Part shown: positions 1-64,000 of the stretch, piece after piece
Layout of the letters: each line of letters opens with the position of its first letter
How positions within the stretch are numbered: the first letter of the stretch is position 1
Origin: Antedon mediterranea
Taxonomy: Eukaryota > Animalia > Echinodermata
Assembly: GCF_964355755.1 (NCBI RefSeq)
Contig: NC_092673.1
Coordinates: 31,245,648 to 31,309,647 of the forward strand
Length of the DNA stretch: 64,000 nt
Direction of reading: 5' to 3'
The notes under the pieces: generated by a model
Databases searched by the model: none
What the model saw: only the letters and a program-made list of their open reading frames with translations
Told to the model about the DNA's origin: nothing
Translations under genes and position numbers: made by a program

Positions 1-587
1 TGTTTTACATTTTGCCCTGTTCACCTTTTTATTTGTCAGGAAAAATAAAAATGATGTATAATGTATTTTTTGTTTAATTTTATTTGTCAATCAGACGAAA
101 GAAGAATTGTTTTTCTCTCACTTAAATTATAAATAATAATAATATATATTTATTTATCTGGATGACCAAACTTAAAGCCTTGGCTTAATGCGTCCTCCTC
201 ACACAATAATTTTTAATAATTATGTTCTGTATCAATGTAATTAGTGAAACAATAAACTTGAATACTAGATATTAATATTATCAGGGAAGAGTGAAATTGA
301 TTTCACTCTTCTCTGATATTATTTAGTTTTTAAAGGTTTTCCAGCATGCACAGCCCATTTTTTTTTTATTACGAGCACAATCAAATGCCTAGAAAATATC
401 TAATTAACAAACAAAAATCTCAAAAAAACTTTATCCTATTCATCATCCTATTTATTAAATCCTCCATGATATTTATTGACAATATTACTACACTGCATGA
501 TCAAATTTACACATAAAGTTAGTTTGGTTATCGTTTTTACAATTTTTTTTACATTATTTACATTTAATATATAAAAAATTCAATATT

Positions 588-2462
<1,875 letters not shown>

Positions 2463-2469
2463 GTTTAAA

Positions 2470-2483
2470 GTTCCTATGACTAC
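2470..2483. promoter_or_regulatory. RFX X-box-like motif just upstream of the MORN5 start codon
   Basis: GTTCCTATGACTAC (minus: GTAGTCATAGGAAC) resembles the X-box of ciliary genes and lies 8-21 nt upstream of the ATG. Confidence 0.45.
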
Positions 2484-3544
2484 GGCAAAGGTTGGCGGAA
2501 TATCAGATTATTTTTTACCCAATTTAATTTATAAACAAGAATTAAAAGCGCGTTATACACAACAGACAAATCATTATTGTACAGTTTCTGTGCAACAATT
2601 TATTATGACATTTGAATCAATTGAATTCATATTACAATTTTAAAAACAGGTGGCTTAAATTAAAATACAAATATACAAACAATTTTGAATATTAAAAAAA
2701 AATCTTTCAAAATACATTTCCTTGTCTTTTCAGTACAGGTGAACTATTTACATAACAGTTATGTGTTTTAAAGCTAAAACATACACATATTTAATATGTA
2801 TATTAAAATAAAATATGAATGAATTCTCAATCGCAAATATTGGCTCATATTACCATTTCATTTCTCGGCAGTTTAGAGTCTCTGCTCCCACATTTAAAAA
2901 TTAATCGTACAAACATTTTTTTCAGTTAAAAAAGTCAAATATCAAGGTAAATTTTTCTCTAATAACTGTAAATTTGTAAAAACACTTTTTCAAGCTATTT
3001 ATAGGCTATGTATACAAAATATTGTAAAATACAAGTTTTAACTTAAAAGGGCCTCTTTTGCAGTTCCACATCATACCAAGATAAACTGAATAACTTTATA
3101 GAACTATTTATCCCATATAAACAAACAGCATCTCACCTCTAATAATATAAAAAAAATAAATGTTGTACCAAAACGTTGTGCCTCTTTTTCTTGTAGTTAC
3201 AAGTTTACCCTATTACATTAAGGTGAATAATAATTGCATGACTATTACACAAATAATTTAAAGTACTAATTAAAACTATATTTATACAAATAAATGTAAA
3301 CGTTTTGCCTCTTTTTAGTTACATGGTTTCCCTATTAATTTTCAATGTCATTACATCAAGGTGAATCACACATATAAAATTATTACACAAATAATTAAAG
3401 TGACTATTCATACAATATACAGTCAACTCTTCAAAAACTTTCAGAAAACCAGAAACTCCCCCAATACCAGACTTTTCTTGAGGTCAAAAGCCTCGTCCCA
3501 AATTCTTTTTTTACCATTAAAAACACATTTGGAATACCAGACTT

Positions 3545-3690
3545 TCCTGAAAACCATCAAACTGTATGTGAATGTGATGTGCTCATATGGACATGATGTC
3601 ATATTACTACCATATTTGGGTATATCATTACCATATTTGGGCACATCACACATGTTTTTCAAACTAGTTTGATAGTGTAGACAGAGCTTT
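3545..3690. mobile_element. MITE family A copy (degenerate left end)
   Basis: Ends in tttgatagtgtagacagagcttt; internal ccatatttggg repeats match the copies at 6370 and 7930. Confidence 0.7.
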
Positions 3691-4039
3691 AGGCTATCTG
3701 AAGAATCAAAACCATGAGTATTGGGATAGTTGACTTATACAAAATAAATGTTGTACTGTGAACGTATAAGTAACAAGGTGAATAATGACTGCTATATACA
3801 TATTATTACAAAGAAATACTTATTATAGAACTACCCATACCTTTTATAAATGTCCTACAGAACTTATGCCTCTTTTTTACAAGGTAACCCTAGTCAAAGG
3901 TGATTAATATTGCATTGTATATATTTACAAAACTATAACTCACATAACTATAACACTCTGTGTATGGAAGGACATTTGTATTAAAAATTTAAAATATTAC
4001 TGTATTTGAGTAACTATTATCCCAAGCTCGGGTATAATA

Positions 4040-4835
4040 TCACCCCACAATTTAGGCTATTTTTAGATACAATTGTCTAGTAACTTTTAATGAATGCAAT
4101 TCAAGTATAACCCCACCCCATAATTTAGGCTATTTTCAGACACAAGTGCCTGGTAACTTTTAATGAATGCAATTCAAGTATAACCCCACCCCACAATTTA
4201 GGCTATTTTTAGATACAATTGCCTAGTAACATTTAATGAATGCAATTCAAGTATAACCCCACCCCATAATTTAGGCTATTTTCAGACACAAGTGCCTGGT
4301 AACTTTTAATGAATGCAATTCAAGTATAACCCCACCCCACAATTTAGGCTATTTTCAGACACAAGTGCCTGGTAACTTTTAATGAATGCAATTCAAGTAT
4401 AACCCCACCCCATAATTTAGGCTATTTTCAGACACAAGTGCCTGGTAACTTTTAATGAATGCAATTCAAGTATAACCCCACCCCATAATTTAGGCTATTT
4501 TCAGACACAAGTGCCTGGTAACTTTTAATGAATGCAATTCAAGTATAACCCCACCCCACAATTTAGGCTATTTTCAGACACAAGTGCCTGGTAACTTTTA
4601 ATGAATTCAATTCAAGTATAACCCCACCGCATAATTTTGGCTATTTTCAGACACAAGTGTCTAGTAACTTTTAATGAATGCAATTCAAGTATAACCCCAC
4701 CCCATAATTTAGGCTATTTTCAGACACAAGTGTCTAGTAACTTTTAATGAATGCAATTCAAGTATAACCCAACCCATAATTTAGGATATTTTCAGACACA
4801 AGTGCCTGGTAACTTTTAATTCAAGTATAATCCCA
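4040..4835. repeat. 73-bp minisatellite, about 11 copies
   Basis: Unit ttcaagtataaccccaccccataatttaggctattttcagacacaagtgcctggtaacttttaatgaatgcaa recurs at 4101, 4174, 4247 and onward. Confidence 0.95.
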
Positions 4836-5660
4836 TCCCTGCTTTCCTCCAAAATGTTATACTCAAGACAAGACAAATTATTTACAAACTAACTATTTCC
4901 AGCCTCTTTTTGGTTTCTTCATTCAATGGTCATTATATAAACATTATACAAATATAATTATATAGACTGTATTATAATTAATAATATTATTATACAGGAG
5001 CATGTTTTGTTTCTTAACAGTTAATTTTGAGGTAGAATTCCATAACGAAAACACCAATATGATAAGAAATATTTTTCCTGTTTAGTTTTTAATGATTGTT
5101 AGCACACAAACTTTATTCTCTGATATTATCTGATTGGATAAAACCATCTTCATAATTATTTTAATTAAAACAAAAAGGAATTTAGAAATGGTCCTACAAT
5201 CAAGAAATGGACTAACTACAGCATCTGGGTTCAAACCTGAATAAGGTACAATTTCTTATTTATCTTTTTTTACATACTTATCTTACAGTACATTTTTTCA
5301 AATAACAAATCTACCCTAATGTGGATAAAATATTAAAAACAATTTCAATTCTTCTTTAAATATATTATATTAAATCAAAACAATATTTAAACATAAAGTG
5401 CTATTCCTTTATAAACTTTATTGGACGGTCATATAATTACACATTATAGGTTTTGCACACATCTACTACTATTGTTATACCTACTGTAAATGAAATATTC
5501 TAACAATTCAACATTTTCATTAATATATTAAATTAAAACAATACTTAAAAATTATATTCCTCTTTTTATAAACTTATTTTATTAGCGTCGGATGTTTCAA
5601 ATTTATTATCTTTTTTTTGGACGGTGGTAAATTTTTGGAGCACAATACAATATACATCTT

Positions 5661-8600
5661 CTAACTTTTATCATCTTCAAACTTATTTTTCTTGCCAACG
5701 ATTTTCATCAGTTCTTTGCTCATGAAGTACGGTTTCTCGGCGGACCCGTCGTGTCTTTCTAAATCTTCAACTATAAGACACAAAAAGAAATTATATTATA
5801 AATTATATTATTATTATGACTGGAACACCAACAAAACTTATTGAACTGACATCAATAATTGTGTGATTAATTAATCCAATTACTCAAAATTAGTCCATAT
5901 GTCATCTGACAACAGTACAATTGAAAAGCATAATCAGGGGAGCAAAAGAAAAGAACAAAATAGGGAGGAGTGCAGTGGCTGGTAATTGGCTGATGATTTT
6001 AATCAATTCAATGAATGAGTATTTAGCTTACAGTATAGGAGCGACAGCATATCTTTAAAATTTCAAAATCACAAAATACTAAGTTTCATCATCAAAAATA
6101 CTTACGAAAACAGAGAAAGAGTGTGTCTACAGCCATGTCATAAACACCAAAGAAAATCTTGGCAACGAAAAAAGAACCAATTCCAATTATCTGAAACAAA
6201 ACACGATTATTGTTTAGTTACCATTAAATACAAGTCACCATTTCATAATAGGAAATATAATTTGTTAATATACTGAAATAGAGATAGTACTAGTTGTCAA
6301 TGAATAAAATTAAAATGCACTCTATTTTGCATGTTATACAGAACAATGAAGGGGTAGTATCGGTACTACAGCTCTGTCTACACTATCAAACAAGTTTGAC
6401 AAAAAAAGTGTGATATGCCCAATTATGGTAGTGATATGCTCAAATATGGTAGTGATATGCTCAAATATGGTAGTGATATGACATCATCATGTCTATATAT
6501 GGGCACATCATATTTTTTTGTTAAATAAAGTTTGATAGTATAGACAGAGCTTTAAATTAAAATTCAAGATGTCTACTTACTATGACTGGCGTCCAATAAT
6601 AATTTAATTCTGGAACAGGCAGAACGTCTGATACCCAGGAGAGATTGTTTGTGAAATAGTAGAACGATCCGATGGACATTGCTGCCATGACCGTCAATAT
6701 CCCAAAGGAAAGTAAGAAATCTGTAACCTTATTAATCACAGCAACTCTACAAAATAAAAATTCAGATTTAGTGTAAATCATTAAAATATAGTTGTGACTA
6801 GTTTTGACAAAGCTGACTAGTTTTGACAAGTTCTAGTTTTGACTAAGTTGACAAGTTGTGACTAGTTGACAAGTTGTGACTAGTTGACTAGATTTGACAA
6901 GTTGACTAGATTTGACAAGTTGACTAGATTTGACAAGTTGACTAGTTTTGACAAGTTATGACTAGTTGACTAGTTTTGACAAGTTGACTAGTTTTGACAA
7001 GTTTTGACTAGTTTTGACAAGTTGACTAGATTTGACAAGTTGACTAGTTTTGACAAGTTATGACTAGTTGACTAGTTTTGACAAGTTGACTAGTTTTGAC
7101 AAGTTATGACTAGTTGACTAGTTTTGACAAGTTGACTAGTTTTGACAAGTTGTGACTAGTTGACTAGTTTTGACAAGTTGACTAGTTTTGAAAAGTTGAC
7201 TAGTTTTGACCAAACCAGTTATTATCATTTGACTTGATTCAAAGAAATAAATTAATCAGTTGTTGTAAAATCTATGCTGTATAAACTATCTTTACCTCAC
7301 AATATTCCTAAGAAGGAGAAAGAATGCATTCTTTGCTGAAGTACAAAAGTTCTTCCCATAGACAGCAATCTGTTGAAAATAATATGAAGAAAAGAATATG
7401 AAGAAAAGAATGTTTAATTATTGTGAGTTGGGTTAACGCTTTTAATGCACTTCTAAAATTCACTCATTCACTGTGAAAGTCAGACCTACTGTACCAAAAC
7501 CATCACTGCTTCCCTCACTTCAATATAAATTTCTGTGCTAGAACTATCATAATGTATTATGTTTAAATATTATATTTGTACAGAAAGTAAACGAAAAATT
7601 ACACTATACAAAATCTTACCAGAATATAAGCATTTTTGTTTAAGAATCTCATGAATTTTTCAAGGCACCAGAAACAGCACTTGAGGCATTTGATAAGGAA
7701 TTTGACAAAGGCATTCTCATAGCCTTTCAGCTTGTGATCAATGTACTCCAACACGACCCTGATCATTTGGATGACTGCAATGATGAAAGATCCAAATGCT
7801 AACGACCCAAGATGGTATCTATACAGAAAAAATATTGTTTATTTCATCTATTGGCAAATGCACAAAATAAATTGAAACCGGATACTTTAACCATGTAACA
7901 GATGGAATACATTGCAATGTTTCTCATTAAGTTCTGTCTACACTATCAAACTTTATGTGACAAAAAAATGTGATGTGCTAATATATGGACACGATGATGT
8001 CAATTCACTACCATATTTGGGCACATCACACTTTTTTCGTCAAACTAGTTTGGTAGTTTAAACAGAGTTTATGAAGTTCATTTTCACAAACGCGCCATTT
8101 ACTACAAGTAAAAACATGATTCTGAGAATGCACGAAATAATCTTTTTATGTGCCATCTGCATAAAACGAAATCTCCCTTTTGTCTGAGTGAACAATATTT
8201 CTCAGATATACTGTATCACCACGGCCACGGCTCAATTCTACCTTGAGAATCGTATTGATTTTATTCTTAATGTCAAAGATAATTTTAAAGATTTAAGGAA
8301 CCCTCTACCGCATCATCACACACAAAACATATGCTAACAATTTTATATTTTCGGATTGAGGATAATGATTATGACTAAATAAAGGGCATTGACCTGGATT
8401 TTTTGAGAATAAGAATATTATTACAACGTTTAAGAGAGGCTTACAACTCTAGTTGAATGCTAAACTTACCTTATTGCTCTGTATAATGACTTAACAATTG
8501 GGAAGGCTGGTATGTCACTAGGCTTGGTGAAAGCCCAGTAGTAAGAAGCAAACGCACCAGCTAAGCAGACTTGGTCAAGTGCGGAGACAAACGCCAGCAG

Positions 8601-11600
8601 CCAAAACAAACCGAACAAATTGTAGATTTGCAGGTACAGATAGAAGTTGTCCAGGCCATAATGTTCAAACAAACACAAGGCTGTGGTGTTTGGATAGTCT
8701 GTCTCAAACGTCTAGAAAAAAAGACATCAATATTTCAACTGACTATAATTTGACAAATTGAGTTTAATATATTTTGTTTTAGGAAGCTATGTTAAAATTG
8801 AACTTAATGCATACCAAGGTGGTCACGTATTCACGTATTCAATTGAACACTAGTCAGGGCCGTAGCCACCAGTATGGTTGGTATAGGTTTCAACATGATC
8901 ACTTTTTGACAGAGGCCATTGACAACCCAGTGGCTTGAACAGAGATTGTTCCTTTTTCTTGCAAAAACTGCACAAAAACCTTTATTTCTTGTGGCTACAT
9001 CATTGCTAGTGGGTGGAGTGACAGTAGTGGCTTGTAATGGCCAATATGGGGTTGTGGAAACAAATTTTGGGATTGCAGGGGGATACAAAAAAAAACCACA
9101 GCTACACATAAAAAACAATTTGGAGAATCGCCTGTTCTATTCTATTTAATATATTAATTTTCTTAATTGTACAGTAGTTTAATTTGTTTAATTTTCTAGG
9201 GAGCTAAAGACAACTGTTTTTTTTCTGGACTTTTACTAGTGGTTGTGTTGAACTTTGACATTACTTACGTCCTTTGTACAGTCAGACCCATTTGTCAGGT
9301 TATAGGCATCATCATCCGGAACAGCAGCCGTGATGTAGGTGGCAGCACCAGCGCTTGCCAAGTATCTAACAAGTTGTCAAGGATACCAACTAAACACAGA
9401 CACAATTCTAACAAACAATACATTTTTAATTATAACCATCTCAACTTATTTTTTTGAAGTTGTAAATAAATTAAAATTTTATTTTCTTGTTGTGAATAAA
9501 GGATACAAAGCAATAGCTGCCCATAAAGACAGAACGATCAACTGCAGAAGAAACGGAAACAATGGCCAAAATAACGTAGATAACATGTGAGTTATGGCTC
9601 TGAAATAAACAAAAAATTATGATAATTTACCAATATGTAAACAAACAATAGTTACCATCTAAATAAAAATTATGAATTTCATTAATATTTTTAACAATAG
9701 TTAATTAATATTATAATTATCAACAATAATTAATTAAAATTATGATTATTAACAATAATAAAATTAATTAAAATTATGGTTAACAATATTAATTAAAATT
9801 ATGATTATTAACAATCATTATATTAATTAAAATTATGAATATTAAGAAAAATTATGTTAATTAAAATTTGATTATAACAAAAATTATGTTAATTAAAATT
9901 ATGATTATTGGTAATAATTATGTTAATTACCAATAATATAATTAACTATTATTAAACATTTTATGACATAGAAGGAACAAATAAGATCAGGGTAAATATT
10001 AGATATGATATTACCTGCTAGCCTCCTTGATGAGTGCAATTGCAACCCGAATACGATTGCAGAGACACAGTGTCAGGAGCAACAAGATGACAAGGATTGC
10101 ACAGAATGTAATACCTGGAAATAAACAAACAGGCATGCTTTAAACTATTGTTGTAGTTAGCTTTGCCCGCTGAAATGGTATACTGTGATGAGCTCTAGGT
10201 TATCCTTATATAAAGATGTAATGTGTTGTCTCCAAAAACATGAAAAATAAAGATTAATTAAAGCAGACTTCAGATAGGCTATTTTGTAGTTTTAATAAAG
10301 TTAATTACTTCCATAGAAAAAAAAATGTTTTCACTTATAAAATGACAAAATAAATGATTAAATTAACCTAAGCCAATTTGACTATTTTTTGCTTTAAATT
10401 ACAGTTTTCAGGTAAATCATTTTCAATTTCTGGTTAAAGTGGATAACTATTATGCAAACTCCTATTATGTGACCTTAAAATGGCATATTCAACAAAAAAA
10501 TTGTAAAAATAATTTTTTTTTCACGACAATAATACCAGGAATTTTTTGAAAATTTAGTTCCTTCAACTCTAATTAAAGGTGCTCCATTGTGCACTCTTCG
10601 TTTTTAATCATTTTTTAATCTATTTTATCACTTCTGTCTTTTGATATTATAATGTACTTTATATGTATTATTGATGTATAATCACATTTCAAGTTTATGA
10701 CCAATAAAATAATCTTACAATGCATTAGATTGACAGGAATATAGAAAATAAATATTTAGAGTGAGAGCTAAAGAGTTCAAGATGGCATTATTAAAGATGT
10801 ATGTCCCCCAAAAACATGAAAAATGAAGATTGAATAAATCAGACTTTGAATAGGTTATTTTGTAGTTTTAATAAAGTTATAATCACTTCTGTAGAAAAAA
10901 AAAAGAGAAAAACAAATAATATTTTAATGTTTAAAATGACAGAATAAACGGTTAAATTCAACCAAAGATCATTGGCTGGCAGCCAATTTGACCATTTTTT
11001 GCTTTAAAATTACAGTTTTTTCAGGTAAATACATTTTTTTCGATCCAATTTTTGGTCAAAGTGGATAACTTTTATGTAAAATGGCATATTAAAAAAAATT
11101 GTTAAGAATTATTTTTTCAGGGGGACAATACATCTTTAAATGGGGTGGCAGACTAAGAAAACCAAAGTGGTAAGATTTAGTAGGCCTACTGGAAGGCTTA
11201 CAAAGTCTCCTTAGGTAAGAATGCTTAGATGGAAATTAAGTAGGGCTGAAGACCTTAAAAATCCACTTACCAAATGCAAGCCAGGTTTTCTGTAAGCGCA
11301 GGTAGCTGTTCAAATCAGTAGTAAATGCCACGGCCGCATCAGATCCTTCAATGTTTTCGAGTTCATAATACTGCTTCCAACAGTAATAAATACCTTTGAC
11401 AAAATAATTTAAAACGAATATTTACAGACGAAACAAACAGGTGAGGTTTTACGTAGTGATGTTATGCGTGATTGAAACGATTTTCACAATTTCAAATCGT
11501 TCAAATTGCGCATCACACTGACCACGCTTTAGAATTACAAAGATAAATTGTGGGGTTTTTTTGTCATTTAATTTAAATGTTATAAAATGGATAAAAATAC

Positions 11601-14600
11601 TTACCCCATCCCAGTAGCGCGAACGTGCCAAATATCATAACCCATACAATGATGCCCGCAAACCAACGCATCAGAATTATGTACAACAAGGCGACAAGCA
11701 TTGAGACACCCATGAACCTAGTATAGAAAATATATCACATGATAAAATATTTATGAAAAAGTAGTAGCCCATACCATATGTTTAATATAACTTATATTAA
11801 CACAGCGAGAGTGACCGAATGGTTAAGATAGTGGAACCGTAATTATGTTGCCATAACGTTGGTAATGTTTCGAGGCCCACTCGCTCCATGGTTCTGGTGG
11901 TAGAACAAGTCTAAACCGTAGGTCCAGTGTACACATCTAGCTCATGTGCACCTTAAACAACCTAGTACATCTTTCGAGATGAGTAGGAGGTGTACTAGTC
12001 CACACACACAGCCACTGTCACAACACTGTACAATTTGGACTGAACCGTTTTAGAGGTGTTTACCACCTGTTAGTCCAATCCTTCACTAATGTTCATCAAT
12101 GTGAGAAGTTGAATAAAAAAAATTATTTACGTTAATATAAGCCACCATGAACCCACTACATCTTCATATATTACAGACGCTGTTGACTGAAGCTCTAGGA
12201 AGTACTTAGCAGCCCTAAAAAATAGTATAACAAAATACCATATATTAATTTTCAATGAATAGAAGGTATGTAGGGCTATCCTTGCCAAAATTAAAACAAG
12301 AACCAAAATTATGTTAACTTACGTGCCAAATAGATCAGCAACATTGCTCGACGTAATGTTAGAGTTTGTTGGCGTCTTTAGCGTACCATTAACACTATCC
12401 AACACGCTACCGATTGATGAGACGGCTTCCAGTAGGATTGTGGGTAAGCAACGGTCGGCAACTGATGAGCAAATTTTAGATTATGAAATTTATTATGATT
12501 TTCTTCAGTGCATTTCTTTTCTTTTTTATTTGTGTTAAGGCTCGCCCAACACAAGATGTCACAAACATCTTCCAGGGCTTTTGCCTTCATTTTCTGATAT
12601 AATACTTTATAATTCTGTACAATCCTGTTTCTTGTTTTCCTACTGTATGTATTCAGATCTTGTAAATAAATGTCTATTGAATTGAATTGAATTGAATTGA
12701 ATTGAACTGTAGTTGAAAATTAAAATTTATTTTATATCTAAATTTATGTCTACAGTCTGATGTTTATGTGAAATCTAAAATAAATAATATAAATAATAAT
12801 AATAATAAAGTAAAAGAGCCAGAAAGAAGTTTATGATGTTTATGTTAAATCTAAAAGCAATTTACTGAAAAAATGCTGTGGTTATCAGTGGAGATATTGT
12901 ACAAATAAACAAAGCATAAATTAATAATATAAATAATAATAATAATAAAGTAAAAGAGCCAGAAAGAAGTTTATGATGTTTATGTGAAATCTAAAATAAA
13001 TAATATAAATAATAATAATAATAAAGTAAAAGAGCCAGAAAGAAGTTTATGATGTTTATGTTAAATCTAAAAGCAATTTACTGAAAAAATGCTGTGGTTA
13101 TCAGTGGAGATAATGTACAAATAAACAAAGCATAAATTAATAATATAAATAATAATAATAATAAAGTAAAAGAGCCAGAAAGAAGTTTATGATGTTTATG
13201 TGAAATCTAAAATAAATAATATAAATAATAATAATAATAAAGTAAAAGAGCCAGAAAGAAGTTTATGATGTTTATGTTAAATCTAAAAGCAATTTACTGA
13301 AAAAATGCTGTGGTTATCAGTGGAGATATTGTACAAATAAACAAAGCATAAATTAATAATATAAATAATAATAATAATAATAAAGTAACAGAGCCAGAAA
13401 GAAGTTTATGATGTTTATGTTAAATCTAAAAGCAATTTACTGAAAAAATGCTGTGGTTATCAGTGGAGATAATGTACAAATAAACAAAGCATAAATTAAT
13501 AATATAAATAATAATAATAATAAAGTAAAAGAGCCAGAAAGAAGTTTATGATGTTTATGTTAAATCTAAAAGCAATTTACTGAAAAAATGCTGTGGTTAT
13601 CAGTGGAGATATTGTACAAATAAACAAAGCATAAATTAATAATATAAATAATAATAATAATAATAATAAAGTAAAAGAGCCAGAAAGAAGTTTATGATGT
13701 TTATGTTAAATCTAAAAGCAATTTACTGAAAAAATGCTGTGGTTATCAGTGGAGATATTGTACAAATAAACAAAGCATAAATTAATAATATAAATAATAA
13801 TAATAATAATAATAAAGTAAAAGAGCCAGAAAGAAGTTTATGATGTTTATGTTAAATCTAAAAGCAATTTACTGAAAAAATGCTGTGGTTATCAGTGGAG
13901 ATATTGTACAAATAAACAAAGCATAAATTAATAATATAAATAATAATAATAATAATAAAGTAACAGAGCCAGAAAGAAGTTTATGATGTTTATGTTATAA
14001 ATATGCAAAATTAACACTTACAATTTGAACTCTCGAGGTAATAGGGGGCGCACTTCTCATCATCCAACATCCGAAGTAAACCCTCTAGTCCTTGCTAAAT
14101 ATGAAAAATTTAAATTAAAAAGTTAATAATTTTAATACACAACATTAAACGAAAATTGATTTACCCCTCAGAACCCTAAGGATCTAAATCCCCTTTGGAA
14201 TCTTTGGCTATCCCCGGTACCATACAAAATGATTACGGTTTTTGTTTCGTTGTATCCATTTTTCATGTGTGGTATGATATCGAAATAAATCAAATCTTAA
14301 TCAGCATTCTCACAATGCTGCAGTAGTGACTCAATTGTATACTTACATAAGAACCACTGACAAATTCCGTCTGAGGATCAAATTCATATTCGCAATAAAA
14401 TTTATCCCATTCTACATTGCTGCCATCGGAACTCAGAGCGCCATTCAACAGTTGAGTATATGGTGAGAACGTCTCAGTTGGACACTCCCTCACACAAATC
14501 TATAAACAAAAATTTCAACAATCTTGTTAATGATGTACTGTCACCTAAAAATATGTAAAATGAAGATTATTTAAATCAGACTTTGAATATAGGTTATTTT

Positions 14601-17600
14601 GTAGTTTTAATCACTTTCCATAGAATAAAAATATTTTTATTTTTATTTATTTCCAAACCCAACCAACAGCAAAATAAATTCGCCAATAACAGGAGGGTAA
14701 ACACAAAACGGATACAAATACATGAACAATGCCAATAAAATATAATGTTTTCACTTATAAATAAATGGTTAAATCCAACCCAAAAGCGATTGGTTTTGCT
14801 TTAAATTATAGATTTTCAGGTAAATAACATTTCTTCCAATTAAATCCAATTTTTTTAAACTATTATGTGACATCAAAAAGGCAGATTCAACAAACATTTT
14901 TTTAAGAATTATTTTTTATTATAGGGGACAATAATCATTAAATAGAATAAAATTCAGTCCTGAGCCATCACTTCCCATTAGTGGATTTTTTTTTTCTTAG
15001 CATTTAAAACATTATAAATAAATTTGTAGTCAAATTCAATAGAGTTGACTTTATTAAGCCTATACTGACTTATCTCAAATTATAATAATAATGAATAATG
15101 TGATGTGGATATCAATCCAATATATACTGGATTTTGTTTTAATAAACCGACCCACGCATTGTGTTGTGTACTAATTTATAACCTGACCTATCTTTTTCTT
15201 ATTTGCTCCCACTATATATGTATACTGTACAATTAATGAAATATTTTAATAATAATTAAGAAATCATCTAATAATGCAAAAACAAAAATAAAATTATGAA
15301 TTTAAAAACATAGAAAGAAAATCCAAACAAGGATTTTTAAATTATAAATGAATAAAGTGTAACATTTTAATTTATTAAAGAACAACGCTGTGTAATATAT
15401 TCATTAAACTGCTTTACCACACAATCCAATAATTAATGTTTTATTACAACATTTATATAAACTGATTGTCATGACAACCACATAATAGATTACTGCAATC
15501 AACAAACGTATCGATTGTTACAATTTTTTGTGCGAGTGGGTTGGTTTGTGTGTACTATATGTAGAAGAAATCTTATTAATAACACTGTATGGAAATTAGT
15601 AATTCTTAAAAGTAATAATTATCGTATTTATTATTATTATTAATAATAATAAGACAATATTACAAATATAGATCTTTTGAAAAATATACAAATTGACTAC
15701 TATACTCAGTATTTGGAATTATGAATAATATAGCAAGTGGACACTCAATGCATTATTTTGTTACGCACTAACAGGGAACACGATACATTTAAATACACAC
15801 TGATCCTATTAGGTATCCATTGTTATGGATTAGTAACCATGGTAACGATAGTAACAGTCTATTCATAACTCATAGCAACACTATACACTAAAGTGTAATC
15901 AAAATTATTACCCGAATAAAGGCAATCATGTTTTTGACAAGTTAAGAGTCTTCCTATAAAGAAAGCATTAAATTTATTTTATTTCATTTTTTTTTATTGT
16001 AAATAACTTTTTATCATTGTCTAAAATCAATTGTATTATTTTACGAGTAGTCCTGTGAGGTATACCTCAATTATTTATATTATAAACTGAAACTGAAATT
16101 TAAGTATTTTTTTGCTTTAATTAAATTACATTTTTTTCAGGTAAATCATTTTTTTTCCAACCTAGTTTTTGGTCAAAGTGAATAACTATTACGTGACAAT
16201 AAAATGGCATATCCAACAAAAAAAATGTGAAAAAAAATTGTTAGGGGACAATCTTTAAATACTATTTAAAATGAAAATTGATTGTGTTTAGTGTTATTAA
16301 AGTATTATCGTGAATTTGAATGTACTATACAAAATAAAATACATTATATTTATTTACATTTTTCCTATGGAACGGACCGGACCTTCTTGTATAAGGTACT
16401 GTAGACAATTACAAACACCCTGGCTTTGTTAGTTGTTTGCGATAGCTCACCATAGCTACCATTTACACTAATTACCCTATGTGACGTGAGTGCATTGTGT
16501 TTGGCTTTCAACTATTGATCCTGAGAATAATAAGACTTGAAGTAGCTATACAAGGGCTGGGCTGTGATGTCAATGTCGTACTACTCATTGTAAATGTATA
16601 AAAGGCTTCCTTGAAAAGCTATTAAAGTATGGAAGGCTGTTTAAGTCAAATTAATGTTGTAATGATGGTGTACTATTACTAAATTAGTCCTATTTTTTGT
16701 ATGAATTAGTTTTTTAATACAGTCTATGGAAGGCTGTTTAAGTCAAATTAATGTTACTAGATGGCACGCTCGCTTCGCTCGCGTACCATCTAGGGGTGCT
16801 CACAGATGGTTCTCGAATACAGTAGAATCCACGGACGGGGACTTTTTTGGGACACTAAACAAAAACGGAAGTGTCCCCCTAATTGGGGTATTCAGAAATA
16901 GAGACAACAAAACCAATACTGGATTCCATAAAGGACAATTAATTTATGTGGATTAAAGAAATTAGGGAGAAATGGAAATGTATGTACGGGAATTGGGCGA
17001 CACGTGGTGGTGGTGATGGAACCACAGTAATAAAGTTGATTGTATTTATATATTATAAGAACCAAACTAAATAAATAGACCTAGACATTCTGCGAAATGA
17101 AAATCGGAAATGCAAGCTCCTATTCAGTGAAAAATTAAACTGTAGTCTACCTAAATATTTAGGGCAAATCATCGGTTGTGGTGTTGAAATTCCTGTAAAC
17201 ATTTGTGTGAACCAAACTGGGTCGAATTTCTGTCATGAGTACTGATTTGTTGGCCTGTGATTTATGACGCCTAAGGGATCTATCTAGACTTATTTTTTAG
17301 AATAATGTACGTACCTGTCAGATACAATTGTCTTGTGTCGTATAATAAATAAGTACTGTAATAGTTACTGAAGTTACTATTACAATCTCGTCAATGAAAA
17401 CACGAAAATGTATATGCACTTACTTATGAAAACGTATACAGCATTATACTCAGTTATTGAAACAGTAGGTTTAAAAGTTTCGTTTGTCTGTAAAATGATG
17501 TAATCAAGCTGTTTACATGAGTCTTAATTTATAAGCACATCAATAATAAAATAGTTTATCTATCCTGTAATTGGCGAGATTATGGTCGCTGTTGAATGAA

Positions 17601-20600
17601 ATAAAGCCAATCGGTATCATATTTGTACAGAAACGTTTTCGCGGCCGAAGGGTGTAACCTAAATTCGTTGTATTATCGTCAAGAACTAACTGTAACTAAA
17701 CTTACATAGAAAGTAGGGTATCATAAATTTGGCCTTAGCACTCGGGGGAGTGGCTAAGATGAAGTCCGTGGGACTACTAAATATAAATTGTAATGAACCT
17801 CGAGGGACATAAATAGGAATATTTCATGTTTCATTATCAATGTATAATAAATGGAAACTGTTTACCGATTCAAATAATAGAAATTGGTTTTTAACATTTT
17901 CCGAACCTATTGCAAGTTTATTCTCAAAGGGCCCATATATTTACCTACCGTATGTGTTAAACCAAGGGCTCATAAATTTACCTACAGTACTTGTGTTAAA
18001 CCAAACTCTGGCAGACTGAGAGATTGGGATGTTCCATTCATCGCAAATCAATACATTTGTATAATCGTATATTAAATCTATCAAAATAGTATTTTTTAAA
18101 GAAAATCGGCCTGTCTTCAACATTATGATGGTGTACTCTAGCAATCTATCAAAATAGTATTTTTTAAAGAAAATCGGCCTGTCTTCAACATTATGATGGT
18201 GTACTCTAGCTGTTCAACCGGTTTTCAGCTATTAAAAACAATTATCGTAGGAGGAGATAGGAAAATGCGAAGCCTCCTCGCTATGTAACATTAGGGTTGA
18301 GGGATGGGAAAGCGGATAGGTACAAAGAGGAACAATTTTTTAATATATTCTTTATCCACTGAGTAACGAAACATTTTGTTCATGTTTTATAGGCCTATAA
18401 ATAATATACCTCTAAATACAGTAGGCCTAAAACATTTGCGATTTAATACTTTGTTAAAACTGTCACTGTCATAATCAATTGAAATATTAAAGTACATGTC
18501 ACGATACACCACTACGACGTTTATATTTTTGGTAATTATTAATTAATACAAACGTTGAGAAGGAACTGTCAGTATAAAGTTTATTTGTATATCTAACAGT
18601 AGAGCCTATCCACAGTCTCAGTAATAAAGTTTATTTGTATATATTTTTATATTACATCTAACAGTACGAACATTCACAGTAAGAAATGTTCGATTCAAAT
18701 GAAAAATAGTTAATAGGTATTTACAGTATTGTCAAAGTATTGCAAGTTTATTCTCAAAGGGCCCATATATTTACCTACCGTATGTGTTCAAGGGCTCATA
18801 AATTTACCTACAGTACTTGTGTTAAACCAAACTCTGGCAGACTGAGAGATTGGGATGTTCCATTCATCGCAAATCAATACATTTGTATAATCGTATATTA
18901 AATCTATCAAAATAGTATTTTTTAAAGAAAATCGGCCTGTCTTCAACATTATGATGGTGTACTCTAGCTGTTCAACCGGTTTTCAGCTATTAAAAACAAT
19001 TATCGTAGGAGGAGATAGAAAAATGCGAAGCCTCCTCGCATTTTTTTGGCGGGTATTTTTCAAGACGGACATCCATTAGACAGTGTATACCACGATCGGA
19101 AAACACCCCTATTTGGGGCAAATCGTTTAACCTAAATTCGTTTTAATCGTCAATAACTAATTATTTAACTCAATTTAATTAGTAAACAGGGTTACATCAG
19201 GCGGTTAAAATCAGTACCGAAAGTACGAACCAACTTTACATACCATCGAGTGAAAATTCTAGAAGTAAGGCGCGATTTACCGAATTTTGCCCTTACGTAA
19301 ATTTATATATAGATAATGATGGTGTACTATTACTAAATTAGTCCTATGTCCTTTATGAATTAGTTTTAGGTTTTTTAATACAGTCTATGGAAGGCTGGTT
19401 AAGTCAAATTAAATATCATGATGGTGTTGGTGGAATATTCGTAAAATTAGTTTTTAATTTAAAGTCTACAGTATGGAAGGCTGACTAAGACAAATGCCAT
19501 AATGACAGTGTACTATCCTGAATCAGTCATTTACATTATTGGTTAGGTTTTCTGAATCTAAATATCTACTTTTTCTATGAGCCTATATAATAAGTCAAAT
19601 TAAATATCATAATGATGAAATCATATCCTATGTATTTGTTTATTTTTTATTAAGTGATAGAAGGTTGGTCGAGGTAAATGTCATCCACTAGAAAGAACAA
19701 AGAACGAGAATTATCCACGGTACAGTAATAATTAATGTGTTTATTTCTGGTTTCCCAGAACACATAATCATTTTTTTAACTGTGTGTGGGGCTGAAATAA
19801 GGTGGGACACTGGAAAAGAGGTGGGATCAGAGATGGTCCCTAAATAGAAACATAATTAGGAATTTTCCTTACCTGTGTTGTGGGACATTGGAACTGAAAT
19901 GAGGTGTGGCCACACATGGTCCATAGTTAGAAACATAATTAGGAATTTTCTTTACCTGTGTTGTGGGACATTGGAACTGAAATGAGGTGTGGCCACACAT
20001 GGTCCCTAGTTAGAAACATAAACAGGAATTTTCTTTACCTGTGTTGTGGGACATTGGAACTGAAACGTGGCGCTACCACTTGCACACTGCAACATGTCAA
20101 AGAAAAATAAATACGGCTTGTCACTGCAAAAAAAAATGTTAAAATAGTTTTAATTCAAAGATTATCTAATAGATGCAGAAAAGAAATGGTAAATTCATTA
20201 CATTTAAGAAATTACATCAGAAACAATACGAAAAAAGTCATTGAGATTGTCCAAAACAAAACATGATTTTGGATTATTATTTTTAAGAAAAAACTTTCTT
20301 CTTCTTAAATTCCAAATATGAAGAAGGTAATACATCCTAACCACACAGCATCATACAAATTATAGGGCTCAATCAATGATTAGTATGTTACAATTATTAG
20401 TAATATAGTAAGTTCGAGTCTCATCATGAAATTGGAAAAAAAATTATTATTAGAACAATATTTTCTTTTTGCAAAGAGGTTTTAGGTTTTTGTTTCCGTG
20501 AATTTGCTAAGTTCTCATCTAAGTCTCATCATGAAAACTTAATTAGAAAAACAATTATTATTCTTAGGTTTTAGGTGTTTGTCTCTGTGCGTGGTGTTGA

Positions 20601-22476
20601 TCGTATTGTAAGTAAAATAACAAGAATTTTCATCACTTACCTAACATCCCCAGTGTATCCACATATTTGACCTTTGGAATCTGTGGGGTACACGAGTTTG
20701 CGTGGGTCACCATCACTCCATCCTACAGTGCAAAAAAGTTATTTATCATTCCATGAAAGAAATATCCACTAAAAAAAAAGCCTATTAAAGAATATTCATG
20801 ATATTGATTTTTTCCTCTGGAATTATATCTATACTCTCGAAAATGATTTATGTTGTTTTTTTTTCCTTTTTTATAAACCATACACATAACAAAATTTATT
20901 AAGTCTATTTTTTATGGTTCACCAAAAAGAAAAAAGCACAAACATATGTCTAGCTATTATATACTGTTTCAAATAATTGATGGTGTTGTTTTGTACACTT
21001 ATGCTATACAATGCTATCTTGGAGTTGTTATTATTATACAGTATACAGTACACTCGAAATCTTGTTAAATACTGATAATACTATTTACTTATCAAACACA
21101 GAACTCTACTAACTGTGTAAAGTATTTAGCAATGTTTCCTACTTTAAATACTACAATAAAACAAAATGTCCCATTAGTAGTGTGTTCTCTGAATTTAAAG
21201 GGTTGGTAATAATTCACATCACATCACTTACAACATATGTTATACAGTATGATGTGACATCATTTTTTCTTAATTTTATTGTCCAGTTTATTCTGTTTTT
21301 GTAATTTTATATTGTTATTATATATATTATATATTTATATTGTTTCAAGATGCACCAACTTCTGTGTATGTATGTATTTTATACCCCTCATTTGATTTAA
21401 AGGTAAGTTTCCCTTTAAAATGGATTTTAGTTAGTTAATGTGATGGAAAAGACAATATAGGCAATATCTTATCAATTCAAATCACAAAATAATTAAGAAA
21501 TGTTAATTACAAATAACAAGGGCAATACTTTGTGATTACTAATTTACTTATTTATTACTGGTATTAGTATTTTAGTTAGTTAATGTGATAGAAAAGACAA
21601 TAAAAGGTAGGCAATAGGCCAATAATGACAATAGGCACTTAATGTGTGACGTACTCACTGGCCTACTGTATACAAATGTTATAATCACCGTCACAATCAA
21701 TACAGTTCCTTGACACTGACTTGCTATCAAGGTTGATCTAATCACGTTCTTATTTAGTTCAGCAACATTCAGGCTCGTCAATTAAGATGTAGACGAAATA
21801 CTAATTTTTTATACTTACCAATATATCCAGTTATAAACATTCCAACAATAAACGCTACAAAAATAATACAACAGATAACATCTGTACAGCTCCTAAAAAC
21901 AATAAAATACAGAAAAAACATTGGTTAAAAATACGGAATAACTATGTTATGTTAATTCAATATTATAACGTTACATTCAATAATTGTACATACCTGTTCT
22001 GAATTGGTCCTTTAAAATTTGGATCATACTTTGTTGGTTTCCCTAAAATGAAAACAAAAATATGAAAGAATTAGTAGGGCCTACATTTATAAATAATTCT
22101 GTTGTAGGCCTACTTCTATTTCTATATAATTAATATCTCTTCCGATCATAAAAAACAAATATCAATATCTCATCATTATCATTAATGCTTCAAACTTATT
22201 ATTTAAATGCATGCATTGTCTAAGCCTGATAAAATAAAATAACAATAGGTAGTGCATAATAATTGTACACTTTCTAGGCCCAGTTTGTCAAAAACAAAGC
22301 AGATGGTCATTGGTTATCAGTGAAGAAATCAAACCACCGTCTTCCCATGGTTTGCCTTCTTTTGTTGGCCTAGCCTTTCCTACAAAAACCACCTGCACTT
22401 GTTGGTTCATTCATAATATATACTTACCAAATTTGCTGTTATTATTATCTTCATCATCAACTTTATTAGATCCCAT
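5661..22476 (-). CDS. SLC44A4: Choline transporter-like protein (SLC44A2/A4/A5 group; 20 exons, 729 aa)
   Basis: Exons 22428-22476, 21994-22042, 21819-21892, 20641-20722, 20039-20123, 14347-14499, 14022-14094, 12323-12461, 12131-12214, 11605-11717, 11271-11393, 10015-10114, 9507-9599, 9269-9365, 8470-8711, 7620-7818, 7296-7369, 6581-6746, 6106-6190, 5661-5770 (2190 nt, open). Motifs [91 protein letters not shown]. Probably co-orthologous to vertebrate A2/A4/A5, so the symbol is approximate. Confidence 0.95.
6370..6552. mobile_element. MITE family A copy
   Basis: TIR agctctgtctacactatcaaac ... gtttgatagtatagacagagct; internal 20-bp repeats caaatatggtagtgatatgc. Confidence 0.8.
6795..7210. repeat. 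~18-bp minisatellite (gactagttttgacaagtt)n
   Basis: Tandem array filling most of SLC44 intron 17. Confidence 0.95.
7929..8070. mobile_element. MITE family A copy
   Basis: aagttctgtctacactatcaaact ... agtttggtagtttaaacagagttt imperfect TIRs. Confidence 0.75.
9366..9506 (-). other. U12-type (minor spliceosome) GT-AG intron in the SLC44 gene
   Basis: 5' splice site GTATCCTTT, branch site TCCTTGAC about 10 nt before the AG, no strong polypyrimidine tract; flanking exons join in frame (AIAL-YLAS). Confidence 0.9.
10211..10535. mobile_element. Kolobok-type MITE, degenerate copy
   Basis: Homologous to 10795-11135. Confidence 0.65.
10795..11135. mobile_element. Kolobok-type MITE with TTAA target duplication
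   Basis: ttaa|agatgtatgtccccc ... ggggacaatacatct|ttaa; further copies at about 10211, 14530, 16100 and 22915. Confidence 0.8.
11805..12122 (+). mobile_element. tRNA-derived SINE
   Basis: A-box-like tgaccgaatgg, B-box-like gtttcgaggccc, SINE-body motif taaaccgtaggtcc..gtgcaccttaaacaacc, A-rich 3' end. Confidence 0.7.
12750..13996. repeat. ~120-bp AT-rich satellite with variable (TAA)n and shorter subunits
   Basis: Repeated aaagtaaaagagccagaaagaagtttatgatgtttatgttaaatctaaaagcaatttactgaaaaaatgctgtggttatcagtggaga in SLC44 intron 7. Confidence 0.95.
14530..14940. mobile_element. Kolobok-type MITE, degenerate copy
   Basis: Homologous to 10795-11135; ends ggggacaataatcattaa. Confidence 0.6.
16757..19313 (-). 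mobile_element. Non-autonomous Helitron in SLC44 intron 5
   Basis: Minus strand begins A|TCTATATATA (19313) and ends with a GC-rich hairpin then CTAG|T (16757). No TSD; the joined flanks rebuild the neighbouring repeat unit aatgtt[a/g]taatgatggtgtactattact. Internal duplication 17908-18283 / 18738-19039. Confidence 0.85.
19845..20065. repeat. 83-bp tandem repeat duplicating the 3' end and donor site of SLC44 exon 5
   Basis: ttacctgtgttgtgggacattggaactgaaa occurs three times, with donors at 20038, 19955 and 19872. Confidence 0.9.
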
Positions 22477-22914
22477 ACTTGATTATCGTTAACTTTAAAT
22501 GCAATACTACCTTTTAAGAGTAAATATCTAGGCTTATTAATATTTTCAGCAAGCTAAATGAAACGCATTTTCAATAGGCCTAGAGTGGTATCGTCCATTT
22601 ACTCTACTGTTTGTTGATACGTTGTTAAGTTTATAAACTTAGAATAATATAGAGGGCGCTAAATCAAAATGATAGGTACTCTAATTTTACATCGCGTAAA
22701 TAAAAATAGGAAATTTAAATTTGATCAAACTAGATTTAAATGGCATGTCGCAACATTAACTTTTTTTTTAAAGGTTTGTTAAATTAGGCCTAACGGAATC
22801 AAAATCAAATCTACTTATAAAACAAGACCCTGTGTATATTTGGTACCTCTGGGTCTAATTTACGTACCCCGCCTATTTCTCGTCTTCAATTTGCTTAAAA
22901 GGTACGTATATACG

Positions 22915-23167
22915 GTATTGTCCCCCTGAAAAAATAATGTGTTTAAAATGTTTTGTTGAATATGCCATGTTATGTCACATATTAGGTATCCACTTTAATC
23001 AAAAATTGGATCGAATTTGGTTGAATTTATTTATTTTGCCATTTAAATTAAAAGAGAAAACATTATTTTGTTGTTTTATCGAAGTGATTAACTTTATTGT
23101 GAAATGGCCTATTCAAAGTTTTAATTAATCTTCATTTTCATGTTATTGGGGGACAATACATCATTAA
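22915..23167. mobile_element. Kolobok-type MITE, inverted copy upstream of SLC44
   Basis: gtattgtccccctgaaaaaataa ... ggggacaatacatcattaa; reverse complement of the family at 10795. Confidence 0.7.
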
Positions 23168-23524
23168 AAGGATTTTGAGGCATCAGAGTAGAATAAAATA
23201 AAAAGCCCGTTTGGTGGCGTCCGTTGCGGTCTTTAATCACGGGCGGACCTACTTCATTATTTGGAGTTGCTGCATTAATTTGATGAATAGATTTAAAATA
23301 ATCTAGTAACGATACTGACTCGAAATTATGTCCATGTAAAATGTTTTATGATATAGAACAGTAGGCCTAATCTCTGGTTTTCAGAGATATGTAGCCTTAA
23401 TAAGCAAGGCTATGTTGCCTTGATAAAATTAATTAAATTTCCTCCCCATCATTTCACCCAACCATCAGCACAGAACTTGTGTAAAGCAAGGGTAGGTGTA
23501 GTAGAAAAATATCGTTTGGAAAGA

Positions 23525-24118
23525 GTATAAAGTAACTTTTATTATGAGTACTACATTAAATCTGGAAAACGTATTTCACAACGCTAAACAAAAATGTATC
23601 TTGTCGTTCGCTTCCTCTTGTACCACCGTCCACCGCACTGTCGCTCAGTCGTAGATGAACAGGCTCAGACCCCATAAGCCACAACAACCGTGAGGCAGAA
23701 TAATTCACGCCCCTTCGGTTTTGTAGTTCTGGGGGTCCTCAAGCCTTCTCACACACCCTCACTAGCACCCATGAACAGGGTGACTGCGGAATGCATACGG
23801 GTGGAGCCGACTCTCGGACCGAAAAAAAAAAGCGTGTTGTTTGCGAGTAGTTGTTACTCGGCAAATAAGGGGACGAAATCGCTCAAAAACGTTTCGTTTT
23901 ACCATGAAAGAGTATGTTACATACCTCCATGGTTTTTACCCTGAAGTCGATGTTACTTGAATGGCCCGTTGTTGGGATCGTAATAGGTTACCCTCATAGA
24001 GGGTCTGGCTGTACCTCTTGGTGTCAACATCGCTCCTGAAAAGCAGCTAAATGTCCAGAGGCGCGTGTGTTTCCACAGCCAGTTTAGTTGACTACTAAAC
24101 GAAGTGAGGCAATTAAAT
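23525..24118 (-). ncRNA. Putative structured Pol II ncRNA, copy 1 of an unrecognised family
   Basis: TATAAAA at 24140-24146, Inr TCATT about 28 nt downstream, series of hairpins 23636-24082, AATAAA at 23538-23543; paralogous to 25095-25669 and 26555-27050; no conserved ORF. Confidence 0.65.
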
Positions 24119-24139
24119 GATTAAGTCTGAACCCTGTCC

Positions 24140-24263
24140 TTTTATATCTTTGGTAATCGGTAGTGCAACGTAGCGTTACTGATTGCACAACCATTTCACC
24201 ATTAAATGTCCCTGGATAGTGTGTAGTAGAATGTTCGCGAAAATGAGTCAACATTTCCCTTTC
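24140..24263 (-). promoter_or_regulatory. Stress-type promoter of ncRNA copy 1
   Basis: TATA 24140-24146; C/EBP-like ATTGCACAA 24182-24190; perfect HSE aGAAtgTTCgcGAAa 24228-24242; AP-1 TGAGTCA 24244-24250; ISRE-like GAAAggGAAA 24254-24263. Confidence 0.7.
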
Positions 24264-24321
24264 CGATTTAACAAAATAGGCCTAATCATAATTTGAATTC
24301 CGTACAGTTTTCTCGTCACTA

Positions 24322-24790
24322 TTAAGCTTGGTTCCCACTACGACGCAACGCAAGGACGTAGACGCAACGCAAACCAGTTGACCAATGACAAGGGACCGTC
24401 AAATAAATCCCTCGCTTGTGATTGGTCAAATCCCTTACGTTGCGTTAAGTGGTTGTGTTCGTAGACATCAAATAAACGTACCTATTGTGTGTGTTTAAGC
24501 TTTAGTTCCCACTCGGACGTAAGCGCAACGTAAAGCGTGGTTCCCACTAGAACGCAACGCAGCGACGTATTGACGCAAAGTGATTGCGTAATCACAAGTG
24601 GGAACCGACGACGCAACAGTGCTGCAAACATCGCGGGTTTGATTTCACGCAACACAATTATTAAGGGCATGTTATGTTACGTAGGTTGCGTTGCTAGTGG
24701 TAACAAAGCTTAAGTAACTTGACCAATCACAAGCGATGGATTATCCGAACTGTCGCTTGCCATAGGTCAATTCGGTTGCGTTGCGCTTTA
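24322..24790. mobile_element. Nested or adjacent palindromic MITEs (AAGCTT..TTCCCACT family)
   Basis: taagcttggttcccact.., inner taagctttagttcccact (24497) ... agtggtaacaaagctta (24712), cgcaacgca/tgcgttgcg repeats. Confidence 0.7.
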
Positions 24791-25094
24791 ACGATAGATA
24801 TAATTTTTATTTATTAAAAATATAGTTTGAATTGTTTTAAGTTTCTTTTTTGTGTACACAATCATGCAGGACTTGTATTGTAAACAGTCATTGTATTTAT
24901 TATGATTGAATGTATATGAACGATGGGATATTAATGGCAAACCTTGGTACGGCGGGGACATCCCTATAAACGGCGCCGTAATTACATCATTTGACAAACT
25001 AAGCACCACACCACCACTGCCATTTATTGATTTAACGATTATATCCTTTCCACCCTAAGTTGTGTAAGGAGTAGGCCTACTATTAATATGGAAA

Positions 25095-25669
25095 TCAATG
25101 TTATTCGTTTATTTGTATTCGTTTAGAAAACGTATTTTACAAAGCACGCTACGTACTATTTCCATTTTCTTATTCATTATGTTAGGTCGGGGGTACCGGA
25201 CTGTCGCTCAGTCGTAGATGAAGAGGCTCAGATCCCATAAGCTACAACAACCGTGAGGCAGAATAATTCACGCCCCTTCGGTTTTGTAGTTCTGGGGGTC
25301 CTCAAGCCTTTCACACCCTCGCTAGCACCCATGAAAAGGTGACTGCGCGTTGCGTTCGGGTGTAGCCGACTCTCGGACCGAAAGAAAATGCGTGTTGTTG
25401 CGAGTAGTTACTCGGCAAATGAAGGGGGACGAAATCGTTCAAAAACGTTTCGTTTTACCATGAAAAGTATTGTTACATACCTCCATGGTTTTTACCCTTG
25501 AGTCGATGTTATTTGAATGGCCCGTTGTTGGGATCGTAGGTTACCCTCATAGAGGGTCTGGCTGTACCTCTTGGTGTCAACATCGCTCCTGAAAAGCAGC
25601 TAAATGTCCACGAGGCGCGTGTGTTTCCACAGCCAGTTTGGTTGTTTTAACGAAGGGAAGCATTGAAAT
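25095..25669 (-). ncRNA. Putative structured Pol II ncRNA, copy 2
   Basis: Close tandem paralogue of copy 1; TATAAAA 25689-25695, Inr TCATT at about 25669, AATAAA 25108-25113; many differences fall in loops or preserve pairing. Confidence 0.65.
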
Positions 25670-25688
25670 GATAAGTTTAAGCCTTCCT

Positions 25689-25817
25689 TTTTATAGCTTC
25701 AGTATCGGAGTCATGCAACGTAGCATTAACGATTGCTAAACAATTTCATCATTAAATATCCCTGGATAGTTTTGTAGAATGTTCGCGAAAATGAGTCAAT
25801 GATTGACATTTCCTTTC
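25689..25817 (-). promoter_or_regulatory. Stress-type promoter of ncRNA copy 2
   Basis: TATA 25689-25695; HSE aGAAtgTTCgcGAAa 25776-25790; AP-1 TGAGTCA 25792-25798; GAAAgGAAA 25809-25817. Confidence 0.7.
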
Positions 25818-26437
25818 CGATTCAATAATATAATTTGGATAATTCAAATGTACACTTCCTATTACATAATAGGCTAGTTCGTAGGTACACTATTACCTAT
25901 ACATACTATAGCTAAAAAATAATCGTAAACTATTAAACAAATAATTAGAATTAGAATTCAATTTAATAATGTACATCATTCAGATACACACAATTAAGTG
26001 CAAATCGAAAAAATCGTATACTACATAGAGTAAAGTAATCAAGATTTGTGTGCTTTTTTGGCATAGGAAGCCTACTTCCGATTATTCACGGTCGCATAAA
26101 ACTATGTGTTAGGGGTAAAGTACAGCATATGTATAATTATATAGTTGCATGTGGGCCATATTTAAATCCACGGATATCCGTGATATAGCCTGCAATTACA
26201 TACATCACACGTGAGTGATCGACGTCCGAAGCCCCTTCCCTCCCGTCAGCACCAAACTCGAAGTTCGAGCACGTATTATATTCGCTAACATCAATATAGG
26301 CCTACTAGGACTATAATTGCAACATACCTTTACTAAAAATGTAGAATAGTATAGGCTAGTAAATTTAATACTAGGCCTAGGCCTATATAGAACTTCTAAA
26401 GTGCAGACGTAGCCTAGTTAGTAAAATGTTAATATGG

Positions 26438-26531
26438 ATTCTAGAACAATCTATTATCGTGTACTTAGCGATGTCACCTATGACGTAATCAGGAAGCATT
26501 ACGCAATAAGTCACGTTCGGAAACTATATAA
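26438..26531 (+). promoter_or_regulatory. Promoter of ncRNA copy 3
   Basis: HSE-like aTTCtaGAAcaATCt 26438-26452; CRE-like TGACGTAA 26481-26488; C/EBP ATTACGCAAT 26498-26507; TATATAA 26525-26531. Confidence 0.65.
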
Positions 26532-26554
26532 GCAGACAATCACAACGCTGTAGA

Positions 26555-27050
26555 TCAAACTGAAACTCATCGTTAAAACAAAGATTTCTACTGGCTGGTA
26601 ACATTCCAAGCCTCGCGGGCTTTGCTGCTTTCCAGGAGCGATGACACCAAGAGGTACAGCCAGACAACAACCCTCTACGAGGGTTATCTTTCATAGACGT
26701 AACCGTGGTTTCAAGTAACATCTTGAAGGGCGGAACGGAACGCTTTTGAGCGTTTCGGCCCCCGGCTGGCTGAGCAAGAAAGGGAGGAGAGACTCGAGAT
26801 TGCTAGCATAAACGGATCCAGGGTACTATTCGCATGGATCACCAACTTTTCCGGTCCCAGGGTCGCGTGTCACCCACTTCTCCGCGCAGTCACCCTTTAA
26901 GGGTGCTAGCGGGGGTGGCCGTGGCCCCAGGACCCCCAATATTACAATGCATGATGAGCGTATATTGTTCTGCTTCATCGGTACTGTAATTAATGGGGGT
27001 TTTAAAATCATCATTTCAAGAATTGAAAATCGCCGATCCGAACTGAAGAA
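26555..27050 (+). ncRNA. Putative structured Pol II ncRNA, divergent copy 3 (3' end interrupted by a transposon)
   Basis: Shares CTGGCTG, GCTGCTTTYCAGGAGCGATG, ACACCAAGAGGTACAGCCAGAC, CCCTCTAYGAGGGT, TTCAAGTAACATC, GCAGTCACCC..GGGTGCTAG and AGGACCCCCA..ATGGG with copies 1/2 in the same order; oriented divergently from copy 2. Confidence 0.65.
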
Positions 27051-29269
27051 TATAGACCGGGCGCTCGGAAGATTTATTCATGTGAAAAGATACAAAAGGT
27101 TTGATGATGTAGTTAGGTGCGTATTAGGGTGAGATGCAATATTCGACATTGCTGCCGGGTCACAGCCTGTACATGGGGCCTGTGGGGATCATAACATAGG
27201 GGGGGGGGGGTAAAAATGCATTTATTCATGTTAAGCGATACAAGGATAAACTTTTTTGGATATCATTCGCAGTGGGCTACTAATGATTACATCACCAATG
27301 ACAGCAACTTTATCCTGTACGGGGCGCCAAACAGCAACGCCCAAATGGGTTTATTCATGTGAAGCGATACAAGGTTGAATCTTTTTTTAATGGCAGCAGT
27401 ACATATTGGGGATGACAAAAACACCAATGACAGCAACTTTATCCTGTACATAAGCTCAGACAGCAGCCCTAAAGGTCCGCAGTTTCCCCCTATTCGGCTA
27501 TATACTCGGCGCGTATGTCGTCTTATGGCGTTCAGCTGAGTTAGAAATACGCGATACGGACTCGGACTGACAATAAATACACAGTAGAATGATAAAACAA
27601 TAAATAAAGAGAGCAGTTGTTTGCTGTACCAAATCATCAAACATCAAACTCTTAGGAACTCGCCCAAAATGGGTTTATCCATGAAGTATGAATCATTTAA
27701 AAAAAAAGTTGTTTTTTTTTAACTTTATCCGGTACACAGCAGCTCAAATGCCCGAGGCTCCATTCGTGATCAACAATGTCGATAATACAAACACATTCAC
27801 GATAACGAGTGACTTTTATTTAATTGAAATATATCTTTATTTTGGAATAATAAATAACACCAACAAAAACACTTAAAATAACCAACAGCAGATTTGTATT
27901 TTAGGGTAACATTTTGAACAATCAATTTTATTTCAAAATCATTATTTCGATCAAAATAATATAATTTAAGAATATTTTTCAGATAAACTAAATAATTACA
28001 CTCATAATGATCGACACCGGTACCTATTATTGTACATTATTATTATAACTCGATTTAAATATTGTTTTAATTACACACTAGACACTATTATAGTGATATG
28101 TCTATATGAAAAAAGGCAACGAAATCTAAATTTGCAAGTGACATTTTTTAACATAATATAACATAATTGTAAAGTAAATAATAGTTCGAATTCAACATAA
28201 TCACTTAGAGAATTGGTAAGGTATAGATTAGACTATCGATTGCACACTATTACTGTATTTTTAACTCAATTTAAATTTAAAAAAGTAACCGTTTTCATGT
28301 GAATTAGACTGATAAAAACCAACAAAAAACTTAATCTGCCAACATTTTAAACATCGTTACTTGTCCATAATGGATCGACTACTGTACCGATGGATTACTG
28401 CACATTGTTTTACTTTAACTGAACCAAAGTCAAACTTTTAATTGTTACTGTACTAACATTAGACAGTGATATCTGATAAAAGGCAACATTAATTAATATT
28501 AATAATACTGAACCAAATTAAATATCGTTACTTATCCACAATGGATCGACTACTGTATTGATTATTGCACATTATTTTACTAACTAACATAAGAAAGTTA
28601 TATCTGATAAAACGCAACAAACTGAATCGAATTAAATATCGTTACTTATCCATAATGGATCGACTACTGTATTGATTACTGCACATTATTTTACTATAAC
28701 TGCCCAAGTCAAATTTAAAATTGTTACTGTACTAACATTAGACAGTGATATCTGCAACATACTCAGGACCAAATTAAATATCGTTACTTATCCACAATGG
28801 ATCGACTACTGTATTGATTATTGCACATTATTTTTCTCTAACTGAACCCAGGTCGAATACACTGTAAAAGCACAATTGTGCAAAGACATCGAGGTTACTG
28901 GCTGTATGCATTAAATAACTGAATATTGTTTTACACATTATTTTACTATAACTGCCCAAGTCAAATTTAAAATTGTTACATTAATAACACTGGACCAAAT
29001 TAAATATCGTTACTTATCTCTAACTGAACCCAGGTCGAATATTTTACATGCAGTGTAACTACCGACACACTGTAAAAGCACAATTGAGCAAAGACATCGA
29101 GGTTACTGGCTGTATGCATTAAATAACTAAATATTGTACATTCCTCATATTCCATTACTAGCTGAACAGAATACACGATATAATAAAACCAATAGGGGCT
29201 ATTGGATTTCTTTTTACATGATTTGTGACAGCGTCATTTATAAATTTGATTATATCACACTGTAATGAT

Positions 29270-29877
29270 ATTGGATTTTACCGCAAAGGCAAGTCAATCC
29301 CATTTACATATTATTTAGTGAAGGACAAGAAACATGTTGCTGCATTAAAATCGCTTTGTGGTGACAGGGTGGACAAACCCGCAGTCACTGCCTATGTATG
29401 CAAGATATATGGGTTTAAAAGCATGAACAGTATTAATGAGGCCAGGTACCAATCGTTTCGCAAAATGACAACTGGAAAGAAGAAATTCAAGAAGATCAAC
29501 TGTTCGTCATTGCCACCATGTGAAATCACAATCACCCAGCATCTGTTGAGGGCAAATTATGTATCTATTATGTGGAGACACGCTCATACTCCTCAGCCAA
29601 CACAAAACCTACAGTGACCCATTAAACTATGGATGGGTTGATAATGGTGATGGAAGGTATGTACCTAAATGGTTTAATAAAAAATGCTCTACCAGATACG
29701 TTGACTAGTGATCCACACTCGGAACAAAGTGCTGAATCAAACACAGTTCTTGACGATACTGATGCAGGAATATTGGAACAAAGTGATGATGAAGAACTTG
29801 AAATAATAGATTTTGAAGCTGAAATCGATGATGACCAACCTTGGAGTGATGACAGTGAAAGTGACGATGACGAATAG
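29270..29877 (+). pseudogene. Academ transposase C-terminal fragment (disrupted)
   Basis: FYRKGK..YVCKIYG..SINEARYQSF..LPPC..QHLLRANYVSIMW..P.NYGW..YVPKWF then an acidic tail; in-frame stop at 29615 and a frameshift; N-terminus missing. Confidence 0.75.
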
Positions 29878-31986
29878 ATAAACTCAAAAGATTAAGCATT
29901 ACGGCTGATTTAATAGTTTTTAATCGTTTACATAAAACATTTGAGAGTTTTGAAGTAAATATTGTATAATATTATATCAAATGTAAATACTGAACTATTT
30001 GATCCACAGATAGTTGGCAAGAAGAATCCAGTATCATTACAGTGTGATATAATCAGATTTATAAATGACGCTGTCACAAATCATGTAAAAAGAAATCCAA
30101 TAGCCCCTATTGGTTTTATTATATCGTGTATTCTGTTTAGCTAGTAACAATGGAATATGATGAATGTACAATATTCAGTTATTTAATGCATACAGCCAGT
30201 AACCTCGATGTCTTTGCACAATTGTGCTTTTACAGTGTATTCGACCTGGGTTCAGTTAGAGAAAAATAATGTGCAATAATCAATACAGTAGTCGATCCAT
30301 TGTGGATAAGTAACGATATTTAATTTGGTCCAGTATTATTAATGTTGCCTTTTATCAGATATCACTGTATAATGTTAGTACAGTAACAATTTTAAATTTG
30401 AATTGGGCAGTTAAAGTAAAATAATGTACAATAATCAATACAGTAGTCGATCCATTGTGGATAAGTAACGATATTTAATTTGGTCCAGTATTATTAATGT
30501 TGCCTTTTATCAGCTATCACTGTATAATGTTAGTACAGTAACAATTTTAAATTTGAATTGGGCAGTTAAAGTAAAATAATGTGCAATAATCGATACAGTA
30601 GTCGATCCATTATGGATAAGTAACGATATTTAATTTGGTCCTGACTGAGTATGTTGCAATTTATCAGATATCACTGTATAATGTTAGTACAGTAACAATT
30701 TTAAATTTGAATTGGGCAGTTAAAGTAAAATAATGTACAATAATCAATACAGTAGTCGATCCATTGTGGATAAGTAACGATATTTAATTTGGTCCAGTAT
30801 TATTAATGTTGCCTTTTATCAGCTATCACTGTATAATGTTAGTACAGTAACAATTTTAAATTTGAATTGGGCAGTTAAAGTAAAATAATGTGCAATAATC
30901 GATACAGTAGTCGATCCATTATGGATAAGTAACGATATTTAATTTGGTCCTGACTGAGTATGTTGCATTTTATCAGATATCACTGTATAATGTTAGTACA
31001 GTAACAATTTTAAATTTGACTAGGGCAGTTATAGTAAAATAATGTGCAATAATCAATACAGTAGTCGATCCATTGTGGATAAGTAACGATATTTAATTTG
31101 GTTCAGTATTATTAATATTAATTAATGTTGCCTTTTATCAGATATCACTGTCTAATGTTAGTACAGTAACAATTACAAATTTGACTTTGTTTCAGTTAAA
31201 GTAAAACAATGAGCAGTAATCAATACAGTAGTCGATCCATTATGGACAAGTAACGATGTTTAAAATGTTGGCAGATTAAGTTATTTGTTGGTTTTTATCA
31301 GTCTAATTCACATGAAAACGGTTACTTTTTTAAAATTTAAATTGAGTTAAAAATACAGTAATAGTGTGCAATCGATAGTCTAATCTATACCTTACCAATT
31401 CTCTAAGTGATTATGTTGAATTCGAACTATTATTTACTTTACTATTATGTTATGTTATGTTAAAAAATGTTGCAAATTTAGATTTCGTTGCCTTTTTTCA
31501 TATAGACATATCACTAAGTGTCTAGTGTGTAATTAAAACAATATTTAAATCGAGTTATAATAATAATGTACAATAATCGGTACCGGTGTCGATCATTATG
31601 AGTGTAATTATTTAGTTTATCTGAAAAATATTCTTAAATTATATTATTTTGATCGAAATAATGATTTTGATATAATACTGATTGTTCAAAATGTTACCCT
31701 AAAATACAAATCTGCTGTTGGTTATTTTAAGTGTTTTTGTTGGTATTATTTATTATTCCAAAATAAAGATATACCCTGTAATTATTTCAATTATAAAATA
31801 AAAGTCACTCGTTATCGTGAATGTGTGGGCATTTGAGCTGCTGTGTACCGGATAAAGTGAAAAAAAAAACAACATTTTTTCAAAAATGATTACACACTTC
31901 ATGGATAAACCCATTTTGGGCGAGTTCCTAAGAGTTTGATGTTTGATGATTTGGCACAGGAAACAACTGCTCTCTTTATTTATTGT

Positions 31987-32469
31987 CATCATGAATGTGT
32001 CACAGAGGGTGCAGTACCAGGTAGGCTGCATAGCTTTTAAAGCCATGAACAATATTGCCCCTCGATACATCACCCAACGATTTTCCACTGTTCCGATACA
32101 CTCTATGAGGACTAGGGCTGCTTCCAGGGGAGACTTACTGGTACCCAAAGTTAAATTGGAATGTTTCCGGCGCTCTTTTATTTATTCTGCTTGTATTTTA
32201 TATAATGTATTACCTTCTGTTTTGAAAGAATGTACCAATATTAACTCGTTTAAATTTAATTTTAAAAAAACACATTTTATCGTAATTGTTTAATTGTATA
32301 TAATAGTTTTAAATTTAAATGTATATAGTAGATTCGTATTAGTTAAGTATAGTTTTATATATTTTGTCATTTTTAAGAGGGCCCCTGAATATCAGCTGGC
32401 CTGCGGGTTCAGCTGGAAGGGTTACCCTCTATAAATAAAGTTGAAATAAAAATAAAATAAATAAATAAA
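31987..32469 (+). mobile_element. 5'-truncated CR1/L2-type LINE inserted in the right TIR
   Basis: ORF2 C-terminus FKAMNNIAPRYI..HSMRTR..RRSFIYSACILYNVLP..SFK, 3' stem-loop agaggg..ccctct, (AAATA)n tail, flanking attgt duplication; absent from the left arm. Confidence 0.85.
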
Positions 32470-35400
32470 ATTGTTTTAGCATTCTACTGTGTATTTATTG
32501 TCAGTCCGAGTACGTATTTCTAACTCAGCTGAACGCTATTAGACGACATACGCGCCGAGTATATAGCCGAATAGGTGGAAACTGCGGACCTTTAGGGCTG
32601 CTGTCTGAGCTTATGTACAGGATAAAGTTGCTGTCATTGGTGTTTTTGTCATCCCCAATATATACTGCTGCCATTAAAAAAAGATTCAACCTTGTATCGT
32701 GCTGTTTGGCGCCCCGTACAGGATAAAGTTGCTGTCATTGGTGATGTAATCATTAGTAGCCCACTGCGAATGATATCCAAAAAAGTTTATCCTTGTATCG
32801 CTTCACATAAATAAATGCATTTTTACCCCCCTATGTTATGATCCCCACAGGCCCTATGTACAGGCTGTGACCCGGCAGCAATGTCGAATATTGTTTCTCG
32901 CCCTAATACGCACCTAACTACATCATCAAACCTTTTGTATCTTTTCACATGAATAAATCTTCCGGGCGCCCGGTCTTATAATAGCCGGTTAAGAAAAATG
33001 GGAACGTTCGTGTTGTGTGCGTTTAGAGATTTTACATTCACATCACCAATGTCCATCCAGAATTTTGAGAGGGGGAGAGGATGGTCGAAATGTAATAAGC
33101 GCTAAATTTAAAACAATCCGATCATTTTCATTGCCAGGTTCTCAATTTGGAGGTACTGTATATCCGCCTCATCATGCAGTTTTCTAAATATTAATCTATA
33201 TATGTTATCTTAGACAGATTTTAAGTTTTAACTTGGATTTACTTTCGAGATTAATTTGTACATTGACATTATTAAAAGTGAGTGATACGCCTGAATTTTC
33301 GCAATTATCATAATTATACAGATTCCGTAAATTGAAAAAAAAATGTAGCGTTATTTGCTTTTCTTTTTCATGATTAGGCCTACGTCTCCGTTTCGATCAC
33401 CCTCTACTTAATAACATGTCTCGATAACTTAAAAACTCTTATTACACGATAAAAAAGATTATAATAGGCCTACTTATACATTTCGAACTATCTCAAGTCT
33501 TCTGGCTGCTCATATAATTGCTTTATTACGAAGAAAATTATATTACATTAATTTGTGACGAAATGTGTTTTCACCAACCATAAATGTACATAACTCGATC
33601 GCCGCTAATTGGTAGACTACGCATACTGTATATATACACTATTTTTGGTACTTGTAATGAGCCGTTGGGGCGTGTGTGAAGACAGTGAAACTTTTATTGG
33701 CGCGCTTTTCCAAAATAGACACTCAGCTACTATAGGCGGGCCTATTTTCACCTCTTACCGTGCCTATATACACCCTCTCTAAAATATCACTAAAAACATT
33801 TATATGCTCATATCCAAGAATAACAATAACATTATTTTAAATATCATTTTTATTAAAAAGCAGAATGTAGGCCTATGTAAGGGGAAAAAATACCGGGCGT
33901 ATCCTTTAAATAGAAATACAGTATAACGTTTTCGTCTGATGAATATAAATAAAAAATACACAGCATCACAATACTGAAACTGTATTGAAAATATCAATAT
34001 CACATTGTTACGTGCACTGTGTTCAATGGGCTTAACTACAATAATATCTATCGATTAAAGTTTTGCCTTAGAAAAAACAGTTCGTAAAATACATTAAACT
34101 GAAACGACTACTCACTTTGTGGGTTTTTATTACTATAGGCCTTTTGTTGTAGATCTTTTATTTTTCTCCAACTCATGTTTTACTGACGGTTTATTTTCAA
34201 AATAAACCCAAACGGTTTTATTTTTACAAAACTCTTTTTTTTCAAATACTGTATTTAAAATTGAATTAAATATAGAAGAGCCTACAATCTTATTTTATAT
34301 GCATATAGGCCTATATGAAGAATGAAGTACATATATATTGAAGAATATAATACTGTGTATATTAAAAGGTTTATTATTCTAATAAATTATGTATTTATTC
34401 ATTATTCAAACTACACAGATGTCCCTCTCAGAGGGACTCTATGCAGGCATAGCATTGTCACTGACAACCGAAAATAATTAAATATTGGTTAACAAAACAA
34501 ACATTTCTTTAGTTACTTGATTAGAAATGTCACTAACTCGTTGAGAGCGAATATTCTGTAGCAATTAGTAAGATGCAAGATCATTTTCTTGTAGTCATCA
34601 ATATCATTGATTTTGTTGCTATATTTGTATTATAATGTATTCACTATTGATGGCTATTTGATACAGTGCCATTAAAGTATATGCTCTATTGTTCAGCATC
34701 ATAAACAATAAATTTGGTGAGTGGTATTGTAATACACAGACCATTATAGAAAGATATTGAACTGAGACATAATAGACGAGGTCTGTCTACATTTGCTTTT
34801 GAAAATGATGATAACAATTTTAAAAATCTTTGAAATGTTGGGCCAGGAACACTATTGGATAAAAGATAACAAAGTAATACAAAATACTTAGAAAGATTGT
34901 GGTGAAATACTATGGCCGGAATTCATGGTAAACAAATTCAGCATTTGAAGTTTGAAGTTACCAAGGAAGAAAATACAATAGGTATAACAGAGATGCTTCA
35001 GTGAAGAAGTTGGTGTTTTGAGAAAACAATGTTCAGATTCAAGGACAAAAACTGGAGAAAATTAACAGTTTCAGTAACCAACCAATCTTCTTATGCTGAA
35101 GACATTTGGTCTTTGGTAGAGGACCAGTTTGTAATCTTTTTGGATGGTTTCAATACAACCGGATATCAATACTACTTGTGATAGGCAGTATTGCAATGCT
35201 CAAAGAAGATGATGAAGATGAATAAAAAATAGGAGACGTTTTCTAAAGGAAATTTTCAAGATATACACATTGGTGGAAAAGATGTGAAAGGACAAGGTAA
35301 GATTTCAATAACGTTTAATCCTTAAAAACGAGATAGAAACTTGTGAATGCATCCAAGAAAGTTTCACCATCAAGACTCAAATTTTGGTCATCTCTGTTTT

Positions 35401-35554
35401 GATTTGAACAATTATTAAAATGCAATACATTTGCAACAGTGAGAATGATAAAATATTCAAGAATGAGAAAGTTTCAATGAAGACTCAAATCTATTAAATA
35501 TATAAATTCTCAATTCGACCAGTTTACACAACTAAAAAAATGAAATGATTTGCG

Positions 35555-36710
35555 ACAGTGAGAATGAAAAAATTAGCAAGAACGAGAAAATGAGCAAGAG
35601 TGAGAAAATGAGCAAGATCGAAAAAATTGAGCAAGAGTGAGAAAATGAGCAAGAACGAAAAATTGAGCAAGAGTGAGAAAATGAGCAAGAACGAGAAATG
35701 AGCACGAGCGAGAAAATGAGCACGAGCGAGAAAATGAGCACGAGCGAGAAAATGAGCACGAGCGAGAAAATGTGCTAGAGCGAGAAAATGAGCAAGAGCG
35801 AGAAAATGAGCAAGAACGAAAAAATGAGCAAGAGCGAGAAAATGAGCAAGAACGAAAAAAATGAGCAAGAGTGAGAAAATGAGCAAGAACGAACAAATGA
35901 GCATGAGTGAGAAAATGAGCAAGAACGAAAAAAATGAGCAAGGGCGAGAAAATGAGCAAGAGCGAGTTAATGAGCACGAGCGAGAAAATGAGAAAGAGCG
36001 AGAAAATGAGAAAGAGTGAGAAAATGAGAAAGAGTGAGAAAATGATCAAGAGCGAAAAAAATGAGCACGAGCGAGAAAATGGGCAAGAGTGAGAAAATAA
36101 GCACGAGCGAGAAAATGAGCACGAGCGAGAAAATGAGCAAGAGTGAGAAAATGAGCAAGAGTGAGAAAATGAGCAAGAACGAAAAAATGAGCAAGAATGA
36201 GAAAATGAGCAAGAACGAAAAAAATGAGCAAGAGTGAGAAAATGAGCAAGAACGAAAAATGAGCACGAGTGAGAAAATGAGCAAGAACGAAAAAAATGAG
36301 CAAGGGCGAGAAAATGAGCAAGAGCGAGTTAATGAGCACGAGCGAGAAAATGAGCACGAGCGGGAAAATGAGAAAGAGTGAGAAAATGAGAAAGAGTGAG
36401 AAAATGATCAAGAGCGAAAAAAATGAGCAAGAGTGAGAAAATAAGCACGAGCGAGAAAATGAGCACGAGCGAGAAAATGAGCACGAGCGAGAAAATGAGC
36501 AAGAGTGAGAAAATGAGCACGAGCGAGAAAATGAGCACGAGTGAGAAAATGAGCAAGAGCGAGAAAATGAGCAAGAGTGAGAAAATGAGCAAGAGCGAGA
36601 AAATGAGCAAGAGTGAGAAAATGAGCAAGAGTGAGAAAATGAGTGAGAGTGAGAAAAAGAGTAAGAAAATAAGTAAGAGTGAGAAAATGAGCAAGAGTGA
36701 GAAAATGAGC
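35555..36710. repeat. 18-bp minisatellite (gagaaaatgagcaagagt)n
   Basis: Tandem array; accounts for the repetitive ORFs on both strands. Confidence 0.97.
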
Positions 36711-38428
36711 AATTATTGCCAAACTTGGAGTAAAGTGTTTGCTAGTGTGGACAAGACTTAAAGTAAAATAATAAATTTAACTACATTGAACACAAATATT
36801 TTTATTTAGAAACTACTGAAAATTAAATTCAAGTTAAAAGAAATCATTGTTTTAAAGCTCAGGTACAGGCATAAATTTTAAATATAATATTTGGTTAAAT
36901 GTACATAAATCAAATATTTGTAACAGAAATCGAGACGAAAAAACATGAATTTCCCTTAATATGGTCAAATACAAAATTTTGCAAAATTCTTCCATAAAAA
37001 CCAGGAAGACTTTTTTTCAGTAGTTAGGTAGTTAACCTAATGTAATAACATGTCTGGTGACTCCCTAGATGGTGAAAAAAGATGGTGGATATACGGTGGA
37101 TAATTTTTGCTATAGCATGAAAAAAAAAATCTGAAGTTGAATAAAAATATCAGAAATGTAATATTCAAGTTATATTACCTATATTTAGTCATCTGATAAC
37201 ATTTTTTACCACACCGTTTATTTTTCATAGCTTTTTAAAATTCCCCTCTATTTACAAAGTTTGTGTACAAAAGAATAGAGATTTTACTGTGTAATTTGAA
37301 CTATCCCCCCACTGATAAGAAAGTGCTTATTTTCAAAAAGCCTGTGTAACACAAATTAAATCCCAAAAATTATGAAACATAGGGGATACTATAGATCGAT
37401 AATTATTGGAATGTATGATCAATAGAAATTTTTTGCCCGCACCTGGCCTTTAAGTCTTTAATAAACTCCAATTTTGGCAATAAAAGTTTCCAAGGTTTGC
37501 TACTTTTATTTAATATAATGCTTAAACATAGATAATGGATTGTTAAATTGAAAATAGGGTAAAATCAGATAGTTGAATGGGTAGTGAGTTGCAGGTAACA
37601 CCCTTAAATGTATCCTGTAACCACCACTGCATGCAACATACAAGTTATACAGCTCTTTTATACTTAAAACAGACTTGTGGATGTAGTTGCAGTTGACCTG
37701 AAGAGAGTCACATTTACTTTCACCCATGTTTGTTTAGGCCATTAATTCTCCCCTATCAAACATCTTGCTAATATTTTACTGACTAAATATCTCATCACAC
37801 TACCCTTTGTCACCAATCCTAAGCTTCTGTAGCTAAAAAATCCATTCTAAGACACAGATAGTAAACCATACCTCTGTTAGAAGTACTATTATATTTATGT
37901 CAACTTCATCACTGCTTACTTGATGCAATAAAGGAAATAAATAAATAAAGTAACTAATTTACAACTACTCAATTTAGCCAGTAAAAATAAAAGTATTCCT
38001 CCCTGAACTGCTCATACATAAAGCCTGTAATAATAAAAATTAATAGAATATGTCACAGACTCACTCGTATAGGCCGGAATGATAATAACAAAACACATTG
38101 TTGTTTGTCGTCAATGTTTTTATTCTCGTCTATTACAGAGGGCTCCCTACAGTGTGACTAATTTATGAAGCTGGCGGCCTGGAACAATCGCCTTTTTTAT
38201 ACCACGAACTATAAAAAGGACAATATCCTACACTTAAGATCTTGGTTGATTAGTCTTAATATCAAAATAACTTTATGATCAATTTATTAGAAAATCTATA
38301 ACATAATTTCTTGTTTATATGAATAAAACAATGCTTTATTGAACCTTCCAATATGTACGGTTCATATTTCATCGCTACCGACGTTTGGTCGAAGCGACGT
38401 TAACGAAATTTATAATATCAACAAAAAA

Positions 38429-41180
38429 ATGCCGCCGTAAGTATTAATCATTAATTTGTACAATATTTTTAGTAAAAAGTAGTTAAGGATATTAAGAAAT
38501 GTGTTTGTAATTGTTTTCAATAGGTTACACGTCTGATTGGCCTATTAAAACATTATTTGGAGTGGACACACCCATGGTTGGGCTAGGCCATATAGGATGC
38601 ATATCTTCCACAGTAAATACTGCTATATAGAACCCAACAGATTATAGGGCTATTTTCCTGTTGCGCAATTCTCCACACTGTACTGACCTACCCCAACTTG
38701 AACACAAATCAAGTGATGTTTGCAAGGATCAAAACATTCTATTATCAGCCAGAATAAAGGAAAAATAAAATGTACTTAAGAGCATACTAAGCATATGCAA
38801 AAGTTTTTTACCATGTATTTGTTATTTTGTGTTTCAGAGTAAAAACACCCGAGCAACTTACAACAGCAGTTCAGGCTACTCCTGGTAAGTTTTCAGATTG
38901 TGATACTTGTAATTACTAAATAAAAACTACAATTACAGCTGTAATGCAACACACAACATATAAATCTAAGTTCCTGGCTGCATTATTTTTCCCAAAGTTA
39001 GGCAGAAAATATAAGGGTGCTACATTTTCATTACTTGCATGACATGTCACTATTTCAAAAAGCTCCCTAAAAGTCCAAGAAGTAGGACTGGGCTTTGGAT
39101 GTGACATGTCCATGGTTCGTTGGCCTTGAATGCCGATATTTTTTTTGGTGTGCAAGAGACTATTGAGAGGGTTAGGTATATCACTGATATAATCTCTGGC
39201 ATGACATTTGGAAATGGACTTGACTAAAGTTTTGTGTTCAAATTTAGCCTCAACTAGGGTGTGGGATTATATTCAAGCATGGGATTATACTTGAAAATAT
39301 TAAATGTTAAATTTTTTTTTTTCATTCCAGATGGTGGTTGTATCAAAGTAGTGAAAGGGAATACAGCAATGTTTATATATTTGTATAAGGAGGACAGAAA
39401 GATGACGTTGCAATATCTAAAAGAGGAACATCTCATTCAGGTTTGAAGATTTTGGATAGTTTTCTATAGTGTGAATTATGTTTCTTAACTAGTTTTAGGG
39501 TGGAGGTTGCTGCTGGAGGTTTTGGTTACAATCACATGAAGTGATCAGTAATGCTAACTATGCTTAGATCAACCAAGAGAGCTTAATGAACTAGTTGTTA
39601 CAGCCTACACAACAACATCGTCACATTCCTCAATATTTACCTGCAACAATTCAACCAACAATCAAAATATGAAGCCAAGGCATTTTTCTTCAGTCCATGT
39701 TACCTACAATTGTGAAAATCGTTAAATGTTATTATTTTGTTTATCTAGATGATGGAAGAAAACGACCGTATACTAGATGAATTGTTGAATGTGGTGAATT
39801 TGACAGACATTATTGGGCAACGGAAGATTCTGTTTTTGATTCCTAGATTGAATGGTGAGTAAAAAACTACTACATGATTTAAACATTAAGTCATTATCAT
39901 GAATCACTTCAATTTCATAATAATTTGTAAAGTTGGACTTAAGTTGACTTGGAACTAAAAGCAATTCAACTGTATTGACATAACCTGTTCCCAGCAACAG
40001 ACCTCAACTCAAACTAAGCTCAATATAATATGCAACAACAAAATTCAACACTTTGTAACCCCATTGCGTAATGTAGTATGGGTAATCAGTTTGATGTTGT
40101 CATAATTGCTCTGCATGCTCCTGTCAACTAAAATTCAAGTCATGTGCACAACCACAACTACTTACAATCATTTCCATATCCACATAAGCAATGATTCTTT
40201 CAGCTGTTTGCAGTTGCTCGAATGTTGCTATGGCGCAACTAGTTCCTTTCAGTTAAGTCAAGTAGCTTTCAGTTCCAGGTCGACAAGCCAATCTTTATGT
40301 TCAGATTGTTCACATAAATATTGGATAATCTCTTGAATTGGCAAAGAATGATTCATCAAACAAACAATCAACAAACAAGTTTATTACATTCTTCCAGTAC
40401 CTTCAATTATTCCATTGCATACATTGATGGTAACACTCTGTCCTATTGTTCACTACTTGCTCCACATCATATCAATGGCAGTCACACCTAAAAGAAAGCA
40501 TGTGATAAAAGATCAAACACTTTTCTATTTTTAATTCAGCAATGCTGCTACATATGTACCAAAGTTAATTGATATTTTCTGTTGTATGCTGAATTAAATA
40601 TAGAATATTAAACACTGGGCAAATTAAGAACTATCAGTATCTAACTACCAAATTTAAAGTTAATCTGTATCTAGGATGTAAATAGAAAATGGCTACACAC
40701 ATAAACCCCTGTGTGATCTTAAAATTGTCCTAGGTTGAGTTGCAAGAGGTATGGTAATTTAAGTTTATAAATGTAGTGCATACAGTTTCATTACATTTTA
40801 AATGTACATTGACTAACCTAAGCAATGATACACACACCAGAGTAAAAACATTCCCATTTTGATACACCATGTGTGTGAATTTATACAAATGCAGCCTACT
40901 GTATGTGGTGATGATCATTTTGACCATAATTTTCAAATGTGCAGTAGATTAAACCCTTCCTATGACCATTGTGGACAATTTGATATCTTGTGTGTATATG
41001 TAGACGCATGCAAAAGAAAAAATTGTATACCAACAAATGTACAAACACTCTCTCTATATAGATATAAATCACTGAAACATTTATTCCTCTTTAGGTGCTG
41101 ACTTTCGCAATGTTCATTTCGAAGTCTTGGCAGCAGCATCCATCATGAATATAATTTTCAATCTGTTGGATCCAAATTAA
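38429..41180 (+). CDS. Uncharacterised small protein with one divergent ubiquitin-like module (gene A; terminal exon uncertain)
   Basis: Exons 38429-38436, 38838-38884, 39331-39440, 39749-39854 join in frame: MPPVKTPEQLTTAVQATPDGGCIKVVKGNTAMFIYLYKEDRKMTLQYLKEEHLIQMMEENDRILDELLNVVNLTDIIGQRKILFLIPRLN. Candidate last exon 41095-41180. Exon sizes, phases and the VQATP and RILDE motifs are shared with gene B. Confidence 0.6.
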
Positions 41181-42569
41181 AGCTGTTGGATCCAAATTAA
41201 AGCTATTGGATCCAAATTAAAGCTATTGTACACCATTTTACTATAAACGAAATAGTTAGAAAGTTATAAACCCTGTTAAATGTTATGCACTTCCATTCCT
41301 TTCTTTTGCTTGTTATACCTCTGAAAATACACATAAAAAATTCATTGTATAGTATTAAAAAACATGATTTTTAAGGATTAGTGTTATCAATATACCTGAC
41401 TAGTATGTACTGTACATACAGTATACCTGACAACTATAACACTTCAAAGTGGCACAGTTACAAAGAACAGAAAACAGTACAAAATAACATAAAATCAATA
41501 ACAATATTAAGTTAAGAACAAGAAGAATTTGAAAAGCTGCTTTTATCATTGTAGGTTATTAAGGTAATGGTGCTAGATGGATGTGAGACACCCATATTTA
41601 AGGTCTTCCCCTTACAGTAGGCTAAAGCTCATTTAACAAAGCACTCATTTACAAAAACCTCTGGACACCTGTTTTAAGTTTTACACTTCACTAAACTTCT
41701 CTAAATACATACATCACTAGTCAGTTAGTTGTTTGGCTGTACTCAGCTGTTGCACTATTTTATTGTGATGTAAATTATAAAAACAATAATTAGAAAATCA
41801 TAAAAATACGTACTTCCATGTTTTAGGTGACTCACATTTTTTTCTTCCAATTTATTAAGTTCTGCATGCATGTGCTGAAATAAAAAAAAAACTAAAAACA
41901 ATGTTGTTGTATTCAGTACTTTTTTTATTGTTAATTACGACTATACCATTTGTTGAACGTCCCTCTTCAAAAGCAACACTTACATTAATGGACACACCTT
42001 TGTAGCATTTCAAATATTATATATTTTCTCCTGCTGAAAAATAATTTTTGAATAGGCCATTTTAATGTCACCTAATGTAGTTATTGACTTGAAAAAAAAA
42101 TATTTGATTGAAAAAAAAATTATTTGCCCGACAAATAAAACTGAAAACGGTATTCTGGATTAGATTTATACATCCTTATTTTGCATGTACTGGATGGGGG
42201 TATACATCTTTAAAACTACACAAAATAATAAAAATCATATTACTGAATCAATCGATGATACAGTATGCAATTTGCAGTATGAAATCAAAGAATTCCAATC
42301 TGAAAAATTGAGATATACAAAAAAAATTCATGGACAGATGCATTTTATGTTATTTCTAACACTTTTTTTTTAACAACGGAGACAATTTGAGGACATAATG
42401 TGATGAAAAGTTCATTCCATCGTACTACTTGGCCGGACAAACTGCACTCTGCATTGTTTTTTTTGTTATGTACGGTATGTCACTCATCTATTGCTCACCG
42501 GACTTATAGCTGATATTATTATTGAAAAAAATGCTGCCCTCTATCTTGTTCAAAAACAATAATGAATAT

Positions 42570-42960
42570 TTATTTATTCTTTCTTTATTCTGCAGGCACT
42601 TTCAGTACTAGTGCACTGATTTTCAAAGTGGTACAGTAATTGGAAATATCATAACAAACTTAATCAAGTAAAGATAAAGAGTAATCAAAATTATAAATAG
42701 AGAAAATATACATTTAAAATAGAAATCAATTTTAGAAAAGAAAACTCAAATGTTGCATATTGTATTTTGGAATGAAGTTATTGACATATTTTTTAAGTTA
42801 ATTTTTAATTCATTCGGAAGTTCATTCCAGCTTTTACATGAATGATAGTAAAACTTTTTTTTTATTCATACCTTTTTGCCTTGACAAATATTCCAGGTGG
42901 AGATAACTAAATCATTATTGCTTTGGCTTTGTGTGCCTTTAGACTGAAAGGGTGTGCTTA
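42570..42960 (-). mobile_element. Decayed CR1/L2-type LINE 3' fragment
   Basis: Minus strand reads FYYHSCKSWNELPNELK followed by a 3' UTR and an aataaagaaagaataaataaa tail. Confidence 0.6.
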
Positions 42961-43779
42961 TTATTAAATGTCAATAATAGTAATTTTAACCTAACCCTAA
43001 CCCATTCCAAAGTCTTAATATCAACAGAAAGCAAAATTCTATGTAGTCTATTCATGAGTACTTGTTATGTAAACAATTAGTATTTTGAACATTACAATTG
43101 GACCATACACAACAACAATAATAAAAAAGGGGAAATACAAGAGCATTAGCTAACATTGTAAGCGTATATGACGCTTCGCTTCGGTACTTGAATAGCTTCA
43201 GGTGCACTGCAGACATCAATAGAATAGGGAAATTAAATGGCTACCATAATAGTAAGAATAGTAGCGTCAATAAATGATAATAAATTTCATAAAAAAATAC
43301 AATTAATAATCATATTTTCATGTACAGCAGAAATTAAGTTCTGCAAAAAGTGTGCAAAAAGTGTGGGTAGCTGCAACTGCAGGGTCAAAAATATTGATTT
43401 AAAAACTCATTAACCCCCTACCAATAAGTAGAACAGTCCTCGGCATTATTGATTTAATACAAACATCCGATGCATGAAATCAGGGACAACTCCCTGATGA
43501 AATAATTCATGGCATCATAGCGTTCTTTCCATTTCAATGAACGCATTGTTAATAATATACAAGAAGGTTTCAACCATGAAAGCATACAAGCTATTTCACC
43601 ATTTACAAAAGTGAAACTTGTACATTTTCCTGAGAGTTTATACTAGGAAATACTAATAATAATAATAAAAATTTGTAATGCGCCAATTCCAGCAGTAAGT
43701 GATCAAAGGAGCGGTGTATGAGAGAGCTTAATCTGAAAGAAAAAAAGGAGTTTTCAAGGCGATTATATCCTTGCCGTAT

Positions 43780-46700
43780 ATGGGTAAAATGTGTAACATT
43801 ATCGGACGACTGTTTGGTTTGGTTGGTAAGTTTTTTTTTGTAATTAAATGTCATAGTCAATGTCTATTATTCTAACTATTATATATTAACAATTATATTT
43901 AAAGCATCTGTGCCTCGTCTGTTTTTAACCGCTTGCTACGACCTTGATAATATTTATTCATAATTTACTTAAGTTTGAATTTTTTGCCATGTTCACATTC
44001 AAAAATGTGTAACTATTTTTAAATAGTCTAATCCCTGCTCTAATTATTAGTATTCACAAACAATATTTGACTCATAGACTAAGTAAAGGTATGCATAAGC
44101 AGGTACAACATTCTAATACTAACTATTAATTTTGAAAACAAATAATGAAAATTTGCTTATAGATGTTATTGTGTCAAGCACGGAATACGGTACTAATGCA
44201 CATTCATATGTGGCATGACGTGGTGCAGGTTAGTGAAGTGACCTTTACATTAGCATTTCATCCTTATATTCAAGATGCAAGCTACAGATTAATTGAATGA
44301 ACGTTTACTTTAGAACAGTAAGTATTGTAAAACAAATAATAATAATAATAATAATAATTGTAGTTTTCATTGTAGTAATAACCAAGGCAATCCTAACAAC
44401 AGGATACTGAACTCCGGTAGATCAAAGGGTTTATCTGTGGCTGCATTCAGTTTAACAATATGCAAAATTAAATTTAGACACAAAACATCTTTGACTTAAA
44501 ATTACTTTTAAATCCGATCTATTGTGTCTATTTTGATGAAAACAATTTTAGAAATTAGATACCTATTAGAACTTTATATTCGTAAGAAAAATCATTCAAA
44601 TCGGGCTTTTAAAAGTACCAAAATAAATTAAATAAGAATAAAAACCATGAAACGTATGGTCACATACTGTATCCATTAATTTGATGCAAATTAACAGCTA
44701 TAACCACAACTACAGTAGTATGCATTTGTCGCAACCAATCATAAGAGCAAAGGACTGTTACAAGTTCCTATCTTGGCAAGGCAAGCTCAGGCAGGCTCAG
44801 TGTCTTATTGTTAGATTGCCTAATTGTTATAACAAAGTTTTCTTTATAGACGATCTTTAACATGCACAACTGTATAAAGCATAAAATGAAGAAAGCGCTT
44901 TATTATGCTAATATCTTGCTGAAACATGATGAGGTCAGCTATGAATCTAATATTAATTGCTTTTTTACTATAATCAATAGTGTACAATCTTAGTAAATTT
45001 AACATTTTTCAAAATTTACGACTGAATTTCTTTTTATAATGCAATTGTAAGACGATTTTATTAGCCCAAGGGCCATGATCAAAAACCATACAATAGGCTT
45101 ACATTACTTGTACCCACAAGTCCATTGACACAGTACACCACTTCTTATTAATATATTAAGAATTATGAGAATAAAAATAGGTGATATAAAGTAATCTGGA
45201 GATAGTTTTAGCAATAATTTTTGTACATTTCGTAATAAGCTCAGTAGCTTATTTATGTATTTTATAGGTCTGTGTTCCCTGTAAGTTAAACTGGTGAACT
45301 TTGAATTTACTTTTGGCTGGAAAAACTGTTAAAAGTAAAAAATAATGAATTCACCAAAAAAAAAAAATGCAATTACAAATTTCATATCAATTTGATTGAT
45401 TTCAAGTTGCTATACATACAGTAAATAATTGATGATGATTTATATAAATCTATTTATCATCATCAATATTTTATAAAATTTGTTATACTACAATAAGAAA
45501 GTCAGCATTAGACAAATTGGGCTTTTTAAATGTTAAAACTTCATCATCTACGAGTGCAGCATATCCTTGTAATAACCTAGTAATTTTACGTCACTTTTCA
45601 CTATTAATATCTATCGTGTGCAAACACCTACTTAAATGCACACCGATATATGTTTGACCTCAACAATTAAGGTTACAAACAATAGAGGGCGCAATTTTGA
45701 ACAACTTTATTTTCGTTTGCTCGCTCGACCGCTCTCCAAAATAAGCTTTAAAATGTGGTAAATAACTTTTTTTCGATACATTTTGTTATTGTAAATCATT
45801 GTTTCTAAACACATTAGAAGACAATGAATTTGTGAGTCTAAAAGTTATCCCTCGGGCTAAGTAACTTTCTAGGCTACAAAAACTATAGTACATGCCTGAC
45901 GAAGCATCAATATCCTCGGATGAACTCGCCTTTCCATGCCGTATGCAAACCACAGAACAGCAGCGGAAGTAAACCGAGTAATAGAGTAGGCCAGGCTCAT
46001 GTATTTAAGCTTTCCTCAGCTCATGATAAGTTTTTAGTCAATCCAGTAGTCACCTTTTACCTACTGGGACCTAAAACAATCTTTTCTAAATAGATAACCC
46101 ATCTTATTGTGCATGCCAATTAATTTTTTTTAGCTAGTCTGCCTAGTCTAGACATGATGTGCAGAGAAAGTTGTGTTTGATTTTTTTGTTGTTTAGTTTT
46201 GTAGGCCTAGCTGGTAAACATCAGTAACGTACGAACATCGTACACTAGCTATAGGCTAGTCTGACATTGTATAGTTGCTAAATTAATTGTCTTTCTGTTT
46301 TTGCCAGAATCTGTTGATACAAATTGGGGGAAACCCGGTATTTTCGCTGAAAAGTTAGGAGTCATCTATTTGTTTTTGCCTCACTATCGATCAAAAAATG
46401 GGGGAATTTAAAGAAGAAAAACTGAAATATCAATCTGTGCGCAACGTATGTTGGGATTTATATCGGGCCGCTTAAATTATTAGAATCAACTTATTTTTCA
46501 AATTTGTAACCGTTTAAAGATGAAAAAGTTACAGTACCTCAATATATATATTTTATATTTATTTAGTTTGTCACCTTAAATTAAATTTACTGTAAAAACG
46601 ATGAACATTTTTTGGGGATTTAATGTGGAGCATGCGCAAGTTGTACTAACTCGTACAGCAATTACGAGTTATCACAATATTTTAACAGTCTTTTTACCGA

Positions 46701-48133
46701 GATTTACATTTTCACCTTGTAATAACTTTCAACAACTTGTTACATTGAGAGAAATGTACATGTGAAATACAGTAGGTATAAGTGCTTTTACGAAGTATAC
46801 TTGGGTTTTATGAGAGAAATGACATGGAATCCTTGGGATGGATCTAACAATTTGTCCTCACATTTTGGTGCATTGTAGATTTTTTTTAAGTGACTAAAAA
46901 TGTCTTTATTTTTATATTTCAGCACCATACCAGACAATTCAAAAACAGGTAATTAGCAGGGTATACCTAAAGTAACAATTAGTAATTGATTATCAATGCC
47001 CATATTTCCCTAGATTCTCCCTTTTTTCTTAAAGAAAAATAAAATATTTTTAATACAAAAATATCTTCAATTATAGAAATAAACAGAATTGACAGAATAT
47101 AAGACATACAGTATTATAAATGTGTACAGTGCTAATATATAAATAATAAATAAAATTTACAGTTACAGAAAAGTAATATCAGGGAGGGAAAACATTTGAT
47201 TTATTAAATTTTAAATAAAGGATAGGAAGACAGTAAATATTGGTGAAGGTTTTCTAAAGGTTTTTTTTTTATGAAATCATTTTAATAAATGTTTTAATGT
47301 TAACTTTTCATGTTGATTTCTCATTGTAGCTTCCGTAAGATTCATCCTGACCAATGAAGATTTAACCTACAAAGCAGTTAATGTTGACCCCTCGACAAGT
47401 ATAGAAGAATGTCTATCCAAATATTTTTTTGTAAGTAGTTCTTTTTTGTGTTTGAATGTCATTTTAAATAGCTTTAATTTCAATAGCATTCAACTTCCAA
47501 CGTTTTTTTTAATGCTGTTCTTACAAAAACACAAACAGTTCACATGTTATCATTTCAGATTTAAGTTTTTAATTTTTTATGTGTCGTTAAATTTCATTAA
47601 AATGCATAAAACCAGATGATGTATTACAGTATACAGTGTTTCCTCAAAAATGGAAAATAAATCAATCATGTAGGGGCAGAGCGTAATTGCTCTGTTTGAT
47701 CTAGGAAAGTGTACAGTAGTGTCCTGTTGTTTGACTGACTTGATCCGACATACTAGATTAAACATATTTCAACCATTTTATGGTGATGGTGCACCCACCC
47801 AAAGCTCAACCAAATACATAACATACTGAACTGTATTTATACAAAACATGAAATTGTGAGTAGGATGGTAGGAAATCAATATAAACTAATATCAATTAGT
47901 TAGTTCCATCATACTGTAGATTATAAGGGTACCTATACCATACAAACCTTAAAAACAAACATTGAACCAACATAAAAGTAATTGAATCATGTAATGTACA
48001 ACTCGCAATGAAAGAATAATAATTTAACAATAATTTCTTTAAATGTGAAATACTGTAAGTGAGTAGTCATTACATTACATGATTCAATCACTTTTATGTT
48101 GGTTCAATGGCTTTCTAGTTTTTGTTTTGTTTG

Positions 48134-48166
<33 letters not shown>

Positions 48167-51100
48167 GGTTTGCTGTACCCTTTCATAGAGAAATAGGTTA
48201 ATATTCATTTCTTAATTGTATTATACTTTTAATACTCTTCTTTTTTGTTTCTATTTTATATTTAGACAAAAGACAAAATTTGTGTGGATACAAATGGACA
48301 AGTTAACATGAAGGACAAGGTCGGATATGGAAGGGTCTTGTATCTAAAAGAAAGAAAAAAGGGTAAACATTCTACTCATAATAAAACATTTTAAAATTAC
48401 ACAACTTATTACACAATGAATTACTGAATTCATTATTTGATAATATCAATAGTTATTAGAAATGTACCTGTTTCTAGAAATACAATATAATACTATAGAT
48501 GGACTACATACATTTATCAAGATTTTTTTTTAAACCATTTAACAAACAGTTCATATTGTACAACATATCATTAAAATCCACCCCATGGTATACAACTTTC
48601 TGAAAACTATGAGCCACAACATTTTTTCAAGGCATGGGGAGGGCTTGAGAAATTGAACAAAAGGTTCTTACCTTAATACTATTTTTTTTATGTTGGTCAC
48701 TTATACAGCTGGGATTGGGCTGTGGTGAAATAAAAAGTTTGTGCTGGTTTAAGAGTCTTTTGGTACTGTAAACTGAAGTTTTTGGGAATTTCCCATTATA
48801 GTAAAATCATATTACTCTGTTGCAGGTGTTAAAGATGTCCCTTCAGAGGAATTGCCAGACATATCTAGTAAGAGGTAGGTGTGCATCTTATTTTTTATGT
48901 TCACTTTTTGAAGACATTAATGCTGCATTGCCCCATCAAAATTTGCTAATTGTTGTTGTCACGATCTTTTTTTTCTTTTTTTTTTTCTTTATTCTTCTTT
49001 CTTTCCACGAATTTTGTTGGGAGCGTATCTCTAATTCTGGCCAACATAAGATTGTATAACTTTGTCATAAGATTGACCTATATCTGTAGATGTGCAAGAA
49101 ACTTTGTTTTTTGATTTTCGAGTTGCGCAGCGTAAGTTACGCGCAATTTTATGAATTTCAATGATTGATCATAGATTAAAAACCAAAAGTCATTTTCTAT
49201 TGAAACTTGGTGAAAATTTAAGTTATATCATGCGCAAACTTTCTATGGATTCAAAATGGCATGTTTTACATAAGTTACGCGGGCACGCGCGTTCAAAATT
49301 TCAAAATGCGCAAAATTCATTTCTAATCAACTTTCTACGCATTTCATGTCATTTTGAGCATTTCAAAAATTCCCACGCGTGCGCACGTAAGGCAAAAACA
49401 TGTTTTTTTTGCTTGATTTTTGTTTTTTCAGCCTTCTCTAGTAATTTTACCAACTTTCAAACAATTTCGACTTAAAATCACGTCATACGAGCACGTAAAA
49501 TTGAACAATTTGTGCGCATTTTTTTAAAAAAATTTAAAAAATGTGTCAAAATTATACCTTTTTTTGAACAGTCATAGATTCTAAACTACATGGTGAATTT
49601 TTTTTTTTTTTTATATATTCTGAAAGTAGATGAGTGGTAGATATAGAATCATGCATCGATTTGGCTAACCGGACATTGTGACGTCATCGTATGGCCACTC
49701 GAATATCAAATATAGGATTTTTGTCTCTTTCGTCATAGCTCATCACATTTAATAGAGCGCATCTCCACTTATCCGTATTCCATTTCCCTCAATTTTTTTA
49801 TTTTGTCTAGGTCAATCAATTATCTTTCGCATGATTTACCATTTTTAAAATTTTTATGACGTCATCATGTTCAAAAACGTCAATAACTTTGGTCACTTCT
49901 TTTCACCTATTCTGCACTGTATGTAGTACGTATACAGTATATAGTGTATACCGTATATACTTAGACGCGACGCAAAATAGAGGGCACACTAACATTTTTT
50001 TCAATGGCATAATCGTTTTTCTGCGCGCAATATTCTAACGTATGACGTGCACATGGCTTTTGCGCTGCGGATAACCTAACTCGTCCGTAGTGACGAGTTC
50101 AAATCTAGTTTAAATGCTTATTATAAACATGCAGGGAATCTCCCCATTTAGCGACATACTGTACAAAACCTTCATTATTTATTTTCCACTCTCCAAATGA
50201 ATTTAAACAGTTACCTTAACATAAATATATCGTATATATATATATATATATATATATATACGTGGATTTCTTCTTATTATCTTTCTAATCTAACCGTCCT
50301 AAGTAATGTTAATTGAATTAATCATTTTGCTTTTGGTCATCAAAACACTTGAATTGGAAGTCCAGTAACCTTTAACACATATACTGTAGAATTGTGTCAA
50401 ATCAAGTTTATTTCAGTAGAAAGAAAGTAGGCATACACTAGTCATAATACAAACTTTTTTTATATTCTAGAACCAATGTCACACCAGTCGCAAGCCAATT
50501 CAGAGTTCAAGCTACACCTGGTAAATCTGGCAATAACATTTTTATTTCTACAGTTCTAAATAACATTTATTCTTAATACAAACTTGTTGTATAGTGCATA
50601 CTCATAACTAATATTTGATAACCTGTTAAATTTATAATAGAAAAAGTTGAAAAATTAAATAATATTTGTTGTTGCATTGGTAGTGATTAAGTAATTAAAA
50701 TACAATAACTATAAATATATCATGCAGTATTTTATATCATTATAGACTGGCGAAAGATAAAATTACATCATGGTCCATTATTCTATGTAAAAGCAACACA
50801 ACACAGTGAAAAGACTGTAGAAGAATTAATAACTTTCACCACAGAGGTAAATGTACTGTATTTTGTTTTAAGTTTTCATATCTGTTTTTCACAAAGAATA
50901 GGAAGGTTTCAACTACTCATTTAACAGCTTATATATAACCAACTTAACACCAATTATTCTACATCAGTCAACATTTTAACTCCTACATCACATATAACCC
51001 GAGTTACATTGCTCGCTTCACTCGCGTACCATCTAGGTCGTGTCCACAGATGGTTCTCGAATACATAGTAATTTCAACAACTAGCGAATTCAAATGTACG

Positions 51101-52237
51101 AGCTTATTGTGCCTGTTACATACAACTTTATTTACGATATAATTACATCGGGAAAAAATGGCCCTGTTAATAGGGGTTGAATCAAGAATGTGTCCCCTAA
51201 ATAAGGGTTGACCGTAGTGTTAAAACATATACTGTATTGCCACTTGTTTCATCGGAAAGTGTCCCCTTCATACTGTATATTATTTCTCATACCTTGTGAA
51301 TTCATCATGTGCAAATTTATTGACAAGAACAAATTATGTTTAGCCTATAAACACAATGCAATGTCGTATTTTAACCTGAATATTGTAATTCATTCACAGA
51401 TAATTTAACACACAAAATTAATTTTTTGTGTATATTTGGAAATCCAGATGCATCCTCCTTTTATGAACTCAACCTTTTGTTTCTTACTACTGTATACACA
51501 TCAAATTCTGAATGTTAGATGCTCTTTATAATACTATTTTTAGTATTATTATTTCCATATATTGTTATGTTTATACCCATGGCACCATTATCTAAAACTT
51601 TTAAATCTTCCATTAGTAACAAATAATAAGTTTTTATTTGCAAAGGTTCTAACATATGTTCTTTTCTGAATAGCTTGATGCTAGAAAATACAAGCGTATC
51701 TTAGATGAAAACGGTGAAGAAGTTGAACCAACTTCATTGGTTGGAAATAGATGTTACTTTCTTGTTGTGCTAATAAAAGGTAACTGATGTAACACTAACA
51801 CCAACACTTAATAATACAAGGGTAACTCCGAATTTCATAGACAGAATATATTTTGAGAATTTGATGTTTCGATCTGTTTGATCATTTTCATGAATCTGAT
51901 GAGCTTGACAATAATATTTGAATTAACCAATGGGTACTGTAGCTGATATGTTATAGCCAACTATTACTGTATACTCACCCTTACTGGTCAATCCTTGCGA
52001 GTTATTTTGATAACGTGAGGGGTGGGGGTCACATGAAGAAGTGCTAGGCATGCATTATGTAATTCCTGTAATTAAAAATCAAATTAAAATTTTCATCACT
52101 TTTTGTCAGTAACAATTTAGCTATATTTATAGCACATATGTCTGATTAAATAGAGGGCAGAGAGTCAAACAATTGCTTAAAATGACTATATTCTGTTTTT
52201 AGGTACCGCTTGGAGGATGGACAGAGGAGACCAATAG
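43780..52237 (+). CDS. Uncharacterised 207-aa protein with two divergent ubiquitin-like/RBD-like modules (gene B)
   Basis: Exons 43780-43825, 45268-45280, 46923-46948, 47330-47430, 48266-48362, 48826-48874, 50471-50520, 50746-50846, 51674-51779, 52203-52237 total 624 nt, all GT-AG and phase-consistent. MGKMCNIIGRLFGLVGLCSLTIPDNSKTASVRFILTNEDLTYKAVNVDPSTSIEECLSKYFFTKDKICVDTNGQVNMKDKVGYGRVLYLKERKKG...VQATPDWRKIKLHHGPLFYVKATQHSEKTVEELITFTTELDARKYKRILDENGEEVEPTSLVGNRCYFLVVLIKGTAWRMDRGDQ*. The first three exons and the last are less certain. Confidence 0.65.
47925..48185. mobile_element. Hairpin MITE
   Basis: ttgaaccaacataaaagtaattgaatcatgtaatg is inverted as cattacatgattcaatcacttttatgttggttcaa; outer aagggtac/gtaccctt. 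Confidence 0.65.
48920..50110 (+). mobile_element. Non-autonomous Helitron/Helentron-like element
   Basis: 5' T/C-rich microsatellite; 3' hairpin aactcgtc-cgtagt-gacgagtt followed by CTAGTT; CpG-rich relative to the host intron. Confidence 0.6.
51005..51065 (-). mobile_element. Helitron 3'-end remnant related to 16757-16820
   Basis: gctcgcttcactcgcgtaccatctagg..cacagatggttctcgaatac matches the end of the intronic Helitron. Confidence 0.65.
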
Positions 52238-52356
52238 ATCTTCTGTATGCATTAAGTGAAAGGCATCTCTTCAATTCTGTGATATCATAACCTTCTCTCC
52301 TTTTCCAAAAGGCAACTTAACTTTCAACATACATTTTCATAATCTTCAGTTATTTA

Positions 52357-54215
52357 TAGTCAAGTCAAAATATGAAAATATAGGGCCTAACCCCAAAAAA
52401 ATTGCAAGAAAATGTTTTTTGATGTATTACAATAAAATATGATCTCAAAAAACATATATCAAATCAGACTACCGCAAAGGTTCAAAATTTGACGTTAAAA
52501 AAGATGGCCGCCAATTTTTAAAAATCGGTAACCGCTTGTAGTAGACAGCTGTATTTGGTGTCAAATTATTCAAAATATATATGTTTATATTTACACTTTT
52601 TGAACATTTTGTTCAAACATGACCGGAAATTCCAGTTTGTGACCTTTGACATATATGGCATGACATTTAATATATAAAAAAATGTTCATATCTACGTAAC
52701 TAAAAACCATAGAGCCTTGATATTGGTGTCAAAATGATCAGAACATACATATTTATATTTACTGTTTTTGAAAATGTTGTTGAAAAATAATCGAAAACAC
52801 AAGGTTTTCCATTTGAAACAATGTCTATACAGAGCCTGTAATATACATACAGGATCTGGAAGAATTGTGTGTGAAAATGGAATAAAGGAAAGGCAATGAA
52901 ATGGCAGTGAAAATAATCAAATACAAACAATGGCAAAGGAACTTGCTTGTGTAACTATACAGTTTAAAAATAATGTAAAAATCATAGATGCAAGAGAAAA
53001 AATATCACGATACACACCAAGAAATGTCAACAAATGAAGAATTAAAACCATCTATAGCACATTGGCCTCTGATGATATCATATCAATGAGTTAAAAGCTG
53101 AACAGTTACAGATTAAATCAAAGTAATTGGAAGCAATAACAAGGAAGAAGTGAAACAATGCAAACTAGCACGTTTACAAGGATTAAAGGAAGGAGGTTAA
53201 AGGGGGAGAAAGTTGTAAGAGCTGTGGTGCAATAATGAAAACAAAATAATTATAATGAAATTCTTCTTGAACATGCCTCAAATCTTGAGTAAGCAAACTT
53301 GAAGTAATGAAGAAGAAATGAAAAAACAGAGTGATGAAGACATAATAATTAAGAACATGGACATTACAATGATGAAATAGTTAAATTATGGATTGTTAAA
53401 CAACAACAACAAAGTTGACTACATGTGTTTCACAACTTTGATGCTTGGAGGCAGAGCCGTTACCAAAAATACACATGGATTAGTTGTCATCCTCGCAAGA
53501 ACTGCTTGACAAATCCAATTATACATTACAATTACATCTAGATTGAACGTCTGAAAAGGGAGAAAACTATGGCACAGTTGGAATTGTCACGATTAGAGCA
53601 TCTACCAAAAGTTATGGGAAACTGGGAACAATGATGGCAAATCAACAGATATATCAAATTTGAAAGTAATCATTCACTACAAACATTATACAGGCTCTGC
53701 TGAAGATAATTCGCGTAACATGCCTCATGTACATGTATGTGAAAATATTTATTTTATATGCTTAAGTATAAAAGGTCAAAACCTTATGTTTTCGGTTATT
53801 TTTGAACAAAATGTTTCAAAAGGGTAAATATAAATATGTATGTTCTGAACATTTTGACACCAATATCAAGACTCTGTGATTTGCAGTTATATAGATATAT
53901 AAACGTCATGCAATATATGTCAAAGGTCACAAAATGGAATTTACGGTCATGTTTGAACAAAATGTTCAAAAAGTGTAAATATAAACATATATATTTTGAA
54001 CAATTTGACACCAAATACAGCTGTCTACTACAAGCGGTTACCGATTTTCCAAAAATTGGCGGCCATCTTTTTTAACGTCAAATCTTGAACCTTTGCGGTA
54101 GTCCGATTTGGGTAAACTTTTGATATATATTTTTTGAGACCATATTTTATTATAATTCATCAAAAAACGTTTTTTTGCAATTTTTTTGGGGTAATAAAAC
54201 AGTTTGACTCGACTA
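52357..54215. mobile_element. Second long-TIR (~430 bp) non-autonomous DNA transposon, Academ-like
   Basis: Termini TAGTCAAGTCAAA / TTTGACTCGACTA; arms about 52357-52790 and 53790-54215 are reverse complements; decayed Cys-rich and acidic coding remnant inside; no clear TSD. Confidence 0.7.
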
Positions 54216-57200
54216 CCTATTTTTATGGTGAAAGTGAACAGTAAACCTACTTACCATATTTTTTTTAATTGTGAATGTGCTACTTTATTTTTTTTAAATG
54301 ATTTGTTAAATATTAATATAAAAGTTTATTTTAGTTTCCTTTAAGGAAAATATTACCTATATTTAAAACAGAGTTCACTTTATTTTTAAATTTCTATTTT
54401 ATGACAGTAAGCATAGACTATTCGTTTATAATTTGTTTTTGGCAAAAATGTATTTATGTAAGAGCTTTGCCTACATATATTCCATCTAAGAAGTTTATGA
54501 TGAGCAAAAAGCCTAGGCCTACACTGTAGGCTACAGACATGTAGATTTAACCCTAGCTTGTTAAAATAAAACGATTTCGCCCCGGACGATTCGGCCCGAT
54601 ACAATTCAGTTTTTGGTGGGACGATTCTTATTCTAATTACTTTATTAAGATATTTTATTGATATTTCCAAAGTTGGTAGAATATATTAAAATGAATTACT
54701 ACAAACATCATTATACAATTATTCAGGCATTCGTTTTTGTGGCAAAAATGTAAACAAAAAAACAAATCAGTCTATTAGTATAAGATTTTCATAATTTTTG
54801 CATCAAGTGTCAAATTAAACTATAATTTTTTTGCAGTAGCGGCGCATATGCTTATACACTGTGGTGCTTTTTCGGTAGATTTTAAGCAGTGAAAACATTT
54901 TATAATTTTTTTCAATTATACAGTCATGTAGGCCAATCTTTGGAGAACTTTTTACAGTATTTTCTTATGCGACCATCCATTCAGGATGTACAATTTTTAA
55001 ATTAACAAACACAGTGTCCTGAAATCTCCTAAAAACGCTATGTTATTTTTGTTGGTTATGCTCGGCTAGTCACGATTGTTTGTCATCTCGGGAATAATGA
55101 TATACCGTAGTCTATACAGGTCAAGGTAGCCGAAAACGGCACCTGATCCACCTTGTGTTCTGTTTGCCCGCAACAGCCCTGATTGCGAAAAGTATCAGCA
55201 AAGATAGTGCGTTACACTATCTTTGGCTTATAGTGTTGCCCAAAAGCTCTGCTAATTTTTCTGTGTGTTTTACTTTATCGTTTTGATTTAGATTTTTGCT
55301 TTTTTTGTATCTCCATTGAGATCCAGCCACTGATACCCACAGCATTTTCATTTTTTCAGTAGTTTGCCTTTGGATTTTTATATATATGTATATAAATATA
55401 TATTTTCCAAAGAAATCTTATGCAGTGGAATTTTACTGTAGGCAGAGGTATGCACTCTTGGAGTGCCATTTAAGTTTGTTCCATAAATTACAAGTAAAAA
55501 AAAATGTTTTTATACCATATAACGGTCTTTAAAAGTGTCTTAATTTTATATATGTATTGTTATTATTGCCATTATTGATATTGAAAATAAAGTTATGTAC
55601 GAACAACATATTTTTTTTTATTCATGTTTCCTTTAAATTAAAATAAGTAAATAAAAAAGATGGCTTGTGCTCAGCGTGTTTCATTGGCTAAGTCACTGAT
55701 GTATTGTGTCGTTATTGATCACCCAGATTTGGTGGTTGTTAAGCTTGTTGAATCATGGGGGTCAATCTAATCTACGGTCAGTAGGGTACGGCAGAATTTT
55801 ATGATATCAAATGTTATCAAGTACATGCTAACATTATGTTTAATGTTATTGTACGTTTTAACACACTGAAATTGAAGACCACCCTTGTGATAAGTGATGT
55901 TTTGTGTGGTTGATCTCGTTGTGCTGAATGAAAAGTTTAACAACATTTTAACTGATTTTAAATTGTTCTGGAAAAAAAAATATATATCTTAATTTAAATT
56001 TGCCACTAGAGCATGTTAATAACATACTTGATATCATTTTATATCGTACAACCCTCTACTGGGCGTAGATTAGTATGACCGCAGACCGGATCCAATTGCC
56101 TTGAACAAATCCATCTGAAACAAGTTTTTTTTCACCTGTTCTGTTTTCATATTCATTTGGTAAATGCGAGAGGGTTTTTTTTTTACCTTTCATTATTTTG
56201 ACTTTTGGATATTTGAATTTCTTTATTTTTTTAATGAATATATTTTTTTGCAGATTACATTGTTTAAATATTTATTAAGCAGTATTACACCCTTCAATTG
56301 ACATGATTTATTATGTAACATTCCTTGATGTACATTTTTTTGTTTTATGTATTCTGTAGGTGGGCATTTTTCCTGCTGTTGAATATAACAATTCAAAATA
56401 AAAACTTTAATCTTCTGTTTATCTTCCATTTATGGTTATTTCACTGACATATACTATAGATATTTGTCCACTTATATTGCTATAGCGCTTGACCTTTGAC
56501 AAGATCGCCTACAATTTCAAACTAGGGTACTTGTATTGTATATTCAGGAATAGGCGCTCCATAATCTCTTTTGCTTTTCTTCTTTATATGTAAATTAACT
56601 CAAAACTGTTTATACTAATAAACTTTACTGTTAATAGGCCTAGTATGTAAACATTATTGACATAATTACATAAAACATCCACGTATAGTACAACTCTTCA
56701 TAACAAATTTTTTTCAATCTTCTATAAAACTAAAAGTTGTGGTTAGTCATGTCTCGGGTCCATTCTATAGTACAGATAGACTGCTACATCAGTACTTTTA
56801 TGAATGCTAGTTGGTGACAAGAACGCTACTTGATCATACCCAGTACCGTTTTGATTTTACAATCATTCGGGAAACCAACTCACAACAAGTATGTTTCTAG
56901 GATTTACTGTTACAGTATGTGTGTATGATTTAAATCGGTTAAATAATACGGTATTAACTAACTACCCATCATATAGTTAGGTACGTTACATTGCTAGTAT
57001 TCAATTAATGACATTTAAAAGTAAGATGAGTTACATAATAAAATCCACAGTTACTCCATGTTGTCAAATTTATAAAAATATAGACATTTTGGTGTCACAT
57101 CATCTAGATATAAAAACTAGTCTGCTAAATTCTTTTAATCGTCTCCCATCTTTTGATTCTCTTGGATTTTTACTTGTTGCAAACGTTTTCAATTTGCTGG

Positions 57201-58807
57201 TAAACTTTATATTTTTTGTAGATTTTTTTTATGAAATTGTTTGATTTGATGTTTTTAATTAAAGGCCATTTGTAGAAAAAATCCTCAATCCAGCTTTTTG
57301 GCTGCTATAGAATTTTATTTGTCTCAGTGAATTGTTTTTGATGTTCTTTTTGAAATTGAAATAAAGATACCGAGATATATATTATAAGACAGAGCCGTTG
57401 GGGCGGGTGTGAAGACTGTGAAACTTTTATTGGCGCGCTTTCCTAAATCCTTAGTAGATAACACTAAGCTAAAGTGTTTCCAAATAAATATAATTTACGA
57501 AGGCCTATTATTGTATTTTATTTTCACCTCTTACCCTGCCTTTACACCATCTCCACCTATCTCAAATAAATGCAGAAAATATCACTAAAAAATATTTGAA
57601 TAAGAATAACATAAAAACTAAACCAGGTCAAAAAAGACTTGAAATTTTAAGTATTATTTTTATTAAAAAGCGGAATGTATGTAACTGGAATAGAAATAAT
57701 TTTATTTCGTTTTCTTCTTCTTCTGAATATAAATGAGATCAAAATACAAAGCATCACACTACTGAACTGTATTGAAATATCACATTGTTAAGTGCACAGC
57801 TGTGTCCAATGGGCTTAACTACAACAGAAATTTCTGTAAAAAACTTTAGACTAGGTATCGATTAAAAGTTTTAGAAAAACCGGAGAGTTTGTGAAATACA
57901 TTAAACTGAAACGATTACAGTTTATGGGTTTTTTTTTTTATTACTATAGGCCTTTCACTGTAGATCATTTTTTCTCCAACTCTCTAGGCCTAATTAAAAT
58001 ATGTCAAAAAAGGCTAAAAACGCCTGAGGTCTCCAGAGTTCATTATTCCTGGGTATTTGATGACAGTACCATAATGTGCTCTTTGTTGCAAAAATAATGC
58101 ATTGTTCTTGTAAATTGCATAAAACTATTATTTTACACTAAATAACGTCATTTTGTTTTCATCAGTGAGTTCTTGGTGACTATACAATACAGACCACATA
58201 GAAAGATATTAGAAATTCTAAAAAGAGGTATAGTACTAAGAGGTCTCTGAATCTGTCTACCATTGCTTTTAGAAAGAAAATGATGATACAAACGTTCTAA
58301 ATTGTTGGACCAGGAAAACTATTGGAGATATCCAACCAGAGAACCAAGGATTTCAATTTAATACAAGATAACAATGTCTAAATTATGATCTTATCAGCAT
58401 TTTAAACTCCAAGGATATGGTTGTTAAGGATCTGCTTCAGTGGAGATGTTGGGACAACTTGGTGTTGTGAGAAAGACAGTGGCAAGAAACTGGGTAAAAT
58501 GAATAGTTAGATAGTTTTTCTTGGAGTTTGTAATCTTTTGGATGGCGTCAATACCACTTGTGTGATAGGCTGTACTGCAATCTAAACTCAAAGAAGATGA
58601 ACTAAGAATAGGAGAAGATTTCTAAAATAATTTTTCAAGACATTGGTGAAAAAGATGTGAAAGGTAAGATTTCAATACAGTACTTACATCGTAACATTCA
58701 ATCTTCAAAAACGAGATAGAAACTTGTGAATGAATCTAAGAAAGTTTCACCATCAAGACTCAAATTTTGGTCATCTCTGTTTGATATGCAGATGCTCAAT
58801 TAGACCA

Positions 58808-60040
58808 AGTGAGAATGATAAAATATGTAAAGTGAGAATGATAAAATGTGCAAAAGTGAGAATGAGAAAATGTGCAAAGGTGTGAATGAGAAAATGTGCA
58901 AAAGTGAGAATGAGAAAATGTGTAAAAGTGAGAATGAGAAAATGTGTAAAGTGAGAATGAGAAAATGTGTAAAAGTGTGAATGAGAAAATGTGCAAAAGT
59001 GAGAACAATGAGAAAATGTGTAAAAGTGAGAACAATGAGAAAATGTGTAAAAGTGAGAATAAGAAAATGTGTAAAGTGAGAATGAGAAAATGTGTAAAAG
59101 TGAGAATGAGAAAATGTGTAAATATGAGAACAATGAGAAAATGTGTAAATATGAGAACAATGAGAAAATGTGCAAAAGTGAGAACGAGAAAATGTGTAAA
59201 AGTGAGAACAATGAGAAAATGTGTAAAAGTGAGAACAATGAGAAAATGTGTAAAAGTGAGAACAATGAGAAAATGTGTAAAAGTGAGAACAATGAGAAAA
59301 TGTGTAAAAGTGAGAATGAGAAAATGTGTAAAAGTGAGAACAAGAAAATGTGTAAAAGTGAGAACAAGAAAATGTGTAAAGTGAGAATGAGAAAATGTGC
59401 AAAAGTGAGAATAAGAAAATGTGTAAAAGTGGAAATGTGCAAAAGTGAGAATGAGAAAATGTGTAAAAGTGTGAATGAGAAAATGTGTAAAAGTGAGAAT
59501 AAGAAAATGTGTAAAAGTGAGAATAAGAAAATGTGTAAAAGTGAGAATAAGAAAATGTGCAAAAGTGAGAATAAGAAAATGTGTAAAAGTGAGAATGAGA
59601 AAATGTGTAAATATGAGAACAATGAGAAAATGTGTAAATATGAGAACAATGAGAAAATGTGTAAAAGTGAGAACAATGAGAAAATGTGTAAAAGTGAGAA
59701 CAATGAGAAAATGTGTAAAAGTGAGAACAATGAGAAAATGTGTAAAAGTGAGAACAATGAGAAAATGTGTAAAAGTGAGAACAATGAGAAAATGTGTAAA
59801 AGTAAGAACAATGAGAAAATGTGTAAAGTGAGAATGAGAAAATGTGTAAAAGTGTGAATGAGAAAATGTGCAAAAGTGAGAATAAAAAAATGTGTAAAAG
59901 TGAGAACAATGAGAAAATGTGTAAAGTGAGAATGAGAAAATGTGTAAAAGTGAGAACAATGATAAAATGTGTAAAGTGAGAATGAGAAAATGTGTAAAGT
60001 GAAAATATGTGTAAAGTGAGAATGAGAAAATGCGCAAAAG
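58808..60040. repeat. 21-24-bp minisatellite (gagaaaatgtgtaaaagtgagaa[caa]t)n
   Basis: Tandem array; source of the 400-aa repetitive ORFs. Confidence 0.97.
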
Positions 60041-61459
60041 AAAGTTTCACCCATCAAGACTCAGATCTCTGTTTGATATGTAAATACTCAATTAGACTAT
60101 TTCACACCACTAAAACAAAGCGTGAGAATGTTTCATCAATCAAGACTCACATTTTGTTTTTTTCTCATTGATATATTCAGATTCTCTGTTGTTCTACCAC
60201 CACTTTACGTAAATAAAACATTGATTTCTTTTTTGTACAAAAATCAATGATAAATGTTATATAGCTCTGTTTACTTCCCAGTCTAGTCAAACTTTAGCTA
60301 GACAAGCTTGGAAACTTTTATTGTCAAACTTTGAATTCGCTAAAGTTTGTTAGTGTAGCTTACAGTAGCAAACCTTGAAAACTTTTAGTGCAAATTACAA
60401 TTTAAACTTGCTAAAGGTGGCAAACTAAAGTTTCTTAGTGTAGACTAAGCTTAACTTAAAATTAGCAAAATACATTAAGCATCTTCAGTAGTTTCTAAAT
60501 AAAAAAATTTATATTTTTGTTAAATATAGTAACTTTATTATTATTACCAAGTAATATTTAAATGGAAATAAGCTTATAGCTTTTTGGGCTATCCTGAAAA
60601 AATCTTTTATAAATGTTTTTATTTGTAATGTCAGTAATTTATGTTTGATGATTTTTTGGATTAACGGATTCTCAAATTGAAGATAGGGTAATGGGGGTAG
60701 TGAGTTGCAGGCAACCCTTTTCAATTTATCCTGTCATCACCCCTGCATGTAACATAAAGTTATAATTGTGGATGCAGCTGTGGTGGGCAGAGTCACATTT
60801 ACTTTCCTCAAGTTTGTTTAGACCATCTAGCTTAATGCTCACCTTGCACACAACTTGAAAATCTTGTACTGACTATCTCACTTAAACTCTATTAAAGTTA
60901 CCAATTTACACCTATTCAATTTAGCCAGTAAAAAAACGATTCCTTGTCATAACCTTTCATATAAAATCTAACTTGTTTTCAGATGGTCCTAACCTTAACT
61001 TACAGTTACTGTATTTATCAGTAACGGATATGATATAATGTAACAGCCGTAAAATGGACGTATCAACAGTTCCTATTTGAAACTTGAAACTTTGTGTGTG
61101 ATGGGTATATATTATTACATAGGACTGTGACCCACAGTCGGTTATGCTTCGAAGCCCAAAATGGTATTCAGAATGATTCCGAGAATATTTTCTCTCTCTC
61201 CAGCCGCTCTGAACCAGTAGGAAATGGTGATATATAAGGCCTGTTATTCTCAAAGAAATTTCTAGAATAACATTAATATTTAAATCGAAGAAACAAAGTA
61301 AAAATGTTGCTTACATGATTGTAAATTATTAGTATTAATTACAATTACAAACGTAACAAACGCAAAACAATTGCCGGCCTGGACGCATATTCTTTTAGAC
61401 AAAAGGTCATATATCATGACCTTACTTCCGAGGCGACGAACAAAAATAGCGATAACACA

Positions 61460-61917
61460 ATGTCGCCGTAAGTATTTAATAATTTGTAGATCTGTAGAAT
61501 ATTTTTTAGTAGAAAGTAGCTAAGATATTAATAAATGTGTAGAGTTTCTAATAGGTTACTGTGTCTGATTGGTCTATTAAACATTATTTGGAGTGGACCA
61601 ACTGAAGTTTGGGGCTAGGCCACATAGGATGAATATCTTTCACAGTAAAATACTGCTATATAGAACCCAACAGATTATAGGGCTATTTTCCTGTTGCGCA
61701 ATTCTCCACACTGTACTGACCTACCCCAACTTGAACACAAATCAAGTGATGTTTGCAAGGATCAAAACATTCTATTATCAGTCAGAATAAAGGAAAAATA
61801 AAATGTACTTAAGAGCATACTAATCATATTCAAAAGTTTTTTACCATGTATTTGTTATTTTGTGTTTCAGAGTAAAAACACCTGAGCAACTTACAACAGC
61901 AGTTCAGGCTACTCCCG
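61460..61917 (+). pseudogene. Truncated duplicate of gene A (exons 1-2 only)
   Basis: ATGTCGCC|gtaagt 61460-61467 and exon 61871-61917 (VKTPEQLTTAVQATP) are intact, but sequence homologous to about 39090-40270 (both domain exons) is missing near 62210. Confidence 0.65.
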
Positions 61918-63382
61918 GTAAGTTTTCAGAATGTGATACTTGTAATTACTAAACACATCTACACATTAAAGAATAGCAAATAAAACATTTTCATATGATA
62001 GTTATCAATTTCAGCTGCAATGCAATGCAACCCACAAAACATAAATCTAACTTCTTGGCAGTGTGACTCGGAACCGACTATGCAATTTACAGTGTGCATG
62101 CGGATAAGAAAACTTCCACAGCCCAATATGGGCAATGCTAGGCAGCTTCTGACCACGCCTCATCTAAACGCATTACTAAAAAAAGCTCCCCAATAGCGCA
62201 GGAAGTTGGATATTTCTAGGTTGACAAGCCAATCTTTATGTTTATGTTCAGATTGTTCACATAAATATTGGATAATCTCTTGAATTGGCAAAGAACGATT
62301 CATATATTTGTAAATCAGTACCTTCAATTATTCCATTGCATACATTTAACACTCTGTCCTAGTGTATATTACGTTTACTACTTGTTCCACATCATATCAA
62401 TGGCAGTCACACCTAAAAGAAAGCATGTGATAAAAGATCAAACACTTTTTAAATCTTTTAATTCAGCAATGCTGCTATACATGTACCAAAGTTAATTAAT
62501 ATTTTCTGTTGTATGCTGAATTAAATATAGAAAAACACTGGACGAAATGAGAAAATTTAAAGTTAATCTGTAAGAGAAAACACATAAACCCCTATGTGAC
62601 CTTAAAATTGTCCTAGGTTGAGTTGCATGAGGATGGCAATTTAAGTTTACAAATGTAGTGCATACAGTGATACTGATTCACACACCAGGTTTAACTGTAT
62701 CCATCATGAAGATAATTTTCAGTCTGTTGGATCCAAAGTAAAGTTATTATATGACTATGAAAGAAATCTTCCAAAATCATGCTCCCAGTTTACCACATTT
62801 TCTCCCGGATTACAAAAATAACTTAATTTTGTGTGTGTGTTTTTTTGTATTAAAATCGGTAACAAAAAAGGCTTACACACAAGCATATTTACAATAATGA
62901 CAAAAAAATGACAATAACCTATTGATTGTTAAGATCTCAGTTGATTAGTATCAAATTATTAAAAAAATATTATTATTAATAGAAAATCCATAACATAATT
63001 TATAGTAATCCATTAGATATTGCTCACTTAAGGGTGTCTAGAACACTTCGCTTTGGGAAATATATACTCCCTCAAGAAAAATATCATTCCTCGTGGATGT
63101 CAAATCTTATATTTCACTGATATTAAAGGTGATATATGTAATATTATAGCCAAATATCAGTAGACTTGGTTGTAGGTAAGACTATCTGCTGGGTCAGCTA
63201 AGTCTGCCTAGCTAGAGTAGGCATGCGTTCACCTTACCTTGCGAAGAATGACCGTATAAAAGCACATAATTACTAATTGACCAGGCCTAAGCATATTACA
63301 TTTCGCCGTGGCTAAAGATACGGTACCGTATTCTAACTTCTGTTTACTATAGGTACGGTAAAATTGCATTACGTCATAACCA

Positions 63383-64000
63383 GCCAATGGGGTGCTGGTA
63401 CGTGTATGACGTCATCGTATAATATAAGGACTTTGTGGATTTTTTTCATATCGCGAAAACAGTGATCAACCGCATTTTCTTTATGCTTTATTATCGCTAT
63501 TATCGCCGTCGTGTGTGACAAAAACTAAATGTAGCCTACGTCTGTTATTATTATTGAAAAGCCAAAACATGTTGATTTTAATTCTAGAATACAGAAAACC
63601 GTTTCAAAAGAGGCCTAGGCCTACTTACTACGTACTATAACCTCATTATATGAGTTTGTTTGTGTAGGGAAAGCGATGCCAGGCTGGGGCCAGCTGCATG
63701 TGTGCGCTGATTTCTGTGACTCGTCAGCCCTGGGGCTGCTGTCTAAAAATCATAGTATTTGACTGCCTCTATTGTCCGCATTTGCTTGTTGTTTATGGTC
63801 ACCATTGTAAACGAAGTTTAATAAAAAATATAGGCCTAAATAGGCCATTTGGAATAAAAATAAAACCCTCATCTGCAACGCACACACATCCACGCAGCCT
63901 GGCGCCGCCGACAGTCTCTACATATACAACAGACGCGATATGAAAAAAAATCCCAAGTCCTTATACGATGACGTCACACACGTACCAGCACCCCATTGGC
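63383..64000. mobile_element. Inverted-repeat element running off the window end
   Basis: gccaatggggtgctggtacgtgt.tgacgtcatcgtataa..ttttttcatatcgcg (63383-63455) is the reverse complement of 63934-64000. Confidence 0.7.

What the first reader, a model, noticed from the sequence alone, without database searches (positions are those of the whole stretch)
23525..27050. Cluster of three paralogous, promoter-equipped, highly structured non-coding RNA genes of no family I recognise
Seen: two tandem minus-strand copies and one divergent plus-strand copy, GC-richer than their surroundings. Each starts about 26-32 nt after a TATA box, and copies 1/2 have AATAAA about 90 nt after the core. Copy 3 is very diverged yet keeps the same ordered helices: (a) CTGGCTG..CAGCCAG closing a conserved domain; (b) CCCTC-TAY-GAGGG; (c) CGAAACG..CGATTTCG vs CGGAACGC..GCGTTTCG with a TTTTGA loop; (d) GGTCC-ga-GAGTC..GGCTT-ga-GGACC vs GGTCC-ca-GGGTC..GGCCC-ca-GGACC; (e) GCAGTCACCY-variable loop-GGGTGCTAG; (f) a long CCCCA..TGGG hairpin. 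The larger indels between copies are themselves self-contained hairpins. No ORF is shared. Inference: a Pol II, polyadenylated RNA family under selection for its fold. I do not recognise it as telomerase RNA, 7SK, RNase P/MRP, SRP, a snRNA or U3.
Basis: partly seen in the sequence, partly recalled or inferred. Interest (0 to 1): 0.9.

Follow-up and report, generated by a model that had tools for sequence, protein, structure and literature searches.

The report
Feather-star folded RNA with tiny ORF
A feather-star genome carries three related, uncatalogued small genes that share a strongly conserved predicted RNA fold and a 24-25-codon reading frame behind heat-shock-type promoter motifs, and they likely make a stress-induced RNA that works through its shape rather than its peptide.

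Summary
The three copies are real: two on the minus strand (c1 ~24118-23540, c2 ~25669-25110) and one on the plus strand (c3 from ~26557). Each folds far better than its shuffles (z -4.1 to -4.7). c1 and c2 are 91-97% identical in the core and 53-68% in the flanks. A model built from c1/c2 alone finds 41 of its 49 pairs kept in c3. A strict covariation test is not significant with three sequences. Rfam has no match, and no homologue was reachable. First, all copies share a 24-25-codon ORF that starts inside the most conserved domain, with in-frame indels and a conserved stop; the peptide is conserved mainly where the RNA pairs. Second, all promoters carry a heat-shock-element motif ~90 nt before TATA, plus ATF/CEBP-like sites. 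Inside the ORF lies a Roquin/Regnase-type UCYRYGA triloop hairpin. The host is a crinoid echinoderm. Best reading: a likely stress-induced, polyadenylated, structured RNA whose short ORF is translated as a switch, analogous but not homologous to Drosophila hsr-omega-3. Transcription, induction, translation and binding partners are all untested.

The parts
24229..24241 (-). c1 heat-shock-element motif (exact TTCnnGAAnnTTC), 95 nt before TATA; AP-1-like TGACTCA at 24244-24250
   Evidence: consensus recalled
24193..24201 (-). c1 CARE/ATF4-like site, one mismatch from TGATGxAAx
   Evidence: consensus from PMC5175342
24140..24146 (-). c1 TATA box; predicted start site ~24118
23525..24118 (-). copy 1, predicted transcript (~590 nt; both ends inferred from motifs)
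24005..24082 (-). c1 domain A: CUGGCUG/CAGCCAG stem, 12-nt asymmetric loop, conserved top hairpin; holds the AUG
23990..24004 (-). c1 hairpin B: 6-bp stem with UAU triloop (UCYRYGA core)
23953..24030 (-). c1 short ORF, 25 codons plus stop
23901..23933 (-). hairpin present in c1/c2 only (39-nt indel against c3)
23873..23897 (-). c1 hairpin C, UUUG loop
23734..23820 (-). c1 domain D, including element E (23761-23787: two single-nucleotide bulges, variable loop)
23671..23733 (-). c1 long hairpin F
23538..23581 (-). c1 3' block shared with c2 (23565-23581) inside an otherwise diverged tail, and AATAAA (23538-23543)
25777..25789 (-). c2 heat-shock-element motif (exact), 94 nt before TATA; AP-1-like site at 25792-25798
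25743..25751 (-). c2 CARE/ATF4-like site, exact match to TGATGxAAx
25689..25695 (-). c2 TATA box; predicted start site ~25669
25095..25669 (-). copy 2, predicted transcript (A 25558-25636, B 25543-25557, C 25429-25453, D 25297-25379, F 25234-25296, AATAAA 25108-25113)
25509..25583 (-). c2 short ORF, 24 codons plus stop
26439..26451 (+). c3 heat-shock-element motif (one mismatch), 86 nt before TATA
26481..26506 (+). c3 ATF/CEBP-like sites (TGACGTAAT, TTACGCAA)
   Evidence: consensus recalled
26525..26531 (+). c3 TATA box; predicted start site ~26557
26557..27052 (+). copy 3, predicted transcript up to the inserted element (A 26591-26663, B 26669-26685, C 26736-26757, c3-variable region 26768-26849, D 26853-26934, F 26935-26997); 3' end unknown
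26641..26718 (+). c3 short ORF, 25 codons plus stop

Best explanation
These are three paralogous feather-star genes with a conserved predicted RNA fold and a shared 24-25-codon reading frame, likely switched on by stress and likely working as a folded RNA whose 5' domain is opened by ribosomes translating that short frame. Shown from sequence: the copies, the promoter motifs, the fold under constraint, the shared ORF and the UCYRYGA triloop inside it. Inferred steps: (1) HSF and ATF4/CEBP-type factors drive Pol II transcription of a capped, single-exon RNA of ~0.5-0.6 kb, polyadenylated in c1/c2. (2) A scanning ribosome starts at the AUG on the 3' strand of domain A and must unwind A and hairpin B before stopping at the conserved UUC-AAR-UAA. 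(3) The peptide is a by-product; when translation is active A and B are repeatedly melted, and when initiation falls under stress they stay folded and present protein-binding surfaces (B to a Roquin/Regnase-type Y-R-Y triloop reader). (4) Domains C-F lie past the stop, stay folded, and act as the constant scaffold. The RNA would thus couple translation status to its own turnover or to sequestering an RNA-binding protein. My odds: functional structured RNA gene family 0.85; stress-inducible 0.6; ORF translated 0.6; Roquin/Regnase as partner 0.25.
For: Fold: z -4.1 to -4.7. With a 200-nt span limit all three score about -5, while random substitution at 17% gives mean -0.85 (0 of 14 reach -5, extreme -4.3) and at 34% mean -0.3 (0 of 14). 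A covariance model from c1/c2 only scores c3 at 70.6 bits against 48.4 for the sequence-only model (bits not strictly comparable). 41 of 49 pairs are kept in all three copies, all 29 of 29 in D, E and the base of F, with 3 double changes and 9 of 500 shuffles as high (alignment fitted to the structure). Hand-picked table, c2 against c3: 75 pairs, 65 same, 3 one-sided, 7 double, 0 broken. G-U pairs favour the TATA-driven strand. c1/c2 identity: core 91-97%, HSE-to-TATA 85%, flanks, leader and tail 53-68%. A contig of run X1 over c3 has 10 substitutions, 8 of them in the 82-nt c3-variable region of 279 nt (P=0.0014; borders set by the paralogue alignment) and 2 at paired positions (P=0.035). ORF: first AUG after TATA in c1 and c3, both at +116; three indels of 3, 6 and 3 nt; equal-frame diverged segment; conserved stop. 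4 of 18 c1/c2 indels outside the ORF are multiples of 3, so three in-frame indels have P~0.011-0.037. Promoter: 2 of the 4 exact three-unit HSE motifs in 64 kb are in c1/c2, and c3 has a one-mismatch site at a like distance; motif order HSE, ATF-like, GCAAT, ACGTT, TATA is kept in c3. Hairpin B: the only 3 of 35 UCYRYGA matches in the window with a stem of 6 or more pairs; consensus from PMC13732794. Precedent for non-productive translation of a stress RNA: PMC2115576 and PMC2115608 abstracts.
Against: The strict covariation test fails: with sequence-only alignments, changed pairs are kept no more often than chance (P 0.12-0.86 in 12 of 12 c1/c2-versus-c3 comparisons), and the RNAalifold covariation term is about zero. 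8 of 20 pairs of the upper F helix break in c3 in the c1/c2 register. Only three sequences from one locus, two of them near-identical. The ORF is a post-hoc find; its AUG and first 7 shared codons lie in invariant paired sequence with no synonymous change, so their conservation needs no translation. c2 has an extra AUG about 5 nt from the predicted cap. Known Roquin/Regnase elements are described in 3' UTRs, whereas B is inside the ORF; the three B hairpins are one event. Promoter motifs are short and the ATF-like pattern occurs 27 times in the window. c3 has no nearby poly(A) signal. One c3 substitution in X1 changes an ORF residue (26691).
Confidence: 0.45

Rival explanations
1. A pure non-coding structured RNA: the ORF is an accident of conserved paired sequence, and the RNA acts as a scaffold or decoy without being translated.
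For: AUG and the shared N-terminal codons are in invariant helices with no synonymous change; the stop block extends past the stop codon; the AUG is buried in a -26 to -29 kcal/mol domain.
Against: Three in-frame indels plus an equal-frame diverged segment inside the ORF, against 4 of 18 in-frame indels outside; no stop in the diverged segment; first AUG at the same distance from TATA in c1 and c3; a capped, polyadenylated RNA would normally be scanned (general knowledge).
Confidence: 0.25
2. A micropeptide mRNA: the 24-25-residue peptide is the product, and the folds are stability, localisation or translation-control elements of its mRNA.
For: Frame, length and C-terminal FK-stop are kept, with a synonymous change at the last Lys; single exon with TATA and AATAAA.
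Against: The peptide matches mainly where the RNA pairs (TPRGTAR, PS.RV) and diverges in the unpaired segment; no Pfam family above cut-off; no peptide relatives in two protein searches; ~400 nt of conserved structure is large for the purpose.
Confidence: 0.15
3. Remnants of a mobile or viral element (solo LTR, SINE, captured viral IRES or UTR) that bring their own promoter, poly(A) signal and structured leader.
For: Self-contained promoter-to-AATAAA unit of ~760 bp in tandem and inverted copies, in a repeat-rich region.
Against: No sharp shared ends; similarity fades in the flanks while the core stays 91-97%. In DNA-like runs X2/X4 the cores are covered by a few long contigs like the unique flanks, whereas neighbouring repeats pile up more than 100 contigs with loose ends (depth is not a copy number). 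No tRNA head, no Rfam IRES match, and three viral-contig scans gave only chance or no hits.
Confidence: 0.08
4. Promoter or 5' exon units serving the neighbouring SLC44A choline-transporter gene (alternative first exon with a uORF, or enhancer RNAs).
For: c1 and c2 lie on the same strand, 1.1 kb upstream of the SLC44A start codon at 22476.
Against: No consensus splice donor in any copy; c1/c2 have their own AATAAA; c3 points away yet keeps every feature; the annotated protein's first coding exon is already accounted for.
Confidence: 0.07

Closest known systems
Drosophila hsr-omega cytoplasmic RNA (omega 3) with ORF-omega
   Same: Heat-shock-type, polyadenylated RNA with one tiny conserved ORF, where the act of translation rather than the peptide was proposed to matter and turnover depends on translation (PMC2115576, PMC2115608, abstracts). 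ORF-omega length of about 23-27 codons is recalled, not from a call.
   Different: omega 3 is spliced and comes from a locus with long nuclear isoforms; here the units look single-exon, are ~0.5-0.6 kb, occur in three paralogues and carry an ornate conserved fold. No sequence comparison was possible; treat as analogy only.
Roquin/Regnase-1 constitutive decay element (CDE)
   Same: Hairpin B has the UCYRYGA core with a Y-R-Y triloop on a 6-7-bp stem in all copies.
   Different: CDEs are described in 3' UTRs of protein-coding mRNAs; B lies inside a short ORF of a mostly non-coding RNA. Binding is untested.
Echinoderm/metazoan telomerase RNA
   Same: Pol II-type, multi-domain structured RNA of similar size in the same phylum.
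   Different: No template of 7 or more nt of CCCTAA repeats; no pseudoknot or H/ACA end evident; has AATAAA and an ORF.
HSF1-induced lncRNAs (SatIII, TERRA, SINE RNAs, eRNAs, NEAT1)
   Same: Non-coding targets of heat-shock-element promoters (PMC9032817, passages).
   Different: Those are repeat-derived or very long nuclear RNAs; none is a compact multi-helix RNA with a short ORF.
Type 6 (dicistrovirus intergenic) IRES
   Same: Contains CAGCC, and c1/c2 have AUUU, motifs seen in such IRESs (CAGCC from PMC13273307; AUUU recalled).
   Different: CAGCC is paired in a stem here, not an apical loop; no pseudoknots found; no Rfam match; no downstream main ORF.

Membership tests
Any Rfam 15 family (SRP, RNase P/MRP, snRNAs, U3, 7SK, vertebrate TR, IRESs, ribozymes, miRNAs) | Covariance-model match at gathering score | tested here: not met
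   0 hits in 64 kb; at E<=10 over 23000-27500 three hits, best E 4.1, all far below gathering.
Metazoan telomerase RNA | Template complementary to TTAGGG repeats (8 nt in apple snail, 11 in human; PMC8480181) | tested here: not met
   No run of 7 or 8 nt of CCCTAA repeats in 3 of 3 copies.
Metazoan telomerase RNA | Template-pseudoknot and 3' box H/ACA domain | tested here: inconclusive
   No high-probability pseudoknot helix among helices shared by the copies; no conserved H box/ACA layout seen; no echinoderm TR model was available.
7SK RNA | Pol III transcript without internal T runs; paired GAUC motifs in the 5' stem (recalled) | tested here: not met
   Internal T4-T10 runs in all copies; no GAUC pair at a shared position.
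Sm snRNA, C/D snoRNA, RNase P/MRP, hammerhead, histone stem-loop, IRE | Short consensus motifs (recalled) at a shared position | tested here: not met
   None is shared by the three copies.
hsr-omega-3-like translated stress RNA (functional class) | One small conserved ORF in an otherwise non-coding RNA | tested here: met
   24-25-codon ORF shared by 3 of 3 copies.
hsr-omega-3-like translated stress RNA (functional class) | Stress induction | not testable with these tools
   HSE and ATF/CEBP-like motifs only.
hsr-omega-3-like translated stress RNA (functional class) | ORF translated; RNA level changes when translation is blocked | not testable with these tools
   No ribosome-profiling or raw RNA reads available.
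hsr-omega-3-like translated stress RNA (functional class) | Sequence homology to hsr-omega | not tested
   No hsr-omega sequence was available from a tool; homology is not claimed.
Roquin/Regnase CDE | UCYRYGA core with Y-R-Y triloop on a stem | tested here: met
Roquin/Regnase CDE | Location in a 3' UTR | tested here: not met
   B spans codons ~10-14 of the short ORF.
Roquin/Regnase CDE | Protein binding and decay activity | not testable with these tools
   Needs binding and reporter assays.
High-copy SINE / MITE / solo LTR | Many dispersed copies, sharp ends, target-site duplications, tRNA head | tested here: not met
   3 copies in 64 kb; no contig pile-up at 85% likeness; fading ends; no tRNA. 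More diverged dispersed copies are not excluded (no genome).
pri-miRNA with microRNA-encoded peptide | ~35-bp stem with single-stranded base and one strongly conserved arm (recalled) | tested here: inconclusive
   Hairpin F is 63 nt, abuts domain D directly and both arms diverge in c3; no small-RNA data.

The most novel reading that the evidence does not exclude
A previously unknown class of animal stress RNA: a compact, ornately folded Pol II transcript that senses translation through a tiny ORF threaded through its most conserved domain. Ribosome passage would toggle a Roquin/Regnase-type hairpin, and possibly a 5'-leader:hairpin-F long-range pairing, making it a ribosome-operated switch that exposes or hides a decay-factor decoy during stress, perhaps conserved across echinoderms.
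Probability: 0.2. Interest if true: 0.85.

Novelty: new variant of a known kind. Interest (0 to 1): 0.62.

Why it matters
Large animal RNAs with a conserved multi-helix fold are rare outside the housekeeping set, and none of this kind turned up in Rfam or in ten literature searches. If it is stress-induced and translated, it offers a compact, three-paralogue test case for an old open idea from hsr-omega: that translating a tiny ORF, not the peptide, is the function. The defined helices, AUG and promoter motifs make that directly testable by reporter mutagenesis.

Tried and rejected
No whole genome is held, so no genome-wide copy search. Expression: no RNA holder listed. Run X1 is only guessed to be RNA; its contigs cover 23806-24041 and 26661-26939 and leave 9 of 30 bins uncovered, but repeats are deeply covered too, contig depth cannot rank genes, and I could not test X1 on the neighbouring exons, so this is not counted as evidence of transcription. 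Homologue searches: metagenome scan 1 hit, a bacterial coding sequence; viral scans 15, 0 and 0 hits, all 15 limited to the pattern; prokaryote genomes 1 hit limited to 22 nt; peptide alignment 0 of 267 candidates; representative search 1 hit, P0001, a repeat protein matched by summed repeats. These collections hold almost no animal genomes, so the blanks say little. Earlier scan notes: nothing related. Strict conditional covariation: not significant. Long-range leader:F pairing: cognate duplexes beat cross-copy ones (-17.9/-16.6/-10.0 against -5.7 to -8.7), but it ranks 2nd of 1903 window pairs behind an apparent chance pair, family-wise P=0.06, pair probability ~0: a lead only. Original c3 tail beyond the inserted element: similarity to c1/c2 tails not above background (655 and 332 of 830 windows score as well). 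Opposite-strand reading (GNRA loop on the antisense of domain A): rejected because G-U pairs fit the sense strand. Splicing into SLC44A: no consensus donor. Literature: ten searches listed no paper on this RNA; the library lacks most subscription papers and I read no supplements, where transcript lists could hold it.
Full report
Setting. The window is AT-rich animal DNA (GC 0.32). The nearest gene is an SLC44A choline-transporter-like gene on the minus strand, with coding exons from 22476 down to 5664. One of its exons matches a feather-star protein at 100% over 68 residues, another crinoid at 87% and sea stars at 74%, so the host is a crinoid echinoderm. The cluster lies 1.1 kb upstream of that gene's start codon.

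The observation. Three paralogues exist: c1 and c2 on the minus strand (88% identical over 573 nt) and c3 on the plus strand, about 66% identical to them over aligned columns. A profile of the three finds no fourth copy in the window. Cores are GC 0.49-0.54. Rfam gives nothing at gathering score and three chance-level hits at E<=10.

The fold. Each copy folds better than all 100 of its shuffles, z -4.07, -4.16 and -4.67. Random substitution of c2 or c3 at 17% or 34% removes this (means -0.85 and -0.3; 0 of 14 reach the observed -5 in either set; no indels simulated, fixed SD), so both lineages have kept stability against drift. Between c1 and c2 the core is 91-97% identical, the HSE-to-TATA segment 85%, and leader, tail and flanks 53-68%, which fits purifying selection or gene conversion. 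A covariance model of domains D-F built from c1/c2 only scores c3 at 70.6 bits, against 48.4 without structure. On that structure-fitted alignment 41 of 49 pairs hold in all copies, 3 by double change (9 of 500 shuffles as high), and the 8 failures are all in upper hairpin F, where c3 pairs in another register. My hand-picked helix table gives 65 same, 3 one-sided, 7 double and 0 broken of 75 pairs for c2 against c3 (the c1 row for hairpin C2 there is off by one and is not used). Against this: with sequence-only alignments, paired positions are kept more than average (P 0.0006-0.02), but pairs that did change are not rescued more than chance (P 0.12-0.86; 12 comparisons), and the RNAalifold covariation term is about zero. 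Three sequences cannot establish covariation. A contig from run X1 (allele or further paralogue) differs from c3 at 10 sites, 8 in the c3-variable region and 2 at paired positions, again sparing the shared core.

An AUG on the 3' strand of domain A opens a 25-, 24- and 25-codon frame in c1, c2 and c3, ending at a shared UUC-AAR-UAA. It is the first AUG after TATA in c1 and c3, both at +116; c2 has one more about 5 nt from the predicted cap. Indels inside are 3, 6 and 3 nt; outside, 4 of 18 c1/c2 indels are multiples of three, giving P~0.011-0.037 before allowing for a post-hoc find. The peptides agree mainly where the RNA pairs and diverge in the unpaired stretch, with no synonymous change in the 7 shared N-terminal codons. 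That pattern says the RNA constrains the sequence and translation constrains only the frame.

c1 and c2 have an exact three-unit heat-shock-element motif 94-95 nt before TATA (2 of 4 exact sites in 64 kb), and c3 a one-mismatch site at 86 nt (consensus recalled). c2 has an exact TGATGxAAx CARE (PMC5175342, passages), c1 a one-mismatch version, c3 ATF/CEBP-like sites; the order of motifs is kept in c3 although the promoter barely aligns. Such short motifs suggest, but do not show, stress induction.

Hairpin B has the UCYRYGA core and Y-R-Y triloop of Roquin/Regnase targets (PMC13732794, passages); its three copies are the only 3 of 35 such cores in the window on a stem of 6 or more pairs. It lies within the ORF, not in a 3' UTR, so it fails the usual positional definition; a translating ribosome would melt it (inference).

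Mechanism. I infer a capped RNA of ~0.5-0.6 kb induced by HSF and bZIP factors. Ribosomes translating the short ORF unwind domains A and B; when initiation drops in stress these stay folded and bind protein, while domains C-F past the stop remain a constant scaffold. The closest precedent is Drosophila hsr-omega-3, a stress-inducible polyadenylated RNA whose one conserved tiny ORF is translated without product accumulation and whose turnover depends on translation (PMC2115576 and PMC2115608; abstracts only). This is an analogy, not homology. Confidence in the whole chain is 0.45; in a functional structured RNA gene family 0.85.

Copy 3's end. A ~5.9-kb element with long terminal inverted repeats and an apparent 3-bp target duplication starts at ~27053, 55 nt past hairpin F. 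The nearest AATAAA is inside it at 27572. c3 may have a longer or damaged 3' end.

Known families. Telomerase RNA fails on the template (features from PMC8480181, passages). 7SK, snRNA, snoRNA, RNase P/MRP, hammerhead and histone-stem-loop motifs (recalled) are not shared. Type 6 IRES motifs are not in their defining loops (PMC13273307, passages). HSF1-driven lncRNAs reviewed in PMC9032817 (passages) are of other kinds. PMC9065632 (passages) added nothing specific; PMC6294493 and other titles were seen only in search listings. A high-copy mobile element is unlikely: in runs X2 and X4 the cores are covered by a few long contigs while adjacent repeats pile up more than 100.

Limits. No homologue outside this locus was reachable, as the collections are almost all microbial or viral. 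Expression was not shown. Ten paper searches found no description; no supplements were read.

Verdict. A real, uncatalogued, structure-constrained RNA gene family with a shared short ORF and stress-type promoter motifs; new variant of a known kind; interest 0.62.

Noticed in passing
window 24322-24785: Very high-copy, internally palindromic MITE-like repeat between c1 and c2 (85-nt inverted arms; more than 100 contigs with loose ends at 24322/24324 and 24531).
   Followed up: partly
window 27053-32976: ~5.9-kb element with long terminal inverted repeats full of subrepeats, apparent TAT target duplication, and two internal ORF fragments (29222-29614, 29626-29874) without Pfam match. Inserted just behind c3.
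   Followed up: partly
window 5664-22476 (-): SLC44A choline-transporter-like gene, about 20 coding exons; the end of the exon at ~20036 is followed by two short degenerate repeats of itself (19777-19994).
   Followed up: partly
window 855-2001 (-): Exons of a MORN-repeat gene (Pfam MORN hit; MORN5-like by recall).
   Followed up: no
window 23953-23985 (-) and 21993-22046 (-): The c1/c2 peptide ends in YDPNNGPFK and the neighbouring SLC44A exon 2 encodes [10 protein letters not shown]; c3 lacks the likeness. Probably coincidence.
   Followed up: no
window 24097-24118 with 23703-23733 (-); 25648-25669 with 25266-25296 (-); 26557-26575 with 26935-26965 (+): The 5' leader of each copy mimics the 3' arm of hairpin F and pairs best with its own copy's F 5' arm; family-wise P=0.06. 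Possible 5'-3' switch.
   Followed up: yes
window 23565-23581 and the matching stretch of c2 near 25125-25142 (-): A 17-nt block kept between c1 and c2, 10-20 nt before AATAAA, inside an otherwise diverged tail; possible 3'-end processing element.
   Followed up: no
window 24036-24047 (-), 26624-26639 (+): The invariant top hairpin of domain A has a 6-position stem with a G-G mismatch and a UUYC loop, reminiscent of a histone stem-loop but failing its consensus (consensus recalled).
   Followed up: partly
window 4032-4839, 12758-13997, 35166-36712, 58548-60040: Long tandem minisatellite arrays; the last two are related and strongly purine-skewed.
   Followed up: no

What the first reader, a model, noticed from the sequence alone, without database searches (positions are those of the whole stretch)
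24140..26531. All three RNA genes carry stress/immune-type promoters, one built from a non-homologous sequence
Seen: copies 1 and 2 both retain a perfect three-unit heat-shock element directly beside an AP-1 site about 80-100 nt upstream of TATA, plus C/EBP-like and ISRE-like motifs, while the spacer DNA has drifted. Copy 3's promoter does not align yet has HSE-like, CRE-like and C/EBP sites ahead of TATATAA. Copies 2 and 3 point away from a shared ~830-bp interval. Established: HSE plus TATA is the architecture of HSF1 target promoters. Inference: these RNAs are induced by heat, stress or infection, loosely like hsr-omega but compact and structured.
Basis: partly seen in the sequence, partly recalled or inferred. 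Interest (0 to 1): 0.75.

Follow-up and report, generated by a model that had tools for sequence, protein, structure and literature searches.

The report
Heat-shock RNA genes with tiny ORF
Three related DNA units in a likely echinoderm genome each have a TATA-box promoter with a heat-shock-factor site (perfect in two, imperfect in the third), a 24-25-codon reading frame and a predicted folded RNA tail that matches no catalogued RNA family; they likely make heat-stress-induced RNAs resembling the fly's hsr-omega, while the proposed immune control has little support.

Summary
The motifs are there. Copies 1 and 2 have a perfect three-unit HSE 82-83 nt and an AP-1 site 97-98 nt upstream of TATA, in a 26/26 identical block (spacer 75%, flanks 45-54%, RNA core 92%). 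They are duplicates, so this is one origin. The ISRE-like spacing and the C/EBP site are broken in copy 2, so 'immune-type' is weak. Copy 3's promoter does not align overall, but it has a one-mismatch HSE at nearly the same place, so 'non-homologous' is not established. New here: about 86-89 nt after the predicted start, each unit opens a 24-25-codon ORF ending at a conserved stop. All three indels inside it are multiples of three (5 of 36 in control duplicates). A fold with compensatory pairs lies 3' of the stop. No Rfam, viral or metagenome relative was found, and orthologs could not be searched. Best reading: a small family of Pol II, probably HSF1-induced, structured RNAs with a translated micro-ORF, working like Drosophila hsr-omega-c but not a member of it. 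Induction and translation are untested.

The parts
24226..24251 (-). Copy 1 AP-1 (24244-24250) plus perfect three-unit HSE (24229-24241)
   Evidence: 26/26 identical to copy 2
24254..24263 (-). ISRE-like GAAAnnGAAA, copy 1 only
   Evidence: spacing lost in copy 2 (25809-25817)
24183..24190 (.). C/EBP-like site, copy 1; degenerate in copy 2 (25732-25740)
24139..24146 (-). Copy 1 TATA box; initiator-like TCATTT at 24120-24115, predicted start about 24118
   Evidence: 3 of 142 TATA matches in the window have TCAKTY at this spacing; copies 1 and 2 each show it
23637..24118 (-). Copy 1 predicted RNA, conserved core; AATAAA at 23543-23538 would extend it to about 590 nt
   Evidence: (z -3.3)
23953..24030 (-). 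Copy 1 first-AUG ORF, 25 codons (MLTPRGTARPSMRVTYYDPNNGPFK)
23990..24004 (-). Hairpin B, 6 bp with UAU loop; fits the Roquin CDE shape but lies inside the ORF
23664..23831 (-). Copy 1 pyrimidine tract and long hairpin domains F and G; second shared AUG at 23675
25773..25799 (-). Copy 2 AP-1 (25792-25798) plus perfect HSE (25777-25789)
25688..25695 (-). Copy 2 TATA box; initiator-like TCATTT at 25671-25666
25200..25669 (-). Copy 2 predicted RNA core (414/450 columns identical to copy 1); AATAAA at 25113-25108
25509..25583 (-). Copy 2 ORF, 24 codons; a further AUG lies about 6 nt from the predicted cap, in another frame
26439..26451 (+). Copy 3 HSE with one mismatch, 74 nt before TATA
26481..26507 (+). 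Copy 3 CRE/ATF-like site (26481-26488) and C/EBP site (26499-26507)
26525..26532 (+). Copy 3 TATA box; initiator-like TCAAACT at 26555
26557..27005 (+). Copy 3 predicted RNA, diverged paralog with the same domain order; 3' end unclear because a transposon starts at 27054
   Evidence: (z -4.8)
26641..26718 (+). Copy 3 first-AUG ORF, 25 codons (MTPRGTARQQPSTRVIFHRRNRGFK)

Best explanation
These are three paralogous units with TATA/initiator-type promoters that likely make heat-shock-factor-induced RNA polymerase II transcripts of about 450-600 nt, in which a 24-25-codon ORF is likely translated and a predicted multi-hairpin 3' region likely acts as RNA. Shown: the motifs, their conservation, the ORFs and their frame-keeping indels, and compensatory pairs. 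Inferred: HSF1 binds the HSE under heat or proteotoxic stress (about 0.65 for copies 1/2, 0.45 for copy 3), with bZIP factors (AP-1 in copies 1/2, C/EBP-ATF in copy 3) as helpers. Also inferred: ribosomes read the ORF (about 0.55), which would unwind hairpins A and B and stop on the conserved UUC-AAR-UAA block. The act of translation rather than the peptide would then tie the RNA's fold or lifetime to the cell's translation state, as proposed for hsr-omega-c, while domains D-G bind proteins not yet identified.
For: Promoter block 26/26 against spacer 61/81 and flanks 30/66 and 88/164. The downstream flanks are still faintly homologous (1/500 shuffles), so the duplication covered them and they decayed while promoter and RNA did not. 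TATA plus initiator-like geometry occurs in all three. Folding z-scores favour the TATA-defined strand in 6 of 6 segments. In domains F+G, 116 of 120 cells pair and 4 of 40 pairs change on both sides (12/500 shuffles; slid controls give 0-1 such pairs). The ORF keeps its frame through 3 of 3 indels (3, 6, 3 nt), against 5 of 36 multiples of three in other duplicated DNA of the window (cubed 0.003) and 3 of 18 in copy 1/2 gaps outside the ORF (counted). The one substitution between the copy 1 and copy 2 ORFs is synonymous (AAG/AAA). In a variant of copy 3 from run X1, 1 of 10 substitutions falls in the 143 of 279 three-way conserved columns (p=0.009). DNA runs X2-X4 show single near-identical contigs over the units, against over 100 over the nearby MITE. 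Weak hint: X1, whose RNA status is only a guess, has contigs over the interiors of copies 1 and 3.
Against: No induction, binding, start-site or ribosome data. Copies 1 and 2 are one origin, and gene conversion could also keep blocks identical. Only three sequences support the structure, which was drawn from them, and the tool warns that relatedness alone can beat the shuffles. Domains A+B show 0 of 29 double changes. Of 19 copy 1/2 substitutions, 6 break a pair predicted in copy 1, 5 keep one and 8 are unpaired. The ORF was noticed after the fact and rests on three indels. Its start codon is predicted mostly paired, and its invariant codons are also helix strands. Copy 2 has an extra AUG near the cap. 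X1 also has contigs over the copy 1 promoter and the copy 2 3' flank, which DNA would give. Copy 3 has no AATAAA before the transposon. Most HSE motifs are unbound in flies.
Confidence: 0.5

Rival explanations
1. Real structured Pol II RNA genes, but purely non-coding and/or not stress-induced: the ORF is a by-product of structural constraint, and the HSE is unbound or gives only basal activity.
For: The ORF's invariant part coincides with helices A and B; the peptide's middle diverges; no Pfam match near cut-off and no PDB match; fewer than 15% of fly HSEs are bound.
Against: 3 of 3 in-frame indels and a conserved in-frame stop; 26/26 HSE+AP-1 block; an HSE at the same position in copy 3 (chance about 0.01 within 15 bp, 0.05 within 150 bp).
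Confidence: 0.25
2. Immune-response RNAs: induced by infection through bZIP, IRF or NF-kB sites and degraded quickly through a Roquin/Regnase stem-loop.
For: Hairpin B fits the strict CDE pattern (6-8 Watson-Crick pairs, YRY loop, three upper Y-R pairs; PMC6294493 passages). The only 3 strict matches among 31 relaxed ones in 128 kb are the three copies. AP-1 and C/EBP sites are present, and a kB-type site lies at 24955-24964.
Against: Hairpin B lies inside the ORF, whereas CDEs are described in 3' UTRs. The ISRE spacing is lost in copy 2. The kB site is about 800 bp from copy 1's TATA, beyond a MITE, and is 1 of 8 in the window. The longest uninterrupted predicted helix is 9 bp, too short for long-dsRNA sensors (recalled).
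Confidence: 0.12
3. Copies 1 and 2 are alternative first exons of the SLC44A choline-transporter-like gene just downstream: a stress promoter, a uORF and a structured leader, spliced from the second AUG into exon 2.
For: Same strand as SLC44A and 1.2 kb upstream of its start codon. Copy 1/2 identity ends exactly at ACA|GT, which would be a phase-1 donor matching exon 2's phase. A second AUG is shared by all three copies.
Against: The donors are poor matches to the consensus (recalled). SLC44A has its own coding exon 1 with a consensus donor at 22476-22428. Copy 3 faces the other way, with no gene found downstream. AATAAA follows copies 1 and 2 within 100 nt.
Confidence: 0.07
4. Relics of a virus or retroelement leader (IRES-like) or of a transposon, with the promoter motifs inherited from an LTR.
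For: About 450 nt of multi-domain structure with a pyrimidine tract and an AUG at the base of the last hairpin recalls viral UTRs (recalled resemblance).
Against: No Rfam match at gathering score, and only two unrelated weak matches at E<=10. No relative in four viral and one metagenome pattern scans. Type 2 IRES features are absent. Low copy in DNA runs. No LTR pair or long ORF in the units.
Confidence: 0.06

Closest known systems
Drosophila hsr-omega cytoplasmic RNA (omega-c / omega 3) with ORF-omega
   Same: Heat-shock-inducible gene whose RNA carries one tiny ORF of 23-27 codons, divergent in sequence but kept in position; translation itself was proposed to matter more than the peptide (PMC9865238 passages; PMC2115576 abstract only). 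Here: HSE+TATA and a 24-25-codon first ORF.
   Different: hsr-omega is a single-copy Drosophila gene with an intron, a 1.2-kb cytoplasmic RNA and a long nuclear RNA with 280-bp tandem repeats. Here there are three compact copies, no tandem repeat array, no intron found, a fold with compensatory pairs, and an echinoderm-like host. No sequence comparison with hsr-omega was possible.
HSF1-driven non-coding RNAs of mammals (SatIII, TERRA, SINE RNAs, eRNAs, NEAT1)
   Same: HSF1 sites driving RNAs without long ORFs (PMC9032817 abstract and passages).
   Different: Those are repeat-derived, Pol III, enhancer or very long nuclear RNAs; the passages seen list no compact, low-copy, structured TATA gene.
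Roquin constitutive decay element (CDE)
   Same: Hairpin B meets both the original and the relaxed consensus in all three copies.
   Different: It lies inside the predicted ORF, not in a 3' UTR; binding is untested.
Picornavirus type 2 IRES; uORF 'zipper' leader of mammalian cat-1 (the latter recalled, no call)
   Same: About 450 nt, multi-domain, pyrimidine tract, distal AUG; a short ORF overlapping a 5' hairpin.
   Different: No GNRA tetraloop, no Yn-Xm-AUG spacing, no J-K junction, and no long downstream ORF.

Membership tests
HSF1 target promoter | Three inverted nGAAn units in the proximal promoter | tested here: met
   Perfect in copies 1 and 2, one mismatch in copy 3
HSF1 target promoter | TATA box and initiator at Pol II spacing | tested here: met
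HSF1 target promoter | HSF1 occupancy and heat induction | not testable with these tools
   Only contig-level runs were available
HSF1 target promoter | Motif conservation at orthologous loci | not testable with these tools
   No genome held; all listed runs were of one organism; only paralogs compared
Interferon/NF-kB-type immune promoter | ISRE or kB site kept across copies near the TATA box | tested here: not met
   ISRE spacing in copy 1 only; kB site distal and single
hsr-omega | Short ORF of 23-27 codons in the 5' part | tested here: met
   24-25 codons in all three copies
hsr-omega | Long 280-bp tandem repeat array and conserved intron | tested here: not met
   No tandem array in or behind the units; no consensus donor found at the unit ends
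hsr-omega | Sequence homology or synteny with the Drosophila locus | not testable with these tools
   No insect genome available; Rfam negative
Animal telomerase RNA | Telomere template shared by all copies | tested here: not met
   No CCCTAA in copies 1/2; a TAACCTA there is not kept in copy 3
Animal telomerase RNA / H/ACA RNA | Hairpin, H box, hairpin, ACA three nt from the 3' end | tested here: not met
   ACA at the end of copy 1/2 homology, but the only 3' ANANNA lies inside helix G and copy 3 shares neither; defining features from PMC4712671 passages
Type 2 IRES | GNRA tetraloop, A-rich J-K wedge, Yn-Xm-AUG with 18-20 nt spacer | tested here: not met
   No GNRA loop in any minimum-energy fold; shared AUG about 145 nt after the pyrimidine tract; features from PMC11436067 and PMC13018306 passages
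Roquin CDE | 6-8 bp stem without G-U, YRN triloop | tested here: met
Roquin CDE | Located in a 3' UTR | tested here: not met
   Inside the first-AUG ORF
Any Rfam 15 family | Covariance-model match | tested here: not met
   0 at gathering score; 2 unrelated hits at E 3.5 and 6.6
Transposon / SINE | High copy number, terminal repeats or tRNA head | tested here: not met
   Single contigs in DNA runs; no fourth copy in the window; no tRNA

The most novel reading that the evidence does not exclude
An undescribed animal family of heat-shock-induced RNA switches. A ribosome running through a 25-codon ORF unzips the 5' hairpins and halts on the conserved UUCAAR block, which can otherwise pair with the domain D loop (6 bp possible in all three copies, with two G-U to A-U changes in copy 2). 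This would set the fold of a viral-UTR-like 3' scaffold that captures translation or decay factors during stress. It would be a deuterostome counterpart of hsr-omega-c that arose independently and whose structure can be probed.
Probability: 0.15. Interest if true: 0.87.

Novelty: new variant of a known kind. Interest (0 to 1): 0.66.

Why it matters
Why hsr-omega-c is translated without a detectable product has been open since 1989 (PMC2115576, abstract), and the passages read describe that design only in Drosophila. A compact, three-copy, structured version in a likely echinoderm, with a defined HSE, ORF and helices, would show the design recurs and make it testable by point mutation. At the least it is an uncatalogued structured RNA family in an animal, under selection on promoter, frame and fold.

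Tried and rejected
No whole genome is held, so copies outside the window and orthologs were not searched directly. Run search: no RNA holder listed; 5 runs of one organism from 2 studies, all kept as contigs; this says nothing on expression. Whether X1 is RNA, and whether copies 1/2 splice to SLC44A, stays open because no spliced region was laid. Pattern scans: viral contigs gave 0, 6, 1 and 0 loci, metagenomes 6 loci. BLAST of 12 of these 13 loci and both covariance models on all 13 matched only the motif itself, so they are chance. Models R1 and R2 found no fourth copy in the window: the best unrelated hits were E 0.18 and 1.3, and three R2 hits at E 0.014-0.12 are the antisense strands of the copies. 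Rejected: telomerase RNA, H/ACA RNA, type 2 IRES, tRNA/SINE head (see membership tests). Pri-miRNA was rejected by inspection, since the invariant 22-mer lies at the base of a bulged hairpin. Recalled resemblances to the EMCV J domain, the histone stem-loop and the hairpin ribozyme were not tested by alignment and got no Rfam support. Pfam on 62 short ORFs gave nothing at cut-off; a TGF-beta-like look at 40127-40252 was not supported, and the scan also missed two presumed SLC44A exons, so it is insensitive. Earlier scan notes: nothing on this locus or its relatives. Literature: 'heat shock element'+'noncoding RNA'+'echinoderm' gave 0 papers; listings showed no description of this RNA. The library lacks most subscription papers and no supplements were read, so absence from print is not proven.

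Full report
Setting. The window is AT-rich animal DNA. MORN5 exons lie at about 590-2460(-). Among 51 fetched homologs, the best summed match is Amphiura filiformis, 151/175 identical against 74-79% for molluscs, so the host is probably an echinoderm. An SLC44A choline-transporter-like gene (PF04515 for the exon at 8469-8711) runs on the minus strand, with its presumed coding exon 1 at 22476-22428 (family N-terminus recalled). The three units lie upstream of it. Copy 1 (24118-23637) and copy 2 (25669-25200) are on minus, copy 3 (26557 to about 27005) on plus. A high-copy MITE-like element (24322-24790) and a 5.9-kb long-inverted-repeat element (27054-32976) interrupt the flanks.

Check of the observation. 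Copies 1 and 2 have a perfect three-unit HSE and an adjacent AP-1 site at 83/82 and 98/97 nt from TATA, and the TATA boxes of copies 2 and 3 are 829 bp apart. The pairing is far above chance as one event (about 8e-6 in simulation; the window's own HSE rate is about five times the simulated one, and 16 patterns were scanned). The AP-1+HSE block is 26/26 identical, the HSE-TATA spacer 61/81, TATA to first helix 39/56, the RNA core 414/450, and the flanks 30/66 and 88/164. The downstream flanks are still faintly homologous, so the contrast points to selection or conversion rather than a short duplication. The ISRE-like spacing and the C/EBP site of copy 1 are degraded in copy 2. Copy 3's promoter does not align above shuffles (40/500, 87/500) and lacks AP-1. 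It does have a one-mismatch HSE 74 nt from TATA within a 15-nt block found only in the three promoters (23 such one-mismatch sites in the window, chance about 0.05 within 150 bp). It is more likely a diverged homolog that kept TATA and HSE and changed its bZIP sites than a non-homologous promoter.

The transcript. All three have an initiator-like site with its A at position 27-33 counted from the first T of TATA. Copies 1 and 2 have AATAAA within 100 nt of the end of homology; AATAAA occurs about 2 per kb, so this is weak. Internal T runs of 4-10 nt argue against Pol III (inference). Folding is stronger than shuffles (z -3.3 and -4.8) and favours the TATA-defined strand in 6 of 6 segments. Domain order is shared: long hairpin A, short hairpin B, a conserved linker, domains D and E, a pyrimidine tract, and adjacent long hairpins F and G. 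In F+G, 116 of 120 cells pair and 4 of 40 pairs change on both sides (three rows, structure drawn from them, one helix misaligned by a column in copy 3). A+B shows no double change (0 of 29), and 6 of 19 copy 1/2 substitutions break a pair predicted for copy 1. A copy 3 variant in run X1 puts 1 of 10 substitutions in three-way conserved columns (p=0.009); it may be an allele or another paralog. DNA runs show single contigs over the units, so this is not an abundant repeat. X1, only guessed to be RNA, has contigs over the interiors of copies 1 and 3 but also over a promoter and a flank, which is a weak hint at best.

The first AUG in copies 1 and 3, and the matching AUG in copy 2 (which has one more AUG next to the cap), lies 85-89 nt from the predicted start. 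It opens an ORF of 25, 24 and 25 codons that ends at the conserved UUC-AAR-UAA. The three length changes inside the ORF are 3, 6 and 3 nt. Multiples of three make up 5 of 36 indels in other duplicated DNA of the window (3 of 10 region pairs gave no alignment) and 3 of 18 copy 1/2 gaps outside the ORF. The peptide's middle diverges between copies 1/2 and 3, and it matches no Pfam family or PDB chain. This fits an ORF whose position and length matter more than its product. Hairpin B fits the Roquin CDE shape, uniquely so in the window, but lies inside this ORF.

Mechanism. Most likely (0.5): HSF1-responsive Pol II genes that make a capped, probably polyadenylated RNA. Ribosomes read the micro-ORF and open hairpins A and B, and the 3' domains act as RNA, with translation coupling the fold or lifetime of the RNA to the cell's state. 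The motifs, conservation, ORF and pair changes are shown; induction, translation and partners are inferred. Rivals: non-coding or non-inducible RNA genes (0.25), immune-induced RNAs with a decay element (0.12), alternative first exons of SLC44A (0.07), viral or retroelement relic (0.06).

Comparison with what is known. No Rfam family matches, and no viral or metagenome relative was found. Telomerase RNA, H/ACA RNA and type 2 IRES fail on tested features. The nearest working analogy is Drosophila hsr-omega-c: heat-inducible, with a 23-27-codon ORF of divergent sequence (PMC9865238, passages) that is translated without detectable product (PMC2115576, abstract only). It is not a member of that family: no repeat array, no intron found, different phylum, three compact structured copies. 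The HSF1 non-coding targets listed in PMC9032817 (abstract and passages) include nothing of this form. Calibration: under 15% of strong HSE motifs are bound in flies (PMC2936546, passages). PMC4712671, PMC6294493, PMC11436067 and PMC13018306 were seen as passages; other papers only as search listings. No supplements were read.

Verdict. The heat-shock reading is plausible; the immune reading and the 'non-homologous promoter' claim are weak. The underlying object is an uncatalogued structured RNA family with a conserved micro-ORF. Interest 0.66.

Noticed in passing
window 24322-24790: MITE-like element with about 85-nt imperfect inverted ends, very abundant in the genome (over 100 contigs per DNA run), inserted about 80 bp upstream of copy 1's HSE; a related piece lies at 1239-1341 inside MORN5.
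   Followed up: partly
window 27054-32976: 5.9-kb element with inverted arms over 2 kb long containing internal tandem repeats, around a central decayed ORF region (29222-29877); Foldback-like DNA transposon; no Pfam hit. It sits about 50 nt behind copy 3.
   Followed up: partly
window 590-2460 and 6576-22476 (minus): MORN5 and an SLC44A choline-transporter-like gene in tandem; MORN5 is closest to Amphiura filiformis among named hits.
   Followed up: partly
window 24955-24964: Consensus kB-type site between copy 2's 3' end and the MITE; before the MITE inserted it would have been about 340 bp from copy 1's TATA.
   Followed up: no
window 23565-23581 and 25125-25141: A 17-nt block about 60 nt past the end of the RNA core is kept between copies 1 and 2 in otherwise decayed flank, just before AATAAA; possibly a 3' processing signal.
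   Followed up: no
window 24196-24223 and 25747-25770: A second conserved promoter block (TATCCAGGGAYATTTAATG) between HSE and TATA in copies 1 and 2 that matches none of the motifs scanned.
   Followed up: no
window 19252-19264 and 61255-61267: Two other perfect three-unit HSE matches with no tested link to a promoter.
   Followed up: no
window 34401-34458 (minus): Isolated 7-bp hairpin resembling hairpin B; weak hit of both models (E 0.18, 1.5), probably chance.
   Followed up: partly
window 35430-36750 and 58780-60050: Two related purine-rich minisatellites (18-nt and 24/27-nt units) with strong strand skew; they account for most long spurious ORFs.
   Followed up: no
whole window: The palindrome TAGGCCTA occurs 22 times in 64 kb, far more than base composition suggests.
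   Followed up: no

Follow-up and report, generated by a model that had tools for sequence, protein, structure and literature searches.

The window analysed here is a stretch of 64,000 nt from Antedon mediterranea, AT-rich animal DNA with a GC content of about 31%. On its plus strand a series of small coding exons forms two neighbouring genes: gene A (38429-41180), whose product of 118 aa contains one module, and gene B, which contains modules 2 and 3 (Table 1). That these genes are real we regard as practically certain. A first-pass annotation of the same DNA had described a three-fold cassette consisting of a linker exon followed by two domain exons, a and b, and all nine cassette exons were recovered at the positions, sizes and phases it gave, chained in phase and with strong splice sites. 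The linker exons are 47, 26 and 50 nt long (phase 2-1; two of them end in VQATP), exons a are 110, 101 and 101 nt (phase 1-0) and exons b are 106, 97 and 106 nt (phase 0-1). When scored with an approximate animal splice matrix, all 12 acceptors ranked at or above the 95th percentile of 3355 AG, and all 11 donors at or above the 88th percentile of 3557 GT. A scan for the cassette found exactly three copies on the plus strand, none on the minus strand and none in any of 200 local shuffles, which is a lenient null as the size windows came from the finding itself. The motif RILDE is present in modules 1 and 3, and module 1 ends in ILFLIPRLN followed by a split Gly, both as previously described. 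The ORF track is indeed nearly blind to the cluster, since only one of the six domain exons lies inside any of the 28 ORFs of at least 100 aa (ORF 47317-47619).

Table 1. Features of genes A and B and of the partial duplicate of gene A, in window positions, with the evidence for each. X1 is a public sequencing run.
Feature	Position	Strand	Evidence
CpG-rich promoter-like region, gene A	38050-38450	+	CpG o/e 1.53; putative promoter
Gene A first coding exon, ATG, phase-2 donor	38429-38436	+	Sequence; kept in duplicate at 61461; junction seen in no run
Gene A linker exon, phase 2-1, VQATP end	38838-38884	+	Matches 5' loose end of spliced X1 contig
Module 1 exon a, phase 1-0	39331-39440	+	Spliced X1 contig, joint 39438-39747, 308 nt GT..AG skipped
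Module 1 exon b, phase 0-1	39749-39854	+	Same spliced X1 contig; last 5 nt differ from window
Gene A last coding exon to TAA	41095-41180	+	3' loose end of X1 contig enters exon; acceptor 99th percentile
CpG-rich promoter-like region, gene B	45550-46000	+	CpG o/e 1.10; X1 contigs cover bin 45510-46043
Gene B candidate first exon, ATG, phase-2 donor	45753-45757	+	Open 189-aa frame; junction not seen
Gene B first linker exon, phase 2-1	46923-46948	+	Acceptor 99.5th, donor 99.2nd percentile; absent from RefSeq protein; junction not seen
Module 2 exon a, phase 1-0	47330-47430	+	X1 covers bin; upstream of RefSeq start; junction not seen
Module 2 exon b, phase 0-1	48266-48362	+	Contains Met where RefSeq protein begins
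Connector exon, phase 1-2, module 2 to module 3 cassette	48826-48874	+	In RefSeq protein; donor 99.8th percentile
Gene B second linker exon, phase 2-1, VQATP end	50471-50520	+	In RefSeq protein
Module 3 exon a, phase 1-0	50746-50846	+	In RefSeq protein
Module 3 exon b, phase 0-1	51674-51779	+	In RefSeq protein; folded alone pLDDT 69
Gene B last coding exon to TAG	52203-52237	+	In RefSeq protein; X1 record 6 begins at 52201, 101 letters left upstream
Duplicate of gene A first and linker exons	61445-61953	+	90% identity over 516 nt; both domain exons missing

Elsewhere in the window a MORN5 gene of five exons lies on the minus strand (603-2462); it is 85% identical to the MORN5 of the brittle star Amphiura and groups with it in a tree of 19 rows with support 97/96. 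At 27054-32976, nested inverted arms of about 2 kb, complementary at 87-100%, enclose a short ORF (29222-29617) that is closely followed by an acidic stretch; this large element resembles a degenerate DNA transposon and has no Pfam match. A GC-richer element is present twice (23632-23982 and 25195-25538), the copies being about 1560 nt apart and 92-97% identical in the pieces listed, and gave no Rfam match. Just past the end of gene B there is a MITE-like inverted repeat pair of about 430 nt (52390-54192, 86%), and the gene B introns hold very high-copy repeats (48700-50300 and 46044-46577) with a summed contig depth more than 1000-fold the single-copy level.

For gene A, transcript evidence came from run X1, whose RNA nature is assumed and which contains unspliced pieces too. 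A 434-nt contig of this run, aligned to 39315-39875, skips the intron 39441-39748 (GT..AG) exactly; the exact joint was found in none of three other runs. Altogether three of the four gene A introns have support, one of them exact. Mismatches to the window occur in the linker, in the final 5 nt of exon b and in the last exon, which makes the contig an allele or close paralogue of gene A; even a retrocopy would carry the same splicing. Spliced RNA-seq had been proposed as a check of the junctions; run X1, if it is RNA, bears out this intron of gene A, and no gene B junction was seen. None of the predicted introns is among the 15 of 149 joints listed in a wide alignment to the window, and X1 cover is absent in 4 of 30 bins, a gap that carries no weight. 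The gene A protein did not turn up among 1.84 billion representative proteins.

Invertebrate genes that have long been transcribed combine a high-CpG promoter with a low-CpG, methylated body. The CpG o/e is 0.23 in the gene A body and 0.18-0.33 across gene bodies, and the MORN5 promoter, at 1.29, is comparable to the promoter-like regions of genes A and B. This pattern of two CpG-rich regions and low bodies points to two genes. A candidate 13-nt micro-exon of phase 1-2 at 45268-45280 could join genes A and B in frame into a three-module read-through, of which no transcript was seen. Such a single long gene is disfavoured by the X1 contig, which enters the stop-bearing exon at 41095, and also by the second CpG-rich region.

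A profile built from the three b exons gave one strong match in 1.84 billion proteins, P0052 (E 4e-21), which is RefSeq XP_071947051.1, an uncharacterized protein of Antedon mediterranea in a cluster of one. It is identical in every residue to the final 131 aa of the reconstructed gene B chain, and five junctions agree with RefSeq; it should be noted that the RefSeq model is a prediction, probably on the same assembly, and this agreement is not independent proof of the gene B junctions. The model differs from our chain in starting at an internal Met, omitting most of module 2 and carrying no domain label. Upstream of its start the frame is open for 56 codons with no Met, and the ATG exon at 45753 would give a protein of 189 aa with two whole modules. 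The connector exon, absent from the first-pass annotation, places modules 2 and 3 in one protein; a stop directly after it is disfavoured by the RefSeq model and the strong donor. Likewise missing from that annotation were the separate last exon of gene A at 41095 and the partial gene A copy at 61445-61953. At the last acceptor the 101 letters left over on the X1 record are about the size of exon b of module 3, which indirectly supports this junction. The first intron of gene B also holds a strong acceptor (score 7.8) for an exon at 46308-46337 or 46353, and inclusion of this exon, bringing a stop at codon 2, could account for the internal RefSeq start. The 3' part of gene B is therefore already in RefSeq; the gene A protein and the 5' part of gene B were not found annotated.

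The other searches brought no relative to light. The RefSeq protein retrieved only itself among 21 candidates, a 43-aa stretch over exon a of module 2 gave one candidate and none scoring, and of the five matches to the exon b profile four are unrelated repeats or low scores. PDB sequences, viral contigs, metagenome contigs and Rfam gave no relative, nor did the ESM Atlas, where the best values were 0.78 and 0.75. It should be noted that the word-index protein search is weak, as it missed the window's own MORN5 (best 88%). XP_071947051 is named in no paper found, and the gene family was not found in print, as far as titles and the first part of abstracts go.

Judged by sequence comparison, the three modules are homologous, mostly via exon b (modules 1 and 2, p 0.0004-0.001; modules 1 and 3, p 0.002-0.007; modules 2 and 3, p 0.03-0.18). 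The family probably expanded in two ways: the three-exon cassette was duplicated inside a gene, and genes were copied by segmental duplication, one copy losing its domain exons. A segmental duplicate (33659-41207 versus 57392-62748, with a common satellite at 35569-36712 and 58807-60040) retains the promoter-like region, first exon and linker of gene A without either domain exon, and has no match to 38980-40270, where these exons lie. The copies are mostly 67-78% identical, and a 300-nt patch within them (38615-38914) is 98% identical, which suggests recent exchange. Variants of module 1 were also present in the runs, one in X1 (93% over 350 nt) and two in X2, X3 and X5. Exon a of the X1 variant carries 9 non-synonymous and 2 synonymous changes, with no stop and no indels listed; pN is 0.103, pS 0.098 and the intron value 0.053, with no contrast significant. 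Positive selection was not detected when changes in the exon (11/110) were compared with those in the intron (12/228; p 0.11, on 23 of the record's 25 changes). The family had been called lineage-specific and fast-diverging, and within the libraries searched this is borne out.

The order of elements in a five-stranded beta-grasp is S1-S2-helix-S3-S4-(helix)-S5, with the first and last strands adjacent and parallel. In the model of module 3 we find S2-H-S3-S4-h-S5 at a pLDDT of about 50, with S1 unformed, and its exon b folded alone shows strands at 7-10, 17-18 and 29-32 (pLDDT 69). The full AlphaFold model has a pLDDT of 36, and its best structural matches are not beta-grasp; the best VIA rows are HPr, MinE and ACT-like chains, and DCX, CIDE-N, PB1 and RA chains are absent from the 50 rows listed for this low-confidence model. 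These rows, along with the low confidence of both structure predictors, agree with a young orphan family of another small alpha/beta fold (HPr-like or a ferredoxin-like plait), or one poorly folded under relaxed selection. Drift of this kind would also fit the pN and pS of the variant copy, the duplicate without domain exons and the RefSeq start inside module 2. We consider this explanation rather unlikely. From the order of secondary structure and a weak signal of module 3 to doublecortin (DCX) domains, described below, a beta-grasp fold seems plausible and, in our judgement, reasonably probable.

Within the beta-grasp fold, the first-pass annotation had likened the modules to ISG15 and FAT10, and the end of module 1 to ubiquitin. 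As in these proteins the modules are of about 70 aa and gene B is a tandem pair; unlike them, the modules are separated by a 33-residue linker and followed by tails, the C-terminal diglycine is absent and similarity is not consistent. There is no diglycine in gene B, and the only GG of gene A (residues 20-21) is at the module start, so that none stands at any module or protein end. Against 58 ubiquitin ORFs the best p-values of modules 1-3 were 0.35, 0.002 and 0.046, with medians of 0.91, 0.22 and 0.55. The proposed ubiquitin-like end of module 1 loses its ground with the first of these values and the ISG15/FAT10 likeness with the missing diglycine and inconsistent similarity, while the spliced genes and three homologous modules of the earlier interpretation stand. 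The modules could still be conjugatable modifiers, ISG15/FAT10-like or with a single Gly like Atg8 and Ufm1, if cleaved after the Gly just past each module: this Gly lies six residues past the conserved last-strand Leu in all three modules, and the tandem pair and the best p-value of module 2 would agree. However, the codon of this Gly is in each case split by a phase-1 G|G junction, which the splice consensus itself favours, the residues just before the Gly are not the same in the window and in the X1 transcript, and the median p-values speak against this reading. As the terminal diglycine is absent and this Gly has such a split codon, we regard conjugation as very improbable.

Alternatively, the modules could belong to a different non-conjugated class of beta-grasp adaptors (CIDE-N/CAD, PB1, RA or RBD). 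They would then serve as decoys or partners in signalling, apoptosis or defence, and might self-associate by way of an acidic loop and basic first strand. PB1 domains have an acidic OPCA loop, a basic Lys in the first strand and a second helix. Here the acidic loop and basic strand occur in module 3 only, the helix there has 4 residues, the RefSeq protein has no Pfam match, and a second helix would hardly fit into the short connection between the last two strands. The Raf-type RBD previously read into module 2 found no match in Pfam, searched with each half singly, or among PDB sequences, searched with exon a. The CIDE-N/CAD group (DFFA, DFFB, CIDE; PF02017) belongs to the same beta-grasp subgroup as DCX, and in Dffb the domain is, like our modules, split by a phase-0 intron, according to PMC2426694; intron phases 0 and 1 are, however, common. 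The CIDE-N signature EDGT given in that paper is in none of the three modules, where the likely place reads ENGE (module 3) and TNGQ (module 2), and the nuclease, inhibitor and CIDE-C parts are lacking. We find such an adaptor role unlikely.

The exon b sequences, which we took to be most like DCX, prompted a directed test. Of 25 metagenome loci collected by pattern, the four that were true by Pfam were used and 21 non-DCX loci were dropped by eye. The four control loci score 44-75 bits with PF03607 (gathering cut-off 22 bits); at 22 bits neither the RefSeq protein nor single exons matched. Module 3 aligned to the four DCX domains gap-free and in one register, with 73, 4, 6 and 1 of 1000 shuffles as good, and outscored 574 decoy windows with two of them. 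On the DCX profile it reached 6.1 bits (3 of 2000 shuffles as good). This test, with a p of about 0.002, was chosen after the fact and three of the four domains are close kin; we put the corrected p near 0.04. Modules 1 and 2 gave no signal against the DCX domains, hhalign gave a P of 0.26 and BLASTP nothing.

As in DCX, DCLK and DCDC2 proteins (PF03607), the crinoid genes carry one or two repeats, and the gap-free alignment of module 3 to C-terminal DCX domains includes the hairpin ending in Gly. They differ in scoring far under the Pfam cut-off, in the silence of modules 1 and 2, in the absence of a kinase or long tail, and in evolving far faster. Moreover, three vertebrate-type DCX loci appear to break after the GKQ motif, whereas the crinoid modules have an intron before that strand. 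On these sequence comparisons we give a place on the DCX branch somewhat less than an even chance.

We tentatively suggest that the modules of these two neighbouring intron-rich genes are non-conjugated beta-grasp docking domains, probably from a DCX-type domain. With no N-terminal signal-like stretch the proteins would be cytosolic, and the modules may bind a partner via the domain surface rather than being attached to targets. Given DCX ancestry, the product of gene B would have two repeats and that of gene A one, with tubulin, the microtubule lattice or some protein scaffold as the most likely partner. The DCX domain has a ubiquitin-like fold (PMC1550402). If the modules are DCX-derived, then by analogy with the one- and two-repeat DCX proteins described in the same paper, binding or bundling of microtubules could be expected of gene B, and tubulin binding or competition of gene A. 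That microtubule binding was retained seems doubtful. A role in the germ line is conceivable by analogy, as a DCX-family protein is reported from human sperm (PMC13515645). Further, we speculate, as something of a long shot, that this is a crinoid-specific family of miniature DCX-derived one- and two-repeat proteins beyond every profile library, with diversification still under way through cassette duplication, loss of exons and exchange between copies, and with selection acting in the germ line or against parasites.

At the least, the annotation is corrected by one expressed gene whose protein did not turn up in the libraries searched and by one truncated RefSeq model. Should the fold be another, this would be an ordinary lineage-specific orphan cluster. 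If both the fold and DCX ancestry are true, the locus would clearly illustrate how an apparent orphan family derived from an old cytoskeletal domain by diverging beyond recognition, traceable by its exon phases, and it would invite the question which partner a fast-evolving DCX-like protein has.
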